Shown here: positions 1-64,000 of the stretch, piece by piece | How the letters are laid out: every line of letters begins with the position of its first letter | Position numbering within the stretch: position 1 is the first letter of the stretch | From: Ancylomarina sp. | GTDB taxonomy: Bacteria; Bacteroidota; Bacteroidia; Bacteroidales; Marinifilaceae | Length of the DNA: 64,000 nt | Reading direction: 5' to 3' | NCBI GenBank assembly: GCA_048268005.1 | Contig: JBLWWJ010000003.1 | Coordinates: 383,502 to 447,501, forward strand | The notes under the pieces: model-generated | Databases searched by the model: none | What the model was told of the DNA's origin: nothing | The model's input: only the letters and a program-made list of their open reading frames with translations | Made by a program: the position numbers and the translations under genes

Positions 1-719
1 TTGCTAACCCTTGTTAGAAAATGATCATCTATTTGAGCATTTTCAGAAAGTTTAATGTAGCTATGAACCCAATAAGATCTGTTCCATTGATGCAAGTTAT
101 ACCTATTCTTCCGTTCAGAAATCAGGTAGCCAAAATCTAAATGACTGTGAGGTGGAATCCGAACTACAGCCGCAACGTTATAGACTTCCTTTTCGTATTT
201 ATCACTAATAACTCGTTTTCCAATAGCCGATTCTTTACCAAAAAGCCTTCGGGCTACTTTCTCTGACAATACGATATTATCAGGGGAATTAAAAACCAAT
301 TTAGAAGTACCTTCAAGAAATTTAAATCCTCGAAATATTTCAAAAAAATCATCGTTTACAAAACATGGTCTTGCTTCAATCTTGACATCAAAATCTTCCA
401 CGTAAAGCGGTGAATCTTCAGATGAGAAAGCCAGATAAGTAGCCGCTTCAATTTGCGGGTAGTCCGTTTTTAAGGTCTTCGCAATAGCTTGACATGAACT
501 GGCTGATTTTATAATTTCATTCCCTTGTTTCGAAAGAGTCAAAACACGGTAAATCTTATCATATTCGGGATGGAATTTATCATGGTTTAACTCATTGAAT
601 ACCCATAGGTATATGAGCAGGCTAGCTAATAAACCTATTGTAAATCCAAGAAAAGTGATTAAGGATAAAATCGGTCTCTTAACTAGATTTCTGATGAGTA
701 ACTTTAGGGTATAATTCAT
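1..719 (-). CDS. ABC transporter permease, FtsX/MacB-like (N-terminal part; 3' end lies beyond the left window edge)
   Basis: Open minus-strand frame from ATG (719-717) to the window edge; absent from the ORF track because it is truncated. My translation MNYTLKLLIRNLVKRPILSLITFLGFTIGLLASLLIYLWVFNELNHDKFHPEYDKIYRV... parallels the N-termini of the three complete FtsX permeases in the window (TM1, then a periplasmic domain). Confidence 0.8.
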   Translation of the reverse strand, partial: MNYTLKLLIRNLVKRPILSLITFLGFTIGLLASLLIYLWVFNELNHDKFHPEYDKIYRVLTLSKQGNEIIKSASSCQAIAKTLKTDYPQIEAATYLAFSSEDSPLYVEDFDVKIEARPCFVNDDFFEIFRGFKFLEGTSKLVFNSPDNIVLSEKVARRLFGKESAIGKRVISDKYEKEVYNVAAVVRIPPHSHLDFGYLISERKNRYNLHQWNRSYWVHSYIKLSENAQIDDHFLTRVS

Positions 720-728
720 TGCTTATAA

Positions 729-2264
729 CTATTTTACAACCATTAAGACATCATCTTGATCTGCACATCTATTTGCAAACTGACTTAGGGATTCTTTTTT
801 GGACAAAACTGACTTCGAATTCTTGAATTCTGATCTTTTTATATGATCTTTTAGTTCCTTTCCTTTTAAAGAAACCATGATCTCTCCCCTTTTATTAATC
901 ATGTAAGCTTCAGGCCAAACTGAAACACCACCGTCAATATCATTTGTCAAAAGATTAGGATAATAATTCGTTGGTTCAGCCTTTACAATTTCGAATTTCT
1001 GATCCTTTTTGGAATACAAGGCATGATATATATTTACGCTCTTATCTCTTCTACTTCTAGGACAATGGTAATTATCCTTACTAAAAGTCAAGAAGATATA
1101 ATCTTTAGCATCCGCCCAACTCATTGGAATTATTTTTCCTTTCAAGCTAACGTCTGGATCTACACCAGCCTGTTTATTAACTTTATACTGACCTAAATTC
1201 AACACATACACTGGGCGTAAACAATTTGGAGGAATCACCTGAAAGATGGTATCATTAAAATCAGTTCGTATGAAAAAGTTCCCTCCTTTTTCATATTGAG
1301 TTCCACAATCCGTCCCTCTCGTTAACCTTTTTGTATAGTTCTTAACTTGCTCCAACTTTCTAAAACTAGCTAAAGTATCACCTTTAGAGCTTAAAATCCC
1401 AAGCATCTTATCATCATCCAGTTTCGTGATATAGGTATTAATATCAGGGTTGAACACCTCAAACTCCTTATCGAAATTATCTATTGTAGACATGATCATA
1501 CCATTGGGATAAATAGGCTTTTCAGGCTTATTAATGCCATTATTAACATCCACACAGACTTTACCTAAGCCAGTAATCGCATTGGGATGTTCCGGATCAA
1601 ATTGAGTGTCTCCTGATATATGTTGAGTGGAACAATCAAAATCCATGATTAAGTTTTGCCCAGTCAGGCTATTTCTATAGTTGTAGAAAAGATGATCTCC
1701 ACGAGCCCATACATTATTTCGTCCTCCTTTGTGTGAATAGCTACTGCAAAAAATACTAATTCTATTCTTCTCAACATCAAGCTTTATACCTGTTAACTCA
1801 TTTTTCACAACAAGCTGAATATATTCGCCTTTCTTTGAGTACAAGTGAATACCATATAGGTTAGAAGCAACAATATAATTATCCATAAAATAATACCTCA
1901 GCTTTAGATCTTTAGGAATTGTTGAATCAGGAATAGCTTGCATTCGAATGTATTCAATATCCTGAGCAACATCAGATAAACTAATATCACGAATACTATC
2001 TAAATTATTAGCAATATCGATTGTTAGGGGTGGGTTGTTGCGATCTATACTTCTATTTTCCTTAAAACGAAAACCTTCAGGAAGATTGGCTAATGAATCA
2101 GCCAATAATTTCTCCTGTTCCATTCGATCTTTTTCTTCCAAGGCAAGTTTCTCTTCTTCACTTAGAATCTTACTAACCAATTTTTTCTCATCAGTTTTCA
2201 TTTTATTATTCTGACAAGCTCCCAATACGGAGAAAAGCAAAATTAAAATAAGGTAGTTTTTCAT
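729..2264 (-). CDS. Lipoprotein, probably 6-bladed beta-propeller (TolB-like / DUF5128-DUF4934-like) family
   Basis: ORF 729..2300. I prefer the internal start MKNYLILILLFSVLGAC (lipobox LGAC) at 2264. It has an N-terminal coiled-coil-like acidic stretch, then repeated beta-rich segments typical of Bacteroidota propeller lipoproteins. The family call rests on sequence resemblance only. Confidence 0.55.
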   Translation of the reverse strand: MKNYLILILLFSVLGACQNNKMKTDEKKLVSKILSEEEKLALEEKDRMEQEKLLADSLANLPEGFRFKENRSIDRNNPPLTIDIANNLDSIRDISLSDVAQDIEYIRMQAIPDSTIPKDLKLRYYFMDNYIVASNLYGIHLYSKKGEYIQLVVKNELTGIKLDVEKNRISIFCSSYSHKGGRNNVWARGDHLFYNYRNSLTGQNLIMDFDCSTQHISGDTQFDPEHPNAITGLGKVCVDVNNGINKPEKPIYPNGMIMSTIDNFDKEFEVFNPDINTYITKLDDDKMLGILSSKGDTLASFRKLEQVKNYTKRLTRGTDCGTQYEKGGNFFIRTDFNDTIFQVIPPNCLRPVYVLNLGQYKVNKQAGVDPDVSLKGKIIPMSWADAKDYIFLTFSKDNYHCPRSRRDKSVNIYHALYSKKDQKFEIVKAEPTNYYPNLLTNDIDGGVSVWPEAYMINKRGEIMVSLKGKELKDHIKRSEFKNSKSVLSKKESLSQFANRCADQDDVLMVVK

Positions 2265-2306
2265 ATTTAAGACAAGTATATGTGTACAATTAGTCATCAT
2301 TATGTT

Positions 2307-4694
2307 TTATTCGCACCTCAAACTCTCAACAGGGTTTCTAGTGGCAGCTCTATAGGATTGTAGTGAAACGGTTAACAGAGTAATTCCCATAGCTATAAGC
2401 CCAGCTAAGGCAAAAATCCACCAGGAGAGTTCTGTTTTATAGACAAAGTTTTGCAGCCATTTACTCATGGCGTAATAGGCAATTGGACAAGCAATGATAA
2501 AAGCTATCAACACTAGATTAAAGAAATCTTTATTGAGCATTTTAATGATTTCATGAGCTTTAGCTCCATTGGCTTTTCGAACCCCAATTTCCTTTATTCT
2601 TTGTTTTCCAATAAAAAGAGATAAGCCCAACAGGCCAAGACTAGCGATTAATATGGCAATAAATGCGAGCATCCCAATTGTTTTAGAAAAACGGATATCT
2701 GATTGATACAATTCGTTTAGTGCATCATCAGTAAAAGTTATTTCGAAAGGATTACCATTTTCGAATGATTCCCATGTCCTTTTTATTTGAGCAATGGTGT
2801 TGTGAATATTTTTTGTTGAGATACGAATAATCATTTGTCTGCCTGAAGAAGGAGATAAGCTCAACAACATAGGCGGTATTTCTTCTTTTAATGAGAACAT
2901 ATGAAAATCGGCAATAAGCCCGTGTACGATCCCAAAGCTTGTTTTTTCTCCAATAATATCGGTTAGTCCCAATGCTTTGGCAGCAGATTTATTCACCAAA
3001 ACTCCTGATTGGTGCTTGTTTACCTGAAAATCTTCGCCCATAAGTAGCTTAATTCCCATAGCCTTTGCAAAATCATAATCTACAAATAATCCAGAAACAG
3101 AAACGTCCTCATCTGGTCGATCAACTCGTTTGATACCAATAAACATTTTGTTGTTTGTTGGGGGAAGCCACATGGCAGAACTAACAGATTTTACTGAAGG
3201 AATCTTCAGCAACTTTTGCTTTAATATGTCTTTATTACGGTTTCCAATATCTACACTTACCAATTCCTCTTTGGCAAAACCTAAATCTTTATTAAATGCA
3301 TATCGTACTTGTTTTTGGATAACGATAGTGCAAGAGAGTAAAATGATAAAAACCAATATTTGAAATACAATCATTCCTTTTCGCAAAGTGAATTTTTGGT
3401 TTTGATCTTCTTTTGCACCCTTAAGCATATGGGTAAGCTGCGATTGTTTAAACCTTAAGTATGTGGCAAATGCAGTAACTAAACCTGTAACTAAAGTTAA
3501 GACTATAAGAATACCGAACCCTACAAGAAAGTTTGAATCGATTTGTAGCTGATAAGATTTTTCAAGCATCTCACTAATTACGGGTAGAGCTATTTGAGCA
3601 AAAGCAATCGCAATTGGCAGGGCAATAATCGACAACATACAATAATCGATTACTAGTTGCTGAAGGATATCTTTTTGTGAAGCGCCAAAAGTTTTTCTTA
3701 CTGCAAAGCTTTTTAGTCGTGTAATGACCTGAGCTAAGGCTAAATTCAGATAATTTATGCAGGCTATAATTAAAATCAGCATACCGATAGTACCCAATAT
3801 AAAGAGCATTTTTAAATCTCCAGAGTCGGTTTTATGATTGTCGATATATCCGCCTGACTTAAAGTAAACATCGTTTAACGATTGAGCTGATAGCGTATAT
3901 TTCTTTATACTATTTGAATATTCCTTTCCTAATTTTAAAAGCTTTTCCTGGAATAGAGGAATTGAAACAGAAGATTCTAGCAAGAAGTAATTGGTAAAGA
4001 ACACACTTGCCCATGCCTCATTCATACTTTTTAAATCCACTTCATCTTCACTGGTAATAATGTTTTTTTCTAAATCGTCAAATGCAACATCTGTATTGAC
4101 TATAAAATCTGATCTAACACTTGTGTTGTTGGGTATATCCTTAAAAATAGCAGCAACTTGCATATCATATATCAGGTTGTTCAACTTCATTTTTAAAGAC
4201 TTACCAATAGGATTTTCTCGACCAAAGTATTTTTTCGCCATCGAAGAGCTCAATAGTATATGATGCTTGGTTTCTTCAAATCCATGCAAATCTCCTTGCA
4301 GAATATTAATGCCAAAAACAGTAAAAAACGAACTATCGGTTCCTATTACTGATTGTTCCTCGATGTACTCCTTGTTTTTCTGAAACTGTGCGTTATGAAT
4401 GTTATACTGACGTGTAGCAGCCTTCACTTCCGAAAACTTTTCCTTTGCAAGTTGTCCAATCTGATATGGTGTAGTTGCCCAGTATTTGTTCTCAATCTTA
4501 TTATAATTTAGTACTCTATAAATACGATCTTTATTTTTGTAATAGCTGTTGTAATTCAATTCGTTTAGGATGAATACCAATACAATTGTCACAATACTTA
4601 AAGCTAATACCAAACCCGTTAGGCTGATAAGTGTATTTACTTTTTCCGATTTAAACCGTCTTAGGCTAATAATTATATTTTGATTGAATCTCAT
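2307..4694 (-). CDS. ABC transporter permease, FtsX/MacB-like (795 aa)
   Basis: N-terminal TM helix, large periplasmic domain, FtsX 3-TM bundle, second periplasmic domain and second FtsX bundle. The C-terminus is ...SLQSYRAATRNPVESLRCE, typical of Bacteroidota MacB-type permeases. Confidence 0.9.
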   Translation of the reverse strand: MRFNQNIIISLRRFKSEKVNTLISLTGLVLALSIVTIVLVFILNELNYNSYYKNKDRIYRVLNYNKIENKYWATTPYQIGQLAKEKFSEVKAATRQYNIHNAQFQKNKEYIEEQSVIGTDSSFFTVFGINILQGDLHGFEETKHHILLSSSMAKKYFGRENPIGKSLKMKLNNLIYDMQVAAIFKDIPNNTSVRSDFIVNTDVAFDDLEKNIITSEDEVDLKSMNEAWASVFFTNYFLLESSVSIPLFQEKLLKLGKEYSNSIKKYTLSAQSLNDVYFKSGGYIDNHKTDSGDLKMLFILGTIGMLILIIACINYLNLALAQVITRLKSFAVRKTFGASQKDILQQLVIDYCMLSIIALPIAIAFAQIALPVISEMLEKSYQLQIDSNFLVGFGILIVLTLVTGLVTAFATYLRFKQSQLTHMLKGAKEDQNQKFTLRKGMIVFQILVFIILLSCTIVIQKQVRYAFNKDLGFAKEELVSVDIGNRNKDILKQKLLKIPSVKSVSSAMWLPPTNNKMFIGIKRVDRPDEDVSVSGLFVDYDFAKAMGIKLLMGEDFQVNKHQSGVLVNKSAAKALGLTDIIGEKTSFGIVHGLIADFHMFSLKEEIPPMLLSLSPSSGRQMIIRISTKNIHNTIAQIKRTWESFENGNPFEITFTDDALNELYQSDIRFSKTIGMLAFIAILIASLGLLGLSLFIGKQRIKEIGVRKANGAKAHEIIKMLNKDFFNLVLIAFIIACPIAYYAMSKWLQNFVYKTELSWWIFALAGLIAMGITLLTVSLQSYRAATRNPVESLRCE

Positions 4695-4717
4695 AATCTT
4701 ATCATTATTTTTATTAC

Positions 4718-7084
4718 TTATTCATACCTTAAACTCTCCACAGGATTCCTGGTGGCAGCTCTATAGGATTGTAGTGAAACGGTTAACAAAGCAATTGCCA
4801 TGGCTATAAAGCCCGCTAAGACAAAAATCCACCAGGAGAGTTCTGTCTTGTAAGCAAAGTTTTCTAGCCAAATATGAATTGCATACCAGGCAATTGGACA
4901 AGAGATGACAAAAGCAATAGCAACCCATTTAATAAAGTCCATGTTCAGCATTGTCATAATATCCTTAGTTTTAGCACCATTAACCTTCCTCACACCAATC
5001 TCTTTAATACGAGTTTCGATAACAAAAAAGGTCAGACTAATTAAACCCAGACAGGATAAGATAATCGAGATAACTGTAGCATAATTCAAGATGTGTTGAA
5101 ACTGCTTTTCCTTTTCATATAATCTTTCCCAGGATTCATCTAAATAATTGATTTCCATTGGAAAGTCTGGTGAAATATTTGCCCATACATTTTTGATAGA
5201 TCGTATACAGTTCTCTGTACTTTTAATACTGGAGCTATTCAACTTAAAATAAACAACTTCATCTGTCTCTCCACAACTTCTAAAACCCATAGGGCTGATA
5301 GGCGTATGCATCGATTCGTGATTAAAATCTTCAACTTCAGCTATCACTTGTCCTATCTTACCATTGTATTTAATGGTGGCATCGGCCGGATTCTTAATAT
5401 TAAACTTTTTAAAGGCGATAGAATTAAATATCCAATCTGCATTTTCCTCAGAGTGCCGATTAAATTGTTTCCCTTGAACTAATTTGATTCCAAAAAACTC
5501 GAAAAAATTAGGACTAACATAAAGATTAGCAAAACCAATATCTTGTTTCGCTCCTTTATTCAGTAGTGATAATCCCCAGTTGGATTGATTATACCCCAGT
5601 AAGGATGAAGAATAAGCGATATCAGCTATGTCCGGGATCCTCTTTATTTCAGCATTAAATGCATCTACTCGCTTTTTAATTTGAGGATTCGTCGTTGCGT
5701 AAAGAATTTTTTCTTTTTTAAAACCAGGATCCAATTCGCTCATATAATTGTTTTGCTTATTGATAAGCATGACACCACAGAGCAGTATAATCGTAATACT
5801 AAATTGAAAAATAAGAAGTCCATTTCTCAAGTAGTTTTGGGATCGAGCCTGGGTGGTATTCTTGAGAAGAGCCGTTGTTTTACTTTTACTTAATGCAAGT
5901 CCTGGGATAATTCCGGTTAATACAAAAGTAAATGTCAATAGAGAAATAAATATAATCAGGTTAGAACCCGTGAAAATCTCTGATAAAGTAAATTCAGAAT
6001 GGGTTAGTTGATTCAATCCAAACAAAAGAAAATGACTAAGAACCAAAACAAGGCAGCTTGTTATCAGAAGTACCAAGCCCGACTCGACCGCTAGCAATCC
6101 AATTACTTTTCCCTTTTTTCCACCCATCACTTTTAAGATCCCTATATTTCTTAAACGTTTTATTTTCTGAGCCGTGACCAGATTAATGTAATTGATACAT
6201 GCCAAAAGAAGAATAAGAAATCCAGTAATTTGAATAATCGTCAAAGTGAATAAATTACCGTGTTTTATTACTTGAATATGAGGATGTTCACTATATGACT
6301 TTGCAAAAGACTGAATCTCAAAATTCGTTTCAGCCTTATAGCCCTGAGGAATATCTTCAGTTGAAATATTCAACAACTTTTCATTAATAAGATCACTATT
6401 TATATTCGATGGGATTTTTACAAAAGCATTATAATTTTGAGATCCCCAATAGTCTTCGCTACTCTTAAACCAAGGTAATTTAAAATTTGTCCTTAGCGAT
6501 AATACAGCATCAAATTCCCATGAACAATTATGCGATAAGTCTTTAATAACCGCACCAACCTCAAGAATAACATTTTGTAGATAAGTGGCATTATACACTA
6601 GTTCTCTTCCAATTGGGTTTGCCTTACCAAAAATCTTTTGAGCGACAGATTGTGTTAACACGATTTTATTAGCAGTATTTAAGGCCTTTTGAGGATCACC
6701 ATATACAGACTCAAAACCAAAAACCTTAAAGAAGGAAGAGTCAGCCAATAACAATTTATTTAATTTAAAATTTTCATTATTACTTTTTACATAATCTTGA
6801 GGAGACCATGTGTATCGTGTATAAGTTATGTCTTCTAATTCAGGTATTTCATTAGAAATATGCCTTGTCATAGCACTTGATATATCAACATCTCCATTAT
6901 TCAGAAGTGTATAGACATTTTCTATTTCGGCAATTTCAGCATCCATACTTTTCTCTTTGCCCACATAAGCAAAAACAAGTAAACTAATTGTGATTCCTAG
7001 TGCTAAACCACCAATATTGATAATAGATACCAATTTGTTTTTCAGTAAGTTTTTATAGGATATTTTGATATTATAAAGGTTCAT
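4718..7084 (-). CDS. ABC transporter permease, FtsX/MacB-like (788 aa)
   Basis: Same architecture as 2307..4694. Conserved motifs GVRKVNGAK and ...SLQSYRAATRNPVESLRYE. Confidence 0.9.
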   Translation of the reverse strand: MNLYNIKISYKNLLKNKLVSIINIGGLALGITISLLVFAYVGKEKSMDAEIAEIENVYTLLNNGDVDISSAMTRHISNEIPELEDITYTRYTWSPQDYVKSNNENFKLNKLLLADSSFFKVFGFESVYGDPQKALNTANKIVLTQSVAQKIFGKANPIGRELVYNATYLQNVILEVGAVIKDLSHNCSWEFDAVLSLRTNFKLPWFKSSEDYWGSQNYNAFVKIPSNINSDLINEKLLNISTEDIPQGYKAETNFEIQSFAKSYSEHPHIQVIKHGNLFTLTIIQITGFLILLLACINYINLVTAQKIKRLRNIGILKVMGGKKGKVIGLLAVESGLVLLITSCLVLVLSHFLLFGLNQLTHSEFTLSEIFTGSNLIIFISLLTFTFVLTGIIPGLALSKSKTTALLKNTTQARSQNYLRNGLLIFQFSITIILLCGVMLINKQNNYMSELDPGFKKEKILYATTNPQIKKRVDAFNAEIKRIPDIADIAYSSSLLGYNQSNWGLSLLNKGAKQDIGFANLYVSPNFFEFFGIKLVQGKQFNRHSEENADWIFNSIAFKKFNIKNPADATIKYNGKIGQVIAEVEDFNHESMHTPISPMGFRSCGETDEVVYFKLNSSSIKSTENCIRSIKNVWANISPDFPMEINYLDESWERLYEKEKQFQHILNYATVISIILSCLGLISLTFFVIETRIKEIGVRKVNGAKTKDIMTMLNMDFIKWVAIAFVISCPIAWYAIHIWLENFAYKTELSWWIFVLAGFIAMAIALLTVSLQSYRAATRNPVESLRYE

Positions 7085-7131
7085 CGCGGATATTTGATAT
7101 TACATTTCAGTATTGAATTTTATGCTTGATA

Positions 7132-9537
7132 TTATTCATACCTCAAACTCTCAATAGGATTTTGTCGTGCATTTCGAGTGAAGTTAATGATGGTAACAAG
7201 TGCTACTAGCAGCAGTATAATCAAACTGCAAATCAAAAATATCCCCCAGTGAAGCGGCAGTTTGTAGGCAAAATTCTGCATCCATAGACCGGCCGCAAAC
7301 CAAGCTCCAATAGCTCCAATCATTACAGCAGGAATTGCAATTACCTCAACATCCCACAAGAATACCTTTAAGATGTTCGAAAATTTAGCTCCATTTATTC
7401 TTCTAATGGCCAATTCCTTGCGTCTACGAACGGCCTCGTTGGTTGTGTAGCCTAGTAAACCAATAATTGTAATTAGAAGAATGATCATGCTACCAGCCAT
7501 CATAGCATTTCGGAATCCTCGTTGCTGTTTATAGCCTTTTTCTTGTTCTACTTCAAGACTCATGATATTGGCATCCTCATATGGCAAAGCTTTATTAAAA
7601 ACATTACGAATTTTATTCATTATGTCAACTTTTATATTGGCATGCGTTTTCACAAGAATATAAAATGAAAAAGATGGGTGCTTTGTAGCTATCTTAAGAT
7701 AGGTTGATTCAGATCTATAAAAGAAAACGGCGGGACGAATGTCTGGATTAGCCTTAGAATTCATTGTAAAATCAGAGAATATACCTTTGATCGTTTTATT
7801 CTTATTCCCATGTCCGGTGATATCAATCTGATTACCAACAATGCCATCAGACAAAACATTGTGCAGTTTCAATAAGCCAGCACCCTTTTCACTTATAAGC
7901 ATTTCACCTTCAAGTGTTTTGCCGTACACAAAACCATCTCCTTGGGTAAGAGGAATATCTAGCATAGACAAATAATTGGCATCTATAAAATAGAAATCTG
8001 CAACATTAAATAACTCACGCTGACCATCTGCCGACTGTATATTATTCCCAGATTGATAATGATGAGGTAGTTCGTCGCCAAGAGCAATGGACTCTATCTC
8101 AGGCATAGATCTGAGTTCATGTAAGACAGCCGCTACTTTACTACCAACCATACCACTGGTTGAACCATAAAATATACCTTTCGCTTGATAACCATGTGAA
8201 CTGTTTTTCATATTATTGTATTGCAAGCTTACAATAACAAGCATGGAGAGAATAAAAGAAGCACCCACAAATTGAAAGGATAATAAAATCAATTTCCATT
8301 TATTCTTTTTCTGCTGATAATGACGAAAGGCATTGGCTACAGGAATACGAGAAAAAAATCGAGCTGGTAAATAACTCATCAGTATCACCATAAGAATTAA
8401 TATCCCCATAATCGGCACAACTACATAAGGGTTTAATACGGACACTAATTTATGGCCAACCTGTCTCTCGGCTGCTGGTTGTAAAACCATAATCATAGCA
8501 AAAGCAGCCAATAAGGATATCAAAAATAAAAGCGCTGATTCAGAGAAAATAATCTGTCGTAAATGCCTGGCATGAGCACCAAAAGTTTTATAAATGGCCG
8601 ATGATTTCGATCGTTCAACCAAAACACTTAAAGTCAATAAAACATAATTCAGTAGAGAAACAAAAAGAACAGCAAAAGCAATGGTACTCAGAATTAGAAT
8701 AATGTCTTTTGAGTTCTCAGAATAAATATCCTTGATGGGTTTGAATGTATATTTCAAAACAAACCCTCCATTCTGTTCCTCAATTTTAACAATATCCTGA
8801 TGGACTTCTTGCATCTTTCTAACGGCTGGGGCCAAATTTTCAGGATTGATTCCTTGAGCTAGCTTTACACAAGAGTAATAGCGATCATTACCTAACCATT
8901 GATCAGAACCATCCCACATAAAATGACTGGTAGAAACCATTGAAATTAAAACATCATAATTACGATTTGTGTTCTCGGGCAAAGCTTCGAAAACTCCTCC
9001 GATTGTTAATTTCTCTCCAGGATATTTTTTTAAATCGATTATTTGTCCAATTACATTTCCTCCTATATTCTCAGCAATTTCGCTCGAAACCATACATGTC
9101 ATAGGTGCTTTCAAAATCTCTTTTGCATTACCTTTCAACATGGTTCTTGGTAAAACATCAAAAAGATATTCATCGGCCAAAGCAAATTCCGCTTCGTAGC
9201 TTTTCTTATTATCCGTATAAAATATAGATGAGCCAATTGAATTTATTCGAGTGGCCATCTCAATTCCTGGTACATTAGCTTTTAAACCAGGTGCTATAGC
9301 ACCACTCACATGAATGCGGCTTACCAGTTCATCTTCTGCTTTATCTGGCTTATAATTTTCATGAACCACATAAATACGATCTGAATCGGGGTAAAAACTA
9401 TCATAACTGTAGTAGTAAAACACTTCGGATAAAAGTAAGATTCCGAAGGCCAAACCAGTAGCCAATGATACAATACGTGCTGCGCTATGCTCCCCTTTAC
9501 GAAACAAACGACGAAATGCTAATTTTAAAAAAATCAT
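7132..9537 (-). CDS. ABC transporter permease, FtsX/MacB-like (801 aa)
   Basis: Same duplicated FtsX architecture. The C-terminus is ...NARQNPIESLRYE. Confidence 0.9.
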   Translation of the reverse strand: MIFLKLAFRRLFRKGEHSAARIVSLATGLAFGILLLSEVFYYYSYDSFYPDSDRIYVVHENYKPDKAEDELVSRIHVSGAIAPGLKANVPGIEMATRINSIGSSIFYTDNKKSYEAEFALADEYLFDVLPRTMLKGNAKEILKAPMTCMVSSEIAENIGGNVIGQIIDLKKYPGEKLTIGGVFEALPENTNRNYDVLISMVSTSHFMWDGSDQWLGNDRYYSCVKLAQGINPENLAPAVRKMQEVHQDIVKIEEQNGGFVLKYTFKPIKDIYSENSKDIILILSTIAFAVLFVSLLNYVLLTLSVLVERSKSSAIYKTFGAHARHLRQIIFSESALLFLISLLAAFAMIMVLQPAAERQVGHKLVSVLNPYVVVPIMGILILMVILMSYLPARFFSRIPVANAFRHYQQKKNKWKLILLSFQFVGASFILSMLVIVSLQYNNMKNSSHGYQAKGIFYGSTSGMVGSKVAAVLHELRSMPEIESIALGDELPHHYQSGNNIQSADGQRELFNVADFYFIDANYLSMLDIPLTQGDGFVYGKTLEGEMLISEKGAGLLKLHNVLSDGIVGNQIDITGHGNKNKTIKGIFSDFTMNSKANPDIRPAVFFYRSESTYLKIATKHPSFSFYILVKTHANIKVDIMNKIRNVFNKALPYEDANIMSLEVEQEKGYKQQRGFRNAMMAGSMIILLITIIGLLGYTTNEAVRRRKELAIRRINGAKFSNILKVFLWDVEVIAIPAVMIGAIGAWFAAGLWMQNFAYKLPLHWGIFLICSLIILLLVALVTIINFTRNARQNPIESLRYE

Positions 9538-9570
9538 AAATAGTATCTTTTTATTTTTTTTCGAACCACA

Positions 9571-9696
9571 CTATCTCAAACGATCCACAGAACTCCTCGT
9601 GGCTGCTCTTAAGGATTGAATGGAGACTTTATATAATTCGATTCCCCTAGAACAATTTCTAAAAGAGTGGAGTTCTGTACCTTTATTAAGAGTGAG
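9571..9696 (-). pseudogene. Relic of the 3' end of an FtsX-type permease gene
   Basis: Minus-strand translation ...NKGTELHSFRNCSRGIELYKVSIQSLRAATRSSVDRLR* resembles the permease C-termini (YKTELSWWIF...VSLQSYRAATRNPVESLRYE*). The last TM helix is deleted or scrambled, and there is no start codon. Confidence 0.5.
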
Positions 9697-9700
9697 TTAT

Positions 9701-10396
9701 TTACATGAGAGCCTGTTCTTCAACCAGAACTTCCTCAGTTACAACTTTCCCGTCAAACAGATTAATCACTCTATGCGCGTAGCCAGCATCTTTAATGGAG
9801 TGTGTTACCATGATGATAGTTGTACCTTCTCTGTTCAGTTCTGTCAATAATTCCATCACTTCCTGTCCATTTTTAGAATCGAGGTTACCTGTAGGCTCAT
9901 CGGCCAGTATTAAGCCTGGATTAGAGACAACAGCTCGAGCTATGGCAACACGTTGTTGTTGTCCTCCTGAAAGCTGTTGAGGGTAGTGTTGTGATCGATG
10001 GCTCATGTTCATTCTATCAAGAACTTTATTCACCATTTCTTTACGTTTCTTGCTACTCAATCCCTGATAAACCAGTGGCATTTCAACATTTTCGAACACA
10101 TTCAGTTCATCAATCAAATTAAAGCTCTGGAATACAAATCCAACATTTCCTTTTCTCAAATCTGTACGCTGTCCTTCCTTTAAGCCAGCAACTTTGGTAT
10201 TATTAAAAGTGTACTGACCTTCTGAAGGGTTATCCAGCAAGCCCAGAATATTTAAAAGAGTAGATTTCCCACAACCAGAAGGTCCCATAATGGCAACGAA
10301 TTCACCTTTATTAATTTTTAAATTGATATTATTCAGAGCTAGAGTTTCAATTTCACTTGTCTGAAAAACCTTCGATAAATTTTCAATAGTAATCAT
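9701..10396 (-). CDS. ABC transporter ATP-binding protein (MacB/LolD-type ATPase)
   Basis: Walker [10 protein letters not shown], signature [14 protein letters not shown], Walker [14 protein letters not shown]-loop VTHS. Confidence 0.95.
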
Positions 10397-10585
10397 GTCT
10401 TTGTTTTTATAAGTAAGTGTATATAATTCTTTAAATTTTATTATTCATGTTAAATAACTTAACCGATTTTTGATGAGCTTGCACTTGCATAAAAAAAGAT
10501 ATTTCCTATTCTTCTTTCAATGACACAGAAACAAACATCATTTATCTCAGTCTATCCGTTTAACCTTTTTGCCTTTATTCTTAAA

Positions 10586-11848
10586 TTACTTAAACTCAAT
10601 TCTATCGTTGTCGCCGAAGCTATCGTAATTATTTCTTATCACTCTTTCTCCTGCTTCTAAGCCTTCTAGAACTTCAAAATATTGGGTGTTTTGTCTACCA
10701 ATCTTAATGTGGCGTTTGGTGGCATAAGAGCCCGATTCATCCAACACAAAGACCCATTGCCCACCTGTACTTTGAAAAAATCCTCCACGAGGCAGTAGAA
10801 TAGCTTCTACGGGTTGTCCCAACTCTAGTTTTATATGATAGGTTTGCCCCGTTCTGAGGTTTTCGGGAGTCAGGCCATCAAAAACCAGATCCACTTTAAA
10901 CCGACCATCCCGAACTTCAGGGTAGACTTTTTTTGTTAGTTGTCTGTACACTTTTTCATTACGAACAAAGGAACTGGAAAGGTCTCTTCGAACCCTATCA
11001 ATATAATGCTCATCAACTTCAGCCACTATCTTAAAATCATTAAGAATATGGAGCTGACCTATACGCTGGCCACGATTAATCGATTGGCCAATTTCAACTT
11101 CAAGACTTCCCAGCTGACCATCGGCCGGCGCTTTAATATTCAAATTTTCTAAGCGTTGGCGAACCATTTCTAAGTTCTGTTCCATATTCTTCAAACTACT
11201 ATTCATTTGAAGTTTTTGATTTTCTCGAAAAATTGAATCCTGAACCATTCGCTGGTATCTCAAATCTCTATCTTGACGGGAAAAGTCATAATTTTCTTTT
11301 GAAATCAAAAAATCTTCCCTGGAAATAAAACCCTTCTCAAAAAGCATTAAATTCTGCTCATAACGACGCTTTAATCTGATGATATCGGTATCGATACTAA
11401 GCAATTGCTGCAGGTTATTAATCTTTTGTTGCTCCATACTTATTAAGGTATTCCTCAGTTCGTTAGATTGATAAGCCAAGGAAGATTCCGTATTAAGAAT
11501 TTGAAGCTTTAAGTCATTATTTACCAATTTGACGATCACATCACCTTTTTTCACGGTTTCACCTTCATCTATCAGTTTTTCAACCACCTTACCTCCTTCC
11601 TCCAAATCTAAATAGATAGTGGTTTTAGGCTCTACCGTTCCAATTATCGAGATATAATCCTTAAAACTGCCTTGGGTGACCTCTGCAATATCAAGCTTAT
11701 CCTCCTCAGCCCTGAAAGTGGATGATTCCGCTCCAAATATCATTTTAATCGATAAGCCCAGTACAAAAACAACAAGCACGCCAATATAGATGTGCTTTGC
11801 TTTTAAGCCTTTTTTCTTTTCAATTTTTCGATCCATCGACATATTCAA
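10586..11848 (-). CDS. Efflux periplasmic adaptor (membrane-fusion / HlyD-family) protein
   Basis: N-terminal TM anchor, long coiled-coil segment, and barrel-sandwich/beta-barrel C-terminal part. It is the first gene of the ATPase-FtsX operon. Confidence 0.85.
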   Translation of the reverse strand: MNMSMDRKIEKKKGLKAKHIYIGVLVVFVLGLSIKMIFGAESSTFRAEEDKLDIAEVTQGSFKDYISIIGTVEPKTTIYLDLEEGGKVVEKLIDEGETVKKGDVIVKLVNNDLKLQILNTESSLAYQSNELRNTLISMEQQKINNLQQLLSIDTDIIRLKRRYEQNLMLFEKGFISREDFLISKENYDFSRQDRDLRYQRMVQDSIFRENQKLQMNSSLKNMEQNLEMVRQRLENLNIKAPADGQLGSLEVEIGQSINRGQRIGQLHILNDFKIVAEVDEHYIDRVRRDLSSSFVRNEKVYRQLTKKVYPEVRDGRFKVDLVFDGLTPENLRTGQTYHIKLELGQPVEAILLPRGGFFQSTGGQWVFVLDESGSYATKRHIKIGRQNTQYFEVLEGLEAGERVIRNNYDSFGDNDRIEFK

Positions 11849-11908
11849 TTCTTGTTTAATTAATCAACTTAAATTTCTTATTGATTTATAGATTTACATC
11901 GATCCTAA

Positions 11909-11925
11909 TACCAATCTTGTGCCAT
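11909..11925 (-). promoter_or_regulatory. Candidate sigma-54 (-24/-12) promoter for the adaptor-ATPase-FtsX operon
   Basis: Minus strand reads TGGCACaagatTGGTA. The -24 TGGCAC is perfect, but the -12 element is imperfect (TTGG/TGGT versus TTGC). It lies about 60 nt upstream of the start at 11848 and next to a sigma-54-dependent activator gene. Confidence 0.4.
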
Positions 11926-11987
11926 TTTCCATAAATGCATATTATTTAAACACTTAGATAGAACGACATCAATAAATGTGTAAATAA

Positions 11988-12008
11988 ATTAGACAGGCCT
12001 TGTCTAAT
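11988..12008. promoter_or_regulatory. 21-nt near-perfect palindrome ATTAGACAGGCCTTGTCTAAT (possible enhancer-binding-protein site)
   Basis: Ten of ten arm positions pair (one is G-T). It lies about 65-85 bp upstream of the candidate -24 element, in the divergent intergenic region. Confidence 0.3.
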
Positions 12009-12088
12009 TTTTTGAAAAGCTTTCTACTTTAGATAAAAAATAGAACTTGTTGTATAGAAAAAATGAATTTCATAGCACAGTCAAAAAA

Positions 12089-13456
12089 ATGAAAGAAGCC
12101 AAAATTTTAGTTGTCGACGATAATAAAAGTATACTCAGCGCTTTAGAGTTATTGTTGTCAAATTCCTGTAAAAAATTGAAATGTATTTCAAGCCCTAATG
12201 CCTTAATATCAGAACTAAAGCTGGACAGTTACGATGTTGTGCTTTTGGATATGAATTTTAAAGCTGGCATCAATACAGGCAACGAAGGGATTTACTGGTT
12301 GAATCAAATATTAGAGTATAATTCTGGCATGAGTGTGGTGATGATTACTGCCTATGGGGATGTTGAATTAGCTGTAAAAGCCGTTCGATCGGGTGCTGTT
12401 GATTTTGTACTGAAACCATGGGAAAATGAGAAGATGTTAGCAACCATTGATATGGCTTGGAAACTCAGCAGTTCGAGAAAGGAAGTCAAGAAGTTACGCC
12501 TTAAGGAAAATGAACTCATTGCTGAAATTAATCAAGCTAATAATAACCCATTAATCGGTCATTCAAAGAGCTGGAAATCGGTGATGAATTTAGTCAATAA
12601 AGTTGCTTCCACAAATGCTAATGTGTTGATTACTGGTGAAAATGGAACAGGAAAAGAACTGGTTGCAAGAGAACTACATCGATTATCGAAACGTTCTCAA
12701 AAAGTAATGGTAAGTGTCGATATGGGATCCATTGCAGAAAGTCTATTTGAAAGTGAATTATTTGGACATAAGAAAGGTGCCTTTACTGACGCTCATAACG
12801 ATAGAATGGGGAAAATAGAAGCGGCCAATGGAGGGACATTATTTTTAGATGAAATAGGAAACCTCTCCCTTCCCATGCAAGCCAAACTTTTATCGGTATT
12901 GCAAAACAGGTCATTAACAAAACTCGGTGAAAATAAGGCTGTAGATGTTGATTTAAGACTCATATGTGCAACAAATTGTAAGCTTAATGAAATGGTAATC
13001 GAGAGTAAATTCCGTCAGGATTTACTTTATAGAATCAATACCATACAAATTGAACTGCCTCCCCTCCGCGATAGAAAGACCGATATCCTCGAATTGGCTA
13101 AACATTTCCTCAACCTATATGCAAATAAATACAATAAGAAAGTAGTCAGTATCTCTTCATCAGCCATTAACAAATTACAAGAATATACCTGGCCAGGTAA
13201 TGTCCGAGAATTACAACATGCCGTTGAGAAAGCAATTATACTTAGCGATAAACACCAACTTTCTGCAAAGGATTTTATGTTTAAAATAGATGAATTTTCA
13301 AAAGTAGAAGCCTATGGAGGGACACTGGAGGATATGGAAAAACAACTCATTACAGCTGCCGTTGAGAAACAAATGGGCAATTTAAGTGCGGTATCCTCAC
13401 AATTGGGTATCACTCGCCAAACGTTGTATAATAAAATCAAGAAATATGGCCTATAA
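12089..13456 (+). CDS. Sigma-54-dependent response regulator (NtrC family: receiver + AAA+ + Fis-type HTH)
   Basis: Receiver ILVVDDNKS...DVVLLDMNF, AAA+ Walker A GENGTGKE, GAFTDA loop, and C-terminal HTH. ORF track start 12047 is TTG; I prefer the ATG at 12089 (MKEAKILVVDD). Confidence 0.9.
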   Translation: MKEAKILVVDDNKSILSALELLLSNSCKKLKCISSPNALISELKLDSYDVVLLDMNFKAGINTGNEGIYWLNQILEYNSGMSVVMITAYGDVELAVKAVRSGAVDFVLKPWENEKMLATIDMAWKLSSSRKEVKKLRLKENELIAEINQANNNPLIGHSKSWKSVMNLVNKVASTNANVLITGENGTGKELVARELHRLSKRSQKVMVSVDMGSIAESLFESELFGHKKGAFTDAHNDRMGKIEAANGGTLFLDEIGNLSLPMQAKLLSVLQNRSLTKLGENKAVDVDLRLICATNCKLNEMVIESKFRQDLLYRINTIQIELPPLRDRKTDILELAKHFLNLYANKYNKKVVSISSSAINKLQEYTWPGNVRELQHAVEKAIILSDKHQLSAKDFMFKIDEFSKVEAYGGTLEDMEKQLITAAVEKQMGNLSAVSSQLGITRQTLYNKIKKYGL

Positions 13457-14801
13457 ATACTACAACAGCATGCTTTTTCTTTACTTGATAACTCTTATGG
13501 CTTTAGCTATAGGGCTAGGATTTAGCATAGCTAACCAGAAATATTACGCCTCAGTTTTCTTACTATTAAGTGAGCTATTTCTAGTCTGGAATTTTATTCG
13601 ATTTCTGAATAGAACACATAAACTTATGAACTATTTTGTTCAGGCAATAAAGAATAAAGATACCACCCTACACTTTCCAAAAAAATCAGGCAATAAAATA
13701 ATCAATGAATTACATCAAAGTCTCAATGAGTTAAATGGCATACTCCACGAGGTGCAAATAAAAAGCAAAATTAAAGAAACCTATTTCAGTGAAATACTGC
13801 AAAATATTGCCACTGGAGTTGTTGTTTTAACACCAAAGGGTTACGTAACAGATGTAAACGCTACGGCTCTTGAATTAACAGGCCTAAAAACCCTGACTCA
13901 CATCAAGCAACTAAAACGCTTAGATCCTAAGTTCACTGATGCTTTGTCAAAATTAAAAAATAGACAAAGAAAAGTTTTGGATCTCCTCTCAAATAAGGAG
14001 CGTATACAAGTGATTGCAAGATGTTCTATCATCCGAATTGAAAAAGAGGATGTGAAGCTCATCACAATGCAAGATATACGAGGTGAATTGGAACGTAAAG
14101 AAATAGATTCATGGGTGAAACTTATACGAGTATTGAGTCATGAAATAATGAACTCACTGGCTCCAGTCACCTCAATCTCACAATCATTAAAGCGGATTTG
14201 GGAGCAAAAGTACCATCCTGCTCATAATGAAACAAGCAATATTGACGTTAAAAAAACCATCGATGGCTTAGGTGTGATTTGTCAAACCAACGAAGATCTT
14301 GTTCATTTTGTACAATCCTATCGTATGCTTTCAAAAGCACCCGAACCACAATTTAATGGTGTGGATTTATATGCCTTTTATGACAGACTCAGCATTCTCC
14401 TTTCACCCATAAAAGAGAGTTTTGAAGGAGAGATCAAACTGATTAAGCCTAAGACTAATTTTAAGTTTATAGCCGACGAGCAAATGATGGTTCAGGTCAT
14501 TATCAATTTAGTTAAAAATGCCGCAGAAGCATTTAATGATCAGGAGCAACCAACCAGTACAACAGCAAGAATAGCCGTAAATTCAATTAAAAAAGGTGAA
14601 ATTACGGAGATCAGAATTACGGATAATGGGAATGGTATTCCGGAAGAAATTATTGAAGAAATATTTATCCCCTTTTTCACAACCAAGGAAAATGGATCAG
14701 GTATTGGCCTAAGTTATTCCCGTCAGATTTTACGCGCACATGGTGGTAGTCTCCTTTGCAGATCAAAAATAGGAGAAACCATATTTACAATTAGATTGTA
14801 G
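13446..14801 (+). CDS. Sensor histidine kinase (2 TM, PAS-like, H-box SHEIMNSL, HATPase)
   Basis: MAYKYYNSMLFLYLITLMALAIG... with TM helices, H-box RVLSHEIMNSLAPV, N-box NLVKNAAEA and G-box GSGIGLS. It overlaps the regulator stop by 11 nt. Confidence 0.9.
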   Translation: MAYKYYNSMLFLYLITLMALAIGLGFSIANQKYYASVFLLLSELFLVWNFIRFLNRTHKLMNYFVQAIKNKDTTLHFPKKSGNKIINELHQSLNELNGILHEVQIKSKIKETYFSEILQNIATGVVVLTPKGYVTDVNATALELTGLKTLTHIKQLKRLDPKFTDALSKLKNRQRKVLDLLSNKERIQVIARCSIIRIEKEDVKLITMQDIRGELERKEIDSWVKLIRVLSHEIMNSLAPVTSISQSLKRIWEQKYHPAHNETSNIDVKKTIDGLGVICQTNEDLVHFVQSYRMLSKAPEPQFNGVDLYAFYDRLSILLSPIKESFEGEIKLIKPKTNFKFIADEQMMVQVIINLVKNAAEAFNDQEQPTSTTARIAVNSIKKGEITEIRITDNGNGIPEEIIEEIFIPFFTTKENGSGIGLSYSRQILRAHGGSLLCRSKIGETIFTIRL

Positions 14802-14880
14802 CAAATTAAATAAATCACGGGTGCTGATTATCAATTAGCGATAAACATAATCACCACTAATTGATAATACCAAGTAGATT

Positions 14881-15249
14881 CTATCTCAGCGATTTACCAA
14901 AAGGAGTTAAAGCAAAACCTGCTAACTTAATATGCTGAGCCGCAAATGGGATTCCTATAATGGTAATGGCAAACAAAATGGCAAAAAGCAAGTGAGTTAA
15001 AGCAATCCAAAAGCCTCCAAAAATTAACCAAAAGATGTTTAAAAAGATACTCAAACACCCACCGGAACTTTCGTTAGGTACCACCTTTTGACCAAATGGA
15101 GCTAAACCAAGTACAGATAACTGAATAGCCTTTAGACCAAAAGGAATTCCAACGATAGTACAGCACATTAATATGCCGGCAATAATATATTCTAAGAAGA
15201 TAAAAATACCTCCGAAAATAATCCAAATAATATTTCCTATAATACTCAT
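14881..15249 (-). CDS. yccF: YccF-family inner membrane protein
   Basis: Internal duplication with NIIWIIFGG...VGIPFG and NIFWLIFGGFW...IGIPFA motifs, as in E. coli YccF. Confidence 0.8.
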   Translation of the reverse strand: MSIIGNIIWIIFGGIFIFLEYIIAGILMCCTIVGIPFGLKAIQLSVLGLAPFGQKVVPNESSGGCLSIFLNIFWLIFGGFWIALTHLLFAILFAITIIGIPFAAQHIKLAGFALTPFGKSLR

Positions 15250-15373
15250 TTCTTTTCAATTTATGATTAATATCCGCAATGTACAATTATCAAATGAAAT
15301 TTAGAATTCTCGAATCAAAATTCTATTCACAGTCAACCATTTTATCTCGATATTGACAAATTACACATAAACA

Positions 15374-16357
15374 TTAAAATGTGTAGTTCAATCCCATATG
15401 AAGAACAAAATCAGGAGACGTGTTGATTTTAATATCCTCAGCAAATCCAGCAGTCAGAACCATCCGTTTATTCAGAACAAAATCGGCACCTAAAAGAAGT
15501 TGCATCCCATAATCTCCTAACTCCTGTGTCAATGAATTCTTGTAGAATTTAGAGTGATAATCGACTTGCATTTTGGGTACCAGCCATTTATTCACAGATA
15601 CGGCCAAACCTATTGAAGCAAAGGCGACATCATTCATTTGCATACTTTCAAGTAAAGATCCATCCCCAATTCGTAAATATCCCAATGAATAAAAGAAATA
15701 GGCAGGTCTCGGGCCCACACCTTTGGTTTGACCTGAAAACTGGACAGAAAGATCAAGAGTTCCACTTCCCAGTAATTTTAATTTATCGGCATTGTTCATC
15801 TTTAGATAAGCACGCAAAGCCATTGCATGTGTCTTACTATCTACAATCTTATAGCCCAATTCAAAACTAATATCTCCTACTCCAAAGGCACTTGCGTCGA
15901 TATTAAATAATGATTCACCATTCTGCTCATAAGCATAAAGAATCTCGCCAATAGGAGTACTGGCACGCGCGCCTCCAGACATCCCCATAAAATCATGAAA
16001 GCCATTAATGCTGGAATCCATAAACCCCTTAGAATGATTTATAATAGGGATATTTAAACCCATTTCAAAACGAGAGCCAATACCATATCGAGCTTGAAAA
16101 TCAATACGAGCCATTTCCCCATCAAAATAGACTATCTCATTTGAACTGAAGGCATTTGTACTATTGCTCGACAAATTAAATACAGAGGAAATAGAGAGCT
16201 TATTTTTAGGCATTATATTACCACCTTCAACATTGGGTAAGCCAAAGGAATGAATCAAAGGACTCTGATTATGGGAAGCAAAAGGCCTTACATCTGTCTG
16301 AGAAAAGCCATATAAAGAGCAAAAACTTAATATTAAAAGGTATAGAATACGGTTCAT
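15374..16357 (-). CDS. Outer-membrane beta-barrel protein (DUF3187-like)
   Basis: Signal peptide, alternating-hydrophobicity beta strands, and a C-terminal aromatic residue (...GLNYTF). Confidence 0.6.
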   Translation of the reverse strand: MNRILYLLILSFCSLYGFSQTDVRPFASHNQSPLIHSFGLPNVEGGNIMPKNKLSISSVFNLSSNSTNAFSSNEIVYFDGEMARIDFQARYGIGSRFEMGLNIPIINHSKGFMDSSINGFHDFMGMSGGARASTPIGEILYAYEQNGESLFNIDASAFGVGDISFELGYKIVDSKTHAMALRAYLKMNNADKLKLLGSGTLDLSVQFSGQTKGVGPRPAYFFYSLGYLRIGDGSLLESMQMNDVAFASIGLAVSVNKWLVPKMQVDYHSKFYKNSLTQELGDYGMQLLLGADFVLNKRMVLTAGFAEDIKINTSPDFVLHMGLNYTF

Positions 16358-16765
16358 GATTCAACGGGTCATCTTTAATGAAACGATAACAAGATAAAAT
16401 AATATACTGAATCACATTAGTTTCAGAACAAAAAAAGTATGAAAGAATAAAAACAAAACCTTAGAAAACAACTAAACAATATATATAATACTTTTTTTTA
16501 AATCTGTAGAGATGCATTCGAAAATAAGGATTGTAAAAAATTATTATCTCATAAATTATCAAATGTTTAAGCCAAGTTTCAAATTTATAAACTCTGATCG
16601 TAATGAAACATAAAACCCTCGAATACTAAGTTTAAACAGAACTCTGATTTTAATGATGGATGCTAATTAATCGTAGATTAATAAATGATTTTTGTTGATA
16701 AAATTAATAGTGACGGAATATTTTTTTATATTTAGGTGCCTAAATTCAAAGTATAATCCTCTAAT

Positions 16766-17077
16766 ATGAATAAAATAACCCTACTCAACATTGAGTATTT
16801 ACGTCCCCAAAGGAGAATCGAAACCTACGAATTGTTGTTGAAAGACGAGAAAGAAATCTGTTACATCTACAATTTTGAGGACAAATATTATCGCTATTTT
16901 AGAACAATACGTTCACTAACAAATTACCTAAAGGATAGAATTGAACCAAAAATCAATTTTAAAAGTAAGACTGAACTAAACGATTACTTACTTTATAAAA
17001 ATATTAAACCAATTGAAGAGATTAATAAGGAGCTGTATACAACTGAGGAGCTCTTAATGCCCGTTTGCAAAAACTAA
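16766..17077 (+). CDS. Hypothetical protein (103 aa)
   Basis: ORF only. It overlaps the convergent ROK gene end by 24 nt and has no recognisable motifs. Confidence 0.35.
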   Translation: MNKITLLNIEYLRPQRRIETYELLLKDEKEICYIYNFEDKYYRYFRTIRSLTNYLKDRIEPKINFKSKTELNDYLLYKNIKPIEEINKELYTTEELLMPVCKN

Positions 17078-18028
17078 AGCTGCTGATCCCATAACACCCG
17101 CGTTGGTTTCAATTGAAGATAGTCCTAGTTTCACTTTACCTTTCAAAACAGATAAAAGATTTTCCTCCATATGATAAAGGGTGGGTTTAAGTATTAAATC
17201 ACCAGCTCTTGCCAAACCTCCGGAAAGAAATATCGCTTCAGGATTATTCATTGCCACGATATTGGCTAGTGCTCTTCCAAGTAGGCGACCGGTATATTCG
17301 AATGATTCAATTGCAACCTTATCGCCGCCATAAGCAGCCGTTGCCAACTTCTTTGCCGAAATTTTATTAAATGGGATATCACGAAGTACTGATTTTTCAT
17401 CATACTTAGCCAGGAACTTACTCACCGTCCTTTTAATCCCTGTAGCCGACACATAAGTCTCAAGACATCCTTTGCGTCCACAGGAACAGGAACGGCCCTG
17501 ATCACGGATAATAATATGCCCCATTTCACCGGCGTACCCCTCATTCCCATTATAAATTTTACCATCCAGCACGATACCACAACCCAATCCGGTTCCAAGG
17601 GTAACTAACATGAAATTAGTCATACCTTTTGCTCCACCATAGTACATCTCGCCTAAGGCAGCTGCATTAGCATCATTGGTTAAAACAACTGGCAATTTAA
17701 AGTGTTCACCCAAAAGTTTAGCCAAAGGCAGATGCTTATCCCAGGATAGGTTTACGGCATGCTCAATGCAGCCAGTAAAATAATTGGCATTCGGAGCTCC
17801 AACACCCACGCCAACCAATTCATATTGATCAGAAAAAGAATCAAAACTGGTTTGTATTTGCAAAGAAAGCTCTCGAACGAAATTCTCGAAAATAGGATAA
17901 TTAGGGGTGTAAATAGACGAATGAGAAAGACAAAGACCAGCCTCTGTTACGAAACCGTAAACGGTATTCGTACCACCAATATCGATCCCAACTGCTAGTT
18001 TTTGCATGAGCCTAATCTTCTGTTCCAT
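17054..18028 (-). CDS. ROK-family sugar kinase (glucokinase-like)
   Basis: GIDIGGTN ATP-binding motif, ROK zinc motif CSCGRKGCLE, GLGCGIVLDG. An alternative start MQKLAVGIDIGG lies at 18007. Confidence 0.9.
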   Translation of the reverse strand: MEQKIRLMQKLAVGIDIGGTNTVYGFVTEAGLCLSHSSIYTPNYPIFENFVRELSLQIQTSFDSFSDQYELVGVGVGAPNANYFTGCIEHAVNLSWDKHLPLAKLLGEHFKLPVVLTNDANAAALGEMYYGGAKGMTNFMLVTLGTGLGCGIVLDGKIYNGNEGYAGEMGHIIIRDQGRSCSCGRKGCLETYVSATGIKRTVSKFLAKYDEKSVLRDIPFNKISAKKLATAAYGGDKVAIESFEYTGRLLGRALANIVAMNNPEAIFLSGGLARAGDLILKPTLYHMEENLLSVLKGKVKLGLSSIETNAGVMGSAALVFANGH

Positions 18029-18258
18029 CCTAATTTAGAATAAAAGCATGAGATGAGCAAAGTTTAGAAAGAATAAAGGGGAAGAAAGTATAAAGCTTAA
18101 AGTCGAAAGATCAAAGAAAAAAAAAGTTTAAAAGACTGTATTCCACAAACTGAGAATTCACAACAATTCTGCAATCAAACAATTCAGCATTGCAGTAATG
18201 CTAACAGTTCAACCATCAATTACGCATCATATAATCGGTGATTATTAATTGCCAATTG

Positions 18259-19566
18259 TTAATCATGATTCGTTACAACATGCTCCTTAAGTAGGGCCTT
18301 AAGTGGATTAAATATGCGCTGAAGCAAGCGTTGATCTTCCGTAATAATCTCAGCAACGCCTTCTATCTTTTGAGCAAACTTCAATTTAATTCCATAATTA
18401 GTTACAAGCCCATTGGCAAGCTCTACATCCAAACTATAGTTATCACCTTCAGGCACCTCCGAAATGGAGCGAATACGTCCCTCAAGCATACCATACTCCA
18501 TATAGGGGTAGTTATTAAGCTTGATATTTACCCTTTGTCCCAGTTTTACTTTACCTGAACGAGTCATGCCTAACTCCACACGTGCAATAATCTGAGTTGA
18601 ATCGAATGGAAGTACCGTAAACACCTTATCTCCTAGTTTTACATTTTGGTTCGCAGACCAAAAACTATTAAAACTTACTGATCCATCAATGGGTGATTTA
18701 AGCAGGTAATTCTGTTCCCACATATCAATCTGAGCCACTAAATTATCATTGGCATGTAGAATAATATCTTGTAATTCTTTTCTCTGTTTTTCCTTATCAA
18801 GATCTAAATCTATGATTTCCTGGTCAACCTGATTAATCTGAATCTGTGTTGACGACAAAGTAGAACGTGAACCATGAAAGGCATAGCTTTGTTGTAAATA
18901 GATTTTCTCAGATTTCTGATATTCTGCCTTAGAAATAACACCTCGTGTATACAGTAAAGAATCTCTATGGAACTCCCTTGAAACAATAGTTAGTTCCTTC
19001 TCCAGAATAGTACGCTGCTTGTATTGACGATTATAATACATCCGGTAATTACTCCTTTTCTGGATCAAAGACGCTTTTTTCTTTTTGTGATATTGCAAAT
19101 CAACAAAACGGTTATAGTCCGCACAAGCCTTTAAATAATTATTAAACACGACCTGCACCTCTCCTAGTCTGTAATCCTTATCTTCATAAACAGTACCTAT
19201 TGGTTTTGTTCCATCAAGTATCGGACTATTCTTTTTCAACTCCTCACTTAAGCTGAAAATATCTTCAAAATTCGCTGGATTCTCAATAACAGCTAACAGT
19301 TCTCCACTAACAACCTTCTGTTTATCTTCCACCTTTAATTCAACAATCTTACCATTTGCTCGAGCAATCAACTCAGCGGGTGGATTCTCGGTAGTCAAAA
19401 CTAACTTTGATTCGATAATCTCAGGGTAAGAGAAAAACCAGGAGCCAATAACCAATATCAGCACCACAAGAAATACTAAGCCCGAACCAACTCGAATGAT
19501 CCATGATGGCATTTTCCCAAGAATTTCCTGAACCGACTCTGATCTTAATTCTATATTATCACTCAT
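18259..19566 (-). CDS. HlyD-family secretion (membrane-fusion) protein, partner of the C39 ABC exporter
   Basis: N-terminal TM (WIIRVGSGLVFLVVLILVIGSWFF), lipoyl-like hairpin, and coiled coil. It lies in the same strand and operon context as 20109..22316. Confidence 0.85.
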   Translation of the reverse strand: MSDNIELRSESVQEILGKMPSWIIRVGSGLVFLVVLILVIGSWFFSYPEIIESKLVLTTENPPAELIARANGKIVELKVEDKQKVVSGELLAVIENPANFEDIFSLSEELKKNSPILDGTKPIGTVYEDKDYRLGEVQVVFNNYLKACADYNRFVDLQYHKKKKASLIQKRSNYRMYYNRQYKQRTILEKELTIVSREFHRDSLLYTRGVISKAEYQKSEKIYLQQSYAFHGSRSTLSSTQIQINQVDQEIIDLDLDKEKQRKELQDIILHANDNLVAQIDMWEQNYLLKSPIDGSVSFNSFWSANQNVKLGDKVFTVLPFDSTQIIARVELGMTRSGKVKLGQRVNIKLNNYPYMEYGMLEGRIRSISEVPEGDNYSLDVELANGLVTNYGIKLKFAQKIEGVAEIITEDQRLLQRIFNPLKALLKEHVVTNHD

Positions 19567-19584
19567 ATCCTAATATATGGTTTA

Positions 19585-19632
19585 ATTGATGAATTGTTAT
19601 ATTGCTGTATGGTATGATTACGAGATTGTTGA
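19585..19632. repeat. Six tandem 8-nt units ATTGNTNN (left flank of the four-helix-bundle gene)
   Basis: attgatga attgttat attgctgt atggtatg attacgag attgttga. This is the inverted complement of the array at 20069-20108. Confidence 0.7.
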
Positions 19633-19639
19633 AAGGGGC

Positions 19640-20023
19640 TTAAACCTTTAATTTCTCATTGGTAAATTTAACCAGATAATTAATCTCCTTGGGGAGCTCA
19701 CAAAATTCTTTATGAATAAATTGATACTGTTCCTTTGATATTAATCCTCTAATTAAAGATTTCTCGTTCCAGTCGATAGACTCTTTTAAAGATCCCATCG
19801 CATAACGATAGAATTTAATTTTATCCTTTTTATGATAGCGTCCATAACCTTCGGCTATATTTGCTGAAATAGAATCTATTGATCTGGCAAATTGCTTCCC
19901 AACCGTATCTTTTGCAAAATAATCCCATGAAAGAATAATATTCCAAATATAATTTGATAAAACAAAAGCACGCTTATAAGCATAAATCTTATCCAATTCT
20001 AGAAATTTATTTTCCATCATCAA
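19640..20023 (-). CDS. Four-helix-bundle protein (23S rRNA intervening-sequence protein family)
   Basis: 127 aa, all-helical, with motifs FARSIDSISANIAEGYGR and YRYAMGSLKE typical of this family. Confidence 0.8.
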   Translation of the reverse strand: MMMENKFLELDKIYAYKRAFVLSNYIWNIILSWDYFAKDTVGKQFARSIDSISANIAEGYGRYHKKDKIKFYRYAMGSLKESIDWNEKSLIRGLISKEQYQFIHKEFCELPKEINYLVKFTNEKLKV

Positions 20024-20068
20024 TTGTTTTAATAATTAAACCATTAATAATTACAACCGTCTAAAAAT

Positions 20069-20108
20069 CTAACAGTTTAACAATGTAACAGTATAACAAT
20101 TTAGCAAT
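20069..20108. repeat. Five tandem 8-nt units NTAACANT (right flank of the four-helix-bundle gene)
   Basis: ctaacagt ttaacaat gtaacagt ataacaat ttagcaat. It abuts the stop codon of the ABC exporter gene. Confidence 0.7.
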
Positions 20109-22316
20109 CTAATTTCCAAGTTCTAACTGATTCTTAACCAATTCGTAATACCTACCTCTCAATTGAGTCAGGTCATTATGGCTGCCATGTTCAACAATTT
20201 GGCCTTTATCCAGGACAATAATTTTATCGGCATTGCGAACGGTGCTTAAACGATGGGCAACAACCACAACCGTACGTCCCTGATTGAATTCATCCAGATT
20301 CTCCATAATGGCTCTTTCGTTGTTGGCATCCAAAGCATTGGTGGCTTCATCGAAGAAAAGGAATTCTGGGTTCTTATAAACTGCTCTAGCGATTAAGATT
20401 CTTTGCTTTTGTCCCTGACTTAAACCATGACCATTAGCTCCAATTTTTGTATTATAACGCAAAGGTAAACTGTCAATAAACTCTTGTATACAGGCTACTT
20501 GTACAGCATAAAGCAGACGTTTCTTATCCACTATCTCATCACCAACGGCAATATTCTTAGCAATGGTATCAGAAAAGATAAAACCATCCTGCATCACAAC
20601 ACCACAGTTCTGACGCCACATGGCTGAGCTGTAATTTTGAATGGAAACCCCACCCAAATTGATCTTTCCCTTAGTTGCTGGATAGAAGCCCAGCATAAGT
20701 TTAATCAAGGTCGTTTTTCCGGAGCCAGAAGCACCAACAATAGCCGTAGTTTTACCTTTGGCAACATTCAAGTCAACTTCATTCAGCACCATCTCAGAAT
20801 GTGGGCCTTCGTATTGAAAACTTACTTTCTCAATATGAATGGATTTATCTTCAGGTAATTCAATTAACTTTTCATCTTTCTCAATCTCTTCATCATCCAT
20901 TTCATGAATCTCACCCAAACGCTCCAATGATATTTTAGCATCCTGCCAGGAGTGAATAAACTGCACCAAATTATCGATAGGCGAATTCAACTGACCGAGA
21001 ATATACTGAACGGCCAGCATCATACCCAAAGTCATACTCCCATTAACCACAGCTTGGGCAGCTAAAAATGTAATCACAATATTCTTGGTTTCATTGAAGA
21101 AGACCGATCCCGAAACCTGATACTGATTCAGAGCTAAACCTTTAGTTCTTACTTGAAACAATTCAGCCTGAATATTTTCCCACTCCCAACGCTTCTGCTT
21201 TTCACAATTATTGAGCTTAATTTCCTGCATCCCTGTAATCAGCTGCACAAGCGAATTCTGATTGCTTGAGAGCTGTGCAAATCGCTTACCATCCAATTCA
21301 CGGCGCTTTTTTAGGAAAAGATTAATCCAGAGAATATAAAGTGATGATCCCAAAAGAAAAACACCGAATATGGTCATATCATAAATTGCCAATACAACTC
21401 CGAATATCAGAAGATTAACCATAGAGAACAGAATGTTCAGGGTAGATGAAGTCAGGAAATTTTCGATACGCGTATGATCCTGTATGCGCTGTAAAAGATC
21501 ACCAATCATCTTGATGTCGAAGAAACCAATGGGCAGTTTCATCAACTTAATCAGGAAATCGGAAATCAGGGAAATATTAATACGAGTTGAAATATGCAAA
21601 AGAATCCAGGAGCGAATAAACTCAACGGATATACGCGAAATAAAAAGCACCATCTGTGCGATGAGTACCAGATAAATAAAACTCAAATTTTGAGTATTGA
21701 TACCCACATCAACCACCGATTGGGTGAGGAATGGAAATATAAGTTGTAGCATACTTCCGAAAAGCATGCCCAGGAATAATTGAAAAAGAAACTTTTTATA
21801 AGGCTTTAGGTAGCGCAAAAGAAAAGCGACACTCTTTTTCTTGCTATTACTCTCATCCTTCGCTTTATAAAAATCAGGTGTTGGTTCAAGAAGCAAACAG
21901 AGTCCCTTCAAGTCTCCATCTACCTTAGTCGACGCCCAGGATTTGACAAATTCCTCTTTTGTAAATTTCAACATTCCTGAAGCCGGATCAGCAACATGAA
22001 CGATGGTTTTATTCTTCTTTTTCTCAATTTTGTGAACCACCACAAAGTGAGCTTGATTCCAATGACAAATGGCCGGTAATGTCGCTTGCTCTGCCAGCTG
22101 CTCAAAGGTAATTCGCACCCCCATGCTCCGAAAACCAATGCTCTCAGCCGCATCAGCAATCCCCATCATCGACACACCTTCACGAGTGATATAAGATTTA
22201 TCACGTAAGGATTGCAAACTATAGGTTTTACCATAAAACTTCGATATCATGCGCAGGCAAGTTGGCCCGCAGTCCATGGCATCGAGTTGACGAAAATGGG
22301 GAAATTTCTTTTTCAT
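20109..22316 (-). CDS. Peptidase-C39-domain ABC transporter (double-glycine peptide cleavage/export)
   Basis: N-terminal C39 domain with catalytic Cys (QLDAMDCGPTCL) and His (NQAHFVVVH), a 6-TM domain, Walker A GASGSGKTT, signature LSQGQKQR and Walker B FLFFDEATNALD. Confidence 0.95.
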   Translation of the reverse strand: MKKKFPHFRQLDAMDCGPTCLRMISKFYGKTYSLQSLRDKSYITREGVSMMGIADAAESIGFRSMGVRITFEQLAEQATLPAICHWNQAHFVVVHKIEKKKNKTIVHVADPASGMLKFTKEEFVKSWASTKVDGDLKGLCLLLEPTPDFYKAKDESNSKKKSVAFLLRYLKPYKKFLFQLFLGMLFGSMLQLIFPFLTQSVVDVGINTQNLSFIYLVLIAQMVLFISRISVEFIRSWILLHISTRINISLISDFLIKLMKLPIGFFDIKMIGDLLQRIQDHTRIENFLTSSTLNILFSMVNLLIFGVVLAIYDMTIFGVFLLGSSLYILWINLFLKKRRELDGKRFAQLSSNQNSLVQLITGMQEIKLNNCEKQKRWEWENIQAELFQVRTKGLALNQYQVSGSVFFNETKNIVITFLAAQAVVNGSMTLGMMLAVQYILGQLNSPIDNLVQFIHSWQDAKISLERLGEIHEMDDEEIEKDEKLIELPEDKSIHIEKVSFQYEGPHSEMVLNEVDLNVAKGKTTAIVGASGSGKTTLIKLMLGFYPATKGKINLGGVSIQNYSSAMWRQNCGVVMQDGFIFSDTIAKNIAVGDEIVDKKRLLYAVQVACIQEFIDSLPLRYNTKIGANGHGLSQGQKQRILIARAVYKNPEFLFFDEATNALDANNERAIMENLDEFNQGRTVVVVAHRLSTVRNADKIIVLDKGQIVEHGSHNDLTQLRGRYYELVKNQLELGN

Positions 22317-22484
22317 AGATCAGGACCAGTCCTTTACAAACAAATCAGTTGATTATAAAAAACATGTGTTTAGTAAAGCTTAAAAATAAAGCTGAAAATT
22401 GAATTTTAAGCTATAATTTGTAAAGTATTTATGGTCAAGATCAAAATATAATAGATAAACAGATCAAACAAGCTGGTAGAATCA

Positions 22485-23087
22485 CTAATGCTTAATAAAA
22501 AGAGAATCCGGAAGAGGAGTGATACCTAGCTCCACTCTAGCCTTATTCGTTTTTTCTTTATCCTCCATATGAGGCATACCAAATTGAGAGCCATACAAAA
22601 CACGTTTGGAGTTTTTGGCCCAATAATATTTATCCAATATGGTTAATAAAGCTCCTTCCTTTAATTCGCCTTTCTTCACTAAATCTGCGAAGAAATGAAG
22701 ATGTTCTTTATTTTTAACAAGCATGTGGGGATTATGCAACATCACTGCAAAAAAAGCAGATTGCACACACTCTCTACTATAATTCTCTTTACCAAGTAAC
22801 TTTTCACTTGGCATACCATGTGTTTTAACAAACTCAAAAATCCGATCGTAATTCGACGAATCAACGCACTGTATCAAACGCATTTTATTTTCAAAGGCTT
22901 TTGAAGTTCTTATCCCCTGATCAAGGCCATAAATCTGTGCAAGCTCGAATGCCAAACTATCTTGCAAATTTATATTCTTAGGACTAGGATCTTTTGTTTG
23001 TGCCGTCGTACACATATGAAAGCCTAAGCTTGATATCACAATCATTATGAGTATTACACTCCATTTATTATTCATAAAATCCGTCAT
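22485..23087 (-). CDS. Hypothetical secreted protein (200 aa)
   Basis: ORF with an N-terminal hydrophobic signal-like segment. It overlaps the upstream gene by 20 nt. Confidence 0.55.
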   Translation of the reverse strand: MTDFMNNKWSVILIMIVISSLGFHMCTTAQTKDPSPKNINLQDSLAFELAQIYGLDQGIRTSKAFENKMRLIQCVDSSNYDRIFEFVKTHGMPSEKLLGKENYSRECVQSAFFAVMLHNPHMLVKNKEHLHFFADLVKKGELKEGALLTILDKYYWAKNSKRVLYGSQFGMPHMEDKEKTNKARVELGITPLPDSLFIKH

Positions 23088-24564
23088 TTAAATTCGCCAA
23101 CTCCCATACCGACATTAACATTAATTTGGTAACATTCTCAATGGTTTCGTAGTTCAGTTTGTCTTTAGTATCGGTAAACTGGTGTAGATCTTTGTGGATA
23201 CCATTATTAATTAAAACTGCGGGTATACCTTGCTTCAGAAAATTTACTTGATCGGAAGACTTGCTAAAAAACCGTTTGGCATCGGGGTAATTGTCTAGAA
23301 ATTCTAACTGTACAAAATGATGAACATGATTAATACTGTCCATCAAATGTTTGATGGGATTGGTTAAGGAATCAGGTCCTAAAGCATATATATAATTAGG
23401 AATACTATCATGATACTTATCCTGACGCCCAATCATATCCATGTTGATATTAGCTTTTAGTTTTTCGAGAGGTAGTATAGGGTTTTCTATATAGTGATTA
23501 GACCCCAACATACGTGACTCTTCCATACCGAAGGCAACAAACAAAATGCTTCGTTTGGGACGAATACCTTCTTTTTGTGCAGCCGCCAAAACTCTGGCTA
23601 TTTCGAGCATGGCACTTACACCAGAAGCATTATCGTTAGCTCCGGGGTACGTGCCATATTCATTTTTTCCCAAGTGATCGTAATGTGCCGATACAATAAT
23701 ATGTTCTTCATTGGTATCAGTGCCTTGTATATAACCCACTATATTCCCAGAATTAATATATTGTTTTTCTCTATGAATATTTAACGTGATTTCTTGGGGT
23801 AAATTGTAGTGAATAGAGTCTTTAATATGAGGGTATTTCGTTCTGTATCTGCTTAGTTTCGATTGCTTAATACCCAAAAGTTTTGCCCCTGCCTTTGGAG
23901 ACAGGTAAATTTTAGTAAATGTTTTTGTTTCAGGCTCCTTAGTGTAGTATGAAAGTACCTCCAACATATATAAAGTTATTTTTTGATTTGCTCTCGTTTT
24001 TTCAAATCGTTCTTGGTTAGGTTCGATTATTATGATACTGGTAGCTCCTTTATGTTGGGCAGTATTGAAGAAATTCCTATTTTGATTAAATGCAAGTATT
24101 GATTTCCCTTGCAAATCATTCCATTTCAATAAAGAATCTAGGCTATTAGGAGGATTCCCAGCAAATAAAATGCGGGTGTTTAGAGGCTGTCTAGTATTAT
24201 TAAAATCTTCTTGATAATCCCAAAGACTGTGAATAAAATCTTTTCCAATTCTCAATTTCTGTTCTCCATATTTAATATAGGAGGAATCGGAGTATTTTTG
24301 GTATTTAAAGAAGGTAAAATCTTGAATGTAATCGTTATTATTAATCGAATCTAAGCCTATAGTACTGTAATAATTTGAGAAATAACTCAATAATTTATCA
24401 TTAGCACTTATATGTCTCCCCTCAAAATATTCGCTTGTTAATGTGTCAACAATACCAATGATATTATCTTTTGATATCTCATTAAAATCAGGCTGATTGC
24501 TTTGTGCCTGACAGTAACTATAGCCAATTATAAAAGTAAGAAGTGAGATTGAAATGTATTTCAT
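23068..24564 (-). CDS. M28-family metallopeptidase (aminopeptidase)
   Basis: Signal peptide and zinc-ligand motifs SAHYDHLG, DNASGVSAMLEIARVL, FVAFGMEE. Confidence 0.85.
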   Translation of the reverse strand: MKYISISLLTFIIGYSYCQAQSNQPDFNEISKDNIIGIVDTLTSEYFEGRHISANDKLLSYFSNYYSTIGLDSINNNDYIQDFTFFKYQKYSDSSYIKYGEQKLRIGKDFIHSLWDYQEDFNNTRQPLNTRILFAGNPPNSLDSLLKWNDLQGKSILAFNQNRNFFNTAQHKGATSIIIIEPNQERFEKTRANQKITLYMLEVLSYYTKEPETKTFTKIYLSPKAGAKLLGIKQSKLSRYRTKYPHIKDSIHYNLPQEITLNIHREKQYINSGNIVGYIQGTDTNEEHIIVSAHYDHLGKNEYGTYPGANDNASGVSAMLEIARVLAAAQKEGIRPKRSILFVAFGMEESRMLGSNHYIENPILPLEKLKANINMDMIGRQDKYHDSIPNYIYALGPDSLTNPIKHLMDSINHVHHFVQLEFLDNYPDAKRFFSKSSDQVNFLKQGIPAVLINNGIHKDLHQFTDTKDKLNYETIENVTKLMLMSVWELANLNDGFYE

Positions 24565-24943
24565 AAAAAAAGTTTAAGTTCGACGTGAAAAAAATCTGGG
24601 TTTGCCTAAACAGAATAATTCATTATTTATTAACAAATAACTTGCGAATTACAAACATATAAATATTTATATGCCACAGAGAATAAATGCTAGGTGTAAA
24701 AGCATTTATAATCTCCACATCTATTATTTATATCGTAAAAAAGAAAATTGCCAGAAATACACACACACAGCTTAATAAAAAACGATACTCCACGTAAAAC
24801 AAACAAGACAATAGTAAAATATATATCACCCCTCAATTTTAATTTATATTAAATACAAACCGCACCTTACGATAATGTTTTTAAATAATGTTGATAAATA
24901 TCATATTTAATTAACCTGAATTGCTTCGAGAAACCTTAAGCCA

Positions 24944-24980
24944 TAAAAAAACGGACTAAGCGTAGATCTTAGTCCGTTTT
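24944..24980 (-). terminator. Intrinsic terminator after the TPR gene
   Basis: aaacggactaag-cgtagat-cttagtccgttt hairpin, followed by a U-run on the minus strand. Confidence 0.8.
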
Positions 24981-25019
24981 AATAAATTCAACGTTGAATG
25001 TTTTAATTTCAAAGCGTAT

Positions 25020-26291
25020 TTACTGCTCCATAAAAATATCTTCTTTAAGCTTATCAATTCTCGATTTTGAAAAGTCACGAATAGAAGCCGTCAATAAATC
25101 AAGGCCTTTCTTCTCATCAATACCATCAAACACTTGCTGGTAATATTTTAGAGCTTCTTTCTTGTTATTCAGAGCATCGTATTGTTCCGCTATTAAGTAG
25201 AGGTAGAATTTCTTTTTAGGATTGAGTTTATGGGCTGTTAAATAATTATCCAAAGCTTCCTGATGCTGGTTTTTATCTGCGTAAATAACGCCCCTCTCCT
25301 TATGAATAATCGAAAGAATAGAAGAGTCCGGCTGCATCAAATTTAATGATTCATCAAACAATTCCAAGCCTTTGTCTGGATTAAGCAGGTGCGTCTCTGC
25401 CATGGCCAAATAAAAGACAACCTTCACATCGGTACTATCTACCTGATAGGATTTTTTTAAAAGTTTTTGAGCCCTATCCGATTTCTTAAACTTTTGAAAA
25501 AGAATGCCAGCATTACGCATGGTATTTAAAGTCGAATCTCCCAAACTTAGGGCTTTACTATAGTGTTTAAGGGCTTCAATTTCTTTATCCAGTCTTATAT
25601 AGGCCGATGCAGCAATTTGAATAAAACGAATATTGGTTGAATCTTTCTCTAAGACCATTTCGCACACATCCAGGGCCGCATCAGGATCAATTTTTAAATA
25701 AACCCGAGCTAACTTACTACTGGTTTCGTAATCTAAAGGATTCAGATCCATTGCCTTTTCATAGAACTCTATTGCATTCTCGTACTCCCCCAATTGCTTA
25801 AAATTGTCTCCTAAATGTATCCAATAAAATATTTGAGATGGGTCGTTATTTATTCCACGATGAAGCAGGTTAATGGCCGCCACACGCTCCTTAGAGAACT
25901 CATGAATTAAAACACGTTGCTCAAACGTCCTGAAATCAGGCCTCTGTTCTTTAAGCAAGACATCTAATTCAGTTTTAGCCTGAAGATACATGCCCTGAGA
26001 AAAATAGAGGTTTGCCAATTCACTTCTAATCTCAAATTTGTTATCACACGATTTAAAAGCAGCTTTCAAAACCTCTATGGCTTCAGCATTTTTACCTTGT
26101 TCCAATAAGGCATACTGTTTCCAGTAATAGGCTTGATAATTACTTTTATTGGCTCGGATTTTTAAGTTCGAGGTCGTGATTAGTTTATTCCAATCTTTTT
26201 TTTGCCAAAGCTGAAGCAATTCAGTATTCTGAGCACGTAATGTGACTTGAAGGCAAAATAGGATGATTAATAAGTTTAGGATCTTCTTCAT
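25020..26291 (-). CDS. Secreted tetratricopeptide-repeat protein
   Basis: Signal peptide and multiple TPR-like A/Y/L-patterned 34-aa repeats. Confidence 0.8.
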   Translation of the reverse strand: MKKILNLLIILFCLQVTLRAQNTELLQLWQKKDWNKLITTSNLKIRANKSNYQAYYWKQYALLEQGKNAEAIEVLKAAFKSCDNKFEIRSELANLYFSQGMYLQAKTELDVLLKEQRPDFRTFEQRVLIHEFSKERVAAINLLHRGINNDPSQIFYWIHLGDNFKQLGEYENAIEFYEKAMDLNPLDYETSSKLARVYLKIDPDAALDVCEMVLEKDSTNIRFIQIAASAYIRLDKEIEALKHYSKALSLGDSTLNTMRNAGILFQKFKKSDRAQKLLKKSYQVDSTDVKVVFYLAMAETHLLNPDKGLELFDESLNLMQPDSSILSIIHKERGVIYADKNQHQEALDNYLTAHKLNPKKKFYLYLIAEQYDALNNKKEALKYYQQVFDGIDEKKGLDLLTASIRDFSKSRIDKLKEDIFMEQ

Positions 26292-26532
26292 GATAATTAA
26301 TTGGGCTATTAGTATTGGGTTAACAAAATCAAATCTACTATTTTTGTAGTAGATTGTGGTTTCCTGATAACATTTTTTAACATAGTTTCCCCTTAATAAA
26401 ATCCCACAGGTTTATTAATGAGATGTAAATAAACCTGTCAGGATAAAAAAAAGCACCATCCGAATAAACGAACAGTGCTTAGGTATATCCTAATCAGATT
26501 GAGCTATTCAATCTGAAATTTATAATCATAAA

Positions 26533-27243
26533 TTAATAAACGCCTCCTACTTTTTTAAGTGATCGAACATCAACAATCTTAATCTTTCGTCCTTTAATCT
26601 CGATCAGCCCATCATTCTTAAACTCTGATAATAGACGAATGACCGATTCTGTCGCCGTGCCAACCATATTAGCCAGCTCTTCGCGAGTTAGCGAAATTTG
26701 AAGTGTATTATCCGGAGCAAGTCCAAAGGTCTCCATCAACTGCATTAAGACCTCCGCTAAGCGCTCTCTAACCGATTTCTGAGCAATATCAGTAATATAA
26801 CTATTGGCTTGTCCCAGCTCCTTACAAGTCATCTTAATTAACTCCATCGAGAATGCCGGATTCTCTTGTATTAATCGGGTTAATGTATCGCTGGGAATAA
26901 AACAAACCAAAGCATCCTCAATTACTTTTGACGATGTACAAGCCGGTTCATGACTAAGAGCTGAGCGAAATCCTATAATATCGCCCGATTTAGCAAATCG
27001 GATAATTTGTTCTTTACCTTCGAGGCCTGTTTTAAATACTTTTAATACGCCAGAATAGACGAAATAACAACCACGAGCAGAATCACCCTCTGCATAAATT
27101 ACATTACCTCTTTTCAACAATTCGCATTCCTCTTCCCAAAAAAGAAGATTCATCTGATCGCTATTTAAATGTTTAAAGTTTTTTGAAAAACATTCGGCTA
27201 ATTGATCACAATTTGGAAAAGCTTGATTTTGACTCATTTTCAA
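26533..27243 (-). CDS. Crp/Fnr-family transcriptional regulator
   Basis: cNMP-binding beta-roll (GDSARGCYFVYSGVLKV...) and C-terminal HTH (REELANMVGTATESVIRLLSEF). Confidence 0.9.
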   Translation of the reverse strand: MKMSQNQAFPNCDQLAECFSKNFKHLNSDQMNLLFWEEECELLKRGNVIYAEGDSARGCYFVYSGVLKVFKTGLEGKEQIIRFAKSGDIIGFRSALSHEPACTSSKVIEDALVCFIPSDTLTRLIQENPAFSMELIKMTCKELGQANSYITDIAQKSVRERLAEVLMQLMETFGLAPDNTLQISLTREELANMVGTATESVIRLLSEFKNDGLIEIKGRKIKIVDVRSLKKVGGVY

Positions 27244-27410
27244 AGCTATTAAAATCTAAAGAACTAAATTTTCAACACACTCAAAAAAGCCCATTATACA
27301 AACTGATTGCGGATATGAAAGATCATTTAAGAATGGAATTTCGTTTCCTAAATGGGCAGATAAATATAGCAATTTAAGTTTGAGAAAAACAAGGACATAA
27401 ACTTTACTTA

Positions 27411-27446
27411 AAAAAAAATCCCGAAAGCTCATAAAGCTCTCGGGAT
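27411..27446 (-). terminator. Intrinsic terminator after pheS
   Basis: atcccgaaagc/gctctcgggat hairpin plus an 8-nt U-run on the minus strand. Confidence 0.8.
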
Positions 27447-27470
27447 CTATATTTTACGATTATGTCTAAT

Positions 27471-28496
27471 CTAAAATCCTGCTGCAGTAAATTGCTCAAG
27501 GAAACGAATATCGTTTTCAAAGAACAAACGAAGGTCCTTAATACCATATTTCAGCATGGTAATACGTTCAATCCCCATACCTAAAGCAAAACCTGTATAT
27601 TTTTTACTGTCAATATTGTTAAGATCAAGGACATTTGGGTCAACCATACCGCAACCCAAAATCTCTAACCAGCCAGTACCTTTACATACATTACAACCAT
27701 CACCGCCACAAAGTGAACACGTTACATCAACCTCAGCTGATGGTTCTGTAAATGGGAAATATGAAGGACGTAGACGAATTTCAGTTTTCTCACCAAAGAA
27801 TTCTTTAGCGAAATAGCTAAGTGTTTGCTTCAAATCGGCAAAAGAAACATTCTCATCGATATATAAACACTCAATTTGGTGGAAAATACAATGTGCTCTT
27901 GCAGAAATAGCTTCATTACGAAATACTCGACCTGGAGTCAAACAACGAATTGGCAATTCCATTTCTGCCATATCATGAGCCTGTACCGATGATGTATGCG
28001 TACGCAATAGGATATCTGGATTCTTCTCAATAAAGAAAGTATCCTGCATATCACGTGCCGGGTGCTCCTCTGGGAAGTTCAAGGCCGAGAAGTTATGCCA
28101 ATCATCCTCAATTTCTGGTCCTTCAGAAATAGTAAACCCTAAACGAGCAAAAATGTCGATAATTTCATTCTTAACTAATGACAATGGGTGGCGAGAACCT
28201 AATTTTACAGAATCCGCAGGAAGACTTAAGTCCAAACCAGACTTATCAAAATCAGAATTCGTAAAACTATCTTTCAGTTCATTTACTTTATCAAGTGCAG
28301 TGGTTTTCAACTGATTTAAAAGTTGTCCCACAGCCTTTTTTTCTTCATTTGGCACATTCTTAAAATCGCCAAAAAGAGCAGCAATTGTCCCTTTTTTACT
28401 TAGATGTTTAATTCTGAATTGCTCTACCTCGTCGAGATTAGTCGCTGTAAAAGCTCTTAATTCCTCTAATAATTCATTTATCTTACCTACCATCAT
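27471..28496 (-). CDS. pheS: Phenylalanine--tRNA ligase alpha subunit
   Basis: Class II aaRS motifs (RVFRNEAISARAHCIFHQIE, GFALGMGIERITMLKYGI) and typical length. Confidence 0.97.
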   Translation of the reverse strand: MMVGKINELLEELRAFTATNLDEVEQFRIKHLSKKGTIAALFGDFKNVPNEEKKAVGQLLNQLKTTALDKVNELKDSFTNSDFDKSGLDLSLPADSVKLGSRHPLSLVKNEIIDIFARLGFTISEGPEIEDDWHNFSALNFPEEHPARDMQDTFFIEKNPDILLRTHTSSVQAHDMAEMELPIRCLTPGRVFRNEAISARAHCIFHQIECLYIDENVSFADLKQTLSYFAKEFFGEKTEIRLRPSYFPFTEPSAEVDVTCSLCGGDGCNVCKGTGWLEILGCGMVDPNVLDLNNIDSKKYTGFALGMGIERITMLKYGIKDLRLFFENDIRFLEQFTAAGF

Positions 28497-28674
28497 TGTA
28501 TTGTTTAGTCAACTAAATAGGGCGGCGAAGTTACAAAAGATTGTTGAATATTAATACAGTGCAATTAGAAGTCTCTACGCATAGAGTTCGAAAAATAACT
28601 GATCTGATAATTTCAATCACGACCAATGCATTTATCAGATAAATTTTCAAGGATTTTATAAAACTCTTAAAACC

Positions 28675-29514
28675 TTAATATTTTAAGATTCGGACCTTCA
28701 TTTTCACATCTTCATAAGGCCTATCGTGTTTATCCGTTTTTAAATTTGCAATCTTATCCATCACTTCAAAACCGGAGATGACTTCACCAAAAACAGTATA
28801 ATTCTTGTCAAGATGTGGAACACCACCAAGAGTCGTTAACACCTTTTTTTGTTCATCAGTGAAGATGAGCTTCTCGTTGGAACTCTCATAATCAAAACTA
28901 ATATTCGATTTAATCTTATTCGCGATCTCACTGAATTCCTTAACTTTTTTAAGTTTTTTCAATGAATCAAGTATCTGTCTCTTTTTAGGTGTAAGATACC
29001 GCTTAACGATTCGTTTTCTTAAAGGAATATTCACAGCTTTTTCCATCGCCGTTAATTCCTCAATCGTGTAGACTCTACCGTGTGCAATATAAAATTGAGA
29101 AATGTCTGATTCTTTAAAAACATTGACCTTGTCGGGCTGACGAGCGGCGGCCAAAGCTCCCTTTTTATGGAAATAGTGCGGGCGAAATTCAGATTCAATC
29201 GTTCTGTTGGAACTACCATAACCAATCTGTCTGCCAGGAGATGCGTTTCTCGAGTCCTGAGAACCTCCCTGCAACACAAATCCCTTTATCACCCTATAAA
29301 ATAGAGTTCCATCGAAATGTTTATTTTCGATTAGCTGCAAAAAGTTCTTACGATGCTTAGGTGTATCCTTATAGAGCATCAACTTTATATTACCCAAATT
29401 GGTTTCAATCAATACGATTGAATTGGTAAGCTTATCCTGAGCCATTAATTCTCCTTTGCTACATAAAATGAGCAACAGAAAAGCAAACGATAATATCTTT
29501 TTAATCTGATTCAT
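28675..29514 (-). CDS. Cyclophilin-type peptidyl-prolyl cis-trans isomerase (secreted, with helical insertion)
   Basis: FYRVIKGFVLQGG, SQFYIAHG and YTVFGEVISG motifs. The ORF track start is 29535; the signal-peptide-consistent start MNQIKKILSF is at 29514. Confidence 0.9.
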   Translation of the reverse strand: MNQIKKILSFAFLLLILCSKGELMAQDKLTNSIVLIETNLGNIKLMLYKDTPKHRKNFLQLIENKHFDGTLFYRVIKGFVLQGGSQDSRNASPGRQIGYGSSNRTIESEFRPHYFHKKGALAAARQPDKVNVFKESDISQFYIAHGRVYTIEELTAMEKAVNIPLRKRIVKRYLTPKKRQILDSLKKLKKVKEFSEIANKIKSNISFDYESSNEKLIFTDEQKKVLTTLGGVPHLDKNYTVFGEVISGFEVMDKIANLKTDKHDRPYEDVKMKVRILKY

Positions 29515-29538
29515 GGCGAAAATTAACTTTGTCAATCC

Positions 29539-29576
29539 AAAAAAACAAAAAAAGCTCCGAATGTTCGAAGCTTTTT
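29539..29576 (-). terminator. Intrinsic terminator after the upstream cyclophilin gene
   Basis: agctccgaa/ttcgaagct hairpin flanked by A/T runs. Confidence 0.7.
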
Positions 29577-29600
29577 CTTAAAATATAGAATGATTTCCTT

Positions 29601-30422
29601 CTATTGAATAATCGTGATTTTCATTTTCATATCCTTTAGGGGACGGTCATTATCATCCGTATTCTCAGCAGCAATCTTATCAATAATATCAAGTCCTTCA
29701 ATCACCTCTCCAAAAACAGTATAGGCCTGATCTAAATGAGGAATACCACCAATAGTTGAATACGCTTCCTTCATTGAATCAGTTAAAACTAAAGTCTGAG
29801 ATACAGAAATTGAATCAATTTTTTGTTTCATCTCCTCCATCTTAGAGTTGAATTTATCAAACTCACCATCTTTCTGTAATTTAGTCAGCTCCTCCTTATA
29901 TTGTGCTCTTTGATGCTCAAAAATTGCGTTTGTTCGTTTCTTATTGATATTAACAACTAAAGCCTCTAAAGCTTCCGGCTCATAAACTTTTCCTTGAGCG
30001 ATATAGAACTGAGATCCCGAGGATTCTCTTTTTGGATTAACCTGATCACCTTCACGTGCCGCAGCAATCACGCCTTTTTTATGGAAAAGATTGGGATGAA
30101 ATTCGGCCGGTATATCATAACCGGGTCCACCTTCACCTAACATCACACCAGGCTTCGCTCCCTTAGAATCAGGATCACCACCTTGTATCATAAAGCCATC
30201 AATGACACGATGAAAAAGAGTTCCATCGAAAAAACCACCATGAGCCAACTTGATGAAATTATCGCGATGCCCTGGTGTTTCATCATACAGTTTGATTTTA
30301 ACTGCACCGTATTCCGTATCGATCTGAACAATGCGATTTTTTTTACCAAGCTTGACAGGCGTCTTACAAGAATAAGCTCCAGCCAAAAGAATAATTAAAC
30401 TAAAAGTGATGAGTTTGTTCAT
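29601..30422 (-). CDS. Cyclophilin-type peptidyl-prolyl cis-trans isomerase lipoprotein
   Basis: FHRVIDGFMIQGGDP, SQFYIAQG and YTVFGEVIEG motifs. I prefer the start MNKLITFSLIILLAGAYSC (lipobox) at 30422, which removes the overlap with the upstream ORF. Confidence 0.9.
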   Translation of the reverse strand: MNKLITFSLIILLAGAYSCKTPVKLGKKNRIVQIDTEYGAVKIKLYDETPGHRDNFIKLAHGGFFDGTLFHRVIDGFMIQGGDPDSKGAKPGVMLGEGGPGYDIPAEFHPNLFHKKGVIAAAREGDQVNPKRESSGSQFYIAQGKVYEPEALEALVVNINKKRTNAIFEHQRAQYKEELTKLQKDGEFDKFNSKMEEMKQKIDSISVSQTLVLTDSMKEAYSTIGGIPHLDQAYTVFGEVIEGLDIIDKIAAENTDDNDRPLKDMKMKITIIQ

Positions 30423-30444
30423 TGTTTCGTAATTATAGATTGAT

Positions 30445-30807
30445 TTATTGAGAAATTTGAGCATCAAGATAAGCGTTCTCTTTGAAGTATTCGACAATAG
30501 ATGACTTCAAAAGTAATTCTTCTTTATCCTTTGAAAAAGGAGGTATCATTTTATTTTTTTTGAAGATTGGCCACTTATCTTCATCATATCCTTCTATCGA
30601 ATAGTAATTCCATTTCATCAATAATCGACATGTTGCAAGATTAATCAAAGCCATTTTATCATCTTTCGAATAATTTTCTTTGAAGCCTTCTTCACGTTCC
30701 TGGATGCCAATTAGCAACAATGTGCCATTTAAATCAGCATCCACATTAAAATCTTCAGAAATTTTATATAAAAGTTTATTCCAGTCACTTTCTAAATTAT
30801 TGTCCAT
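30445..30807 (-). CDS. Hypothetical protein (120 aa)
   Basis: ORF only. It is co-directional with the cyclophilin genes. Confidence 0.5.
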   Translation of the reverse strand: MDNNLESDWNKLLYKISEDFNVDADLNGTLLLIGIQEREEGFKENYSKDDKMALINLATCRLLMKWNYYSIEGYDEDKWPIFKKNKMIPPFSKDKEELLLKSSIVEYFKENAYLDAQISQ

Positions 30808-30899
30808 GTAATCAATTTTTTATGAGTCCTAAAAGTAGAGATTTTCACCAAAAACAAAGGGCTACGAGCATCTTTTTTTATTTTTTTTTCGAATAAGGC

Positions 30900-30930
30900 T
30901 TGCGTATAAAATAATTCCCTCCTATATTTG
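30900..30930 (+). promoter_or_regulatory. Bacteroidota-type promoter for the tRNA-Val pair
   Basis: TTG (30900-30902), a 20-nt spacer, then TATATTTG (30923-30930), which matches the TAnnTTTG -7 element. It lies 19 nt upstream of the first tRNA. Confidence 0.45.
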
Positions 30931-30948
30931 CATCGCAATTAAGGGAAA

Positions 30949-31023
30949 GGGCGATTAGCTCAGTTGGTTCAGAGCACTTGGTTTACACCCAAGGGGTCAT
31001 AGGTTCGAATCCTATATCGCCCA
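30949..31023 (+). tRNA. tRNA-Val (anticodon TAC)
   Basis: Cloverleaf: acceptor GGGCGAT/ATCGCCC, D-arm AGCTCAGTTGGTTCAGAGC, anticodon stem CTTGG/CCAAG with loop TTTACAC, T-arm ATAGGTTCGAATCCTAT. No encoded CCA. Confidence 0.93.
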
Positions 31024-31052
31024 CAATTGTATAACATACACACAGTCTTCTC

Positions 31053-31127
31053 GGGCGATTAGCTCAGTTGGTTCAGAGCACTTGGTTTACACCCAAGGGG
31101 TCATAGGTTCGAATCCTATATCGCCCA
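31053..31127 (+). tRNA. tRNA-Val (anticodon TAC), identical second copy
   Basis: Same 75-nt sequence, 29 nt after the first copy. Confidence 0.93.
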
Positions 31128-31140
31128 CACCGAGAAATAA

Positions 31141-31176
31141 AAAGGAAATTTTCATATGAAAATTTCCTTTTTTTAT
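31141..31176 (+). terminator. Intrinsic terminator after the tRNA pair
   Basis: Perfect palindrome aaaggaaattttcatatgaaaatttccttt followed by a T-run. Confidence 0.85.
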
Positions 31177-31580
31177 TTTACATCCTTCCCTGAATATGTT
31201 TTTGTAAAACGGAACCACTTACTAATAATCTCATCCCACTCCTTAAATCATAAACCTAAAACAAAAAAAAAATTAAGGCAGTTGCCTATAAAACAATTAA
31301 AGCTTGTTAAATATTTATGTCAAAGTGAAAAAGGAATTATCCATTTATCAAAATCTATATTTTTTTTGCATATATTTACATTCACACAAATAAAACGAGA
31401 ATTCATCATTATTTTAAATAACTTCGTCACATATTTAGAAGACATACTATAAGTTAGTTTTTCTACCAGATTATGTACAAAGTGTAAAAAAAACAGTGTT
31501 TTTTCTTAACTCACAACACATTAGTAGTGAGTTGAATACGAGCAGAAGCGAGTTGATTTTTATTTTTTTTTCATTTTATT

Positions 31581-31612
31581 GGGTTACTTTTTGCAAAAAG
31601 AAGGAATAAAGG
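31581..31612 (+). promoter_or_regulatory. Bipartite motif GGGTTACTTTTT-N10-GGAATAAAGG upstream of the sigma gene (candidate autoregulated alternative-sigma promoter)
   Basis: Both blocks and the spacing are identical to 39165-39196. The spacer contains the palindrome CTTTTTGCAAAAAG. The motif ends 10 nt before the ATG at 31623. Confidence 0.55.
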
Positions 31613-31622
31613 AGTAGATAAC

Positions 31623-32183
31623 ATGGATTACACAACAGAAGCAATTCTAGAAGGAATTGAAACGAGCAATAATGATGTATTAAATTACATCTATCGCAAG
31701 TTCTTTCCTGATACTTGCAGATTCGTTGAAAATAATAGTGGAACCAGTGAGGACGCACGCGACCTCTTTCAGGAGGCTATTATTGTAATTTATCGAAAGA
31801 TGAAGAAAGCACCCATTGTGCTGACTTGCAATTTTAGAACGTATATCTACTCTGTTTGCCGACTATTGTGGTTAAAAAAACTTGAGAAGAGGAATGATAA
31901 TCTTGATATTATCAAATCAGATGTGGTGTTAGACCAACAGGTTGACGATGTAAGTAAATCTTACGAGCAAACTGAAAAATACCGTCTGTATCAGAAGCAT
32001 TTTAAACGATTGCCTGCTGATTGTCAGGAAATAATGAAACTTTATCTTGAGAAAGTATCTGCAAAAGAAATTGCAAAAAAATTAGGCTTTGCCGGAGAAG
32101 ATTACGTGAAATCCAGAAAATATAAGTGCAAGCAAACACTTATAATGAATATTAAAAGCGATAATCAATTTACCGAAGTATGA
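31623..32183 (+). CDS. RNA polymerase sigma-70-family factor, ECF-like (regions 2 and 4 only)
   Basis: 186 aa. Region 2 is DLFQEAIIVIYRK. Region 4 HTH is LPADCQEIMKLYLEKVSAKEIAKKLGF. An ATGA stop/start overlap joins it to the next gene. Confidence 0.9.
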   Translation: MDYTTEAILEGIETSNNDVLNYIYRKFFPDTCRFVENNSGTSEDARDLFQEAIIVIYRKMKKAPIVLTCNFRTYIYSVCRLLWLKKLEKRNDNLDIIKSDVVLDQQVDDVSKSYEQTEKYRLYQKHFKRLPADCQEIMKLYLEKVSAKEIAKKLGFAGEDYVKSRKYKCKQTLIMNIKSDNQFTEV

Positions 32184-32923
32184 TGAACGAAAAAAACTTT
32201 GACCGAATAGAAAATTATCTAGACGATCAGCTTAACGAAAATGAAATCCTAGATTTTGAAAAAGATCTAATGGATGATCTTGATTTGGAGATGGAATTAA
32301 ATCTTCACAACGAGATAAACGAAGCCATTATGGAAGAAGATGTCATGGAGCTTAGAAGCAAACTCGAAGCGATTGATATCCCTACCCCTAAAGAAAAGCG
32401 CAAAGTAAGATTCCAAGGGAAATGGAGAATTGCTGCTGCTTCTTTGATTCTTTTTATAGGTATGGCTGGCATATACTCAATGCTTGGCAATAAAACATAC
32501 AGCAATGAAGAAATCTTCAATAGCTATTACAAACCTTATGGAATTGTAAGTAATACACGTTCTGCCACGGATACAGATAAAGTTCTGGAGCAAGCTTTAC
32601 AATCCTATGAGGCTAAAAACTATCGAGCTGCTTTATCATTATTCCAAACAATACTAGATAAAGACAGTACCAATTTAACGAGTAATTTTTACTCGGGTAT
32701 TTCTAATATTCAAGTGCAAGAATACCCCAAAGCGAATAAAAATTTTATTCGTGTACTAAAACACAAAAATAACCTGTTTATAGAGCAATCTGAATGGTAT
32801 TTAGGAATTTGCTACCTAATGACTAATGAAAGAGAAAAGGCTAAGGAAACCTATAGTGCTATTGCCAAAGGAAATAGTTTCTATAGAACGAAAGCCAAAG
32901 AGATTCTCAATAAACTGGAATAA
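32180..32923 (+). CDS. Anti-sigma-like membrane protein: cytoplasmic acidic N-domain, one TM, periplasmic TPR domain
   Basis: Translationally coupled to the sigma gene. The N-terminus FDRIENYLDDQLNENEILDFEKDL is typical of Bacteroidota anti-sigma-like proteins. TM helix is WRIAAASLILFIGMAGIYSML. C-terminal TPR-like repeats. Confidence 0.7.
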   Translation: MMNEKNFDRIENYLDDQLNENEILDFEKDLMDDLDLEMELNLHNEINEAIMEEDVMELRSKLEAIDIPTPKEKRKVRFQGKWRIAAASLILFIGMAGIYSMLGNKTYSNEEIFNSYYKPYGIVSNTRSATDTDKVLEQALQSYEAKNYRAALSLFQTILDKDSTNLTSNFYSGISNIQVQEYPKANKNFIRVLKHKNNLFIEQSEWYLGICYLMTNEREKAKETYSAIAKGNSFYRTKAKEILNKLE

Positions 32924-32952
32924 ATCAATTCGTCATACTATCGTTAATACAT

Positions 32953-32987
32953 AAGGATTGTTCTAATAAGAACAATCCTTTCTTTAT
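32953..32987 (+). terminator. Intrinsic terminator after the sigma/anti-sigma operon
   Basis: aaggattgttc-taataa-gaacaatcctt hairpin followed by tctttat. Confidence 0.75.
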
Positions 32988-33107
32988 ATATAACTTTTGA
33001 AATAGCATGAACAATGCCAATTTTCTCTTTAGAGAGTTTAATTCACATCTTAAGTATAATACCGGCTATGCTAAAGTTCTGACTCTTTAGAAGCCTTAAA
33101 AAGACAT

Positions 33108-35984
33108 TTAAACGACTTCTAAATTTAATTTATCCAAATTTTGTTTCTTAGTCTTTTTAACTGAACGTTTCACTATGAAATAAATCCCACCCAAAAAAAG
33201 CGTAATTCCCAAAAGCAGCAGAATCTTATGAATCATACTAAACCTGAACAGGCTATCTGTATCACCAATGGCAACATAGCCAGACCAAAAGTATGGATGT
33301 GCTTTCAGGGCATCAGCCGTTTCTATATATTCCAGTTTAGCTCGCTGTAGGGCAGCATCTTTAGGAAAATTCTGAGACAAGTACTTATAAAATGAAGACA
33401 TTAAAGTAGATCCTGATAAATCTTCCACCGTCCAAAGTGTCATGATTAAGCTTGTACAGCCTGAATAAAAGAAACCCCTTGCTAAACTCATCACCCCCTC
33501 TCCTTTAAGAAATTTACCATCTCCCGAATTACAAGCACTCAAAACAACCATTCTGGCTTTAAGGTTCATATTATAAATCTCATGTGTATTCAATAAGCCA
33601 TCATTCAAACTATCATCGGTTTGAGTAAAAACCAATTTTGAATACATAGGATTGTTATCGTCTAATATTGTGTGCATCGCCAGGTGCAGGATATCAAAAC
33701 TACCGGCGTTTTTCTTGAAATTCGTTTCAGAAGCAAGTTCATCCGTATAAGTCTCACTTGCTAGTATCTTAGAAATATTCTCAACCTCTTCTTTAGCACC
33801 AGGTAAAGGAAAAAGATTGTTGTTACGAATATGTCTGGTTGTTAGAATTGAATCGCTCAATTTATTATAAGACGGAGCAAAAGCCAAATGCCTTTTTGAT
33901 GATGGTTTTGAAAGTCCTTTTTCAGGTCGTTTGTAAGCAATCGTAGCTGAGTTTTGATAACTGATAGGATTGTGACGTATCAGGTAATCCAAATTACGAT
34001 AATTCAAGCTCTCAGGGTCTCCTTTTTCCTTCAGTAATACACCAAAGGGCACATAGGCCAACTTGCCTTCAGGAACTACTATTAAATGCTTATTCAGAAT
34101 AATATCTTCATAAGGTTCGATTATAATTTGATAAAGCTTATGAGCTGCAGAAATATAGTCCTGGTGATATTTCATGCTATTACCAGAAAAATTATTGCTC
34201 TTTAAACTGGTTCGAATATTATTAATACTATTCTCAAACTCCCCATGTCTTAGACACACTTTTTTCATTTCGAAAAGGTCAGAACCTATAGCAAAAGAAT
34301 ACAAAGTGGAACCAGATAAAGCATATTCAAGTAATATTTCATCTTCTTTCAGCTGCTTTTGTACTTCATTTACAGAAATACTCGCATTATCATACTTTAA
34401 GACATAATACTCAGGATAATCCGTTTCAAAACGCTTTACCATTTGCTCATATTCAGTGTTCAATCCAAATAGAGTATGGCGCCAATTTGAGATTGAGTCT
34501 TGCATAGGATGAAACTGCTTTCTCTCCTGATAAATCTTATTTCGGTAATCAGCAATATCTTGTTTTAATTTATGCTCCAGATTTTGAAGCTTGATAGGGA
34601 TGCCTCCAAAAATTTTAGCATCTACATCATTTAAATAGTTACGCAAACTAGATGCCTTAGCTCTTTCTGAATAACTAAAAGCTTTCTCCTTGTAAATAGA
34701 ATTTAGACTCAGTTCATACAAATCAGCAGCGACTGAAATAGCAGAAGATAAAGTTTCATTTTCATTGGCACTCAATGCTAATTTTGATTCTTCATCCTGA
34801 TAAGCAATTTGAATTTGATCAATAATCTCAACACTCAAATCGAATGTATTCAGGGATGCTATCAGATACTTAATTTGTTTTGTTTCTCCATACAGCATTT
34901 GTAGGGTTGATGCCTTGTCATTTAAAATATCAATTGTCGACAACTGACCATCAATCTGTTGGATATTAGGATTCTGAGCAAACTCCTCTTCACAAAAATC
35001 ATAAGTGCTTGACACAAGCGCTTTTTGGTAGTACTCCAGAGCTTTAGTATAATTTTTATCCTTGAAATACAAGCCACCTAAGTTTTTCAAGCAATGAGCC
35101 GTATCAGGGTGCTTCAATCCAAACTTATCTAAATAAATTATAAACGATTTATTTAGATATTCTTCAGCCAAAGAATTATTATCTTTATCTAAATAAAATA
35201 TGGCATAATTCAAATAAAAGTTAGCCAAATCAGAATTACCATCACCATTGAATTTGATCGACTCATCAATACTCAATTTCAAATAGTGATTAGCCTCTTT
35301 ATCGTAGCCCAATATTCTATAGCAATTCCCAATATTAGTATAACTGGTTGAAAGGTCTGACACTTTCCTTACTTTCTTAATTTCTAAACCCTCGAATAAA
35401 TATCTGAGTGCATTATTATAGTCCTTATTGTTCTTAGAAGCCAGGCCAAGATTAGTGAAAATCCGACCTCTCCAACGTGAAGCTGAGGGATTCTTTTCAG
35501 TAATAAAAAGAGCTGCCTCATAAAATTTTTGTGCCTTTAAATTATCTTTCAAATGAAGATAAATATTACCCATATTCAGATAAATAGGCGCTAATTTACC
35601 AGATAACTCACCAAAGTGTTTTTTACAAATTACCTCTGCTGAATTCAGAAAAAACAAGGCGTTTTTATATTTTCCTAACCTGATAAGAGTAACTCCATAA
35701 TTGACTTTATACCGATAGAGAAGCTGAAAATCTTTCAATTCATTTTCGTCAATACTTGCTGCAGCCTGCTTAAAATAACTTTCTGCACCCTTATTATTTC
35801 GGGAACGCAATTCATTTACAGCCTTATTTAATAGAACAAGCAGGGAAGAGTCTGCGGATGTTATCACATCTGATTGAACGACTTGTGAAGGTATTGATGC
35901 TTTTACATGATAATTAAATCCACAAAACATTAAGAAGCATGCAGTAATCAGCAAATAAAGAAATGTTTCTTGTCTTTTTCTCAC
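33108..35984 (-). CDS. TPR-repeat CHAT-domain protein with signal peptide and C-terminal TM anchor (paralog 1)
   Basis: 958 aa with a GTG start. Signal peptide MRKRQETFLYLLITACFLMFCGFNYHVKA. About 400 aa of TPR repeats. CHAT domain retains the catalytic-type His (ILHLAMHT) and Cys (VVLSACNSGDG). C-terminal TM is ILLLLGITLFLGGIYFIV, followed by a basic tail. Confidence 0.9.
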   Translation of the reverse strand: MRKRQETFLYLLITACFLMFCGFNYHVKASIPSQVVQSDVITSADSSLLVLLNKAVNELRSRNNKGAESYFKQAAASIDENELKDFQLLYRYKVNYGVTLIRLGKYKNALFFLNSAEVICKKHFGELSGKLAPIYLNMGNIYLHLKDNLKAQKFYEAALFITEKNPSASRWRGRIFTNLGLASKNNKDYNNALRYLFEGLEIKKVRKVSDLSTSYTNIGNCYRILGYDKEANHYLKLSIDESIKFNGDGNSDLANFYLNYAIFYLDKDNNSLAEEYLNKSFIIYLDKFGLKHPDTAHCLKNLGGLYFKDKNYTKALEYYQKALVSSTYDFCEEEFAQNPNIQQIDGQLSTIDILNDKASTLQMLYGETKQIKYLIASLNTFDLSVEIIDQIQIAYQDEESKLALSANENETLSSAISVAADLYELSLNSIYKEKAFSYSERAKASSLRNYLNDVDAKIFGGIPIKLQNLEHKLKQDIADYRNKIYQERKQFHPMQDSISNWRHTLFGLNTEYEQMVKRFETDYPEYYVLKYDNASISVNEVQKQLKEDEILLEYALSGSTLYSFAIGSDLFEMKKVCLRHGEFENSINNIRTSLKSNNFSGNSMKYHQDYISAAHKLYQIIIEPYEDIILNKHLIVVPEGKLAYVPFGVLLKEKGDPESLNYRNLDYLIRHNPISYQNSATIAYKRPEKGLSKPSSKRHLAFAPSYNKLSDSILTTRHIRNNNLFPLPGAKEEVENISKILASETYTDELASETNFKKNAGSFDILHLAMHTILDDNNPMYSKLVFTQTDDSLNDGLLNTHEIYNMNLKARMVVLSACNSGDGKFLKGEGVMSLARGFFYSGCTSLIMTLWTVEDLSGSTLMSSFYKYLSQNFPKDAALQRAKLEYIETADALKAHPYFWSGYVAIGDTDSLFRFSMIHKILLLLGITLFLGGIYFIVKRSVKKTKKQNLDKLNLEVV

Positions 35985-36184
35985 TTTGGGGTATTAGTTT
36001 AAAAAAACTGAATGTGTGACAAATAAGGTCGTGAAATTATGAAAAACATAGAATTTATTTATGTTTTTAAGAAAAAAAACTCCATCCTCTTCCAGGAAAC
36101 ATCCTCATATAAAGTGAGATTCAAATGCAATACTTTTGCTTAACCAATCATGTTAACACAGGATGTGTTGCAACCACAAAACGA

Positions 36185-39058
36185 CTAGACTATGTCTAAC
36201 TCATCTAAACTTTGTTCTTTAACCTTTTTAGATGTTGAGCGCTGCCAAACAAAGTATAGACCTCCAAACAAAATAGTCAGTCCCAGAAACATCAAAATCT
36301 TATGAATCATACTAAATCTGAATAAGCTTTCAGTATCACCAATGGCAACATAGCCCGACCAGAAATAGGGATGTGATTTCAAAGCATCAGCTGATTCAAG
36401 ATATTCCAACTTTGCTTGTTGTAAAGCGACATCTTTAGGAAAACTTTGAGATAAATATTTATAAAATGAAGACATTAAAGTAGAACCCGATAAATCTTCC
36501 ACAGTCCATAGTGTCATAATTAAACTTGGGCAACCAGAATAGAAGAAACCACGTGCTAAACTCATCACACCCTCTCCCTTAAGAAATTTACCATCTCCCG
36601 AATTACAGGCACTCAAAACAACCATTCTCGCTTTAAGATTCATATTATAAATTTCATGGGCATTCAATAAGTCATCATTCAAACTATCAGCGGTTTGAGT
36701 AAAAACCAGTTTTGAATACATCGGATTGTTATCATCTAAAATAGTATGCATAGCTAAATGCAGAATATCAAAACTCTCAGCATTATTTTTAAAATTCGTT
36801 TCTGAAGCCAAATTATCGATATAGGTCTTACCGTTAAATATTTTAGAAATATTTTCCACTTCAACTTTAGCGCCAGGTAAAGGATAAAGCTTGTTGTCGT
36901 GAGCTTGCCTGGTTACCAAAATTGAATCACTCACATTATCATAAGAAGGAGCAAAAGCTAATAGCCTTTTTTCTGAAGACATAGAGAATCCTATATCAGG
37001 ACGCTTGTAAGCTATTGTAGCTGAATTTTGATAACTAATCGGGTTGTGACGAATAAAATAATCTAAATTACGGTAATTCAAGCTCTCAGAATCTCCTTCT
37101 TCTTTTAGTAATACGCCAAAAGGTACATAAGCCAATTTCCCCTCAGGAACAATAATTAGGTGCTTATTCCCGATCACATCTTCGTATGGCTCAATCATAA
37201 ATTGATAAAGCTTATGTGCGGCAGAAATATAATCCTGATAATATTTCATGCTATTACCCGAAAAATCATTGGTCTTTAAACTGGTTCGGATTTTTGTGAT
37301 ACTTCTCTCCAATTCCCCTTTTCTGAGGGGCATTTTTTTCATTTCGAATAGATCAGAACCTAAAGCAAACGAGTATAAAGTCGAATCAGATAAGGCATAT
37401 TCAATCAGAATTTCATCCTCTTTCAGTTGCTTCTGCAGCTCTTCAACAGAAATACTCGCATTATCATACTTTAAGGCATAATAATCAGGATGATCCGTCT
37501 CAAAACGTTTCACCATTTGCTCATATTCAGCATTCAAACCAAAGAGAGTGTGACGCCAATTTGAAATTGAGTCTTGCATGGGATGAAGTTGCTTTCTCTC
37601 CTGATAAATCTTATCACGGTAATCAGCAATGTCCTGTTTCAATTTATGCTCCAGGTTTTGAAGATCGATAGGAATACCTCCAAAAGTTTTAGCGTCAACA
37701 TCATTCAAATAGTTACGCAAACTAGATGCCTTAGCTCGTTCCGAATATCTAAAAGCCTTTTCCTTATAAATTGATTCTCCCGTGACTTCAAACAATCTCG
37801 CAGCCACTTCAATTGCAGTAGAGAAAGTTTCATTTTCGTTAGCACTTAACGCCAATTTTGATTCTTCATCCTGATAGGCAATATGAATTTGATCTATAAT
37901 ATCAACACATAAATCAAAAGTCTCAAGCGATAATTTTAGATATTTAACTTGCTTGGTAGTGTCGTAAAGCTTAAATAAGGCGGAGCCCTTATCATCAATA
38001 ATATCAAAAGTAGTCAACTGACCATCCACCTGCTGAATACTTGGATTCTGATCAACTTCTTCATTATGAAAATCATAGGTGCTGGAAATCAGTGCATTTT
38101 GGTAATACTCTAGAGCCTTAGCATATTCCTTATCCTTAAAATATAAGCCACCTAAATTTTTCAAACAATGAGCCGTGTCAGGATGCTTCTTTCCAAACTT
38201 ATCCAAATAGATTGAGTAGGATTTATTTAGATATGCTTTAGCCAATACACTATTTTCTTTAGAAGCATGAAAAATGGCATAATTTAGATAAAAACTTGCC
38301 AGATCAGAATTCCCCTCTCCGTTCAATTTGATGGATTCCTCAATACTCCAATTTAAATAATGATCGGCCTCCTTATCATAGCACAATTCTTTATAGCAAT
38401 TCCCAATATTATTCAAACTTAAAGAAAGATCTTTAATATTTCTTTCCTTCTTTATTTCATAACCTTCTATTAAAAATTTTAGAGCATTATTATATTCCTT
38501 ATTGCTTTTATAAACTAAACCAAGGTTATTAATTATTCGATCTCTCCAGCGTGATGCCTCAGGGTTTTTCTCAACAATAAATAAGGCTGCCTCATAAAAT
38601 TTTTGAGCTTTTAAGTTATCCTTAGAATTAAAATAAATATTACCCATATTAACATATATCGGGGCTAGTTTTCCGGATGATTCTCCAAAATGATTCTTGC
38701 AAATAGTTTCAGCTGCATTAAAATTAATCAAAGCTTTCTTAAATTTCCCTAACCTAACAAGTGTGGCCCCGTAATTGACTTTATAGCGATACAAAAGTTC
38801 ATGATTCTTTAAGTCATTCTCATTTATGGTGTTTTCAGCTTGTTGGAAATAGCTCTCCGCCCCCTTGTTATTTCGGGAACGCAATTCATTTACGGCCTTA
38901 TTTAGCAGAACGAGCAAGGAAGAATCGGCAGATGTGGTCACATCTGATTGAAAAACGGGTGATGGCTTTGATGCTTTTGCATGAAAATTCGATCCACAAA
39001 AGATAAAAAAGCATAAAGAAATCAGCAGATATCGAAATATTTCTTGTTTTTTTTTCAC
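36185..39058 (-). CDS. TPR-repeat CHAT-domain protein with signal peptide and C-terminal TM anchor (paralog 2)
   Basis: 957 aa with a GTG start, collinear with paralog 1 over its full length. It has the same His/Cys motifs, signal peptide and C-terminal TM. Confidence 0.9.
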   Translation of the reverse strand: MKKKQEIFRYLLISLCFFIFCGSNFHAKASKPSPVFQSDVTTSADSSLLVLLNKAVNELRSRNNKGAESYFQQAENTINENDLKNHELLYRYKVNYGATLVRLGKFKKALINFNAAETICKNHFGESSGKLAPIYVNMGNIYFNSKDNLKAQKFYEAALFIVEKNPEASRWRDRIINNLGLVYKSNKEYNNALKFLIEGYEIKKERNIKDLSLSLNNIGNCYKELCYDKEADHYLNWSIEESIKLNGEGNSDLASFYLNYAIFHASKENSVLAKAYLNKSYSIYLDKFGKKHPDTAHCLKNLGGLYFKDKEYAKALEYYQNALISSTYDFHNEEVDQNPSIQQVDGQLTTFDIIDDKGSALFKLYDTTKQVKYLKLSLETFDLCVDIIDQIHIAYQDEESKLALSANENETFSTAIEVAARLFEVTGESIYKEKAFRYSERAKASSLRNYLNDVDAKTFGGIPIDLQNLEHKLKQDIADYRDKIYQERKQLHPMQDSISNWRHTLFGLNAEYEQMVKRFETDHPDYYALKYDNASISVEELQKQLKEDEILIEYALSDSTLYSFALGSDLFEMKKMPLRKGELERSITKIRTSLKTNDFSGNSMKYYQDYISAAHKLYQFMIEPYEDVIGNKHLIIVPEGKLAYVPFGVLLKEEGDSESLNYRNLDYFIRHNPISYQNSATIAYKRPDIGFSMSSEKRLLAFAPSYDNVSDSILVTRQAHDNKLYPLPGAKVEVENISKIFNGKTYIDNLASETNFKNNAESFDILHLAMHTILDDNNPMYSKLVFTQTADSLNDDLLNAHEIYNMNLKARMVVLSACNSGDGKFLKGEGVMSLARGFFYSGCPSLIMTLWTVEDLSGSTLMSSFYKYLSQSFPKDVALQQAKLEYLESADALKSHPYFWSGYVAIGDTESLFRFSMIHKILMFLGLTILFGGLYFVWQRSTSKKVKEQSLDELDIV

Positions 39059-39164
39059 TGTAGAAAAATAGTTTTAAAAAGCTGAATTTGTGACAAATAG
39101 GCCCTGCGAAATTATTCAAAACATAGGACATATTTATGTTTTTGAAAAAAAACTTTCACTTTCC

Positions 39165-39196
39165 GGGTTACTTTTTATCCAAAAAGGGAATAAAGG
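39165..39196 (+). promoter_or_regulatory. Bipartite motif GGGTTACTTTTT-N10-GGAATAAAGG upstream of the peptide genes
   Basis: Same two blocks and spacing as at 31581-31612. The spacer keeps the inverted repeat CTTTTT-atcc-AAAAAG. The motif ends 43 nt before the ATG at 39240. Confidence 0.55.
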
Positions 39197-39239
39197 GATG
39201 TAAAACGATTCCAATATTCACTTTATAATTTAAATAACC

Positions 39240-39341
39240 ATGGAAAATTTTGAAATTCTTAACGCTGAACAATTATTAGAAGTAAAAGGTGGTCATAATG
39301 AACTAACTCAGAAAGATAATGTAGAAGATTGTATCGTTTAA
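39240..39341 (+). CDS. Double-glycine-leader peptide precursor, 33 aa (MENFEILNAEQLLEVKGG / HNELTQKDNVEDCIV)
   Basis: Found by hand translation; it is below the ORF-track cutoff. The leader has GG at -1/-2 and hydrophobic residues at -4, -7, -12 and -15. It is duplicated 133 nt downstream with only synonymous changes after codon 2. Confidence 0.75.
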   Translation: MENFEILNAEQLLEVKGGHNELTQKDNVEDCIV

Positions 39342-39372
39342 TTTTTTTATTAATTTTCCAAAATATACTATT

Positions 39373-39474
39373 ATGAATAATTTCGAGATTCTTAACGCTG
39401 AACAATTATTAGAAGTAAAAGGTGGTCATAATGAACTAACTCAAAAAGATAATGTAGAAGATTGTATCGTTTAG
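39373..39474 (+). CDS. Double-glycine-leader peptide precursor, 33 aa (MNNFEILNAEQLLEVKGG / HNELTQKDNVEDCIV)
   Basis: Second copy. It differs from the first by residue 2, three synonymous codons and the stop codon. Confidence 0.75.
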   Translation: MNNFEILNAEQLLEVKGGHNELTQKDNVEDCIV

Positions 39475-39553
39475 TCACCTACTAAAATAAAGTGGTCAAA
39501 TTCAAAAGCCACGATAACTCTCACAATAAAGTACCATTAGAAAAGATTCCTGA

Positions 39554-40381
39554 ATGGATAAACGTCCGACTTACTGCGAGCTTGAAGAACAGTTAGCAGA
39601 GGCATTACAAAGAGCAGAAGGAGCAGAAGATTTAAAGAATGCTTTCCTTGCGAATATTTCACACGAAATACGCACGCCCATGAATGCTATAATCGGAGCA
39701 TCGGACATCCTGCGAGACGAATCACTCACTAATGACGAACGAAATGAATTTGCTTCTATCCTAAATATTAGCAGCCGTTCACTTCTCGATTTACTCAATC
39801 GAATTATAGATTTATCCCAATTGGATTCAGGCATCATGCAAGTCAATGAATCCGAAATTGATCTGGAAGCGATTATCATTAGATTATTCTCAATCTATGA
39901 TGAAAAAATCAAAGTTCTAGATAAAGACATTACAATTGATTACAAAATCAATTGCCTTAATCCCAATATTATAATTGATGGTGAAAAGCTGGAGAAATCA
40001 ATCAGCTATCTACTGGATAATGCCATTAATTTTACACAATCAGGAAAAATTCAACTCTCTTGTTCCTTACAAGATGATCAGAACCTTGAAATCTTTGTAA
40101 AAGATACAGGTGCAGGAATTAGCGTTTCCCAACAGCAAGCAATCTTTGAAAGATTCAATCAGGTTGATAATTCATATACACGCAAGCAATCTGGTGCGGG
40201 CATCGGTTTGAGTCTGTGCTCACGTTATATAAAATTGATGAACGGTACTCTAAAACTTGATTCTGAATTAGGAAAAGGCTCTACTTTTCATCTATCCATT
40301 CCATGTTACCACAAGTCTGATGAACTTGAAATTGTAGAAACGGCAACAGATATTCAAAACAAGAATACGTTTGTAAAATAG
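39554..40381 (+). CDS. Soluble histidine kinase (coiled-coil + HisKA + HATPase; no TM, sensor or receiver domain)
   Basis: H-box FLANISHEIRTPMNAI, N-box LLDNAINFT, G-boxes DTGAGIS and GAGIGLS. It starts 79 nt after the second peptide gene on the same strand. Confidence 0.9.
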   Translation: MDKRPTYCELEEQLAEALQRAEGAEDLKNAFLANISHEIRTPMNAIIGASDILRDESLTNDERNEFASILNISSRSLLDLLNRIIDLSQLDSGIMQVNESEIDLEAIIIRLFSIYDEKIKVLDKDITIDYKINCLNPNIIIDGEKLEKSISYLLDNAINFTQSGKIQLSCSLQDDQNLEIFVKDTGAGISVSQQQAIFERFNQVDNSYTRKQSGAGIGLSLCSRYIKLMNGTLKLDSELGKGSTFHLSIPCYHKSDELEIVETATDIQNKNTFVK

Positions 40382-40518
40382 TCAATTCAACCAGGTATTC
40401 CCTCTATTCTTTTTTATTAAGAATTGGTTCATTTCCTGAACTGAGATCTTTTATACCATATTTTATCTACATCGAATTTCTTATCTTTAATTTCTAAACG
40501 AGATTAAACTAAGGAAAC

Positions 40519-41211
40519 ATGCCTATTAAGAAGAAACTTGTTGTTCTTTCCGGAGCTGGAATTAGCGCGGAAAGTGGCTTAAGAACCTTTCGTGAAATGG
40601 GAGGTTTATGGGAAGAATATGACGTTATGGAAGTTGCAAGCCCACAAGCCTGGGAAAGAGATCCTGAGCTGGTTACCCGCTTTTATAATGAAAGACGAAA
40701 ACAGCTTATTAAGTGTGAACCCAATAAAGCACATCTGATTTTACATGAGCTAGAAGCCTATTTCGACGTAGAAATCATTACACAAAATGTAGATGACTTA
40801 CATGAAAGAGCGGGAAGTTCAAAGATTATTCATTTACATGGAGAACTTAAAAAAGCAAGAAGTACGGTCGATTCTAACCTTGTTTATGAATTAGATAATT
40901 GGGAATTAACTGCTGACAGTAAATGCGAAAAAGGTTCTCGCTTAAGACCACACATCGTGTGGTTTGGAGAAGCTGTACCCGCCATATCAGAGGCCTCAAA
41001 TATGGTTTCCTCCGCTGATATCCTTGTCATTGTTGGAACATCGATGAATGTATACCCTGCAGCTGGATTAATTGATTACGCCCCCTCTCATTGCCCAATT
41101 TATATTATAGATCCCAATGAAGTTAATATGTCTTCATATGGTAATCGAACTTTTATAAAAGAGAAAGCCAGTGTTGGCATGAAAAAATTATTTGAACTAT
41201 TGGTTTCGTAA
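40519..41211 (+). CDS. cobB: NAD-dependent protein deacylase (Sir2/CobB family)
   Basis: GAGISAESGLRTFR, QNVDDLHERAG, catalytic His in IHLHG, and GTSMNVYPAA. Confidence 0.92.
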   Translation: MPIKKKLVVLSGAGISAESGLRTFREMGGLWEEYDVMEVASPQAWERDPELVTRFYNERRKQLIKCEPNKAHLILHELEAYFDVEIITQNVDDLHERAGSSKIIHLHGELKKARSTVDSNLVYELDNWELTADSKCEKGSRLRPHIVWFGEAVPAISEASNMVSSADILVIVGTSMNVYPAAGLIDYAPSHCPIYIIDPNEVNMSSYGNRTFIKEKASVGMKKLFELLVS

Positions 41212-41224
41212 ACTGAACTATAGT

Positions 41225-41264
41225 AAAAAAGGAGCTGCTCAATAATTTGAACAGCTCCTTTTTA
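41225..41264. terminator. Bidirectional intrinsic terminator between convergent cobB and the PiT gene
   Basis: aaaaggagctg...cagctcctttt hairpin with A/T runs on both sides. Confidence 0.8.
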
Positions 41265-41288
41265 ATCTATTTTAGATCAAACGGAGAA

Positions 41289-43556
41289 TTAATCCAGATC
41301 TTCATCTTCGTTGGAAGTAGCAAAATCACGAGCAGACTTTAAAAGATTTCCTGCATACAATACAAGATTCTTTGTCTCATTTAAAACACCTAAGAATAGA
41401 ACTGAATTACGTGTTCCAACCTTCTCTGCTTTAATTCTCTTAATTTGCTCTTTTCGGAACTTTTTAATTGATTTTAACAAGCCTTCTTGTTCTTCGAGAA
41501 CTGAATCAATATTTCCGGACACATAATTTCTATCATTAATGATGGTATTTATGTGAGTAAAGAACTGAGACAGTTTAGCTTGTATCACATTCAACTCTTC
41601 AATTTGTTCCTGTTCCAAAGCCTTATGGTTGTTATCGATATACTCATAAACAGGTTCAACAATAAAACTAGTGGCATGAGCCATCTCACGAAGGTAATCG
41701 ATTAATTGAACATAGAATGGTCCTGAATATACACTGTCTTCTCTAAGCAGCTTAACCATATCAGGTACCTGATTCTTAATTTTCTTGACTTCAGCATTTA
41801 ACTTATTAACCTTTTTAGAACATTCCTTAAGATTCGTTCGATCTTCATAGGCCAAGCCTGTAATCATTTTACCATAAATGCCTGGAATCTTTGCTGTTAA
41901 TTTAGAAACAGCATAAGTACACTGCTCAGCTGCATCGCCTTTGATAATTAATGAATCATCATCACTAGTATCACTTGTTTCATTTTTGCGTTTATGAATC
42001 ATATGTGAACGAACAACGAAGAAAATAGCAAGCGCTAATAGTCCGAAGATGGCAAAACCACCAAACCAGTTAATCAGATTTGCAAATATAAAGGCTGCTG
42101 TAAAAGCACTAAATGCAGTAAAGAACCAACCACCTATTACGGTAATCACACCTGTAATACGATAAACAGCAGAATCACGCCCCCAGGCTCTATCCGCCAG
42201 GGAAGTACCCATGGCAACCATAAAAGTAACATAGGTCGTGGATAAAGGTAATTTTAATGAGGTACCTATTGCAATCAAAATACTAGCTACCGTTAGATTT
42301 ACAGAAGCACGAATCATATCAAAAGCCGGCTTGTCTTTAAGTTCGATAGTAGCATCAGCAGCAGGTTGCTCAAAGCTCTGTGCCAAACTATTCAGAATCC
42401 TTTCAGGTAAAAACTTCTTTAAACGGCTATTAGCCGATAAAGATCGACGAACAATAAGACGTCCGAAATATGAAGAACCAAAGCGCTCATCGCCCTCATT
42501 TTGATTACTTAAACTCAATTCAGTCTCAGTAACTGTTCTTGCTTTTTTCGAAAACCAAAGTGTAACAGTCATAACAATACCAGCAATCAAAAGAAGATAT
42601 GTTTCCGTTTGTACCTTACCTGATAGCATTTCCATTGTTAAGCCATATGGATCGCTAGCTCCGCTGGCAACAAAAGCCTGGAACGATTTAAATCCTGCCA
42701 ATGGAACACCAATAAAGTTAACTAAGTCGTTACCGGCAAAAGCCATGGCCAAGGCAAAAGTACCTATAAGTACAATTACTTTAAGGATATTTAACCGAAC
42801 CATCCAAACTAATAACTGCAGAATAACCGTCCATCCAACAAAACAAGAAGCTAAGATGGTAAACGTATTGGATTTAATCCAAATAAGCGCCTCTTTGGAT
42901 ATAAATGAAGATCCCTTTGCGCCCTTAATCAGAATAAAGTAAGTAATGGCCGTAATAGCAAAACCACCAAAAATAGCCCCAAAATATTTAAATCTTTTAT
43001 CGTATTTATAGGTGAAAATAATACGTGTAACATACTGAACCAAAGCTCCGGCCGAGAAGGCTATAACCACACTCAGAAGTATACCTGTTATAATGGCAAG
43101 AGCTTTAGCAGAATTGATATAATTCCCTAATTCTAACAGAGTTTGATCTGAATTCATAATCTTAACAATAGCAACTGCAACGGCAGCTCCTAACAATTCA
43201 AACACAATTGAAACTGTTGTAGAAGTTGGTAGGCCTATCGTATTATAGAAATCTAACAGAATGATGTCCGTTAACATAACGGCCACAAAGATGATCATGA
43301 TTTCTGCGAAATAGAATTGATCTGGGTGAAAAATACCCTTTCGAGCCACTTCCATCATACCGCTAGAAAAGGTTGCTCCAACAAGAATACCCAAACTGGC
43401 AATTATCATGATGGCCCAGCGTGGGGCCGCCTTAGATCCAAATGCAGAATTCAGGAAATTTACCGCATCATTACTCACCCCAACAATTAGGTCGGAAATT
43501 GCTAGTGCAAAAAGCACAACGACAATAATCAAATAAAAATTATCCATGTTTTTCAA
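41289..43556 (-). CDS. Inorganic phosphate transporter (PiT/PHO4 family) with a long C-terminal cytoplasmic helical domain
   Basis: GVSNDAVNFLNSAFGS and AGNDLVNFIGVP PiT signature repeats, and more than 10 TM helices. Confidence 0.9.
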   Translation of the reverse strand: MKNMDNFYLIIVVVLFALAISDLIVGVSNDAVNFLNSAFGSKAAPRWAIMIIASLGILVGATFSSGMMEVARKGIFHPDQFYFAEIMIIFVAVMLTDIILLDFYNTIGLPTSTTVSIVFELLGAAVAVAIVKIMNSDQTLLELGNYINSAKALAIITGILLSVVIAFSAGALVQYVTRIIFTYKYDKRFKYFGAIFGGFAITAITYFILIKGAKGSSFISKEALIWIKSNTFTILASCFVGWTVILQLLVWMVRLNILKVIVLIGTFALAMAFAGNDLVNFIGVPLAGFKSFQAFVASGASDPYGLTMEMLSGKVQTETYLLLIAGIVMTVTLWFSKKARTVTETELSLSNQNEGDERFGSSYFGRLIVRRSLSANSRLKKFLPERILNSLAQSFEQPAADATIELKDKPAFDMIRASVNLTVASILIAIGTSLKLPLSTTYVTFMVAMGTSLADRAWGRDSAVYRITGVITVIGGWFFTAFSAFTAAFIFANLINWFGGFAIFGLLALAIFFVVRSHMIHKRKNETSDTSDDDSLIIKGDAAEQCTYAVSKLTAKIPGIYGKMITGLAYEDRTNLKECSKKVNKLNAEVKKIKNQVPDMVKLLREDSVYSGPFYVQLIDYLREMAHATSFIVEPVYEYIDNNHKALEQEQIEELNVIQAKLSQFFTHINTIINDRNYVSGNIDSVLEEQEGLLKSIKKFRKEQIKRIKAEKVGTRNSVLFLGVLNETKNLVLYAGNLLKSARDFATSNEDEDLD

Positions 43557-43676
43557 TTTGTAAGTTCAAAGGCAAATCTACAAACAGGTAAAACGAGCGA
43601 TGTTTCCTCAATCTTACTTTTGTGTTAACTTAAGGTTAAGGAGTGGATAAGTATTTATTATATTGACAATTAGAGG

Positions 43677-44090
43677 TTACTTTAAGATCCAATCAATAGC
43701 TGCTTGATCTGTACTAAAAGGAGCCGAAGTATAGCCTTTATCTTTTGTTTTGAATAAGATGGGAACAACAACATCATTGGGATTTACAGATATTAATCCA
43801 ATTTTAGTTCCTATGAATATATCGATATGCTCTTTATAAAAGTTTGCTATATCTAGAAATCTATCAGGTTTAAAATCAAAAGTAGATTTCCTAAAATCAA
43901 GAATAAATCCCTTTATATCCTTGGGTATAATATTATTTTCAAAAGCATGTTCCCAGGACGAAAAAATATCTTCCAGGGAAATTGGTCCGTAATAATGCTT
44001 ATAAAGAATATTTAAATCTGAATTTAGTTCATATTTATAAAAGTCCTTCATCAATGTTTTGGGGTTAATCATTAGGTTACAAGCTCCCAA
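43677..44090 (-). CDS. Hypothetical protein (137 aa)
   Basis: ORF only. The start is uncertain (internal Met codons at residues 7 and 14). Confidence 0.5.
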   Translation of the reverse strand: MGACNLMINPKTLMKDFYKYELNSDLNILYKHYYGPISLEDIFSSWEHAFENNIIPKDIKGFILDFRKSTFDFKPDRFLDIANFYKEHIDIFIGTKIGLISVNPNDVVVPILFKTKDKGYTSAPFSTDQAAIDWILK

Positions 44091-44094
44091 TAAA

Positions 44095-44135
44095 CGAAAA
44101 AAAGCTCATAATAAATACAATTATTATGAGCTTTT
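44095..44135 (-). terminator. Intrinsic terminator after the MGS-like gene
   Basis: aaagctcataataa...ttattatgagcttt hairpin plus a U-run on the minus strand. Confidence 0.8.
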
Positions 44136-44156
44136 TAAATTTCATTTTAACTTTAA

Positions 44157-44543
44157 TTAAACTTCCTTATCTTTTTCTGATTTATTAAGTTCTACTAAGA
44201 AATCGGCAGTTGCTAAATTCAAGGCAATTGGCACATTATTAAGAACAGCAGTTCTAATTAAAGTCTGGATATCGTGCTCATGACCATGAGGCGTTTCAGC
44301 ATCAATCAAAAAGATAACTTCATCTACTTTACCCTCTAAAATCTGAGCTGCCAAAAGAATATCTCCTCCATTGGGTCCATGTCCAAACCCTTCAACCTCA
44401 AGATCTAAAACAGAATTCAATAATTTTGAGGTATTTGTGGTTCCAATTAACTTATGTTTTTTTAACTCATCCATATGGCGCTTCACCCAGGCCAACATTT
44501 CACTCTTCTTCTGGTTATGTGCTACTAAAGCAATTCTTTTCAT
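44157..44543 (-). CDS. Methylglyoxal synthase-like (MGS-like domain) protein
   Basis: Aligns by eye with E. coli MgsA (IALVAH.., GPNGGD, PHGHEHD, ATADFLV), but several active-site-region positions differ. Confidence 0.7.
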   Translation of the reverse strand: MKRIALVAHNQKKSEMLAWVKRHMDELKKHKLIGTTNTSKLLNSVLDLEVEGFGHGPNGGDILLAAQILEGKVDEVIFLIDAETPHGHEHDIQTLIRTAVLNNVPIALNLATADFLVELNKSEKDKEV

Positions 44544-44772
44544 ACTATGTCTTATTTATTTTTGAGTATCAGAATAAATAGATTCAATATCGCAAACTCA
44601 TCTACCTATTTGAAAAAGTTATTATCAAAATAATAGTCACCCAAAAATAACCAGAATCTGCGTAAAAACAGATATCCCTTTGTTAAATTAAGATTATTAT
44701 AGCTTTGGTGTTTAGCTAAATCTTATATATTTGTTAGTAATTTGATTTGCATTATATTAAATTTGCATCCAT

Positions 44773-45183
44773 ATGAATACAAGATATAAAATCCTATTAA
44801 TAACATTCCTAAGTCTGGCTATTGGGATAAGTGCCTGTAAAGAAGAAAAGAAAACGCTAAAGAACCCAAAAACAAGCAAAAAAATTGTAAAGGTTAAACC
44901 TGTTCAGAAGAAAATAGAAAAAGAAGTTCCTGAAACGATTCTGAACAAAGCAGTTCATAAATATTTCTTAGTTGTTGCTAGTTTTAAAAATCAGGCAAAT
45001 GCCGAAAAAATGAAATCTAAACTTATAAGTGAAGGTTATGATTCAAAAATAATTCTTTCCAAGAATCATTTTTATAGAGTTTCGTACAAAGGATTTGTGA
45101 ACAAAAAAGAAGCATTCAATGAACTTAAACGAGCACGTTCTACAGAAGAACGAAAAGACGTTTGGTTGCATATAAAGCATTAA
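44773..45183 (+). CDS. SPOR-domain lipoprotein
   Basis: Lipobox IGISAC, Lys-rich linker, and a C-terminal SPOR-like fold (YFLVVASFKNQANAEKMKSKL...YRVSYKGF). Confidence 0.8.
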   Translation: MNTRYKILLITFLSLAIGISACKEEKKTLKNPKTSKKIVKVKPVQKKIEKEVPETILNKAVHKYFLVVASFKNQANAEKMKSKLISEGYDSKIILSKNHFYRVSYKGFVNKKEAFNELKRARSTEERKDVWLHIKH

Positions 45184-45197
45184 CTATATTTGATTCT

Positions 45198-45617
45198 ATG
45201 AAGTCGTTTAAATACAGCTTAATTTCATTTGTATTAATCCTATCAGCTTGCAGTAATAAAGAACTGACAAAACTTGATGGAACTAATATTGTTGAGCATG
45301 CGGCAAATAGAAAAATACCCCAAGCTCCATCGGCAGAAAGTCAGCAATTATCAAAAAAGTTTTCCCTAACTCAAATTCTTGAAAACAGAGCTTTATTTAA
45401 CTACCATATTATTGGTGGAAGCAGTAAGAAAAAAAACACAGCTCTAAATTTAAGCCAGCAACTTTATAAAAAGGGATACCCATGTAGAGTAATAGAAACA
45501 AATGGTAAATACAGAGTTGTTATCCAATCTTTTGCTGATAAGAAAATAGCTGTTCGGGAACTAAAAAGACTAAAGAAACTAAATCACAAACCAGATTTGT
45601 GGATTTTAAAACAATAA
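45198..45617 (+). CDS. SPOR-domain lipoprotein
   Basis: Preferred start is MKSFKYSLISFVLILSAC (lipobox). C-terminal SPOR-like segment is YHIIGGSSKKKNTALNLSQQL...YRVVIQSF. Confidence 0.8.
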   Translation: MKSFKYSLISFVLILSACSNKELTKLDGTNIVEHAANRKIPQAPSAESQQLSKKFSLTQILENRALFNYHIIGGSSKKKNTALNLSQQLYKKGYPCRVIETNGKYRVVIQSFADKKIAVRELKRLKKLNHKPDLWILKQ

Positions 45618-45645
45618 AAAAGAGCTCACATGAGCTCTTTTTTTA
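45616..45645. terminator. Bidirectional intrinsic terminator
   Basis: aaaagagctcacatgagctctttt palindrome between convergent genes. Confidence 0.8.
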
Positions 45646-45675
45646 TGCTTTGATCTATAAATAATTATGTCCTAA

Positions 45676-46287
45676 TTAAAACAAAAAGGTTCCACAGACT
45701 ACTGCGAATCCCAATAGGAAACCTACATAAATTTGAGTTGGCTTGTGTGCTTCTAACTTTAAGCGAGAAAAAGCTAAACATCCTGCGGCCAATATTGCCA
45801 TCATAAACATAGTACGTAATGAAGTCGAAAAACGAATGGAGAATGTAAAGATTAAAGCACATAAACCACCAATACCTGCCATATGCAGACTTATCTTCCA
45901 CCAGTAAGAGATTATCAACAGTAAAGTCAAACTAATGATTCCTGCAAGCTGTAAACGTGCGAATATATTTGTTCCAGGTAGCTTTAACAATAGGTAAAAT
46001 CCCAAACTATAGGATAGAATTGCCAAAGCCAAGGGAATCATTCTATCCTTACGCTCTGTCAAACTATAACTACTGATTAATGAATACGATTTTAACAGAG
46101 GCAAACAACTCACTGGCAGCAATATGGTCGTAATAAATACAATCATATAAATAGCTTTTACCAGAGTGAATGGCGTAAAATCGAGAAAGGTATTGGAATG
46201 AAAAATTAAATATATGGCATACAAGGGCATTAGCATAGGATGGGCAAGCCCTGATACTATTCTGGGATAATTCATTGAATTCAACAA
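45676..46287 (-). CDS. Integral membrane protein, PAP2-phosphatase-like
   Basis: Six predicted TM helices. It has an SLHMAG motif and SRLKLEAHKPTQ, which resembles the PAP2 C3 motif SRxxxxxHxxxD with D replaced by Q. Confidence 0.55.
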   Translation of the reverse strand: MLNSMNYPRIVSGLAHPMLMPLYAIYLIFHSNTFLDFTPFTLVKAIYMIVFITTILLPVSCLPLLKSYSLISSYSLTERKDRMIPLALAILSYSLGFYLLLKLPGTNIFARLQLAGIISLTLLLIISYWWKISLHMAGIGGLCALIFTFSIRFSTSLRTMFMMAILAAGCLAFSRLKLEAHKPTQIYVGFLLGFAVVCGTFLF

Positions 46288-46290
46288 TTT

Positions 46291-47745
46291 TTAAAGTTCT
46301 TTTCTTAATCGGGCAACAGGAATATTCAATTGTTCTCGATATTTAGCCACTGTTCTTCGAGCAATAACGTATGATTTCTCTTTCAGTATTGCAGCTAATT
46401 TATCATCGGTCAATGGTTTTTTCTTGTCCTCATTATCAACACACTCTTTTAGGATGTTCTTAATTTCACGCGTAGAAACTTCTTCACCTGTATCGGTTTG
46501 CAATCCTTCAGAAAAGAAATATTTCAATGAAAAAATACCAAAATGAGTTTGAATGTATTTCGAATTGGAAACACGTGAGATTGTAGAGATATCCAAAGAA
46601 GTTAACTCTGAAATATCCTTCAAAATCATCGGTTTTAATTTCTTTTCATCGCCTTCAAGAAAATACTCGTGCTGAAAATCAATAATAGCTTTCATACTTA
46701 ACATGAGTGTATTCTGACGTTGACGAATCGCATCAATAAACCATTTGGCTGAATCCAGTTTTTGCTTAACAAACATAACCGCATCTTTCTGCTCTTTCGA
46801 TTGATTTTCCTTATTATTAGAATAATCATTAAGCATATCGGCATAAGATCGACTGATATGTAAATCAGGAACATTACGCGAGTTTAAACTCAAGTTTAAT
46901 TCCCCATCTTGCTCTTCTAGAATAAAGTCAGGAATAATGGTTGGTGATGGCTTTGACATTGGATTTACAAAAGCTCCTCCTGGTTTAGGATTTAACTTTA
47001 AAATCTCATCTACAGCATATTTAAAATCTTCATCATCCAAATTCAATCGTTTCTGAATTTTCTCATAATGTTTACGAGTAAATTCATCAAAATATTTCTT
47101 TAGAATGATATGTGCATTTTTTACATCCGGGTTATGAGATCCCTTACGCTTAATCTGCAAAAGCAGACACTCCTGAAGATCACGTGCACCAATACCAGCC
47201 GGGTCGAAATCCTGAATCACATGCAGCAATTCTACCAATTCTTCAAATGTCGTATTTATACCTGTCGAGAATGCAAGATCATCAACAATACTATCGATAT
47301 CACGTCGCAAGTAACCATCTTCATCAATATTACCAATCAGATATTCAGCTAATGCAGCCTTTTCGGGAGTAAGAATCCTTAAACCCAATTGGGTAATTAA
47401 TTGCTCATGAAAAGTCGTTCCTCCTGAGAAAGGAATATCCTCGTGCTTATCATCCTTAGAGTAATTTTGTGCAGCCAGTTTGTAGGAAGGGGTATCGTCA
47501 TCGTCTATATAGTCTTCCAATGAAAATTCTTCCTGGTCTTTATCTTTTATTTCGTTATCGTCTTCCTGGTAATCATCCTGAATGGTTTCTTCACTACCTC
47601 CTTCATCAAGAACAGGATTTTCTTCCAACTCTTTTTTGATTCTTTCTTCAAGTTGCAGAGTAGGAAGCTCCAATAGTTTAATCACCTGAATTTGTTGAGG
47701 TGATAACTTTTGCAATAATTTTTGTTGTAGGCTCTGCTTAAGCAT
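46291..47745 (-). CDS. rpoN: RNA polymerase sigma-54 factor
   Basis: N-terminal Gln/Leu-rich region I (MLKQSLQQKLLQKLSPQQIQ), acidic region II, and the C-terminal RpoN box ARRTVAKYREQLNIP. Confidence 0.95.
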   Translation of the reverse strand: MLKQSLQQKLLQKLSPQQIQVIKLLELPTLQLEERIKKELEENPVLDEGGSEETIQDDYQEDDNEIKDKDQEEFSLEDYIDDDDTPSYKLAAQNYSKDDKHEDIPFSGGTTFHEQLITQLGLRILTPEKAALAEYLIGNIDEDGYLRRDIDSIVDDLAFSTGINTTFEELVELLHVIQDFDPAGIGARDLQECLLLQIKRKGSHNPDVKNAHIILKKYFDEFTRKHYEKIQKRLNLDDEDFKYAVDEILKLNPKPGGAFVNPMSKPSPTIIPDFILEEQDGELNLSLNSRNVPDLHISRSYADMLNDYSNNKENQSKEQKDAVMFVKQKLDSAKWFIDAIRQRQNTLMLSMKAIIDFQHEYFLEGDEKKLKPMILKDISELTSLDISTISRVSNSKYIQTHFGIFSLKYFFSEGLQTDTGEEVSTREIKNILKECVDNEDKKKPLTDDKLAAILKEKSYVIARRTVAKYREQLNIPVARLRKEL

Positions 47746-47933
47746 ATAGTTTTATAGACTAATAGTTGTGAGAAATAGATTAGCAATGATTCATAAAATC
47801 ATCCGCATCTCTTTAAACAATTAAAGTGCCAAAAAACCTAATTGTCAAATTCCAAGGCTAAATATAGTTAGAAGAATGCAATCGACACAACCCGAGTATT
47901 GAATTGTTCTATCAATTTCACGCTTATTAACAC

Positions 47934-47963
47934 AAAAAAAGTCGGTTCTATGTAGAACCGACT
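47934..47963 (-). terminator. Intrinsic terminator after asnS
   Basis: gtcggttcta-tg-tagaaccgac hairpin plus a 7-nt U-run on the minus strand. Confidence 0.85.
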
Positions 47964-47987
47964 TGAATATATACTTATGCTTTATTT

Positions 47988-49433
47988 TTAAAATTCAGCA
48001 TTTTTAGGTGTACGTGGGAATGGAATCACGTCACGAATATTACCCATACCCGTTACGAATAGCATCATACGCTCGAAACCTAGTCCGAAACCAGAGTGTG
48101 TTGCCGTTCCAAAACGACGGGTATCTAAATACCAATCCATTTCTTCAGCTGGAACACCCATTTCTTTCATACGAGTCGTTAGTTTATCGTAATCTTCTTC
48201 ACGCTGAGATCCACCAACAATTTCACCAATTCCAGGGAATAGAATATCCATAGCTGCTACGGTTTTTCCATCATCATTCTGTTTCATGTAGAATGATTTG
48301 ATCTCCTTTGGATAGTCAATCAGGATAACTGGTTTTTTAAACTTCTTCTCAACCAAGAAACGCTCATGCTCCGACTGAAGATCAGCTCCCCAACCATCAA
48401 TTAGATACTGGAATTTCTTTTTCTTATTTGGCTTCGAGTTACGAAGAATATCAATCGCTTCAGTGTATGTCAAACGAACAAAATCATTATCCAATACAAA
48501 ACGCAACTTCTCGATCAACTCCATTGATCTATCTTCAGCTTTCTTGCCTTTTTCTTCTTCCTGTAAACGCTTACTCAAGAACTCAAGATCTTCCATGCAG
48601 TTATCCAAAGCATACTTAATCATATACTTTAGGAACTCTTCTGCTAAGTCCATATTATCCTTAATATCGTAGAAAGCCATCTCTGGCTCAATCATCCAGA
48701 ACTCAGCAAGGTGGCGTGTTGTATTTGAATTCTCAGCACGGAAAGTAGGACCAAAAGTGTAAATCTCACCTAAAGACATAGCACCCAACTCACCTTCAAG
48801 CTGACCTGATACGGTTAGGTTAGTTTCCTTACCAAAGAAATCTTCTTTATAATTAATGCTTCCATCCTCGTTTAAAGGTGGGTTCTTAGCATCAAGAGTT
48901 GATACTCTAAACATTTCACCTGCACCCTCGGCATCAGAGCCAGTGATTAGAGGTGTATGCATATAGTAGAATCCCTTCTTGTTAAAAAACTCGTGCACGG
49001 CAAAAGCCATGGCATGACGAATACGGAATACCGCAGAAAAAGTATTGGTACGGAAACGTAAGTGAGCCTTCTCTCTTAAAAACTCCAAAGAGTGCTTCTT
49101 AGGCTGCAATGGGTACTTCTCAGGATCGGCTGTACCTAAAACTTCAATTTCAGTTGCCTCTAATTCTACAGATTGTCCACTACCTGTCGATTCAATTAAT
49201 TTACCATTAACCGAAATAGCAGCTCCCGTTGTAATCTTTTTCAACAAGTCCTCATTAAAATTAGGAACATCAACAACGATCTGAATATTATTAATAGTAG
49301 AACCATCATTTAAAGCAACAAAATTAATTTGCTTATTACCACGTTTGGTTCTTACCCATCCTTTCACATTTACTTCACTGCCGTACTCTTTCGAAACTAA
49401 CAGATCTTTGATCTTAATTCTTTTCTGTTCCAT
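47988..49433 (-). CDS. asnS: Asparagine--tRNA ligase
   Basis: N-terminal OB fold and class IIb motifs, including [24 protein letters not shown] and [12 protein letters not shown]. Confidence 0.97.
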
Positions 49434-49537
49434 TTTTATTCTGACTTAATGAGATTATACCTGCCGGCTTTAAAAAGAAAACCGACAACAAGGCTACAAA
49501 AATATAAAAATGCATCCAATTTATGGATGATAATGCT

Positions 49538-49573
49538 AAAATAAAAGAGTCTAAAGCAATGCTTTAGACTCTT
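49538..49573 (-). terminator. Intrinsic terminator after the giant surface-protein gene
   Basis: agagtctaaagc...gctttagactct hairpin followed by tttatttt on the minus strand. Confidence 0.8.
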
Positions 49574-49592
49574 AGATTCGAAAATTTACAAT

Positions 49593-52500
49593 TTATTCAA
49601 CAATTAGGCGACCTCTATACAAGTTTTCACCTCGAATTTCAATGATATATTGCCCTGAAGCCAAATCACCTCGTTTTAATTCAAAACGATTACTATTAAT
49701 ATCATTCTCAATTAAAACCAAACGTCCATTCACATCGTAAACAGATAGACAATACGGACTGAAATTTGGATTATCAAACTCAATTCTAGATTTGATTTTC
49801 ATCGGATTGGGAAAAACAGTTAACTTTTTCACATTTGAATCAGGATCATCAATCCCTGTTATAGTTGACTTTGTAGTCAAATAATTCGAACGGGATACAC
49901 CATAATCACTATTATATGATTTTAATTGTGAAATATCACAGGTATACTCATTTTCTACCTCAAGTACATAGTAGAAATTCTCTACATTAGGAGGATTATT
50001 ATCGATATACTTAGATTCCGTATTTGATATTGATTCTATTTTCACCATCTCATCTACCGAAGTACCGCGGTAAATATTGTAGGTATTAAACTCAAATCCT
50101 TCGTACTTGTTCCAAATTAAATTAATCTCACCATTTATACCTTGATTAGCCTGTAAAAGCATCGTATGATGAACATCGCTTATTTGAGATTCAACACCAC
50201 AAACATCGGTAATGGAAATGGCGTAAGTATGAGAACGAGCAGATGGATTTGACTCCTCGTCAACAATTACACTTGTTTCTTCAATAGGAACATTCTTAAC
50301 CAGCTCCATAGATGAAACTGAATTGGCTTCCTTATAGATATTATAAGAAACAATGCCAAGGTCTTTTTGGCGTTCCCAAACAATCTCGTTTTTGTTATCG
50401 CTATTTACCGTCACTAGACAAAGTTGTTGATGCTGGTAAGTATTGAGAGTTTGTAAGTCAAATGTAGCTGTGGCCGAACACAAATTTTCATCATAAGCAC
50501 GAACAAAAAATTCTCCTGGATGTTCAGGATTAACGGAATTTCCGCCTTCTCCTGTAGACCATAGATAAGTATTGAAACCTTCGGTCGCTAAAAGTTCCGA
50601 CTTTTCTGGACAAAAATATTCACCGTGACTGGATGTGATTTCAACTGTTTGTGGCGTGTTCTTCTCAAGAATCGTTGCACTCGTTTCAGCTGTACAATCC
50701 ATAGCATCACTCACAACAACAGAGTATTCTCCTGCTCCGATTTTATATAAGCGATTACTGGTTGACTTTTCCTCGTCACTCCATAAATAAGTGTAAGGAA
50801 TTGTTCCTCCTGTAATTATTAAATCAATACCACCAGTATTTTCACCATCACATGAATTAAATATTTGTGATTTAACAGTAAACTCTTCAGGAGCATCAAG
50901 CTTGATACTGTCAATAGCTGTACAATTATTTGCATCGGTTACAGTAACATGGTAATATTTACCACCTACTAGCGTAGAAATAGTTGAATCACTAGTTTGT
51001 AGGTTGTCATCCCACTTAAATGCGAATGGTGCTTTTCCTCCAATAGGAGTAATTGTAGCTGAACCATCGTTTAAGCCGTAACACGAAACATTGCTCCAGT
51101 CGGTAAACTTAAGGTGAGGATCGTGTCCTACACTTACACTTGCAGTAGCAGTACAGTTGTTGGCATCTGTTAAAGTAACGGTATACTCAGCATCTTCGCT
51201 TAACCCTTCAACTCTTGCTGTAGTACTCGTACTGTTATCATCCCAAATAAAGGAATATGGTGCTGTACCTCCAGTTGGAATACAAAGTGCTGCCCCATCG
51301 GTTCTACCATTACAAGTCGTATTGAAACCTTCCACATTAGCACGTAATGGAACAGGATCAGTAATTACAACTTCTCTATCAGCAATTAACTCACCATTTG
51401 TATTGGTAACAATTAGATGATAAATTCCAGCTTTTAGGTTATCGAAAATATTATTATCCTGGAAAGATTCACCGTTATTTATTGAATATTGATACGGTGC
51501 AGTATCACCTGTTGTCGTAATGCTTAGGGAACGATTACCTTCACCAGAACAACCGCCATTATTAACAGCAACTAAAACTTCTTCATCAATACATTTTGTG
51601 TATCTGATAAGTCCTTTTATTCCTCCATACCAAATACGACCTTTCGCATCATCTTGAATACTTGTAATTGAATTGCCTTTAAAACCAGGTTCTTCAGAAT
51701 ATGAGACCCAATCGGTACCATTGAATTTTAGCATACCAGTATTACCGTAACCATCCCAATAGTTTTCGAAATAGCTAATCCAGATATTGCCATCAGCATC
51801 TTCCCCTATAGTATTAATTACTTGATTTGGATCTATACCATGTTGTTCTAGCTTGTAATAGGTCCACTCTTCGTTTTCGAGAATAGCATAGTGTGAATTG
51901 CTCGAGACCCAAATTCTATTTTTACTGTCAACAAAAATGTTATTCAAAGAATAGAAATCGTTACCCATATTCTCTTCAATAGTGTAGTGCGTGATATTAC
52001 TACCATCAAACTTCGAAATTGTTTTCTGATACTCGTTTTCATACTTAATCCAGATGTTACCTTGCGAATCGGCATCAATTGCCGAAATAGCGTTGGTTTT
52101 AAGGCCGTCCTCAGTCGAATAATTAATAATCTCATTACCCTTCATGCGAGTTAAACCTTCCTCATTGTAAATCATCCAAACGTAATCGTTGACATCGATA
52201 CTTAGTTTTTTAATCCAGTTAGATTTAAGACCATTAGCTATATCGTATTTGTCGAAAGTAGTACCATTATATTTGTAAACACCCTGGTCGGACGCTACCC
52301 ATACTTTAAGTTCTGAATCGGTATCTAAGTCATTTACTGAACCTTGGAAACCATCTTCATAATTGAATATTTTCCAGTTGTTCCCATCGAACTTTTTAAG
52401 GCTATTTTCCCAATTGGAACTACCTACCCACAAGTTCTTTTCTGCATCTAGCGACATACACTGAACACTTGCATTTGAACCATTTGCTTTGTGTAGTGTT

Positions 52501-55500
52501 GTCCATTGTTCATTAAAGTATTTACTAATACCATTATCGCCGTTTGAGAAACCTACCCAAATAGCACCAAATGCATCTTCACCAATAGCAGATACGTAAT
52601 TTGATGGTAGATCAACATCTTTAATATGAGATTGCCAAACACCTTCGGAGTAATGAAGCAAACCTTCGTGAGTTCCTACCCAAACGTCACCTTCTGTATC
52701 GCAGAAAATATCCGAAATATATGTACTAGGTACGTTTAAGCCAGTTTCAACTCGATTCCAGTTATCACCATCAAAATTAATTATTCCTGACTGACCTTCT
52801 CCAGTCCACGATGAACTCATCCAGATATCACCATTGATATCTTGAGTAATGTTTCTAACACCGCCAAGGCTTATGTTATTTTCATATTGGAAATTTTCCC
52901 AATCTTCACCTTGGGTTTTGCTTAAAATTTTATAACGCGAAACGCCAGAATTAGTACTTACCCAAACATAATCATCCTTATCTACAAATATGGATGAGCA
53001 ATGATCGTCACTTAATCCATCCTGATGTGTGAAGTTTGAGAATTTCTCACCATCAAATCGACTCACACCTTTATCGGTTGCAATCCATAGGTTACCATAG
53101 CTATCTTCAGCTATGCCCATAACATTGTTTCCTGCCAAGCCATCGGTTTCTTTGTATGGGTGCCACGATCTGCCATCGAACATATTTAGTCCTTTATTGT
53201 CGTAGTCGGCACCTAGCCAAATATTGCCATTTTTGTCTTTATGGATGGCGCTATAGCTAAAATTAGCGTTTATAATGTCCCAGTCTTTACCATTGTATGA
53301 TGTGAGCTCGTTTCCGGTAGAAAACCAAATGGTACCTTCAAAATCGGTTTCAATGGCTCTAATGTCTGTGCTATTCAGTTTAATTTCTCCATCTACCGCT
53401 GAGAACCCACATAGGTTTTCTTCTAGTAGAGGAAGAACTTTTAAAACAACTGAAGTCTGAGTCATACAAGCCTTATTATCGACAACGTTAATTTTATATA
53501 GCTTGTCGGCTTCGAGATTATTAACGTAAGGCGTTGTTTTCTCTATACCTTCCCAATAAAAAGAATATGGAGCATTACCACCAGTGGCCTGAATTGTGGC
53601 ATCACCATCAGCTAAACCTTGTCGTGATATGTTTGTACTGTCAATTACCAGAGCGATTAATTCATCAGGTTGAGTCACCCATGCGCTGTCTTTGTATACT
53701 TTACCATCAGTATCAGTTACTAAAACGTGATACACTCTATCAGCCTCACTCACCAAAACTTTAGAATCTTGAGTGGCATTCTCGTCATCCCAAAGATAAG
53801 TGAATGGTGCTTTCCCTGATAACATCTCGATTTCGATAGAACCATCATTACCACCATTACAAGAAATAGCACGAACAATTTTTCTAGAAATGGATTCATT
53901 TTCAAAAGCACCTAAATCGACTGGAGAACCTGTAGGAATAGATCTAGCTAAACCACCGAAATCGGTAGTTGGCATATGGTAATCTGTATCAAATACATTG
54001 ATTGATGCAATACCAGCGCCAACAGAAGGAGATATATCCAACAGGTGAAAATCACCATTTTCAGCATCTACAAAATATTCATCCCTATTAAAGTTTGAAT
54101 CTCCATAAGTGAAATTCTGTAGGTTACTTTCTTCACCAACAATACCTTTTTGTCCATTCTTAATATTCGAGTGATGAATTTCTATGCTTTTGCCATAACC
54201 ATCCATACTTGTTTCATAAGAAATTTCCTGAGATGAATTGTTTCGTAATATTGAATTCAACACCAATAATTTGCTATCACCATAACTCATTCGAACAGCT
54301 TGGTTGTTATTCACCACCGTTGAATTGATCAAAGCTACTTTAGCATTATTCTCCAGGTTTATTACTTCTGTCAAAATACCTGAAGCAACCAAGTTTTTAA
54401 ATGAGTAATTTCCTTGATTGATTCTTACCCCCTGTTGTCCACCTTTTAATTCAAGATTACTAAATACTACCTGAGTAGTTCCTTCCCAGTTACCTTGGGC
54501 AACAATAGCTGTTTGTCCAAAATTTTCAAAAGATAGGTGACCAAACTCTACATTACTGTATTGGTTCAAATAAACAGAACAATAGGAGTTTGACTTACCT
54601 TTAAAAGTAATGTTATCAATCACTGATCCATTATAAATATTTTGAATGCTTAAAGCGTCACCTTCATCTGTAGCAATATTATTCTCAAATTGAACATTAG
54701 TAACAGAAGCCTCAGAATCAGAAATAAACATTCCACCACCCCTACGTGCACGATTGTTTTTAACAATTAAATGATTTAAAGTTGGGTTCGAATTCCGAAT
54801 CGTAATTCCACCTCCATTATCGTATTCGTTCATCTCTGAACGACCATTCTGAATGGTTAATCCAATCAGTTTGGCATTTCGAGATTCTCCATTTAGGAAC
54901 ACTATAACGCTTCCTTTTTCACTACCATCCAATACTGTTTGAGAAATAAAACTTTTATCTTTATCTAAAATGTATCTGGAAGCCAGTGTTACGTTCTTAC
55001 CATTGAAACGGATATTTTCAGTATAAATACCGGGTTCAACAATAATGGTATCCAAGTCACAAGCACGATCAATCGCTGTTTGAATTAGTGACAGTGGCAA
55101 TTCTTCTGAACCGATATTTTCATCATCCCCTTCAGTAGAAACAAAATAATACTGCCCTTCACGAGAAAGGATTTCAATCTCCTCAACTAGTTCGCAATTA
55201 GAATCAGAAATAGTCAAAAAGTACTTTCCTGCTTTTAATCCGTTAAAAGTAGAATATGCATTAATTATATCCGCATTTTCAGCTTCAGGCCAGGCTTCAA
55301 CAGTTCTATTCTCATTATAGTCTGTACTGCTCAATCTGAGTTGATATGAAGAGTTTCCCATCATTTCATTTTGTACAGGTTTTCCGCCAGATATTTTCAC
55401 CTCTATTCGTCCAGAGATATCATTTACGGCTTCACATACATGTTTTATACTTGACGTAAATAGTAAAGGATCTTTAACCTCAATAGAACTCGAAATAATT

Positions 55501-58500
55501 GTTCCTTCAGTATCTGTTACGCTAACATTATATGTGCCTTCCTTCACATTAAACAGGTTCTGATCTGTTGAAGTAAACTCATCAGGACCAGTCCAAAGAA
55601 TACTCTTTACTTCTTTGTTGAAAACCTCCAAGGTGATATCTCCACCACATTCAGAAAGTTGGATGTTTAAATCTCCAACCGATTTTTCGTGTTCAATAGC
55701 TCCCAGGTCGGGTTTAGAATCGACAGGATTTGGTCTTGCTGTTCCATAAAGATCAGTTAGAGGAGTTAAATAAGTTACTCCATCAATTACAAATTCACTT
55801 ATTCCCGCACCAATGGCTGGTGAAGTTGAAACCAATCCGAAATCATTATTCGTACTATCAATAAATTCAATTGCATTTTCAAGATTACCTTCACCCCAAG
55901 TAATATCTAACTCCTCTGAATTAGATATACCATCATAAACAATTCCATCTAATCCTTTTTCTATCACAGAATAGTTGATACTAATCATGCGATCATAGTC
56001 CTGAGAATATGACGGAACAATTTGCTGATACTTATTTCCAGAAATAATGGTATTAAAAATATTGATATGGTTTTCTTGATATCCTTGATATATACCTGTT
56101 TGATTGTTAGCAATGGTACCATTTATAATATCTAAAGTTCCTTTCTCAATTTGAATCCCATAAGATTGATTTTTTATAATTAGTGGGTTTTCAAGAGTAA
56201 CTCTTGAATTTTGGGTCTCGTTACTGTAGATGTAAAGACCAGTTCCCTTATTCCCGATCAGCTGCAAATTAGAAATTAGCAAATCATTTTGAGCACTAAC
56301 TCTAAATGCATAATTCCCTTCATTATTTCTAATGATAATGTTATTTACTCCTGCAGATGAAACATTCTCCAGATAGAGTCCACTTCCCTCTTCATTTGCT
56401 TTATTGGATTCAATCGTAAGATTTTCCATGAAACATTCAGCAGAATTACAATAGATAGCACCACCTCGTCTGGCCTCATTATTCTTCAAAATCAAATCAC
56501 GTAATTGAAATTGACTTCCATTCCAATAGGACAAATTGATTCCTCCTCCAGATCCGTTATAATCCATGGAGGTTGATTTTCCATTTATAACAGTAAATCC
56601 AATAAAACCGGAAGCATCAATTTCTTTTTCCGAATCCTGTCCCGCGTATGCTGCTTCATCAAAATTGATATTTACAACAGAAGCTTTCTCCTGCCCATCA
56701 ATAATAGTGTTTGCTATATGATCATGGTTTCCATCCAAAAGAAATTGAGATCCTATTACAATTCTCTTGTTTATTGATAAATTTTCTAAATAAGTACCGT
56801 CCTTTACGATAATGGTATCCAAATCACAGGCATGATTAATTGCCGTCTGGATAGTTGCTAAAGGAGATTCCTCAGTTCCCAGATTCTCATCATCACCTTC
56901 AAGAGAAACAAAATGAAATCTAGTTTCTTTTGATAAAACTTCAATCTCTTCAACGAGCTCACAAGATGAGTCAGCTATCTTCAATATATACTTTCCGGCC
57001 TTTAAATTACCAAAGCTTGCATTCCCCAAACTCATCTCCCCATTTTCTGTATTGGGATAAATAGTAACCGTTCTTTGCTCGGAATAATCAATTCCACTAA
57101 GGTTCACTTGGTATTGTGATTCATAATCATAGTTCCTAGGTTTTCCACCTGCAACTTGAATTTCAAGCCTTCCGTTAGCTTCGCTGACTGCAGCACATAC
57201 ATGCTTGATATCTGAAGTAAATCGCAAAGGATCTTTCACCTCAATGGATGAAGTCACTGTAGTACCATCTGTGTCAGTTACGCTTACATTATAAACACCT
57301 TCTTTAACACTTACCAAATTCTGCTCTGATGAAGTAAACTCATAAGGACCAATCCAAAGAATACTCTTTACTTCTTTGTTAAAAATTTCAAGAGTAATAT
57401 CACCGCCACATTCTGCAAGTTGGATATTTAAATCTCCGACCCCCTGTTCATGTTCAATGGCACCCATATCCGGTTTTGAACCAGCAGGATTTGGTCTTAC
57501 TGTTCCAAAAAGATCTTTTTCTGGAGTTGAATAAGTTATACCATCAATAATCAGTTCATTGATCCCGGCTCCAATAGCGGGAGAAGTCGCAACTAAACTG
57601 AAATTATTCTGAGTCGTATCCACAAACTGTATGGCAGTTTCAAGATTACCTTCACCCCAATTAACTTCGGCACTACTCTGGCTATTACCGGCATCCATTG
57701 TTTGAATCCCCTCGAGCCCTTTCTCTAAAGCAGAATAATTTACATTTAAAGAGTGATCGTAGTCCTGAGAATAAGATGGTGCGATTTGCTGATATTTATT
57801 TCCAGAGATAATGGTATTAGAAATATTGATATGGTTCTCTTGATATCCCTGATATATACCATATTGATTATTAGCAATCGTACCATTAATAATATCTAAA
57901 GTACCTCTCTCAACTTGAATACCATAAGATTGATTTTTTACAATTAATGGATTTTCAAGAGTAACTCTTGAATTTTGTGTCTCATTACTGTAGATGTAAA
58001 GACCAGTTCCCTGATTCCCGACTAGCTGCAAATTAGAAATTAGTAAATCACTTTGAACATTAACTCTAAAAGCATTATTTCCTTCATTATTTCTAATGGT
58101 AATACTATTCACATGAGCAGATGAAACATTCTCCAAGTAGACACCACTTCCCTCTTCATTAGCTTTATTGGATTCAATAGTCAAATCTTGCATTAAGCAA
58201 GCAGAATAGTATGCACTGATACCACCACCACGTCGAGCCTCATTGTTTTTAACTATAAGATTCTTTAACTCGAATTTCGTTCCAGCCCAATAGTACAGAT
58301 TGATACCTCCACCTGTTTCATTTTCGTTGTATGAGGTAGACTTACCATTTTGTATAGTAAACCCTATCAAGCCGGATGAATATTCCATTCCATATGCCAA
58401 TCCTGTTGAAACTTTAACTGCTGTTTCCAACTGCTGTCCATCAATTATGGTTTTGGTAATATGATCTTTATTACCATCCAACAGAAATTCAGATCCGAGT

Positions 58501-61391
58501 ACTACATTTTTGTTAAAATTTATATTCTCCATGTAGGTTCCCTCTGACACGATAATGGTATCACCTGGAATAGCCACATCAATTGCATTTTGAATTGTTA
58601 AGAATGGGCTAATTGCTGTTCCCTCATTGGAATCACTTCCGCCAGTGGCAACGTAAATTCTATCACTTACCAATATGTTTTTAGTTAAAGAACAACCATT
58701 AGAATTCGTAACCGTCACTGAATAATTACCCTTTTGTGTTACTTCAATCGAAGATGTAGTCTCACCCGTATTCCAAGAATAATGAGCCAAACCATTAGTG
58801 GCACTCAATGTAACTACTCCTATTCCTTCCGATAATTTTCCTGCTTTTGAAACATTAAAATCAACTGGATCAAATTGAATTTGCTTAGTATCAGTTGCCA
58901 CACATCCGTAATCATCTGTCGTTGTTACTGATACAATTCCAGGCTCGGATACCATAATCTGATCTGCTGTACTACCTGTAGACCAATTCGCTTGGAAATA
59001 GGTCTGATCCAATTTCAGTGTAACTTCTGTGCCACATCCCACAATAACATCTTCCCCACTAGGCAATCCCGCTCTAAAACGCATGTTAGGACGTAAAGTT
59101 GATGCTGTTCCTCCTGAATAGATATATCGAATATCATCGGTAGCAAACCTGACATATGAAGCGTTATATCCCATTTCTGTCAAGCGAAAAATAGAGTTCA
59201 GATTAGAATAGGTCGTTTGTTGTTCATTATAATAAGCCACATCAACGATTACATTGCTCACCCCATCCCAAACAAAACCACGATACCTATTAACGGTGTA
59301 ATCATGGTAGGAAAGACTAAAACTCCTCCACCCTGAAGTAATAGTTCCTTCAGCATCTAAATATTCATACACCCAACTTTCATTGTTAACTTCTTTAAAA
59401 GATTCGGTGCTGCTTAAACCTGTCAATTCATTTTTAGTGGTCTGTGCCATTTGAATTCTAAAACCATTAACAGTAGCACCTGTATTATTAGCTTTTTCAA
59501 TAAAGAAAGCCAATTCTTTAAGCTCACTGTTGGGTTCAACACCCATAGCTAACAACTCATCAGCACGAACTAAATATTGTTGGTGGGAAGATTTTTTATA
59601 ACTTCCCCAAGGAGCAGGTTGAGTAATCAATCTTTCCCCATTCAGTTCCTTGCCATCCCCTAAAACCAAATTAATTTGTCTACTTGTTACTGACTGTATC
59701 TGAACTTTAGGGTCTACAACCGTAACTTTTTCTCGTACACCGTCATAAGCATTTACATGATTTTTACAGCCATTTTCATCGGTTACTTGTATGACATAGT
59801 AAGCCGTTTGATTCGCTACATATTCTCTGGAAGTTCCTACAGAAGTTAATTGTACAATCGCATTAACAGTGTCAGTTCTGAACCATTCGTAGCTTTGGTA
59901 TTCTAGTGAAGTACTTAAAGTAATCTCTTCGCCCTTACAAATAGTAGTTTCACCAACAAAAGAAATATTTGGTGTTGGTTTTGGATGAATGGTGATCGTA
60001 TTTGACTGGCGCGTATTACCATTTCTATCTACTCCAGAAACAGAATAATTCCCAGCTTTACCTACCCAACAGTTATTGCCAATATATTCATTACCTATAT
60101 TCGGTGTATTCCATGAATAGTCAGTTAGAAAACCAAGAGTACGCAATTCAGTCTCTTGTCCTTCACAATTGTTGTTAGAAGGGTTGAAAATATCCAAATC
60201 GTTCACATCCCCTGTCAAATTGGTTTTAAGCAAAAAGATTCTTTGGTTGGAAGCATCATTTACTCCCCAGTTCCAATCTGCATATTCGGTTCCAACCCCA
60301 TAGATATAATCACCGTTTAAATAACAGGCTTTGAGACCACCATATTGATTTCCTCCAAATACTTTTTCCCAAAGCAAGTTTCCCTGACCATCTACTTTAG
60401 CCAGATAGGGGTCATCACTATAATCCTGTGAGTAAACCCTTCCTGCAATAATTAGATTGGTTTCAGAATCTTCAACAATATCGTAGCCAGTATTATAGTT
60501 TGAATCCTTTAACTCTTTCTCCCATAAGAGTGTTCCATTGGAGTCAACTTTTCCATACCATATTTTAGAATAAGAGTTGTTGTACAAATTATAATTTCGA
60601 TGACCAATAAAGGAAATATCACCATTCGAACATAAATTAATATTCTTCAAATACTCGAAATTCGCATTTCCCAATTCCAAATTCCACACATGGTTACCCT
60701 CTAAGTCTACCTTGGTAATAAAAGCCTGATAGTTATCTTGAAGATAACAGTCCCCTGCTAGAATAATTCCATCCGCAACTATCTCCATTGATCGAGGGTG
60801 AATATTATTAACAGAAGTCACATTATCAATTTGAAGATCTGTTCGATGCCACATTTTTTCACCATTTTCATTCAATTTCATCAATAGTGGTCTATCATTC
60901 CCATCTTCATACATTCGCCCAGAAAGAAAATATCCTTCTCCAGCTAACTCCTTCAAATCATAACAGTAATCTGGATGGTTTGCAATACCAATTTGCTTAT
61001 TCCATAACTCATTCCCCTCTTCATCAATTTTTAAAAGATAGATATCTTGGCCATCCATATCGTTATAATGACCACCTATAAGATAACCTCCATCACTTCC
61101 TTTACATATAGATTCTCCATAAACAGAAGAATTTGTTACAGGATAAACTTTATGCCATAAGGTATCTCCAACAGAAGAAACCTTTACCACCGACAAATGC
61201 ATTTCTTTCGATGCCAGAATAACAATTTCGCCAGCATCATTAATACAACTGGCTTTCATTTCTTCCCCGTAGTGATCGGGACTATCAATAATTTTCTCAA
61301 AAGTATTCTGGGCTATAACAGAACTCCAGAAACCAATTAGAATAAGAAATAAGTAGAATCTTTTCATAAAGGGGATTTTATAATTTGACAA
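49593..61391 (-). CDS. Giant (3932 aa) T9SS-secreted multidomain surface protein
   Basis: Single 11.8-kb ORF. In order it has: a signal peptide (MKRFYLFLILIGFWSSVIAQ; alternative start 61367); DxxGNxLWxK propeller-like blades; Ig-like domains; three right-handed beta-helix modules; SprB-type repeats (CNGGNDGSIEI...GKAPFTYLWDD); about 700 aa of two-component-regulator-propeller (Reg_prop) repeats; more SprB repeats; an FN3-like region; and a C-terminal T9SS sorting domain (LTVFPNPMKIKSRIEF...GQYIIEIRGENLYRGRLIVE). Confidence 0.9.
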   Translation of the reverse strand: MSNYKIPFMKRFYLFLILIGFWSSVIAQNTFEKIIDSPDHYGEEMKASCINDAGEIVILASKEMHLSVVKVSSVGDTLWHKVYPVTNSSVYGESICKGSDGGYLIGGHYNDMDGQDIYLLKIDEEGNELWNKQIGIANHPDYCYDLKELAGEGYFLSGRMYEDGNDRPLLMKLNENGEKMWHRTDLQIDNVTSVNNIHPRSMEIVADGIILAGDCYLQDNYQAFITKVDLEGNHVWNLELGNANFEYLKNINLCSNGDISFIGHRNYNLYNNSYSKIWYGKVDSNGTLLWEKELKDSNYNTGYDIVEDSETNLIIAGRVYSQDYSDDPYLAKVDGQGNLLWEKVFGGNQYGGLKACYLNGDYIYGVGTEYADWNWGVNDASNQRIFLLKTNLTGDVNDLDIFNPSNNNCEGQETELRTLGFLTDYSWNTPNIGNEYIGNNCWVGKAGNYSVSGVDRNGNTRQSNTITIHPKPTPNISFVGETTICKGEEITLSTSLEYQSYEWFRTDTVNAIVQLTSVGTSREYVANQTAYYVIQVTDENGCKNHVNAYDGVREKVTVVDPKVQIQSVTSRQINLVLGDGKELNGERLITQPAPWGSYKKSSHQQYLVRADELLAMGVEPNSELKELAFFIEKANNTGATVNGFRIQMAQTTKNELTGLSSTESFKEVNNESWVYEYLDAEGTITSGWRSFSLSYHDYTVNRYRGFVWDGVSNVIVDVAYYNEQQTTYSNLNSIFRLTEMGYNASYVRFATDDIRYIYSGGTASTLRPNMRFRAGLPSGEDVIVGCGTEVTLKLDQTYFQANWSTGSTADQIMVSEPGIVSVTTTDDYGCVATDTKQIQFDPVDFNVSKAGKLSEGIGVVTLSATNGLAHYSWNTGETTSSIEVTQKGNYSVTVTNSNGCSLTKNILVSDRIYVATGGSDSNEGTAISPFLTIQNAIDVAIPGDTIIVSEGTYMENINFNKNVVLGSEFLLDGNKDHITKTIIDGQQLETAVKVSTGLAYGMEYSSGLIGFTIQNGKSTSYNENETGGGINLYYWAGTKFELKNLIVKNNEARRGGGISAYYSACLMQDLTIESNKANEEGSGVYLENVSSAHVNSITIRNNEGNNAFRVNVQSDLLISNLQLVGNQGTGLYIYSNETQNSRVTLENPLIVKNQSYGIQVERGTLDIINGTIANNQYGIYQGYQENHINISNTIISGNKYQQIAPSYSQDYDHSLNVNYSALEKGLEGIQTMDAGNSQSSAEVNWGEGNLETAIQFVDTTQNNFSLVATSPAIGAGINELIIDGITYSTPEKDLFGTVRPNPAGSKPDMGAIEHEQGVGDLNIQLAECGGDITLEIFNKEVKSILWIGPYEFTSSEQNLVSVKEGVYNVSVTDTDGTTVTSSIEVKDPLRFTSDIKHVCAAVSEANGRLEIQVAGGKPRNYDYESQYQVNLSGIDYSEQRTVTIYPNTENGEMSLGNASFGNLKAGKYILKIADSSCELVEEIEVLSKETRFHFVSLEGDDENLGTEESPLATIQTAINHACDLDTIIVKDGTYLENLSINKRIVIGSQFLLDGNHDHIANTIIDGQEKASVVNINFDEAAYAGQDSEKEIDASGFIGFTVINGKSTSMDYNGSGGGINLSYWNGSQFQLRDLILKNNEARRGGAIYCNSAECFMENLTIESNKANEEGSGLYLENVSSAGVNNIIIRNNEGNYAFRVSAQNDLLISNLQLIGNKGTGLYIYSNETQNSRVTLENPLIIKNQSYGIQIEKGTLDIINGTIANNQTGIYQGYQENHINIFNTIISGNKYQQIVPSYSQDYDRMISINYSVIEKGLDGIVYDGISNSEELDITWGEGNLENAIEFIDSTNNDFGLVSTSPAIGAGISEFVIDGVTYLTPLTDLYGTARPNPVDSKPDLGAIEHEKSVGDLNIQLSECGGDITLEVFNKEVKSILWTGPDEFTSTDQNLFNVKEGTYNVSVTDTEGTIISSSIEVKDPLLFTSSIKHVCEAVNDISGRIEVKISGGKPVQNEMMGNSSYQLRLSSTDYNENRTVEAWPEAENADIINAYSTFNGLKAGKYFLTISDSNCELVEEIEILSREGQYYFVSTEGDDENIGSEELPLSLIQTAIDRACDLDTIIVEPGIYTENIRFNGKNVTLASRYILDKDKSFISQTVLDGSEKGSVIVFLNGESRNAKLIGLTIQNGRSEMNEYDNGGGITIRNSNPTLNHLIVKNNRARRGGGMFISDSEASVTNVQFENNIATDEGDALSIQNIYNGSVIDNITFKGKSNSYCSVYLNQYSNVEFGHLSFENFGQTAIVAQGNWEGTTQVVFSNLELKGGQQGVRINQGNYSFKNLVASGILTEVINLENNAKVALINSTVVNNNQAVRMSYGDSKLLVLNSILRNNSSQEISYETSMDGYGKSIEIHHSNIKNGQKGIVGEESNLQNFTYGDSNFNRDEYFVDAENGDFHLLDISPSVGAGIASINVFDTDYHMPTTDFGGLARSIPTGSPVDLGAFENESISRKIVRAISCNGGNDGSIEIEMLSGKAPFTYLWDDENATQDSKVLVSEADRVYHVLVTDTDGKVYKDSAWVTQPDELIALVIDSTNISRQGLADGDATIQATGGNAPYSFYWEGIEKTTPYVNNLEADKLYKINVVDNKACMTQTSVVLKVLPLLEENLCGFSAVDGEIKLNSTDIRAIETDFEGTIWFSTGNELTSYNGKDWDIINANFSYSAIHKDKNGNIWLGADYDNKGLNMFDGRSWHPYKETDGLAGNNVMGIAEDSYGNLWIATDKGVSRFDGEKFSNFTHQDGLSDDHCSSIFVDKDDYVWVSTNSGVSRYKILSKTQGEDWENFQYENNISLGGVRNITQDINGDIWMSSSWTGEGQSGIINFDGDNWNRVETGLNVPSTYISDIFCDTEGDVWVGTHEGLLHYSEGVWQSHIKDVDLPSNYVSAIGEDAFGAIWVGFSNGDNGISKYFNEQWTTLHKANGSNASVQCMSLDAEKNLWVGSSNWENSLKKFDGNNWKIFNYEDGFQGSVNDLDTDSELKVWVASDQGVYKYNGTTFDKYDIANGLKSNWIKKLSIDVNDYVWMIYNEEGLTRMKGNEIINYSTEDGLKTNAISAIDADSQGNIWIKYENEYQKTISKFDGSNITHYTIEENMGNDFYSLNNIFVDSKNRIWVSSNSHYAILENEEWTYYKLEQHGIDPNQVINTIGEDADGNIWISYFENYWDGYGNTGMLKFNGTDWVSYSEEPGFKGNSITSIQDDAKGRIWYGGIKGLIRYTKCIDEEVLVAVNNGGCSGEGNRSLSITTTGDTAPYQYSINNGESFQDNNIFDNLKAGIYHLIVTNTNGELIADREVVITDPVPLRANVEGFNTTCNGRTDGAALCIPTGGTAPYSFIWDDNSTSTTARVEGLSEDAEYTVTLTDANNCTATASVSVGHDPHLKFTDWSNVSCYGLNDGSATITPIGGKAPFAFKWDDNLQTSDSTISTLVGGKYYHVTVTDANNCTAIDSIKLDAPEEFTVKSQIFNSCDGENTGGIDLIITGGTIPYTYLWSDEEKSTSNRLYKIGAGEYSVVVSDAMDCTAETSATILEKNTPQTVEITSSHGEYFCPEKSELLATEGFNTYLWSTGEGGNSVNPEHPGEFFVRAYDENLCSATATFDLQTLNTYQHQQLCLVTVNSDNKNEIVWERQKDLGIVSYNIYKEANSVSSMELVKNVPIEETSVIVDEESNPSARSHTYAISITDVCGVESQISDVHHTMLLQANQGINGEINLIWNKYEGFEFNTYNIYRGTSVDEMVKIESISNTESKYIDNNPPNVENFYYVLEVENEYTCDISQLKSYNSDYGVSRSNYLTTKSTITGIDDPDSNVKKLTVFPNPMKIKSRIEFDNPNFSPYCLSVYDVNGRLVLIENDINSNRFELKRGDLASGQYIIEIRGENLYRGRLIVE
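55165..58670 (-). repeat. Intragenic tandem duplication, two units of about 1.74-1.77 kb (beta-helix + Ig-like module)
   Basis: About 55165-56930 and 56930-58670 align collinearly. For example, 56041-56440 versus 57781-58180 are nearly identical by eye. A third, more diverged module follows at about 53900-55165. Confidence 0.8.
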
Positions 61392-61670
61392 TTGTTTGTT
61401 TTTATATTAAATAACCATGCAATTTAATACACATAACATTCATTATCAAGTGTCAAACTTGTCAAGTAACAGAACATAAGTAATATAGAATCATTCTCTA
61501 CAAATGATAAACCTGTTCTTGATTAAGGATAAATATCACTAAAAGGAGTAATCACCTAAGTCTTTGATTATATGATTCTAATTTCAGACTTAGTAAAATT
61601 GAATCTGGGTAAACCTTGATTTTTAGATCAGATTAGTATCTTTAAAAACTTAGAACAATACAATAAATAT

Positions 61671-63326
61671 ATGACTCAAAACAAGTTAATTCATTCCATA
61701 AAGGAAAGTATTCAAAATAACTGGGAATCCCCAGCCTTCACCAACTACCAAAAAGATAGCCTGACTTTTAAAGAAGTTGCTCAACAGATTCAATGGCTTC
61801 ATATTCTCTATAAAGAGATGGGTATTAAAAAGAGAGATAAGATTGCACTTATCGGTCGCAACCTTAACAATTGGGCAGTTACTTATTTAGCCACGGTAAC
61901 GTATGGTGCTACCATTGTCCCTATTCTTCCAGATTTTAACTCTGGGGATATTCATCATATCATTAATCATTCTGAAGCATCACTTCTTTTTTCAACAGAG
62001 AACATTTTCAATAAAATTGATGATTCAAAGATTAAGAAGATAAAAGGCATACTCTCTTTAAACGATTTTTCGGTACTCTGTACTACATGCGATAAATTGG
62101 AAAAAGCAGTAAAAGTAGCTCATGAAAAATCTAGTCAGAATACTTTAGATAAGACTCAATTAGAATATGCGGATCCTAAAGAAAATGAAATAGCGGTTCT
62201 TTCATACACATCAGGCACATCAGGATTCTCAAAAGGCGTTATGTTAACGTATCGTTGCTTGCACTCTAATGTACAAATAGGTTTCGATTATATCGATTTG
62301 AGACCCCAAGATAAAGTTGTTTCTTTCTTACCACTGGCACACGTTTTTGGTTGTATGTTCGAATTCCTAACTGAGTTTTGTTGTGGTTGCCATGTGGTCT
62401 TCCTATCCCGGGTTCCAACTCCGCAACTTATTACCAAAGCTTTTCAAGAAGTCAAGCCTCGACTAATTTGTCTGGTTCCACTCATTATGGAAAAAATTTA
62501 TAAGAAGCGAATATTACCTGCATTAGAAAGTCGTCGGGTTAAGCTGATGCTAAAAGTTCCTATTCTGGAGAAGAAGGTTTACAAGAAAATTAAGAACACT
62601 CTAATCGAAACTTTTGGTGGCCAATTTATCGAAGTTATTATAGGTGGAGCTGCCTTAAGCAAAGAGGTCGAAGATTTCCTAAAAAAGATAGAATTCCCGT
62701 TTACAGTTGGCTATGGTATGACCGAATGTGGCCCCTTAATCAGTTATAGTCCAAGTGAGCAATTTCGCCCTCATTCATGTGGCCATGTAGTCGATAGAAT
62801 GCAGGTTCGAATCGATTCAAAGGATCCTTTAAACATAGTTGGTGAAATTCAGGTTAAAGGTGATAATGTCATGTCGGGTTATTACAAAAATTCCGAAGCA
62901 ACATCTGAAGCTATCACAAAAGATGGCTGGTTAAAAACAGGAGATTTAGGTCTCGTTGATCAGGATAATGTCATTTACATTAAAGGGCGAAGCAAAAACA
63001 TGCTTTTAGGTCCATCCGGACAAAATATTTATCCCGAAGAAATAGAAGCCAGATTAAATAATCTACCTTTTATTCAAGAGTCAATTATTACCGACGATAA
63101 GGATCACAAATTAATTGCTCTGGTTTATCCGGATTATGAAGTTTGCGATGCAGAAGGATTAACCAAGGAGGAAATTCAGGAAGCTTTCGAATCGGATAGA
63201 AAAATATTAAACAAAGATCTTCCTGCTTATATGAACGTATCAAGAATTATTCTTTTTCCAGAAGAATTTGAAAAAACTCCCAAACGAAATATCAAGCGAT
63301 TTCTTTATACAGAGATGTATCATTAG
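61671..63326 (+). CDS. AMP-dependent synthetase/ligase (long-chain fatty-acid--CoA ligase-like)
   Basis: AMP-binding motif LSYTSGTSGFSKGVMLT, GYGMTECGP and TGDLG motifs. Confidence 0.9.
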   Translation: MTQNKLIHSIKESIQNNWESPAFTNYQKDSLTFKEVAQQIQWLHILYKEMGIKKRDKIALIGRNLNNWAVTYLATVTYGATIVPILPDFNSGDIHHIINHSEASLLFSTENIFNKIDDSKIKKIKGILSLNDFSVLCTTCDKLEKAVKVAHEKSSQNTLDKTQLEYADPKENEIAVLSYTSGTSGFSKGVMLTYRCLHSNVQIGFDYIDLRPQDKVVSFLPLAHVFGCMFEFLTEFCCGCHVVFLSRVPTPQLITKAFQEVKPRLICLVPLIMEKIYKKRILPALESRRVKLMLKVPILEKKVYKKIKNTLIETFGGQFIEVIIGGAALSKEVEDFLKKIEFPFTVGYGMTECGPLISYSPSEQFRPHSCGHVVDRMQVRIDSKDPLNIVGEIQVKGDNVMSGYYKNSEATSEAITKDGWLKTGDLGLVDQDNVIYIKGRSKNMLLGPSGQNIYPEEIEARLNNLPFIQESIITDDKDHKLIALVYPDYEVCDAEGLTKEEIQEAFESDRKILNKDLPAYMNVSRIILFPEEFEKTPKRNIKRFLYTEMYH

Positions 63327-63350
63327 AAACTAAATTTGAATCGTTTTTTT

Positions 63351-63386
63351 AAGCAGCTGCATACAAAATGTAGCTGCTTTTTTTTG
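63351..63386 (+). terminator. Intrinsic terminator after the acyl-CoA synthetase gene
   Basis: aagcagctgca-tacaaaa-tgtagctgctt hairpin followed by T8. Confidence 0.8.
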
Positions 63387-63616
63387 TCCTAAAAAAGAAC
63401 AATTTTAGAGATCTGAAATATAAAAAAGTACAAACAACGTTTCTAAAAAAAATTAAAAATAAATGCAACCTTTTTATTTAAATCAAGTATAAGTACTCAC
63501 AAACCTTATTAGAATTATACCTTAGAATATGGTTAGTATTAAAGTTTATAGAGAACATTGAGTATCGTTTTTATTTTTTCATGCAATAGATTACATATGA
63601 TTCTAATAAGCAGGTA

Positions 63617-63992
63617 TTTACAACAGTTTTTGAGGAAATCAACAGTTTTGTTCACATTTAGTTAACATACTGTTGATTTTTTCTTATTAAATATTTGAAA
63701 CAATACTTTGGATATTTCGTTTCCCTGTTTGTATGAAAAAAATATCCCACCTAAACAATTTTACTTTTAAGTACTGAAATCAGATCTTCCAACAGTTTAT
63801 CAACAGACTGTTAATAGTAAATCACAAGTTTGTTTTCAAAAATAAACTTTATTAACAGATTGTTCATAACACCTATAATCATCTCTAAAACAAACGCCCC
63901 CTATTAACACTCCCTGTTAATAGCCTGTTATTAGACTTATTTACTCATGAAATCCAATAAAAGATGTTTTCAATTACCAACATTATCAACAG
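63617..63992. repeat. Non-coding cluster of at least 11 copies of a TTAWYAACAG-like motif in both orientations
   Basis: Copies at 63617, 63636, 63670(rc), 63789, 63797, 63808(rc), 63849, 63901, 63914(rc), 63925(rc) and 63983. There is no ORF of 60 aa or more in this AT-rich region. Confidence 0.6.
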
Positions 63993-64000
63993 GATATTAT

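Follow-up and report, generated by a model that had tools for sequence, protein, structure and literature searches.

A widespread module of sigma factor, TM-TPR protein, TPR-CHAT protein and exported cargo in Bacteroidota that looks like an envelope-signalling circuit

In this analysis of a 64-kb stretch of Ancylomarina DNA (the whole of which we call the window), we found a locus that is one member of a widespread, unannotated module of the Bacteroidota. The module is a real and new arrangement of genes for an ECF-type sigma factor, a membrane protein with a TPR domain (TM-TPR), TPR-CHAT proteins, and an exported cargo, and we found no earlier account of it in the literature. It looks like an undescribed envelope-signalling circuit, possibly one that acts from cell to cell. 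The circuit that we propose is built on the anatomy of the locus, the conservation of its gene set, a conserved motif before the sigma and cargo genes, the linkage to an exporter, and the predicted topology of the proteins, and we give it, taken whole, an even chance of being correct. The features of the window are as follows.

18259-19566, minus strand: HlyD-family adaptor (PF13437), partner of the exporter
20109-22316, minus strand: Peptidase-C39 ABC exporter (PCAT) with Peptidase_C39, ABC_membrane and ABC_tran domains
31581-31612, plus strand: bipartite promoter-like motif (P*), GGGTTAC-N16-GAATAAAGG, 11 nt 5' of the sigma start codon
31623-32183, plus strand: ECF-type sigma factor, 186 aa, matching TIGR02937
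32180-32923, plus strand: single-pass TM-TPR protein, putative anti-sigma factor, 247 aa, its ATG overlapping the sigma stop codon as ATGA
32953-32980, plus strand: terminator-like hairpin, 12-bp stem and T-rich tail, at the end of the sigma/putative anti-sigma operon
33108-35984, minus strand: TPR-CHAT protease paralogue 1, 958 aa (PF12770, E = 1.4e-59)
36185-39058, minus strand: TPR-CHAT protease paralogue 2, 957 aa (PF12770, E = 3e-58)
39165-39196, plus strand: second P* copy, GGGTTAC-N16-GAATAAAGG, 45 nt 5' of the first peptide gene and divergent from CHAT paralogue 2
39240-39341, plus strand: GG-leader peptide gene 1, 33 aa, with leader MENFEILNAEQLLEVKGG (ending LLEVKGG) and core HNELTQKDNVEDCIV
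39373-39474, plus strand: GG-leader peptide gene 2, 33 aa, with a leader also ending LLEVKGG and an identical core
39554-40381, plus strand: cytoplasmic histidine kinase (short coiled coil, HisKA, HATPase_c)

An earlier note on this DNA had described this gene content, and every feature that it listed was found in place, including the C39 exporter, the two tandem GG-leader peptide genes, the sensor-less histidine kinase after them, the paralogous TPR-CHAT proteins, and the bipartite motif shared by the sigma and peptide genes. Its reading of the locus as a whole is partly supported.

In the proposed circuit, the TM-TPR protein would be a single-pass anti-sigma factor that tethers the ECF sigma factor at the inner membrane, with a small, basic 3-TPR domain facing the periplasm. 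The signal-dependent site-1 protease that acts on it in trans would be one or two TPR-CHAT proteins of the caspase/separase-like type, anchored in the membrane and facing the periplasm, and the conserved juxtamembrane loop around R127 is a candidate cleavage site. This arrangement would be a split equivalent of DdvA, in which TPR-CHAT is fused to the anti-sigma factor, and would parallel the cutting of the sigma inhibitor Csx30 by Csx29. The released sigma factor would then read the P* promoter of its own operon and that of the exported-cargo operon, which in the window comprises the two GG-leader precursor copies and the histidine kinase. The C39 exporter and the HlyD adaptor (18.3 to 22.3 kb) would remove the leader and export the acidic 15-mer HNELTQKDNVEDCIV. 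In peptide-type loci, the exported peptide could plausibly return as the activating ligand of the periplasmic TPRs, which would make the circuit an autoinducing, quorum-sensing-like loop.

The GTDB species representatives contain at least 592 relatives of the CHAT proteins, and we compared the loci of the best 79 of these, a sample that is not random; counts out of 40 below refer to well-flanked loci from other species. The earlier note had offered co-occurrence of the peptide, sigma, TPR, and CHAT genes in other genomes as a check on its model, and we found it to be strongly positive across families of Bacteroidota in this gene-neighbourhood comparison. A TM-TPR gene is present in 40/40 loci, a sigma homologue lies no more than 8 kb from the CHAT gene in 38/40, and an exported cargo gene adjoins the CHAT gene in 40/40. 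The cargo is a GG-leader peptide in 30/40 loci and a T9SS-secreted protein in the other 10, with exactly one type per locus in all 40. In control windows, the loose detector for GG ORFs gives a hit in 8.8% of cases. The gene set is kept across many marine and sediment Bacteroidota.

The window sigma factor passes the NCBIfam sigma70-ECF model TIGR02937 (63.5 bits; cutoff, 42.9) and has Sigma70_r2 and r4_2 matches below threshold. The sequence GGTTAC-N16-(G)AATAAA occurs exactly twice in the 64 kb; one copy, at 31582-31610, precedes the sigma gene and the other, at 39166-39194, precedes the first peptide gene. By chance 0.11 copies would be expected, and two or more copies were seen in 0 of 100 shuffles. 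The motif (GGTTAC-N16-GAATAAA and variants) was found again 5' of sigma and cargo genes in different lineages. In Labilibaculum, Marinifilum, and many lineages further removed, it lies before the sigma gene at the same spacing with a variable spacer sequence, and the copy before the first GG-peptide gene is also kept in other genera. A GG-leader ORF follows 38 of 105 motif matches, compared to about 1 at random positions. Among 98 motif matches, the motif precedes a GG ORF in 37, a sigma gene in 29, a T9SS cargo gene in 11, a histidine kinase gene in 3, and a TM-TPR gene in 3. The motif has the behaviour of an ECF-type promoter that is autoregulated and drives the peptide operon as well, and P* is likely the sigma factor's own promoter.

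The TM-TPR gene lies directly 3' of the sigma gene in 44 of 67 cases, and in 41 of these the two genes overlap or are no more than 15 nt apart, as in the window. The protein is predicted to have a cytoplasmic four-helix N-domain of about 65 aa, a transmembrane segment at residues 84 to 103, a loop containing R127, and a periplasmic 3-TPR domain at residues 131 to 247. In the AF2 model (pLDDT, 78), the TPR domain resembles the peptide-binding TPRs of IpgC/SycD/PcrH, HOP/CHIP, and BamD, and R127, which is at least 90% conserved, sits in a low-confidence juxtamembrane loop. The only Pfam family recurrently matched by the N-domain is zf-HC2 (PF13490), to which 10 of 31 N-domains have weak matches (best E = 0.0096); the HxxxCxxC zinc motif is absent from the N-domain, which in Prolixibacteraceae is present in four repeats, an arrangement unusual for anti-sigma domains. 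Gene context and this weak similarity argue that the TM-TPR protein is probably an anti-sigma factor.

The protein might instead be a membrane sensor for the sensor-less kinase, so that the two form a split peptide receptor-kinase, with the sigma factor controlled in some other way and the CHAT protease processing the exported cargo or the receptor. At about 20 loci, there is no TM-TPR gene beside the sigma gene and the sole copy is in the peptide operon, often adjoining the histidine kinase gene, so the TM-TPR protein could partly serve the kinase instead. This alternative also gains from the many loci in which the TM-TPR gene lies between the peptide and kinase genes (L018, L026, L037, L051, L058, and L002), from the lack of a sensor in the kinase itself, and from an N-domain that lacks the zinc motif and is repeated in some lineages. 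We nevertheless consider it improbable, given the close coupling of TM-TPR and sigma genes and the recurrent zf-HC2 matches; in addition, histidine kinase homologues are found in 18/40 well-flanked loci, compared to all 40 for the TM-TPR gene, and the kinase-like protein of L018-type loci has lost HATPase_c.

For an anti-sigma factor of this kind, the candidate protease is the TPR-CHAT protein. The two window paralogues are 79% identical, and the tandem duplication is common to the window and Ancylomarina euxinus (L003). Paralogue 1 consists, in order, of a signal-like N terminus, a TPR array, a helical region, CHAT (H771/C818), a C-terminal transmembrane anchor, and a K/R tail, and residues H767, H771, and C818 are invariant in 39 homologues. 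Its AF2 model (pLDDT, 83.3) has a TPR-CHAT fold with an intact His/Cys dyad, and in Foldseek it matched Csx29 best (8eey_B, E = 4.2e-16), followed by separase (E = 1e-12) and DdvA (8rot_A, E = 7.9e-12). The earlier note predicted that these proteins face the periplasm; the signal-like N terminus and C-terminal transmembrane segment are present, and the orientation itself is a prediction, made because there is an N-terminal signal-like segment, no internal transmembrane segment, and a C-terminal transmembrane segment followed by a K/R tail.

Across the module, we found 82 GG peptide genes with 54 distinct cores, which have a median length of 15 aa (range, 7 to 36 aa), are net acidic in 51 of 54 cases, and have acidic-hydrophobic ends such as EDCIV, DDYIV, and DDDLW. 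The orthologues in Ancylomarina, Labilibaculum, and Marinifilum share a conserved C-terminal [ED][ED]x[IL]V, and in the window gene 2, which lacks a separate promoter motif, starts 31 nt past gene 1. Class II bacteriocins typically have GG leaders and C39 exporters, and there are weak leader matches to Pfam Bacteriocin_IIc (21.6 and 18.8 bits, below the cutoff of 27.1), to TIGR01847 (passed by one Labilibaculum leader), and to leader_Chryseo. These would fit a bacteriocin or RiPP locus in which the GG peptides would be precursors of antimicrobials, with the sigma, TPR, and CHAT proteins as their regulators, maturation factors, or immunity factors. Such a locus is very improbable here, as the cores are short and acidic, in contrast to cationic or amphipathic bacteriocins, none of them matches a curated bacteriocin family, the module neighbourhood has no conserved modification enzyme or immunity gene, and a T9SS protein takes the peptide's stead in a quarter of loci.

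The window PCAT carries the catalytic-Cys motif QLDAMDCGPTCL and sits 17 kb from the peptide genes. Its orthologues (60 to 71% identity) lie directly inside the module at L011, L018, L019, L020, L028, L071, L072, L077, and L079, and HlyD orthologues adjoin PCAT inside the module in other lineages (PCAT with HlyD in about nine lineages). Because of these module-linked orthologues, we take the distant exporter to be the cognate one, which probably processes and exports the GG peptides. PCAT and HlyD proteins normally export across both membranes, so the peptide would need to re-enter the periplasm to meet the TPRs.

In a quarter of loci, a T9SS protein stands in the peptide's place with the same promoter motif. 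The exported product is therefore certain to be an output, whereas its role as an input is only a possibility, and peptide feedback cannot be the general logic of the family. We therefore weighed a reading in which the sigma/anti-sigma/TPR-CHAT system senses another periplasmic or envelope cue (for example, a foreign peptide, a cell wall fragment, phage, or secretion stress) and the cargo is an exported effector that the producer's TPRs do not sense. The interchangeability of the two cargo types speaks for it, as do the DdvA precedent, which answers an external threat and not its own product, and the slow evolution of the TM-TPR periplasmic domain, which is about 72% identical between Ancylomarina and Labilibaculum while the peptide core has changed by about 50%. 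However, short, unmodified acidic 10- to 30-mers with fast-diverging cores resemble signals more than effectors, and equally signal-like are the tandem amplification of peptide genes and the peptide operons of some lineages that also include a dedicated PCAT, a histidine kinase, and LytTR genes. In addition, within the CHAT protein, the N-terminal TPR array evolves fastest (40% identity, compared to 69% for the CHAT core), as expected of a co-diverging receptor. We regard this output-only reading as rather unlikely, and we consider it somewhat less likely than not that the peptide is the input signal. The TM-TPR periplasmic domain has a pI of 9.0, compared to 4.3 for the peptide.

No transmembrane or sensor domain was found in the window histidine kinase by domain search. 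We also found no terminator between peptide gene 2 and the kinase gene, which is probably cotranscribed with the peptide genes; the kinase genes of L002, L060, and L064 carry a separate P* motif. In L018-type loci, the peptide operon encodes a HisKA protein together with LytTR proteins, which lack receiver domains. The histidine kinase and, in some lineages, the LytTR proteins are further regulon members that lie outside the earlier note's model.

The closest known system is DdvA/DdvS of Myxococcus xanthus, in which an ECF sigma factor is paired with a transmembrane anti-sigma factor fused to a periplasmic TPR-CHAT (PMC11506125). CHAT cleavage near the membrane, followed by intramembrane proteolysis and sigma release, has been proposed for DdvA, and CHAT autoproteolysis in DdvA itself is likewise only proposed (PMC11506125). 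In type III-E CRISPR, the TPR-CHAT protein Csx29 of Craspase cleaves Csx30, the inhibitor of an ECF-like CASP-sigma (PMC10028731). CHAT-mediated sigma release thus has precedents beyond the earlier note, one proposed (DdvA/DdvS, PMC11506125) and one in Craspase (PMC10028731); the demonstrated cleavage of Csx30 is a precedent for the key step, and we see roughly an equal chance for and against CHAT cleavage of the putative TM-TPR anti-sigma factor.

The window module shares with DdvA/DdvS an ECF sigma factor, a single-pass (putative) anti-sigma factor, and a caspase/separase-like TPR-CHAT with a His/Cys dyad on the predicted periplasmic side. Unlike DdvA, which has anti-sigma, transmembrane, and TPR-CHAT parts in one polypeptide, the window anti-sigma candidate has only a small 3-TPR domain, and its TPR-CHAT is separate, in two paralogues with their own signal peptide and C-terminal anchor. 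The N-domain of DdvA is a CHCC zinc domain, whereas that of the TM-TPR protein lacks a Cys/His motif, and we found no significant sequence-level match of the window module to DdvA. The hosts also differ: DdvA-like proteins are found only in Myxococcota and one Comamonas species, according to the DdvA authors (PMC11506125), and the window module is in Bacteroidota. In the proposed circuit, as in Craspase, the target of the TPR-CHAT would be a second protein, attacked in trans, by which an ECF-type sigma factor is sequestered. Craspase is cytoplasmic, CRISPR-linked, and activated when Cas7-11/crRNA binds target RNA, whereas the module is predicted to be extracytoplasmic and has no CRISPR genes; Csx30, a soluble protein, has no relationship to the TM-TPR protein.

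These two systems, the characterised cases in bacteria in which TPR-CHAT is paired with an ECF-type sigma factor, are both linked to defence, and the DdvS regulon is a CBASS/CRISPR defence island (PMC11506125), so the window module could be an anti-phage regulator that switches on such an island. We consider this extremely unlikely: PADLOC assigned no defence family to the sigma, TM-TPR, or CHAT proteins, no recurrent defence genes were found beside the module, and the motif-bearing neighbours are sigma, peptide or T9SS cargo, kinase, and TM-TPR genes. In the window, the module is flanked by housekeeping genes (PheS, cyclophilins, Sir2, and a phosphate transporter), and its local regulon, unlike that of DdvS, consists of GG-leader peptides (elsewhere a T9SS protein) and a histidine kinase.

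Regulated intramembrane proteolysis of anti-sigma factors is established for RseA/DegS/RseP (sigma-E) and RsiW/PrsW/RasP (sigma-W), and the PDZ domain of DegS senses C-terminal peptides of outer membrane proteins. The module resembles these systems in its single-pass (putative) anti-sigma factor and apparently autoregulated sigma operon, and it would resemble RseA/DegS in that its site-1 protease would be periplasmic and would respond to a peptide-like ligand. It differs in its candidate protease, a clan-CD TPR-CHAT in place of a serine protease or metalloprotease, in having TPRs as the candidate modules for ligand binding, and in the dedicated exported peptide of its regulon. Gram-positive GG-leader signalling and bacteriocin-induction loci (ComC/ComAB/ComDE, BlpC/BlpAB/BlpRH, and PlnA) likewise combine the GG-leader precursor of a short, unmodified peptide with a C39 ABC exporter and accessory protein. 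The proposed autoinducing promoter logic would be another likeness, as are the HisKA and LytTR proteins of L018-type operons. Unlike those loci, the module has no membrane peptide-sensing kinase, has LytTR proteins that are missing from the window and that carry no receiver domain, and has at its centre an ECF sigma/putative anti-sigma pair with a TPR-CHAT protease, all in a diderm host. The RRNPP receptors (Rap, NprR, PlcR, and PrgX) are cytoplasmic and bind re-imported peptides, whereas the window TPRs are predicted to be periplasmic. Like these receptors and the carboxylate-clamp domains of HOP and CHIP, whose TPR arrays bind short peptides, the module has TPR arrays, and the modelled periplasmic domain of the TM-TPR protein superposes on peptide-bound 3-TPR modules.

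The earlier note had read from the sequence an ECF sigma gene coupled to a gene for a single-pass membrane protein with a TPR domain (here TM-TPR), two TPR-CHAT paralogues, two tandem double-glycine (GG) peptide genes, a histidine kinase without a sensor domain and a C39 exporter, and an ORF map with domain scans recovered every one of these elements in place.

31623-32183, ECF sigma gene, 186 aa (NCBIfam TIGR02937, 63.5 bits against a cutoff of 42.9)
32180-32923, TM-TPR gene, 247 aa, its ATG overlapping the sigma stop codon as ATGA
32953-32980, strong hairpin terminator 3' of the TM-TPR gene
Strand opposite to the sigma gene, two TPR-CHAT paralogues of 957 and 958 aa, 79% identical, with TPR arrays and PF12770
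Divergent from the second CHAT paralogue, two 33-aa peptide ORFs, leader end LLEVKGG, identical core HNELTQKDNVEDCIV
After the peptide ORFs, histidine kinase, 275 aa, HisKA and HATPase_c alone, no TM segment
20109-22316, C39 ABC exporter (PCAT), C39 peptidase domain with intact catalytic-Cys motif QLDAMDCGPTCL, followed by an HlyD adaptor gene

The TIGR02937 score places the sigma protein in the ECF (group 4) sigma-70 class, and Sigma70_r2 and Sigma70_r4_2 were also seen in it, below the Pfam thresholds. The two TPR-CHAT proteins match the caspase-like protease domain PF12770 (E=1.4e-59 and 3.1e-58) plus several TPR families in Pfam.

The earlier note had made its reading depend on the peptide genes occurring together with the sigma, TPR and CHAT genes in other genomes. 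One genome per GTDB species was scanned with an 8-sequence CHAT alignment, which identified at least 592 CHAT relatives in the species representatives. We kept the best 79 of these at least 592 loci, a top-scoring subset with many MAG contigs, drawn from Marinifilaceae, Prolixibacteraceae, Lentimicrobiaceae and many Bacteroidales MAGs. In the 40 loci whose CHAT gene has 4 kb or more of sequence on each side, a TM-TPR homologue was found near CHAT in all 40 and a sigma homologue in 38. A small ORF with a GG leader lay just upstream of CHAT in 30 of them, by a loose detector that was positive in 8.8% of control 2.75-kb windows, and a T9SS-secreted protein was encoded at the same upstream position in 10, with exactly one of these two types of exported cargo near CHAT in 40/40 loci. 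A PCAT gene was found near CHAT in 8/40 and a LytTR gene in 6/40. These counts clearly dispose of the objection that the genes might not co-occur elsewhere; the module is real, conserved and widespread. No sigma gene was found within 10 kb of CHAT (about 9750-12750) in two Prolixibacteraceae loci, L062 and L075, which do have the peptide, TM-TPR and CHAT genes; their close relatives have a sigma gene immediately after CHAT.

The bipartite motif that the earlier note had seen ahead of both the sigma and the peptide genes holds up against chance: the 64-kb window has exactly two copies of GGTTAC-N16-AATAAA, or GGTTAC-N16-(G)AATAAA with the optional G, one preceding the sigma gene and the other the first of the peptide genes, where 0.11 copies are expected and none of 100 shuffles contained at least two. 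Relaxed patterns found no third copy anywhere in the window, including the region upstream of the PCAT operon, and a scan of the region for sigma-70-type promoters did no better than shuffles. In Labilibaculum manganireducens (locus L001), the motif again precedes the sigma gene and the first peptide gene, with a diverged spacer sequence; half-sites kept at fixed spacing while the spacer drifts are the phylogenetic footprint of a putative bipartite promoter. Using regular expressions for the motif and for small ORFs, we searched 1.37 Mb of CHAT loci with the generalised form [GT][GA]T[TAC]AC[CT]TTT-N12-16-AT[AT]AA. This gave 105 matches, 38 of which have a GG-leader ORF within 200 nt downstream (random positions: mean 1.0, maximum 3). 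The 98 matches outside two pilot loci include 37 before GG ORFs, 29 before sigma genes, 11 before T9SS cargo genes, 3 before histidine kinase genes and 3 before TM-TPR genes. Some clades have TAnnTTTG, of the Bacteroidetes housekeeping type, before the sigma gene instead of the generalised motif, and variant motifs before the peptide genes. Very probably, the motif is the promoter of the module's own sigma factor. Its use by sigma would bring about autoregulation and control of the exported cargo, and in some lineages this control would extend to the kinase and a second TM-TPR gene.

The T9SS cargo proteins (about 340-430 aa, with SdrD_B/CarboxypepD_reg, dockerin and Por_Secre_tail domains) take the place of GG peptides in lineages of the Lentimicrobium type and in some others, occupying the same position behind the same motif, and are often encoded co-directionally with the CHAT gene. 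Examples are L002 8507-9517, L036 8059-9267 and L060 7443-8672; others are in L016, L030-L033, L040, L056, L057, L059, L064, L065, L067 and L074. The tandem duplication of the CHAT gene in the window takes in ~100 nt of upstream sequence (35985-36184 and 39059-39164), with TTTTTTTC..AAAACATAAATA..TATGTTTT..ATAATTTC..CCTATTTGTCACA.ATTCAG common to both copies, so the two paralogues have probably kept the same promoter, one that differs from the bipartite motif.

The TM-TPR protein consists of ~80 acidic cytoplasmic residues, a K/R stretch, a TM helix (residues 84-103) and a TPR domain. Its AF2 model (pLDDT 78) has four N-terminal helices, the TM segment and a confident 3-TPR domain, joined by a juxtamembrane loop of low confidence, and the 3-TPR domain superposes on the peptide-binding TPRs of IpgC/SycD/PcrH, HOP TPR1 and CHIP and also on BamD. 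Among 31 family members, the only Pfam family that recurs in N-domain matches is zf-HC2 (PF13490), the anti-sigma family; the matches, in 10 members, are weak and all below threshold (best E=0.0096). The N-domain family has a strong consensus, IExYLxGELxxxExxxFExxLxxDxxLxxExxLxxEIxxAIxExDVMxLRxxLxxI, in which there is no conserved Cys or His and hence no HxxxCxxC zinc motif. A PDB profile search with the N-domain returned no anti-sigma structure among its matches. The best match (window 32180-32380), covering 33 residues at E=4.9e-4, was to the Nif11 domain-containing protein 9zn4 and is probably compositional. Nif11 domains are leaders of GG-cleaved RiPP precursors, which makes the match a curious one for a GG-peptide locus.

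Gene order also bears on the function of this protein. The TM-TPR gene directly follows 44 of 67 sigma ORFs, and 41 of these 44 pairs overlap or lie no more than 15 nt apart. We infer that the TM-TPR protein is very probably the anti-sigma of the module. A histidine kinase homologue is found near CHAT in 18 of the 40 flanked loci; that the TM-TPR protein is a sensor partner of this kinase, and not an anti-sigma, appears quite improbable. The family comprises about 1,170 clusters at 50% identity (E<=1e-30), and public records label its proteins "hypothetical," "TPR" or "YbgF family," never anti-sigma. In Prolixibacteraceae, the protein reaches ~500 aa, with a cytoplasmic N-terminal module of ~55 aa repeated four times, as in L054 (5735-7258 and 7973-9496, minus strand) and also in L034, L042, L052, L062, L063, L066, L068, L069, L075, L076, L078 and L081. 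The whole cassette of motif, GG peptide and TM-TPR gene is tandemly duplicated in L054, L066 and L069.

In the CHAT proteins, the catalytic domain is preceded by a TPR/helical array, as in other TPR-CHAT proteases, and the His/Cys dyad is present: H767, H771 and C818 are invariant among 39 homologues. H771 and C818 are 47 residues apart, as against 43 for H615 and C658 in Csx29 (PMC10028731) and 45 for H862 and C907 in DdvA (PMC11506125). A sequence search of the PDB with the CHAT domain alone gave no significant match and a full-length CHAT profile matched TPR proteins only, so fold comparison was needed to reach the known relatives; the AF2 model (pLDDT 83, pTM 0.74) was matched best by the Craspase protease Csx29 (E=4e-16), followed by human separase (E=1e-12) and then DdvA (E=8e-12). 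In full-length members, the signal-like start, the absence of an internal TM segment and the C-terminal TM segment ending in a K/R tail predict that most of the protein is periplasmic. Its N-terminal TPR array evolves faster than the catalytic core, with 40% versus 69% identity between genera. The closest relatives among the matches listed are all from Marinifilaceae, first Ancylomarina (72-83%), then Labilibaculum and Marinifilum (~50%).

The window leader, MENFEILNAEQLLEVKGG, fits the pattern for this class (about 15-35 aa, a GG end and hydrophobic positions -4, -7 and -12), which bears out the earlier reading of both tandem genes as having double-glycine leaders. It scores 21.6 bits against Pfam Bacteriocin_IIc, below the cutoff of 27.1, and its Labilibaculum orthologue clears the TIGR01847 cutoff (20.3 bits against 15.7). 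Across the loci, we collected 82 peptide genes with 54 distinct cores, all sharing the leader pattern. The cores have a median length of 15 aa and a median net charge of -3.5, 51 of the 54 are acidic, and many have acidic residues clustered near the C-terminus with hydrophobic or aromatic ones after them (for example, EDCIV, DDYIV, EDILV, DDDLWPP, EDDEAWL and DLILIPD). A bacteriocin locus is a very improbable reading and was rejected, as the cores are acidic and very short and none matched a curated NCBIfam family. No modification enzymes were found to be conserved near the peptide genes. In L001, the whole module is present with a single CHAT gene and a tandem row of seven peptide genes, six of which have the core YNEMTDKSICDDYIV and one the core VNEMTDKSICDDYIV. 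This array (8667-9795, minus strand) is made of ~173-bp repeats behind a single promoter motif, and only 2 of 8 peptide ORFs in the locus have a called gene.

About nine lineages (L011, L018, L019, L020, L028, L071, L072, L077 and L079) have orthologues of the window PCAT and HlyD within the module, and these PCATs are 60-71% identical to that of the window, a conservation far above that of the CHAT proteins. In L018, for instance, a single strand carries the motif, a GG peptide, TM-TPR, a HisKA-only protein, two stand-alone LytTR proteins, PCAT and HlyD. Because its orthologues sit inside the module in this way, the distant window PCAT, which has the catalytic Cys expected of an exporter of such substrates, is the probable cognate exporter of the GG peptides. 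In the peptide operon of L018 (6920-8487, minus strand), the HisKA-only protein has lost HATPase_c, and the situation is similar in L011, L012, L019, L020, L028 and L053; these operons have one to three stand-alone LytTR proteins, without a receiver domain, between the TM-TPR gene and PCAT. A Pfam scan of roughly 30 ORFs of at least 100 aa in the 17-46 kb region of the window found no LytTR or REC genes.

The earlier note had proposed that the exported peptide is sensed by periplasmic TPR domains and activates CHAT-mediated cleavage of the anti-sigma, an interpretation that is partly supported. In the first step, the TPR-CHAT protease would cut the anti-sigma on its periplasmic side, possibly in a loop around R127, and so license intramembrane proteolysis; we consider the odds on this step to be even. 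The loop (window 32540-32566, TM-TPR residues about 121-129, a low-pLDDT segment) has the pattern YYxPY......RS, with R127-S128 at least 90% conserved among 66 distinct TM-TPR proteins. This segment may be where the protease cuts, or it may instead occupy a groove. Clan-CD enzymes such as separase cut after Arg.

In the second step, the exported peptide would return as the activating ligand, which is possible but somewhat doubtful. The pI is 4.3 for the peptide versus 9.0 for the periplasmic domain of TM-TPR. A ligand role is favored because the peptides are signal-like (short, unmodified, fast-diverging and tandemly amplified) and because the TPR array of CHAT outpaces the catalytic core. It is disfavored because one locus in four has a T9SS protein in place of the peptides, because a product leaving through PCAT and HlyD would be expected to skip the periplasm and because the anti-sigma TPR domain is well conserved (about 72%). 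An output-only reading, in which the module answers some other cue, we hold to be rather unlikely. The sensor-less kinase would be a sigma-dependent output, active once made. Taken as a whole, the proposed circuit would be a hitherto unrecognised form of peptide quorum sensing in many Bacteroidota. Short acidic GG peptides would leave through the C39 transporter and be sensed in the periplasm by a TPR array that evolves fast and belongs to a membrane-anchored, caspase-like TPR-CHAT protease; this protease would cut the TPR-bearing anti-sigma at a conserved arginine next to the membrane, and the freed ECF sigma would boost peptide production and switch on the constitutive kinase. We offer this complete scheme tentatively and regard it as unlikely to hold in every part. 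If it is true, the receptor is a protease and the transducer a sigma/anti-sigma pair, not a two-component system.

By analogy, the module would work most like DdvA/DdvS and, for cleavage in trans, like Craspase, in which Csx29 has been demonstrated to cut Csx30 and free an ECF-like sigma (PMC10028731). DdvA-type proteins unite a zinc anti-sigma domain, a TM segment and a periplasmic TPR-CHAT in one polypeptide. In the window, by contrast, the TM-TPR protein has no CHAT domain and the CHAT proteins begin with a signal-like segment instead of a cytoplasmic N-domain, and since both the single polypeptide and the zinc domain are missing, the module is not a member of the DdvA family. Autoproteolysis of DdvA is only proposed, and DdvA-like proteins have been reported only in Myxococcota and one Comamonas species (PMC11506125). 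Gram-positive pheromone loci have a GG peptide and PCAT in common with the module, sometimes also HisKA and LytTR. The two-component type of peptide quorum sensing (ComCDE, Blp, Pln and Agr) uses a polytopic membrane sensor kinase and a REC-LytTR regulator, neither of which the module has; in L018-type loci, LytTR stands alone and the kinase-like protein lacks HATPase_c. A role as a defence regulator is barely credible and was rejected: PADLOC gave no defence-family match for the sigma, TM-TPR or CHAT proteins, and there are no defence neighbors. The kinase weakly matched one PADLOC candidate-system model. We found no description of a module of sigma, TM-TPR, trans TPR-CHAT and GG peptide in the full-text literature within reach, which excludes most subscription journals, and one may exist elsewhere; the main text of the ECF reclassification paper does not mention CHAT. 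The module would be a new form of sigma control through anti-sigma proteolysis.

Peptide cell-cell signaling is well established in Firmicutes, and we know of no characterised case in Bacteroidota. Few Bacteroidota ECF sigma factors have a known input. No signal-transduction device is more abundant in this phylum than the ECF sigma factors, at about 22 per genome (PMC7826278), and the module would link them to peptide signaling. Every step of the circuit can be tested directly, since the sigma factor is defined, the promoter, protease and cleavage loop have been predicted and the candidate ligand can be synthesised. The connection between TPR-CHAT and sigma, drawn so far for a single myxobacterial anti-sigma and for type III-E CRISPR, now reaches a large family, and the numbers of CHAT loci and TM-TPR clusters suggest that control of sigma factors by caspase-like proteases is a general bacterial theme. 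The system is hidden in current annotation because the peptide genes are inconsistently called and the TM-TPR labels are uninformative.

The sigma side of the locus is syntenic between Ancylomarina (window 27471-30807) and Labilibaculum (L001 15227-18510), with a 120-aa ORF without a Pfam family, PheS, a Crp-family regulator and a tandem pair of cyclophilin-type PPIases whose N-termini are signal-like. A gene at 19640-20023 (minus strand), in what looks like the exporter operon, separates PCAT from HlyD and encodes a 127-aa four-helix-bundle protein of PF05635 ("23S rRNA-intervening-sequence protein"). By far the largest ORF of the window, at 49593-61391 on the minus strand, encodes 3,932 aa.

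Follow-up and report, generated by a model that had tools for sequence, protein, structure and literature searches.

This locus raises a simple question. The same two short blocks of sequence stand 5' of an ECF-type sigma gene and again 5' of two small peptide genes. What are these blocks, and what reads them? We argue that both copies are promoters, and that RNA polymerase reads them when it is armed with the ECF sigma factor whose gene follows the first copy. We give this reading a probability of about 85%. The window is the whole 64-kb stretch of Ancylomarina DNA that was analysed, and the features discussed below are collected in Table 1.

Table 1. Predicted features of the locus, in window coordinates
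Feature	Position	Strand	Remarks
HlyD-family protein	18259..19566	-	HlyD_3
C39-peptidase ABC transporter (PCAT)	20109..22316	-	Peptidase_C39, ABC_membrane, ABC_tran
Predicted sigma-dependent promoter of the sigma/anti-sigma operon	31581..31616	+	orthologous footprinting, PWM
ECF-type sigma factor, 186 aa	31623..32183	+	sigma2 and sigma4 regions only; TIGR02937
Putative single-pass anti-sigma, 247 aa	32180..32923	+	acidic N-terminal region, one TM helix, periplasmic TPR domain
Terminator-like hairpin, 12 bp	32953..32980	+	after the anti-sigma gene; likely end of the sigma operon
TPR-CHAT caspase-like protease, paralogue 1	33108..35984	-	CHAT E=1.4e-59 plus TPRs
TPR-CHAT protease, paralogue 2	36185..39058	-	CHAT E=3.1e-58; divergent from the peptide promoter
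UP-element-like T-tract/A-tract and CTTTCACTTTCC	39140..39164	+	directly 5' of the -35; counterpart at ~31556-31580
Predicted sigma-dependent promoter of the peptide-peptide-kinase operon	39165..39200	+	orthologous footprinting, PWM
Double-glycine-leader peptide 1	39240..39341	+	leader MENFEILNAEQLLEVKGG, core HNELTQKDNVEDCIV
Double-glycine-leader peptide 2	39373..39474	+	leader MNNFEILNAEQLLEVKGG, core HNELTQKDNVEDCIV
Soluble HisKA/HATPase histidine kinase, 275 aa	39554..40381	+	no sensor or TM domain

The repeat itself is GGGTTACTTTTT-N10-GGAATAAAGG. It lies on the + strand at 31581-31612 (site 1), which reads GGGTTACTTTTTGCAAAAAGAAGGAATAAAGG, and at 39165-39196 (site 2), which reads GGGTTACTTTTTATCCAAAAAGGGAATAAAGG. 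An earlier note on this DNA had described a 12/12 and a 10/10 block held at an identical 10-nt spacing, and both sites read exactly so. It had also seen no third copy by eye. Computed searches of the window agree: with up to 3 mismatches allowed, the two-block pattern matches only sites 1 and 2 on either strand, and a looser pattern, a 10-mer regular expression and a PWM scan add no third copy within the 64 kb. The PWM was built from 108 orthologous sites. It scores the two sites at 44.2 and 40.1 bits, every other window position at 5 or less and shuffled sequence at 5.6 at most. The chance count of the two-block pattern is 0.00 over 100 dinucleotide-preserving shuffles of the window. The claim that the surrounding sequences are unrelated does not wholly hold for the flanks. 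TTTCAYTTT is found 5-15 nt 5' of block 1 at both sites with long T/A tracts further 5', and on the 3' side the likeness extends to a common T-purine step 6 nt past block 2.

The blocks fall where promoter elements should. The predicted -35 of site 1 is GGGTTAC at 31581-31587 with a T-tract running to 31592, and its -10 is GGAATAAA at 31603-31610. Its predicted +1 is A31616, which gives a 7-nt leader to the sigma ATG at 31623; the site as a whole ends 10 nt 5' of that ATG. The motif must be non-coding here because there is an in-frame stop (TAG) at 31614-31616. Site 2 is built the same way, with GGGTTAC at 39165-39171, a T-tract to 39176 and GGAATAAA at 39187-39194. It lies in a divergent intergenic region, 44 nt 5' of the first peptide ATG, and its predicted +1 at G39200 leaves a 40-nt leader to that ATG at 39240. 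With the purine taken as +1, GGGTTAC falls at -35 to -29 and GAATAA at -12 to -7, just as in a textbook promoter. The tracts directly 5' of the -35 resemble an UP element and may act as one. T(5-9)/A(7-8) tracts and TTTCAYTTT are kept 5' of the peptide promoters in Marinifilaceae. It weighs against this reading that a leader of 7 nt on the predicted sigma mRNA is unusually short.

The housekeeping polymerase does not seem to have a site of its own at either place. A search of the window found no -7 box TAnnTTTG in either intergenic region, whereas there is one in front of the tRNA-Val genes at 30923. Upstream of the sigma region lie two tRNA-Val genes and a hairpin. A scan of the window for E. 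coli-type sigma-70 promoters is uninformative since it gives 38 sites against 42 expected.

Conservation gives strong support. We fetched 80 loci from different species with a profile of sigma homologues and scanned 10 kb to either side of each sigma orthologue, and the motif's specificity for the locus is shown over those flanks. The set covers Ancylomarina, Marinifilum, Labilibaculum, Prolixibacteraceae and Bacteroidales MAGs. The motif in these loci is GGGT[T/A]AC[C/T]TTTT, a W-rich spacer and G[G/A]AAT[A/T]AA. Both blocks are kept 5' of sigma orthologues in Ancylomarina, Marinifilum, Labilibaculum, Bacteroidales MAGs and one Prolixibacteraceae MAG, while the sequence of the 10-nt spacer varies between genera. 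The sigma copy and the peptide copy are each kept in about 20 Marinifilaceae genomes, again with differing spacers. In A. euxinus M1P the motif at the peptide site is identical to that of the window, and the one at the sigma site departs from it by 1 base in 32.

The spacing can be examined without choosing sites by their second block. GGT[T/A]AC-N-TTT occurs 154 times over both strands of all loci, and a -10-like hexamer stands at exactly 16 bp in 123 of these. Other offsets between 8 and 39 bp give 0-13 GAATAA-like hexamers, with the exception of 37 bp, which gives 27. ECF sigmas need near-consensus promoters with spacers of 16-18 bp, and about half of them are autoregulated (PMC7776599). 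The consensus of 112 distinct sites is G-GGT[T/A]AC[C/T]TTTT, a W-rich spacer and [G/A]G[A/g/t]AT[A/T/c]AA. Positions that played no part in selecting the sites are conserved too: G at -1 before GGTTAC (96% of the 112), the fifth T at +10 (95%) and the A at +28 after the hexamer (100%). Further 3', positions +33 (T in 82%) and +34 (purine in 99%) make a pyrimidine-purine start step at the canonical distance. The start sites at 31616 and 39200 are predicted from this geometry.

The genes that follow the motif point the same way. We classified the 126 sites that have a -10-like hexamer by their downstream gene. A sigma gene follows at 56, with the motif about 41 nt before its ATG. Small genes for double-glycine-leader peptides account for 43 more, the motif lying 24-71 nt (mostly 36-53) upstream. 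At 8 sites, in 8 other genomes, an orthologue of the soluble kinase has a motif copy of its own. Most of the remaining 19 sites also have the motif pointing at a gene. Five of these precede a 65-aa HTH-like protein in Marinifilaceae, three precede 410-aa secreted proteins and one precedes a LytTR-like protein; no homologues of these three kinds of protein were found in the window. Several others, in Sunxiuqinia, stand before an enlarged anti-sigma gene, and there a fossil of the 5' end of the sigma gene comes after the motif. The association with sigma, peptide and kinase genes spans about 70 genomes. Within the window, neither the CHAT genes nor the PCAT operon has a copy of the motif in front of it.

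These counts bear on most of what the earlier note had proposed. Its idea of -35/-10 elements for the adjacent ECF sigma is strongly supported by blocks, spacing and orientation that are kept across several families while the spacer drifts. Autoregulation of the sigma gene, which it had suggested, fits the 56 orthologous sites oriented towards that gene. Its placing of the peptide/kinase operon in the same regulon agrees with the copies 5' of 43 peptide genes and 8 kinase genes. It had added that a motif not conserved in related genomes would refute the idea, and the motif is clearly conserved there.

The peptide gene also keeps company with the protease. Among 44 fully covered loci, counted without regard to kinship, 27 have both CHAT and a motif-driven peptide gene, 9 have neither, 8 have CHAT alone and none has the peptide alone. 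A motif-driven peptide gene is thus present in 27 of the 35 fully covered loci with CHAT and in 0 of the 9 without it, and it is the most constant target of the motif. The arrangement of sigma, anti-sigma, TPR-CHAT and peptide genes is syntenic across these families, rearranged versions included.

Some loci depart from the usual plan, and this counts against our reading. Tangfeifania-like and Sunxiuqinia-like genomes have no motif before the sigma gene itself. In the Tangfeifania-like genomes sigma comes after CHAT with no motif of its own, and the peptide/anti-sigma operon carries one. It must be noted that the sigma-proximal copy may be coding in a clade of 'Porphyromonadaceae' MAGs. The frame is open through this copy, from a TTG or ATG 4 nt 5' of GGTTAC, and one member of the clade (L032) has kept the amino acids while losing the motif. 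A metagenome scan with GGGTTACYTTTT-N11-GRAATWAA gave 23 matches, which is about chance by a rough estimate, and none lies beside a sigma or GG-peptide gene. Only one of the 23 (L088) resembles a true site, and it would add one plausible target. The scan is chiefly of use as a negative control.

The protein that we propose as the reader is, by its domain matches, an ECF (group IV) sigma factor. It scores 63.5 bits against TIGR02937 (sigma70-ECF, cutoff 42.9) and gives weak matches, just under cutoff, to Pfam Sigma70_r2 and r4_2. A profile of its family matches SigW (5wuq) over the full length, and SigW, SigH and AlgU-type structures over residues 4-178; a PDB search with the single sequence gave no match. 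It scores under the cutoffs of all the specific NCBIfam sigma subfamilies. The next gene starts within the sigma stop codon (ATGA) and directly follows the sigma gene in most loci. No anti-sigma domain model in Pfam, NCBIfam or PDB matches its product, which we call anti-sigma-like; the gene context and the single TM helix suggest the anti-sigma role.

The two TPR-CHAT paralogues (957/958 aa) each have an N-terminal signal-like segment and a C-terminal TM helix. Their His (HLAMHT) and Cys (LSACNSG) dyad motifs are intact. TPR-CHAT is kept beside the sigma/anti-sigma pair in orthologous loci. PDB searches with the anti-sigma-like and CHAT proteins returned generic TPR matches only.

The tandem peptide genes each encode 33 aa, with a leader M[E/N]NFEILNAEQLLEVKGG followed by the core HNELTQKDNVEDCIV, which is identical in both. 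Against Pfam Bacteriocin_IIc the window peptides reach 21.6 bits (E=2e-4), under the cutoff of 27.1. Four orthologues pass TIGR01847 at 17.7-19.2 bits (cutoff 15.7), and one passes Pfam ComC at 23.0 bits (cutoff 20.4). The leader F-E-x-L-x-x-x-x-L-x-x-[IV]-[KR]-G-G is kept among orthologues. With this conserved leader and with orthologues above the model cutoffs, the window peptides class as double-glycine-leader peptides, that is, as predicted PCAT substrates. The cores diverge fast. The predicted mature peptides are 10-26 aa long and acidic, finish in hydrophobic residues and differ between species. The kinase is probably co-transcribed with the peptide genes; there is no terminator-like site between them (39475-39553).

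The PCAT and HlyD genes at 18259-22316 are candidates for exporting and processing these peptides. In 8 genomes of another clade their orthologues lie directly 3' of a motif-driven peptide gene. This links the peptides to an export route that includes removal of the leader.

The sigma factor at 31623-32183 could still be the wrong reader. We infer its role from co-localisation, and Bacteroidota encode many ECF sigmas (PMC7826278). The motif might then be a promoter for another ECF sigma, or an activator site for a response regulator that partners the kinase at 39554. A kinase, a LytTR-like protein and a 65-aa HTH protein are themselves among the motif-driven genes. Against this, the motif stays with the orthologues of this sigma through families and rearrangements. 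It is absent from loci where the sigma homologue stands alone, without the anti-sigma/CHAT/peptide module. The fixed 16-bp spacing and a start step 6 nt past block 2 are the geometry of a promoter and not of an activator site. Many motif-bearing loci have neither the kinase nor the HTH gene. We consider a different reader unlikely.

The earlier note had raised another possibility, that the dyad is an operator for a dimeric regulator. The conserved feature would then be CTTTTT...AAAAAG, bound by a dimeric repressor or activator instead of the sigma or besides it. The inverted repeats that it described are present at both window sites, CTTTTTG/CAAAAAG at 31587-31600 and CTTTTT-atcc-AAAAAG at 39171-39186, and they pair over 6-7 bp. 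The 12 distinct sigma and peptide sites of Ancylomarina have a mean best stem of 6.0, where shuffled spacers give 4.4-4.8. The AAAAAG directly 5' of the -10 is also retained while adjacent spacer bases vary. The excess does not travel, however. Over the full set of 108 distinct sites the mean is 4.44 bp, compared with 4.20 for shuffled spacers. Complementarity exceeds the shuffled spacers only in Ancylomarina, and weakly in Marinifilum and Labilibaculum. There is no enrichment in the distant clades, which equal the control; in these, T-runs or mixed W take the place of the A-run and are unable to pair with the T-tract. The conserved block includes the T-run that follows the -35 but not the complementary A-run. 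Since the dyad is lost in distant clades it is not the conserved feature. Moreover, GGGTTAC and GGAATAA are not mutually symmetric in the window, and the motif is strictly directional relative to the downstream gene. We read the dyad as an A-tract peculiar to one lineage, lying within an AT-rich spacer. A second regulator confined to the genus is conceivable there, but as an account of the motif we find the operator quite unlikely.

An element acting in the RNA (a hairpin, attenuator, terminator or ribosome-binding site) is very improbable. One can draw a CUUUUU/AAAAAG hairpin, and AAGGAG at 31609-31614 lies 8 nt before the sigma ATG at a Shine-Dalgarno-like spacing. Yet the sites fold no better than shuffles (z = -0.89 and -0.29), Rfam has no match, the hairpin potential is not kept across sites and the predicted start is downstream of the motif. 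At the peptide promoter block 2 is identical but stands 44 nt from the ATG, so its G-rich tail cannot serve there for ribosome binding. Shine-Dalgarno pairing is in any case little used in Bacteroidota. A chance match, or a functionless remnant of a recent local duplication, can be dismissed despite the AT-rich, low-complexity surroundings of both sites, because both are independently kept in those ~20 Marinifilaceae genomes, with zero matches expected in shuffles and the same two gene classes carrying the motif in distant families.

The best reading is the one we began with, two promoters for one ECF sigma. On this basis we propose a mechanism for the locus that sequence and comparison support well. 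The membrane-bound TPR anti-sigma-like protein would release the sigma factor, and RNA polymerase would then use both promoters. The freed sigma would boost its own sigma/anti-sigma operon and switch on the two peptide genes and the kinase. Going further, the locus might be a self-contained autoinducing peptide circuit, a form of ECF-sigma-based quorum sensing in Bacteroidota. In such a circuit the ECF sigma would drive its own gene and the GG-leader peptide genes, and the C39 ABC transporter/HlyD pair would cleave and export the peptides. The TPR domain of the anti-sigma-like protein, or that of the membrane-anchored TPR-CHAT protease, would sense the short, acidic, species-variable peptide once it is in the periplasm. 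TPR-CHAT would serve as the site-1 protease, removing the periplasmic domain of the anti-sigma-like protein and so freeing the sigma, and the soluble kinase would pass the state on to further targets. We are led to this by the positive-feedback wiring, the co-occurrence of peptide and CHAT, the synteny with the exporter in one clade, the fast change of the cores beside steady leaders and the precedent of DdvA discussed below. It is a tentative proposal, possible but with the odds against it.

The consequences of the promoter reading are more secure. The element would be of an ordinary kind, an autoregulated ECF promoter, and a sharply defined new case of it. The motif would be a precise promoter for an uncharacterised ECF sigma family of Marinifilaceae, Prolixibacteraceae and related Bacteroidales. 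Its core regulon can be defined from sequence alone as the sigma/anti-sigma operon, the GG-leader peptides and the soluble kinase. Some genomes would add a small HTH protein, secreted proteins or the peptide exporter. The wiring would join ECF sigma signalling, periplasmic TPR-CHAT proteases and exported GG-leader peptides, each of which is poorly understood in Bacteroidota. A literature search found no paper on this sigma family, on CHAT with ECF sigmas in Bacteroidota or on ECF-controlled GG peptides, so the conserved sigma/TPR-CHAT/GG-peptide module appears undescribed as far as that search reached. If the peptides are a signal, this would be peptide-based cell-cell communication in Bacteroidota, for which the same search found no description. 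A near-invariant 36-nt promoter with its cognate sigma might also make an orthogonal expression switch for this phylum.

It is worth comparing the locus with systems that are already understood. The textbook ECF promoter is GGAAC with CGTC or TCAAA. The sites here resemble the promoters of E. coli sigmaE and B. subtilis sigmaW and sigmaX in being bipartite, with a -35 and a -10 at a rigid 16-bp spacing, in having a -35 that ends in AC and runs into a T-tract, and in occurring only as near-consensus sites. As in those systems there is a copy before the sigma/anti-sigma operon and a small local regulon. The consensus differs, being GGGT[T/A]ACYTTTT / GRAATWAA, and this difference weighs against our reading. 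The regulon differs too, being peptide genes and a kinase where theirs is envelope-stress genes. The Bacteroidetes sigmaA promoter (-33 TTTG / -7 TAnnTTTG) belongs to the same phylum and shares the AT-rich upstream region. Unlike it, both sites have a G-rich -35 and no TAnnTTTG.

The peptide side resembles the Gram-positive ComC and BlpC circuits with their ComAB and BlpAB exporters. Both have a short GG-leader precursor, a C39 ABC exporter with an accessory protein nearby or in the same operon, and fast-diverging cores. In both the precursor gene is under an adjacent regulator, here the predicted sigma, which is positive-feedback wiring. The regulator is where they part. Here it would be an ECF sigma/anti-sigma pair with TPR-CHAT, in place of a membrane histidine kinase and response regulator or an RRNPP protein, and the kinase is soluble, an output rather than an obvious receptor. 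A further difference is that the cores here are acidic and 10-26 aa long.

The closest precedent for the sigma side is DdvS-DdvA of Myxococcus xanthus, whose anti-sigma carries a fused periplasmic TPR-CHAT region, proposed to act as that protein's own site-1 protease (PMC11506125). Such DdvA-like fused anti-sigmas are reported only from Myxococcota and one Comamonas (PMC11506125). The two systems share an ECF sigma and a periplasmic TPR-CHAT with a His-Cys dyad. The putative single-pass anti-sigma and the predicted sigma-dependent promoters of our locus also have counterparts there, several such promoters driving adjoining genes. In our locus TPR-CHAT is a separate protein, present as two paralogues with a C-terminal TM anchor. 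In the anti-sigma-like protein the TPR part is just one small domain, and the sequence of its N-terminal region shows no zinc-binding (CHCC) motif. The predicted targets are GG-leader peptides and a kinase, not CBASS or CRISPR. The locus may work like DdvA, but it is not DdvA-type in the sense of a single polypeptide that joins a cytoplasmic zinc anti-sigma domain, a TM helix and a periplasmic TPR-CHAT domain. If the peptides are the signal, the TPR-CHAT/ECF arrangement of DdvA-DdvS would have in this locus a second version, split over separate genes.

The predicted ECF sigma promoter motif is found upstream of several other genes in related genomes. In five Marinifilaceae genomes a good copy precedes the gene for a 65-aa HTH-like protein, and some 8-9 kb separates this gene from that of the sigma factor; the 64-kb window has no homologue of this protein. 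Other copies precede a LytTR-like gene in one of these loci and genes for secreted proteins in three further loci (see table). A convincing copy (GGGTTACTTTTT-N10-AGGAATAAAGGGGTA) is also found on L088, a TARA ocean contig, within the region 6674-7948. There the predicted start lies 31 nt 5' of a gene for a 402-aa lipoprotein-like protein, and the fetched part of the contig has no sigma gene. It may be a regulon member sited elsewhere in a genome. In locus L059 a double-glycine-leader peptide gene at 14282 (+), MKTLRSIF...TVRGG|QDEDLWAPPIPVTPPPPPKN, adjoins the CHAT gene, but this locus showed no motif copy.

A candidate exporter for the peptides, a C39-peptidase ABC transporter with an HlyD-family protein, is encoded ~9-13 kb from the sigma gene in the window. 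In another clade a motif-driven peptide gene is immediately followed by orthologues of this pair. A small ORF (window 19640-20020), four-helix-bundle-like, lies between the two window genes.

Features of the window and of loci from other genomes (L numbers)
Feature	Position	Strand
C39-peptidase ABC transporter (735 aa) + HlyD-family protein (435 aa)	window 18259-22316	-
Motif before 65-aa HTH-like gene	L006:1224, L011:800, L015:1371, L020:1855, L023:1381	-
Motif-driven LytTR-like protein, 120 aa	L020:4250	-
Motif-driven secreted proteins, about 410 aa, divergent from kinase	L058:16183, L064:16211, L066:16594	-
Sigma-54-dependent response regulator + PAS histidine kinase	window 12089-14801	+
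Two identical tandem tRNA-Val(TAC) genes	window 30949-31024, 31053-31128	

In Sunxiuqinia the motif is placed 3' of the sigma gene (L053 10756-12707; also L049, L050, L052, L054, L057 and L061), and the sigma gene itself has none. There the motif is followed by a fragment like the 5' end of the sigma gene, ATGATAAAATACACGAACGAAGAG, and then by an enlarged anti-sigma-like gene of 511 aa, whose acidic N-terminal module is repeated three or four times. With no copy before the sigma gene, feedback here would be negative instead of positive.

In the 'Porphyromonadaceae' MAGs (L025-L047, L069) the sigma-proximal motif lies at ~9960-10000 of each locus. There a frame beginning MGLPF... opens at a TTG 4 nt 5' of GGTTAC and reads across the motif and on into the sigma gene. 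In L032 the codon is ATG instead, and synonymous changes preserve the amino acids while the motif is lost. A start codon is missing from the usual position in L041 and L047. For this clade, databases list the protein in both a 191-aa and a 203-aa version.

Two TPR-CHAT paralogues are in tandem in the window (33108-39058, -) and in A. euxinus (L001). Only one is present in each of the remaining Ancylomarina loci that span this region (L003-L007), which makes the duplication a recent one.

An ORF at window 46291-47745 (-) looks like rpoN from a reading of its sequence. The motif is unrelated to this ORF and to the sigma-54-dependent regulator/kinase pair. Window 49593-61367 (-) is one uninterrupted ORF of 3,924 aa with a signal-like sequence at its N-terminus. 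Upstream of the sigma region, the tRNA-Val pair is followed by a 15-bp hairpin (31139-31172) and preceded by a TATATTTG box at 30923, which resembles the Bacteroidetes housekeeping -7 element.

Follow-up and report, generated by a model that had tools for sequence, protein, structure and literature searches.

The stretch of Ancylomarina sp. DNA analysed here (the window; 64,000 nucleotides) carries two open reading frames of 33 codons each, arranged in tandem 31 nt apart and flanked by genes for two TPR-CHAT proteases on one side and for a histidine kinase on the other (Table 1). Their full translations are MENFEILNAEQLLEVKGGHNELTQKDNVEDCIV (gene 1) and MNNFEILNAEQLLEVKGGHNELTQKDNVEDCIV (gene 2). 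The frames are identical at 96 of 102 nt, the six differences comprising codon 2 (GAA in gene 1, AAT in gene 2; Glu/Asn), which is the sole amino acid difference, three synonymous changes (TTT/TTC, GAA/GAG and CAG/CAA) and the stop codon (TAA/TAG). Their likeness stops abruptly at the start and stop codons, and the flanks are unrelated. A preliminary description of this DNA had reported both frames; their coordinates, forward strand and spacing were confirmed from the sequence, and its account of the codon differences, the stop-codon change, the residue-2 change and the unrelated flanks holds in every particular.

Table 1. Features of the locus and of the candidate exporter genes, with positions counted from the first nucleotide of the window
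Feature	Coordinates	Strand	Remarks
HlyD-type periplasmic adaptor	18259..19566	-	adjoins the PCAT; domain matches
Peptidase-containing ABC transporter (PCAT), candidate leader-cleaving exporter	20109..22316	-	PF03412, E 1e-32
Bipartite element GGGTTAC-N15-GGAATAAAGG, copy 2	31581..31612	+	10 nt separate its end from the start codon of the ECF sigma gene
ECF-type sigma factor, 186 aa	31623..32183	+	TIGR02937 (sigma70-ECF), 63.5 bits against a cut-off of 42.9
Anti-sigma-like protein, 247 aa	32180..32923	+	4-nt overlap between its start and the end of the sigma gene
TPR-CHAT protease paralogue A, 958 aa	33108..35984	-	PF12770 (CHAT), E 1e-59
TPR-CHAT protease paralogue B, 957 aa	36185..39058	-	divergent from the peptide genes
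Bipartite element GGGTTAC-N15-GGAATAAAGG, copy 1	39165..39196	+	43 nt upstream of peptide gene 1; invariant in all genera
Peptide gene 1	39240..39341	+	18-aa double-glycine (GG) leader MENFEILNAEQLLEVKGG and 15-aa acidic core HNELTQKDNVEDCIV; orthologues at 20 other loci
Peptide gene 2	39373..39474	+	leader MNNFEILNAEQLLEVKGG; core identical to that of gene 1 (HNELTQKDNVEDCIV)
Small hairpin (GTGGT...GCCAC)	39492..39512	+	separates the kinase gene from the last peptide gene; judged by eye
Histidine kinase, sensor-less, soluble, 275 aa	39554..40381	+	HisKA and HATPase_c; no transmembrane (TM) segment, no input domain

Relatives of the two peptides were sought by exact look-up, exhaustive phmmer and a metagenome pattern scan, and 46 intact copies, one to five in tandem, were found at 21 loci of Ancylomarina, Labilibaculum, Marinifilum and a Draconibacterium-like metagenome-assembled genome (MAG). 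The family is narrow, since exhaustive phmmer gave just four representatives. All copies from Marinifilaceae measure 30–33 codons; that of locus L020, a divergent 52-residue GG peptide, combines a homologous leader with an acidic tail and lies beside a CHAT protein only 32% identical. Residues M1, F4, E5, L12, G17 and G18 are invariant, and comparison of copies across genomes gave a pN/pS of ~0.41. Because of this number of intact copies and loci, the fixed length, the invariance of F4, E5, L12, G17 and G18 and the pN/pS value, the two window frames are almost certainly real coding genes; both are called as genes in a public protein collection, with NCBI as the source. That they are non-coding repeats or chance frames might be argued from their very small size and the AT-richness of the region, but intact copies are kept over genera whose neighbouring proteins share only 45–55% identity, substitutions respect the reading frame, and the likeness between copies ends at the start and stop codons. 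This reading has very little probability left and was rejected as far as sequence analysis can establish.

Leader, core and relatives of the tandem peptides

The Gly-Gly pair stands at residues 17–18 in 45 of 45 Marinifilaceae copies and at residues 32–33 in L020. Conservation of the frame and of the GG motif at orthologous loci, which had been suggested as a check, was accordingly seen in all 46 intact copies. Counting back from the cleavage point, V or I occupies position -4, L position -7 (the invariant L12), L or V position -12 and F position -15 (the invariant F4), and the family consensus, [LV]-[SN]-x-x-[EQ]-L-x-x-[VI]-x-G-G, conforms to the canonical LSxxELxxIxGG; Labilibaculum copies carry the leader string VSQEELQNIKGG. 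The leader is the best-conserved part of the peptide and agrees position by position with the PCAT recognition consensus, so that the anatomy first noticed in the window peptides (hydrophobic positions, E/Q and GG) was found as described.

Profile searches gave matches to GG-leader families exclusively (bacteriocin or RiPP leader models), none of them shown to reach a curated cut-off; the models PF10439, PF03047 and TIGR01847 include longer mature regions. The window peptides scored 21.6 and 18.8 bits against PF10439, whose cut-off is 27.1 (E 2e-4 for gene 1), and the two models recommended for their identification in the preliminary description, TIGR01847 and TIGR04149, failed to match either of them. 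Among 26 relatives, 21 matched PF10439 at E<=0.01 (best 6e-6); sub-cut-off matches were also obtained to TIGR01847 (9 of 26) and to TIGR04149 (4 of 26; E>=0.007), and there were weak matches to ComC (2 of 26; E 3.6e-6) and EntF.

The mature cores predicted from these leaders are 12–19 residues long with a net charge of -2 to -5. The core of the window peptides carries two acidic residues just before its C-terminus, which is hydrophobic and invariant; the A. euxinus core ends in IVEEAIV. The window peptides had been described as giving an acidic 15-mer with one Cys. This is correct for their sequence, but many orthologues have Ala, Gly or Ile at the position of the Cys, and many cores have one or two Cys; since the core Cys is not conserved, disulfide or thiol chemistry is not a feature of the family. 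The accompanying opinion that the mature part falls well short of typical class II bacteriocins and is nearer in size to pheromones is supported, the mature part being too short and too acidic for that class.

It might be supposed that the peptides are RiPP precursors, or an unusual small bacteriocin or microcin, with tailoring and immunity genes elsewhere in the genome. All profile matches of the family being to bacteriocin or RiPP leader models, with TIGR04149 among them, would be in line with this, as would the Cys residues of many cores and the tandem arrangement, multi-copy precursors being common in RiPP clusters. We nevertheless regard it as improbable: the cores are short and acidic, their Cys is not conserved, the conserved block has no maturase, immunity or transporter gene, and the locus is a syntenic core-genome region encoding mostly signalling proteins. 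No immunity gene adjoins the peptide genes, as would be expected of class II bacteriocins and microcins, and no immunity frame is conserved between the CHAT and kinase genes at any locus; nor is there an adjacent maturase gene that would accompany a rSAM GG-Bacteroidales RiPP, the family of TIGR04149. Against the general picture of bacteroidetocins and class II microcins (size, charge, content of immunity and transport genes), the peptides share the GG leader and a PCAT, the same export logic at the level of the phylum; the mature parts of those toxins are far longer, whereas here 12–19-residue acidic peptides lie in a regulatory locus. Among these GG-leader toxins of Gram-negative bacteria, bacteroidetocins have been described as class IIa-like (PMC6671954, PMC12219008).

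The preliminary description had regarded the tandem copies as a duplicated gene under purifying selection. Purifying selection is shown by the pN/pS across species, but it is not revealed by the comparison of the paralogues on which that view was based. All three changes in codons 3–33 are synonymous, where ~19% of possible single-base changes would be (p ~0.007); the identity of the two window cores is due mainly to concerted evolution. Within genomes, cores differ by 1–7 nt in seven of eight cases, against ~12 nt between genomes, and leaders retain copy-specific orthology while cores are homogenised within genomes: the 5' end AAT AAT TTC GAG, specific to copy 2 in the window, is also found in copy 2 of A. 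euxinus. Such a pattern, with orthologous leaders and with cores that diverge between genomes and are homogenised within them, resembles that of pherotypes and suggests a matched partner.

Conserved neighbourhood and a promoter-like element

The order CHAT, peptides, kinase was observed at 12 of the 12 loci with both flanks visible, and wherever the 3' flank could be seen the kinase gene came immediately after the peptide genes, at a distance of 79–133 nt. The sigma–TPR250 gene pair adjoins CHAT in the window and at L001, L013, L015, L016, L017 and L019, and a more distant locus has the same five parts (ECF sigma, anti-sigma-like protein, TPR-CHAT, peptides and kinase) in shuffled order. At L020 the divergent pairing of peptide and CHAT genes is kept, and the 8 kb of flanking DNA retrieved to each side contained no called kinase gene; at L021 and L022 (CHAT 33–39% identical) sigma and CHAT genes are present and no GG peptide is recognisable. 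PADLOC gave no defence-system match except for a generic ATPase-domain match. The preliminary description had missed this context, which comprises the genes for ECF sigma, anti-sigma-like protein, TPR-CHAT proteases and kinase as well as the motif described below. A Sir2 gene was considered as a further member and rejected, its synteny being confined to Ancylomarina.

The ECF sigma is 94–96% identical among Ancylomarina loci. The protein encoded next to it consists of an acidic cytoplasmic N-terminus, one TM segment (residues 84–102) and a periplasmic TPR domain; the N-terminus has no Pfam match and the protein no Cys/His motif, and only its topology and the position of its gene point to a putative anti-sigma role. 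Both TPR-CHAT proteins have a signal-like N-terminus and a C-terminal TM segment, and paralogue B is mostly extracytoplasmic, with an invariant His/Cys dyad (H766/H770, C817). Sequence searches of TPR-CHAT against the PDB gave generic TPR matches only, making a fold comparison necessary. An AlphaFold2 model of paralogue B (pLDDT 86.6) was matched by Foldseek to Csx29 (E 3e-16), separase and DdvA (8rot, E 8e-13). The cytoplasmic tail of this protein (...DELDIV) was considered as a mimic of the peptide C-terminus and discarded, because conservation fails in both A. euxinus and L020.

The kinase cannot be a receptor, because it has no TM segment. No regulator, of the LytTR type or any other, follows its gene in the window; in other genera, only a conserved stand-alone 126-aa receiver is encoded near the locus. 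The invariable position of the peptide genes directly upstream of a kinase devoid of input domain, together with the existence of small proteins that modulate kinases (Sda, KipI, MgrB), could indicate that the peptides are intracellular regulators of this kinase that are not exported at all, their GG-like N-terminus being part of a kinase-binding helix. This has a low probability in our judgement, as the best-conserved part of the peptides is a leader agreeing with the PCAT consensus, their profile matches are all to exported GG-leader families, and L020 preserves the peptide–CHAT pair with no kinase called in the sequence fetched around it.

The chief new result is a motif of fixed spacing that is common to the peptide and sigma operons. 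This bipartite element, which can also be written GGGTTAC-N16-GAATA, has exactly two matches in the window, versus 0.08 expected (<=3 mismatches). Both sites, with invariant spacing, were found in seven other loci (the six named above for the sigma–TPR250 pair, and L020), and the pairing of the element with a peptide gene and a sigma gene holds in every genus examined. Judging from this pairing, it is very likely that the peptide genes are co-regulated with the sigma operon. ECF sigmas usually autoregulate, a property routinely exploited to locate their target promoters (PMC7826278), and because the element is common to both operons the peptide operon probably belongs to an autoregulated ECF regulon. 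The ECF sigma of the locus is most likely the factor that reads the element; alternatively, a different regulator may use it as an operator.

A T5/A5 palindrome in the element was evaluated as an RNA hairpin and rejected, since its arms lie at variable distances from each other, in contrast to the fixed spacing of the outer blocks. Scans for sigma-70 promoters and intrinsic terminators found none, the Bacteroidetes TAnnTTTG box was not found between the CHAT and kinase genes, and Rfam gave no match over positions 38800–39800. Orthologous arms of the small hairpin that precedes the kinase gene were seen by eye in the same place at other loci (GTGAT/ATCAC, GTAGT/ACTAC and GTGGTT/AACCAC).

Candidate exporter and a proposed signalling circuit

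The PCAT encoded 17 kb from the peptide genes aligns over its full length to PCAT1 (4RY2, E 2e-114), with conserved Gln/Cys/His/Asp motifs and an intact C39 catalytic triad. Orthologues are present in Marinifilum, A. longa and Ancylomarina, in two cases sharing a contig with the peptide locus; the GGGTTAC motif is absent at the PCAT gene. The transporter is ~70% identical over many Bacteroidales and other phyla, well past the range of the peptides, and it is probably not dedicated to them because it is conserved so much more widely. The exporter singled out in the preliminary description therefore retains its candidacy as regards catalytic residues, but hardly as a dedicated one. That the peptides are processed and exported by a PCAT is probable, given the leader anatomy.

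The GG peptide genes, and the promoter-like element that they share with the sigma operon, suggest a peptide signalling circuit. We put forward, as our preferred but tentative model with a little less in its favour than against it, a signalling module of five parts, conserved in Marinifilaceae and their relatives and made up of an ECF sigma, an anti-sigma-like TPR protein with a single TM pass, a periplasmic, membrane-anchored TPR-CHAT protease, one to five tandem peptide genes and a sensor-less kinase. In this model the autoregulated ECF sigma would transcribe the peptide genes from the GGGTTAC-N16-GAATA promoter, probably together with the kinase gene that follows. The 18-residue leader would be cut after Gly-Gly and the peptide exported by the PCAT acting with the HlyD adaptor. 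The acidic 15-mer HNELTQKDNVEDCIV would then act outside the cytoplasm on the TPR domain of the TPR-CHAT protease or of the anti-sigma-like protein, and its binding would modulate anti-sigma proteolysis and thereby the release of sigma; if the peptide activates, an autoinducing positive-feedback loop would result. The co-transcribed kinase, having no input domain, would be controlled by its abundance and would relay its output to a receiver protein. No description of this module was found in the literature searched.

The steps of the model differ in probability. Action of the peptide as a signal on the TPR-CHAT/anti-sigma pair is possible but doubtful, both the target and the sign of the feedback being inferred. 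Its most specific form, in which the cell makes the acidic peptide itself, exports it through a PCAT and so supplies the cognate ligand for a periplasmic, caspase-like TPR-CHAT site-1 protease freeing the very ECF sigma that transcribes the peptide genes, is rather unlikely. A peptide exported over both membranes would need to re-enter the periplasm to meet a TPR domain anchored in the inner membrane; another possibility is its release into the periplasm only. This difficulty of return, the putative nature of TPR binding and the fact that the shared motif speaks for co-regulation with the sigma operon only are what one would expect if the peptides were an output of the ECF response and not its input, acting on other cells, on an unrelated receptor or extracellularly, for instance by metal binding, with no feedback on the TPR-CHAT/anti-sigma pair. 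Such a role is unlikely, although less so than those of kinase regulator or toxin, in view of the tight and ancient linkage of peptide and CHAT genes, divergent neighbours even in L020, and of cores that are homogenised within genomes and diverged between them.

Among known systems, the proposed circuit is best compared part by part. As in ComC/CSP-ComAB-ComDE, BlpC, PlnA and the EntF induction factor, a short GG precursor gene lies directly upstream of a kinase gene; as in ComC-type systems, the gene for the candidate PCAT exporter lies elsewhere, the predicted mature peptide is pheromone-sized, the mature part is strain-divergent and the leader conserved, and the profiles of ComC and EntF are weakly matched. 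Unlike those systems, the kinase here is of the soluble HisKA type and not a polytopic HPK10 membrane receptor, there is no LytTR regulator, the promoter-like element also precedes an ECF sigma operon and is not a direct-repeat box, and the peptide is acidic, not cationic or amphiphilic, in a diderm Bacteroidota host. In DegS/RseA/sigma-E, the site-1 protease is activated by the C-termini of outer-membrane proteins. In AlgW/MucA/AlgU, the microprotein DimA activates the site-1 protease AlgW via its C-terminal motif, in positive feedback (PMC12780092). Similarly, an anti-sigma-cleaving periplasmic protease would hypothetically be switched on here by a short peptide whose C-terminal motif is conserved, with the difference that DegS and AlgW are PDZ serine proteases with Sec-exported ligands, and this locus has a caspase-like TPR-CHAT and a GG-leader ligand.

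In the DdvS/DdvA pair of Myxococcus xanthus, the anti-sigma DdvA spans the membrane and carries a periplasmic TPR-CHAT; its activating signal is unknown (PMC11506125). Both systems associate an ECF sigma with an extracytoplasmic TPR-CHAT of craspase/separase fold with a His-Cys dyad. In DdvA a zinc-binding anti-sigma domain, a TM helix and TPR-CHAT are fused, whereas here TPR-CHAT is separate, on the opposite strand and provided with its own signal-like N-terminus and C-terminal anchor, and the anti-sigma-like protein has a small TPR ectodomain only and no zinc-binding motif; further, the present locus includes a peptide array and a kinase and has no link to a defence island. A signalling role for Gram-negative PCAT substrates has been described as lacking evidence, and HetC, a PCAT of Nostoc, has been proposed to export a regulatory, not toxic, peptide (PMC10986499). 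The PCAT of the window resembles HetC in being a Gram-negative transporter with a proposed regulatory substrate; for HetC the substrate is unknown and no GG peptide lies nearby, whereas here candidate substrates are known and it is the link to the exporter that is inferred.

In Firmicutes, GG-leader peptide pheromones are textbook knowledge. To our knowledge, no peptide-based cell–cell signalling system is established in Bacteroidota, and none was found in the literature searched. If true, the model would join GG-leader export, caspase-like proteases and regulated anti-sigma proteolysis, and would represent autoinducing peptide quorum sensing in Bacteroidota by way of regulated proteolysis and not of a membrane kinase; the peptide would be the first natural small ligand of a bacterial TPR-CHAT protease outside CRISPR, and the variable core positions would define strain-specific pherotypes. 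Should it fail, a well-defined gene family below the cut-off of the first-stage search for open reading frames would remain, with a newly predicted ECF promoter and a partial regulon. Periplasmic TPR-CHAT proteases tied to ECF sigmas have just been described structurally (DdvA), and the present locus supplies a candidate ligand that can be synthesised, with a predicted promoter suited to reporters, natural variants for studies of specificity and the cultivable hosts Ancylomarina euxinus and Labilibaculum antarcticum. The monoisotopic mass of the unmodified 15-mer core is 1755.81 Da (1.76 kDa).

Two tandem genes for short double-glycine peptides

The two head-to-tail ORFs of the preliminary description, 31 nt apart in a window of 35% G+C, were found at the positions claimed. 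Base-by-base comparison showed 96 of 102 nt to be identical and reproduced the reported differences: three synonymous changes (TTT/TTC, GAA/GAG, CAG/CAA), the stop codon (TAA/TAG), and codon 2 (GAA/AAT), whose E/N exchange is the sole amino acid difference. Likeness is confined to the span from start to stop codon, with a sharp drop at either end; the flanking DNA, the 31-nt spacer included, is unrelated, as stated. In codons 3-33, 19% of the possible single-base changes are synonymous, so that three out of three has a probability of ~0.007.

Both peptides are called genes in a public protein collection. An exhaustive phmmer search of 1.84 billion representatives retrieved only four related clusters, all of the same peptide kind, indicating a narrow family. 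A metagenome scan, together with look-ups of gene context that started from the adjacent kinase and CHAT (TPR-CHAT protease) genes, brought the total to 46 intact copies at 21 loci (one to five per locus) in Ancylomarina, Labilibaculum, Marinifilum, further Marinifilaceae MAGs and one Draconibacterium-like MAG. The closest genome found was that of Ancylomarina euxinus M1P: its adjacent CHAT protein shares 85% identity with that of the window, and at the equivalent place it carries two tandem genes encoding ...GG-HNELTQKDIVEEAIV. Length was 30-33 codons in Marinifilaceae without exception, residues M1, F4, E5, L12, G17 and G18 were invariant, and pooled pairwise pN/pS was 0.41, leader and predicted mature core alike. 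The number of intact copies, steady length, invariant residues and pN/pS value support the earlier view that these are not chance ORFs; judged from sequence, both are coding genes.

The first 18 residues match the canonical double-glycine (GG) leader consensus at every position; Labilibaculum copies read VSQEELQNIKGG. Neither GG-leader model named beforehand (TIGR01847, TIGR04149) matches the window peptides, which score 21.6 and 18.8 bits with PF10439 (gathering score 27.1) and weakly match the EntF induction-factor model. Among 26 family members, PF10439 was matched by 21 at E<=0.01, TIGR01847 by nine, TIGR04149 by four and ComC by two (3.6e-6); all these are GG-leader families, and none of the matches was demonstrated to attain the curated cut-off.

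Predicted cores are 12-15 aa long in Marinifilaceae; that of L020, a divergent comparison locus, has 19 aa. All carry a net charge of -2 to -5, in agreement with the acidic product first described, and have in common a K/R-D/S centre and, at the C-terminus, two acidic residues followed by one small and two hydrophobic ones ([ED][ED][CAGI][ILV][VF]); the Cys is not conserved across the family. The peptide, already described as much shorter than typical class II bacteriocins, does not belong to that class by size, charge and lack of an immunity gene between the CHAT and kinase genes, nor to the TIGR04149 RiPPs, given the lack of a model match for the window peptides and of a maturase in the conserved block. 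Copy 1 and copy 2 cores of the same genome were 1-7 nt apart in seven of eight genomes, whereas cores of different genomes were ~12/45 nt apart whichever copies were paired. Leaders retained copy-specific orthology (6.0 nt between first copies, 10.1 nt between copies 1 and 2). The mature part thus shows concerted evolution inside each genome and divergence from one genome to another, a pattern that either gene conversion or a signal kept matched to its partner would yield.

The exporter proposed for these peptides, a peptidase-containing ABC transporter (PCAT) with an adjoining HlyD-type adaptor, can be aligned over its full length with the solved transporter PCAT1 (E 2e-114), and its C39 peptidase domain retains the Gln/Cys/His/Asp motifs. 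It is a competent PCAT by its motifs but probably not a dedicated one: identity is 82-96% in other Marinifilaceae and still ~70% in many Bacteroidales and other phyla, so the transporter is available to these peptides rather than reserved for them. Such wide conservation implies a widespread substrate. No other GG-type small ORF was found within the 64-kb window. Between the PCAT and adaptor genes lies one that encodes a 23S rRNA intervening-sequence (four-helix-bundle) protein.

Features of the window
Feature	Position	Strand	Remark
MacB/FtsX-like ORFs	within 2307-14801		three in tandem, ~790-800 aa
HlyD-type adaptor gene	18259-19566	-	
Intervening-sequence protein gene	19640-20023		
PCAT gene	20109-22316	-	
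tRNA-Val(TAC) genes	30949-31024, 31053-31128		two in tandem, upstream of sigma operon
Motif, sigma side	31581-31612		ends 10 nt ahead of sigma start codon
TPR250 gene	32180-32923	+	
TPR-CHAT paralogue	33108-35984		
TPR-CHAT gene	36185-39058		divergent from peptide genes
Intergenic remainder	39059-39164, 39204-39239		
Motif, peptide side	39165-39196		
G-[AG]TG-TAA	39197-39203		directly 3' of GGAATAAAGG box
Peptide gene 1	39240-39341	+	33 codons
Peptide gene 2	39373-39474	+	33 codons
Hairpin	39492-39512		5-6 bp, between last peptide stop and kinase start; apparent compensatory changes
Kinase gene	39554-40381	+	
102-aa ORF	39571-39879	-	antisense to kinase 5' part
rpoN	46291-47745		
Giant ORF	49593-61391	-	3932 aa

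A five-part module around the peptide genes

The peptide genes are flanked on one side by the divergent TPR-CHAT gene and on the other by the gene for a 275-aa histidine kinase consisting of HisKA and HATPase_c only, with no hydrophobic segment. Beyond the CHAT genes lies an ECF sigma factor (TIGR02937, 63.5 bits; cut-off 42.9), translationally coupled to TPR250, a 247-aa protein whose N-terminus is acidic and which has a single TM segment and a TPR domain in the periplasm; it is anti-sigma-like by position and topology. The order CHAT-peptides-kinase was kept in 12 of 12 loci with both flanks visible, and the sigma-TPR250 pair was present in every locus long enough to reveal it. L020 couples a CHAT gene just 32% identical with a divergent 52-aa peptide, ...FELLSENEMLIVRGG-TEPTKPISRPRDVYDFEEE, of homologous leader and acidic tail. 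In the more distant Bacteroidota locus P0306 (JGI 3300072015) all five parts occur but are rearranged: one operon comprises HK286, TPR252 and a 57-aa ORF, with CHAT967 divergent and sigma194 on the other side. Membership retained despite shuffled order is strong evidence for functional linkage.

The kinase may phosphorylate a stand-alone 126-aa receiver, conserved nearby in three genera. The receiver gene lies two genes downstream of the kinase gene, from which it is separated by those for RuvB and a 109-aa membrane protein; this holds for Labilibaculum, Marinifilum, A. longa and a MAG (L016 12412-12792, L017 12390-12773, L018 2941-3321, L019 12334-12714); in Ancylomarina, Sir2 and a PHO4-type transporter occupy that position. 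The 102-aa ORF antisense to the kinase is open in several Ancylomarina loci (L001, L005, L006, L007 and L013), probably as a side effect of conservation of the sense frame.

In both TPR-CHAT paralogues the N-terminus is signal-like and a basic tail follows the C-terminal TM helix, an arrangement that puts most of each protein outside the cytoplasm. H766, H770 and C817 are invariant among 44 aligned homologues, with identity down to 22%. The AlphaFold2 model (pLDDT 86.6, pTM 0.82) resembles the craspase TPR-CHAT Csx29 (E 3e-16), the periplasmic TPR-CHAT of DdvA (8rot, E 8e-13) and separases. DdvA, a myxobacterial anti-sigma, has been proposed to release the ECF sigma DdvS through self-cleavage upon an unidentified signal (PMC11506125).

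A promoter-like element shared by the sigma and peptide operons

In the 180-nt intergenic region that precedes peptide gene 1, identity with A. euxinus reaches 97%, compared with 84% for the surrounding 22 kb, so that this region ranks among the most conserved stretches alongside tRNA genes; the two tRNA-Val(TAC) genes, identical to each other over 77 nt (30949-31025 / 31053-31129), are both 100% identical to A. euxinus. Across genera, one block alone persists in that region, GGGTTAC[TC]TTTT...AAAA..GGAATAAAGGGRTGTAA. Searching the window for GGGTTAC-N15-GGAATAAAGG with up to three mismatches returned exactly two matches, both exact (0.08 expected), one before the peptide genes and one before the sigma gene. 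They differ in the register of the T-run/A-run spacer and have identical outer-block distance. The same two sites, and no others, occur in L001, L013, L015, L016, L017 and L019, and L020 has the variant GGGTTAC-N16-GAATA. Neither the CHAT nor the PCAT genes carry the motif.

Target promoters of ECF sigma factors are as a rule found by way of autoregulation (PMC7826278). A two-block element of fixed spacing before an ECF sigma gene bears the signature of ECF autoregulation, from which we infer that the sigma factor transcribes the peptide operon; alternatively, the motif may serve a different regulator as its operator. The intergenic remainder, ~97% identical to A. euxinus also outside the motif, presumably holds the CHAT promoter or operators. 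Directly 3' of the peptide-side motif, G-[AG]TG-TAA, a start codon then a stop codon, is found in every genus and is missing from the sigma-side site; it may belong to the initially transcribed region or represent a start-stop element.

A promoter and terminator scan found no such site between peptide and kinase genes. The hairpin there has no following U-tract; its arms in Ancylomarina loci (GTGGT/ACCAC, GTGAT/ATCAC, GTAGT/ACTAC) show apparent compensatory changes, with variable loop length. It may be an attenuator or mRNA-stabilising element and may set the peptide:kinase mRNA ratio.

A possible circuit and its relation to known systems

TPR domains recognise C-terminal peptides, as in Hop/EEVD and PEX5/SKL, and peptide-activated site-1 cleavage is known from DegS with OMP C-termini. 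AlgW is activated by a dedicated microprotein via its C-terminal motif, in a positive-feedback loop (PMC12780092). In the proposed circuit, the sigma factor would drive its own operon and the peptide-kinase operon, PCAT would cut off the leader and export the core, and the core would bind a periplasmic TPR domain through its conserved acidic-hydrophobic C-terminus, modulating how the anti-sigma-like protein is cleaved in dependence on CHAT. Once exported, the 1.76-kDa peptide would need a way back into the periplasm. The sensor-less kinase, governed by its own abundance, would hand its output to a receiver. The whole circuit, from exported peptide through TPR-CHAT and ECF sigma back to the peptide genes, is a tentative scheme that we consider rather unlikely to hold in full.

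The locus would work like GG-leader pheromone systems and has the ComC-ComD gene order, but lacks the membrane HPK10 kinase and LytTR regulator that define them. With DdvS/DdvA it shares the logic of an ECF sigma and a periplasmic TPR-CHAT, but has these components as separate proteins and adds an array of peptide genes and a kinase. Full-text searches turned up no description of the module, and PADLOC no known defence system; these GG-leader peptides appear to sit in a new regulatory architecture.

Elsewhere in the window, the two MacB/FtsX-like ORFs scanned (2307-4694 and 7132-9537) contain FtsX and MacB_PCD domains. The cluster is accompanied by an ABC ATPase and an HlyD-like adaptor, and adjoins a sigma-54-dependent response regulator and a PAS histidine kinase.
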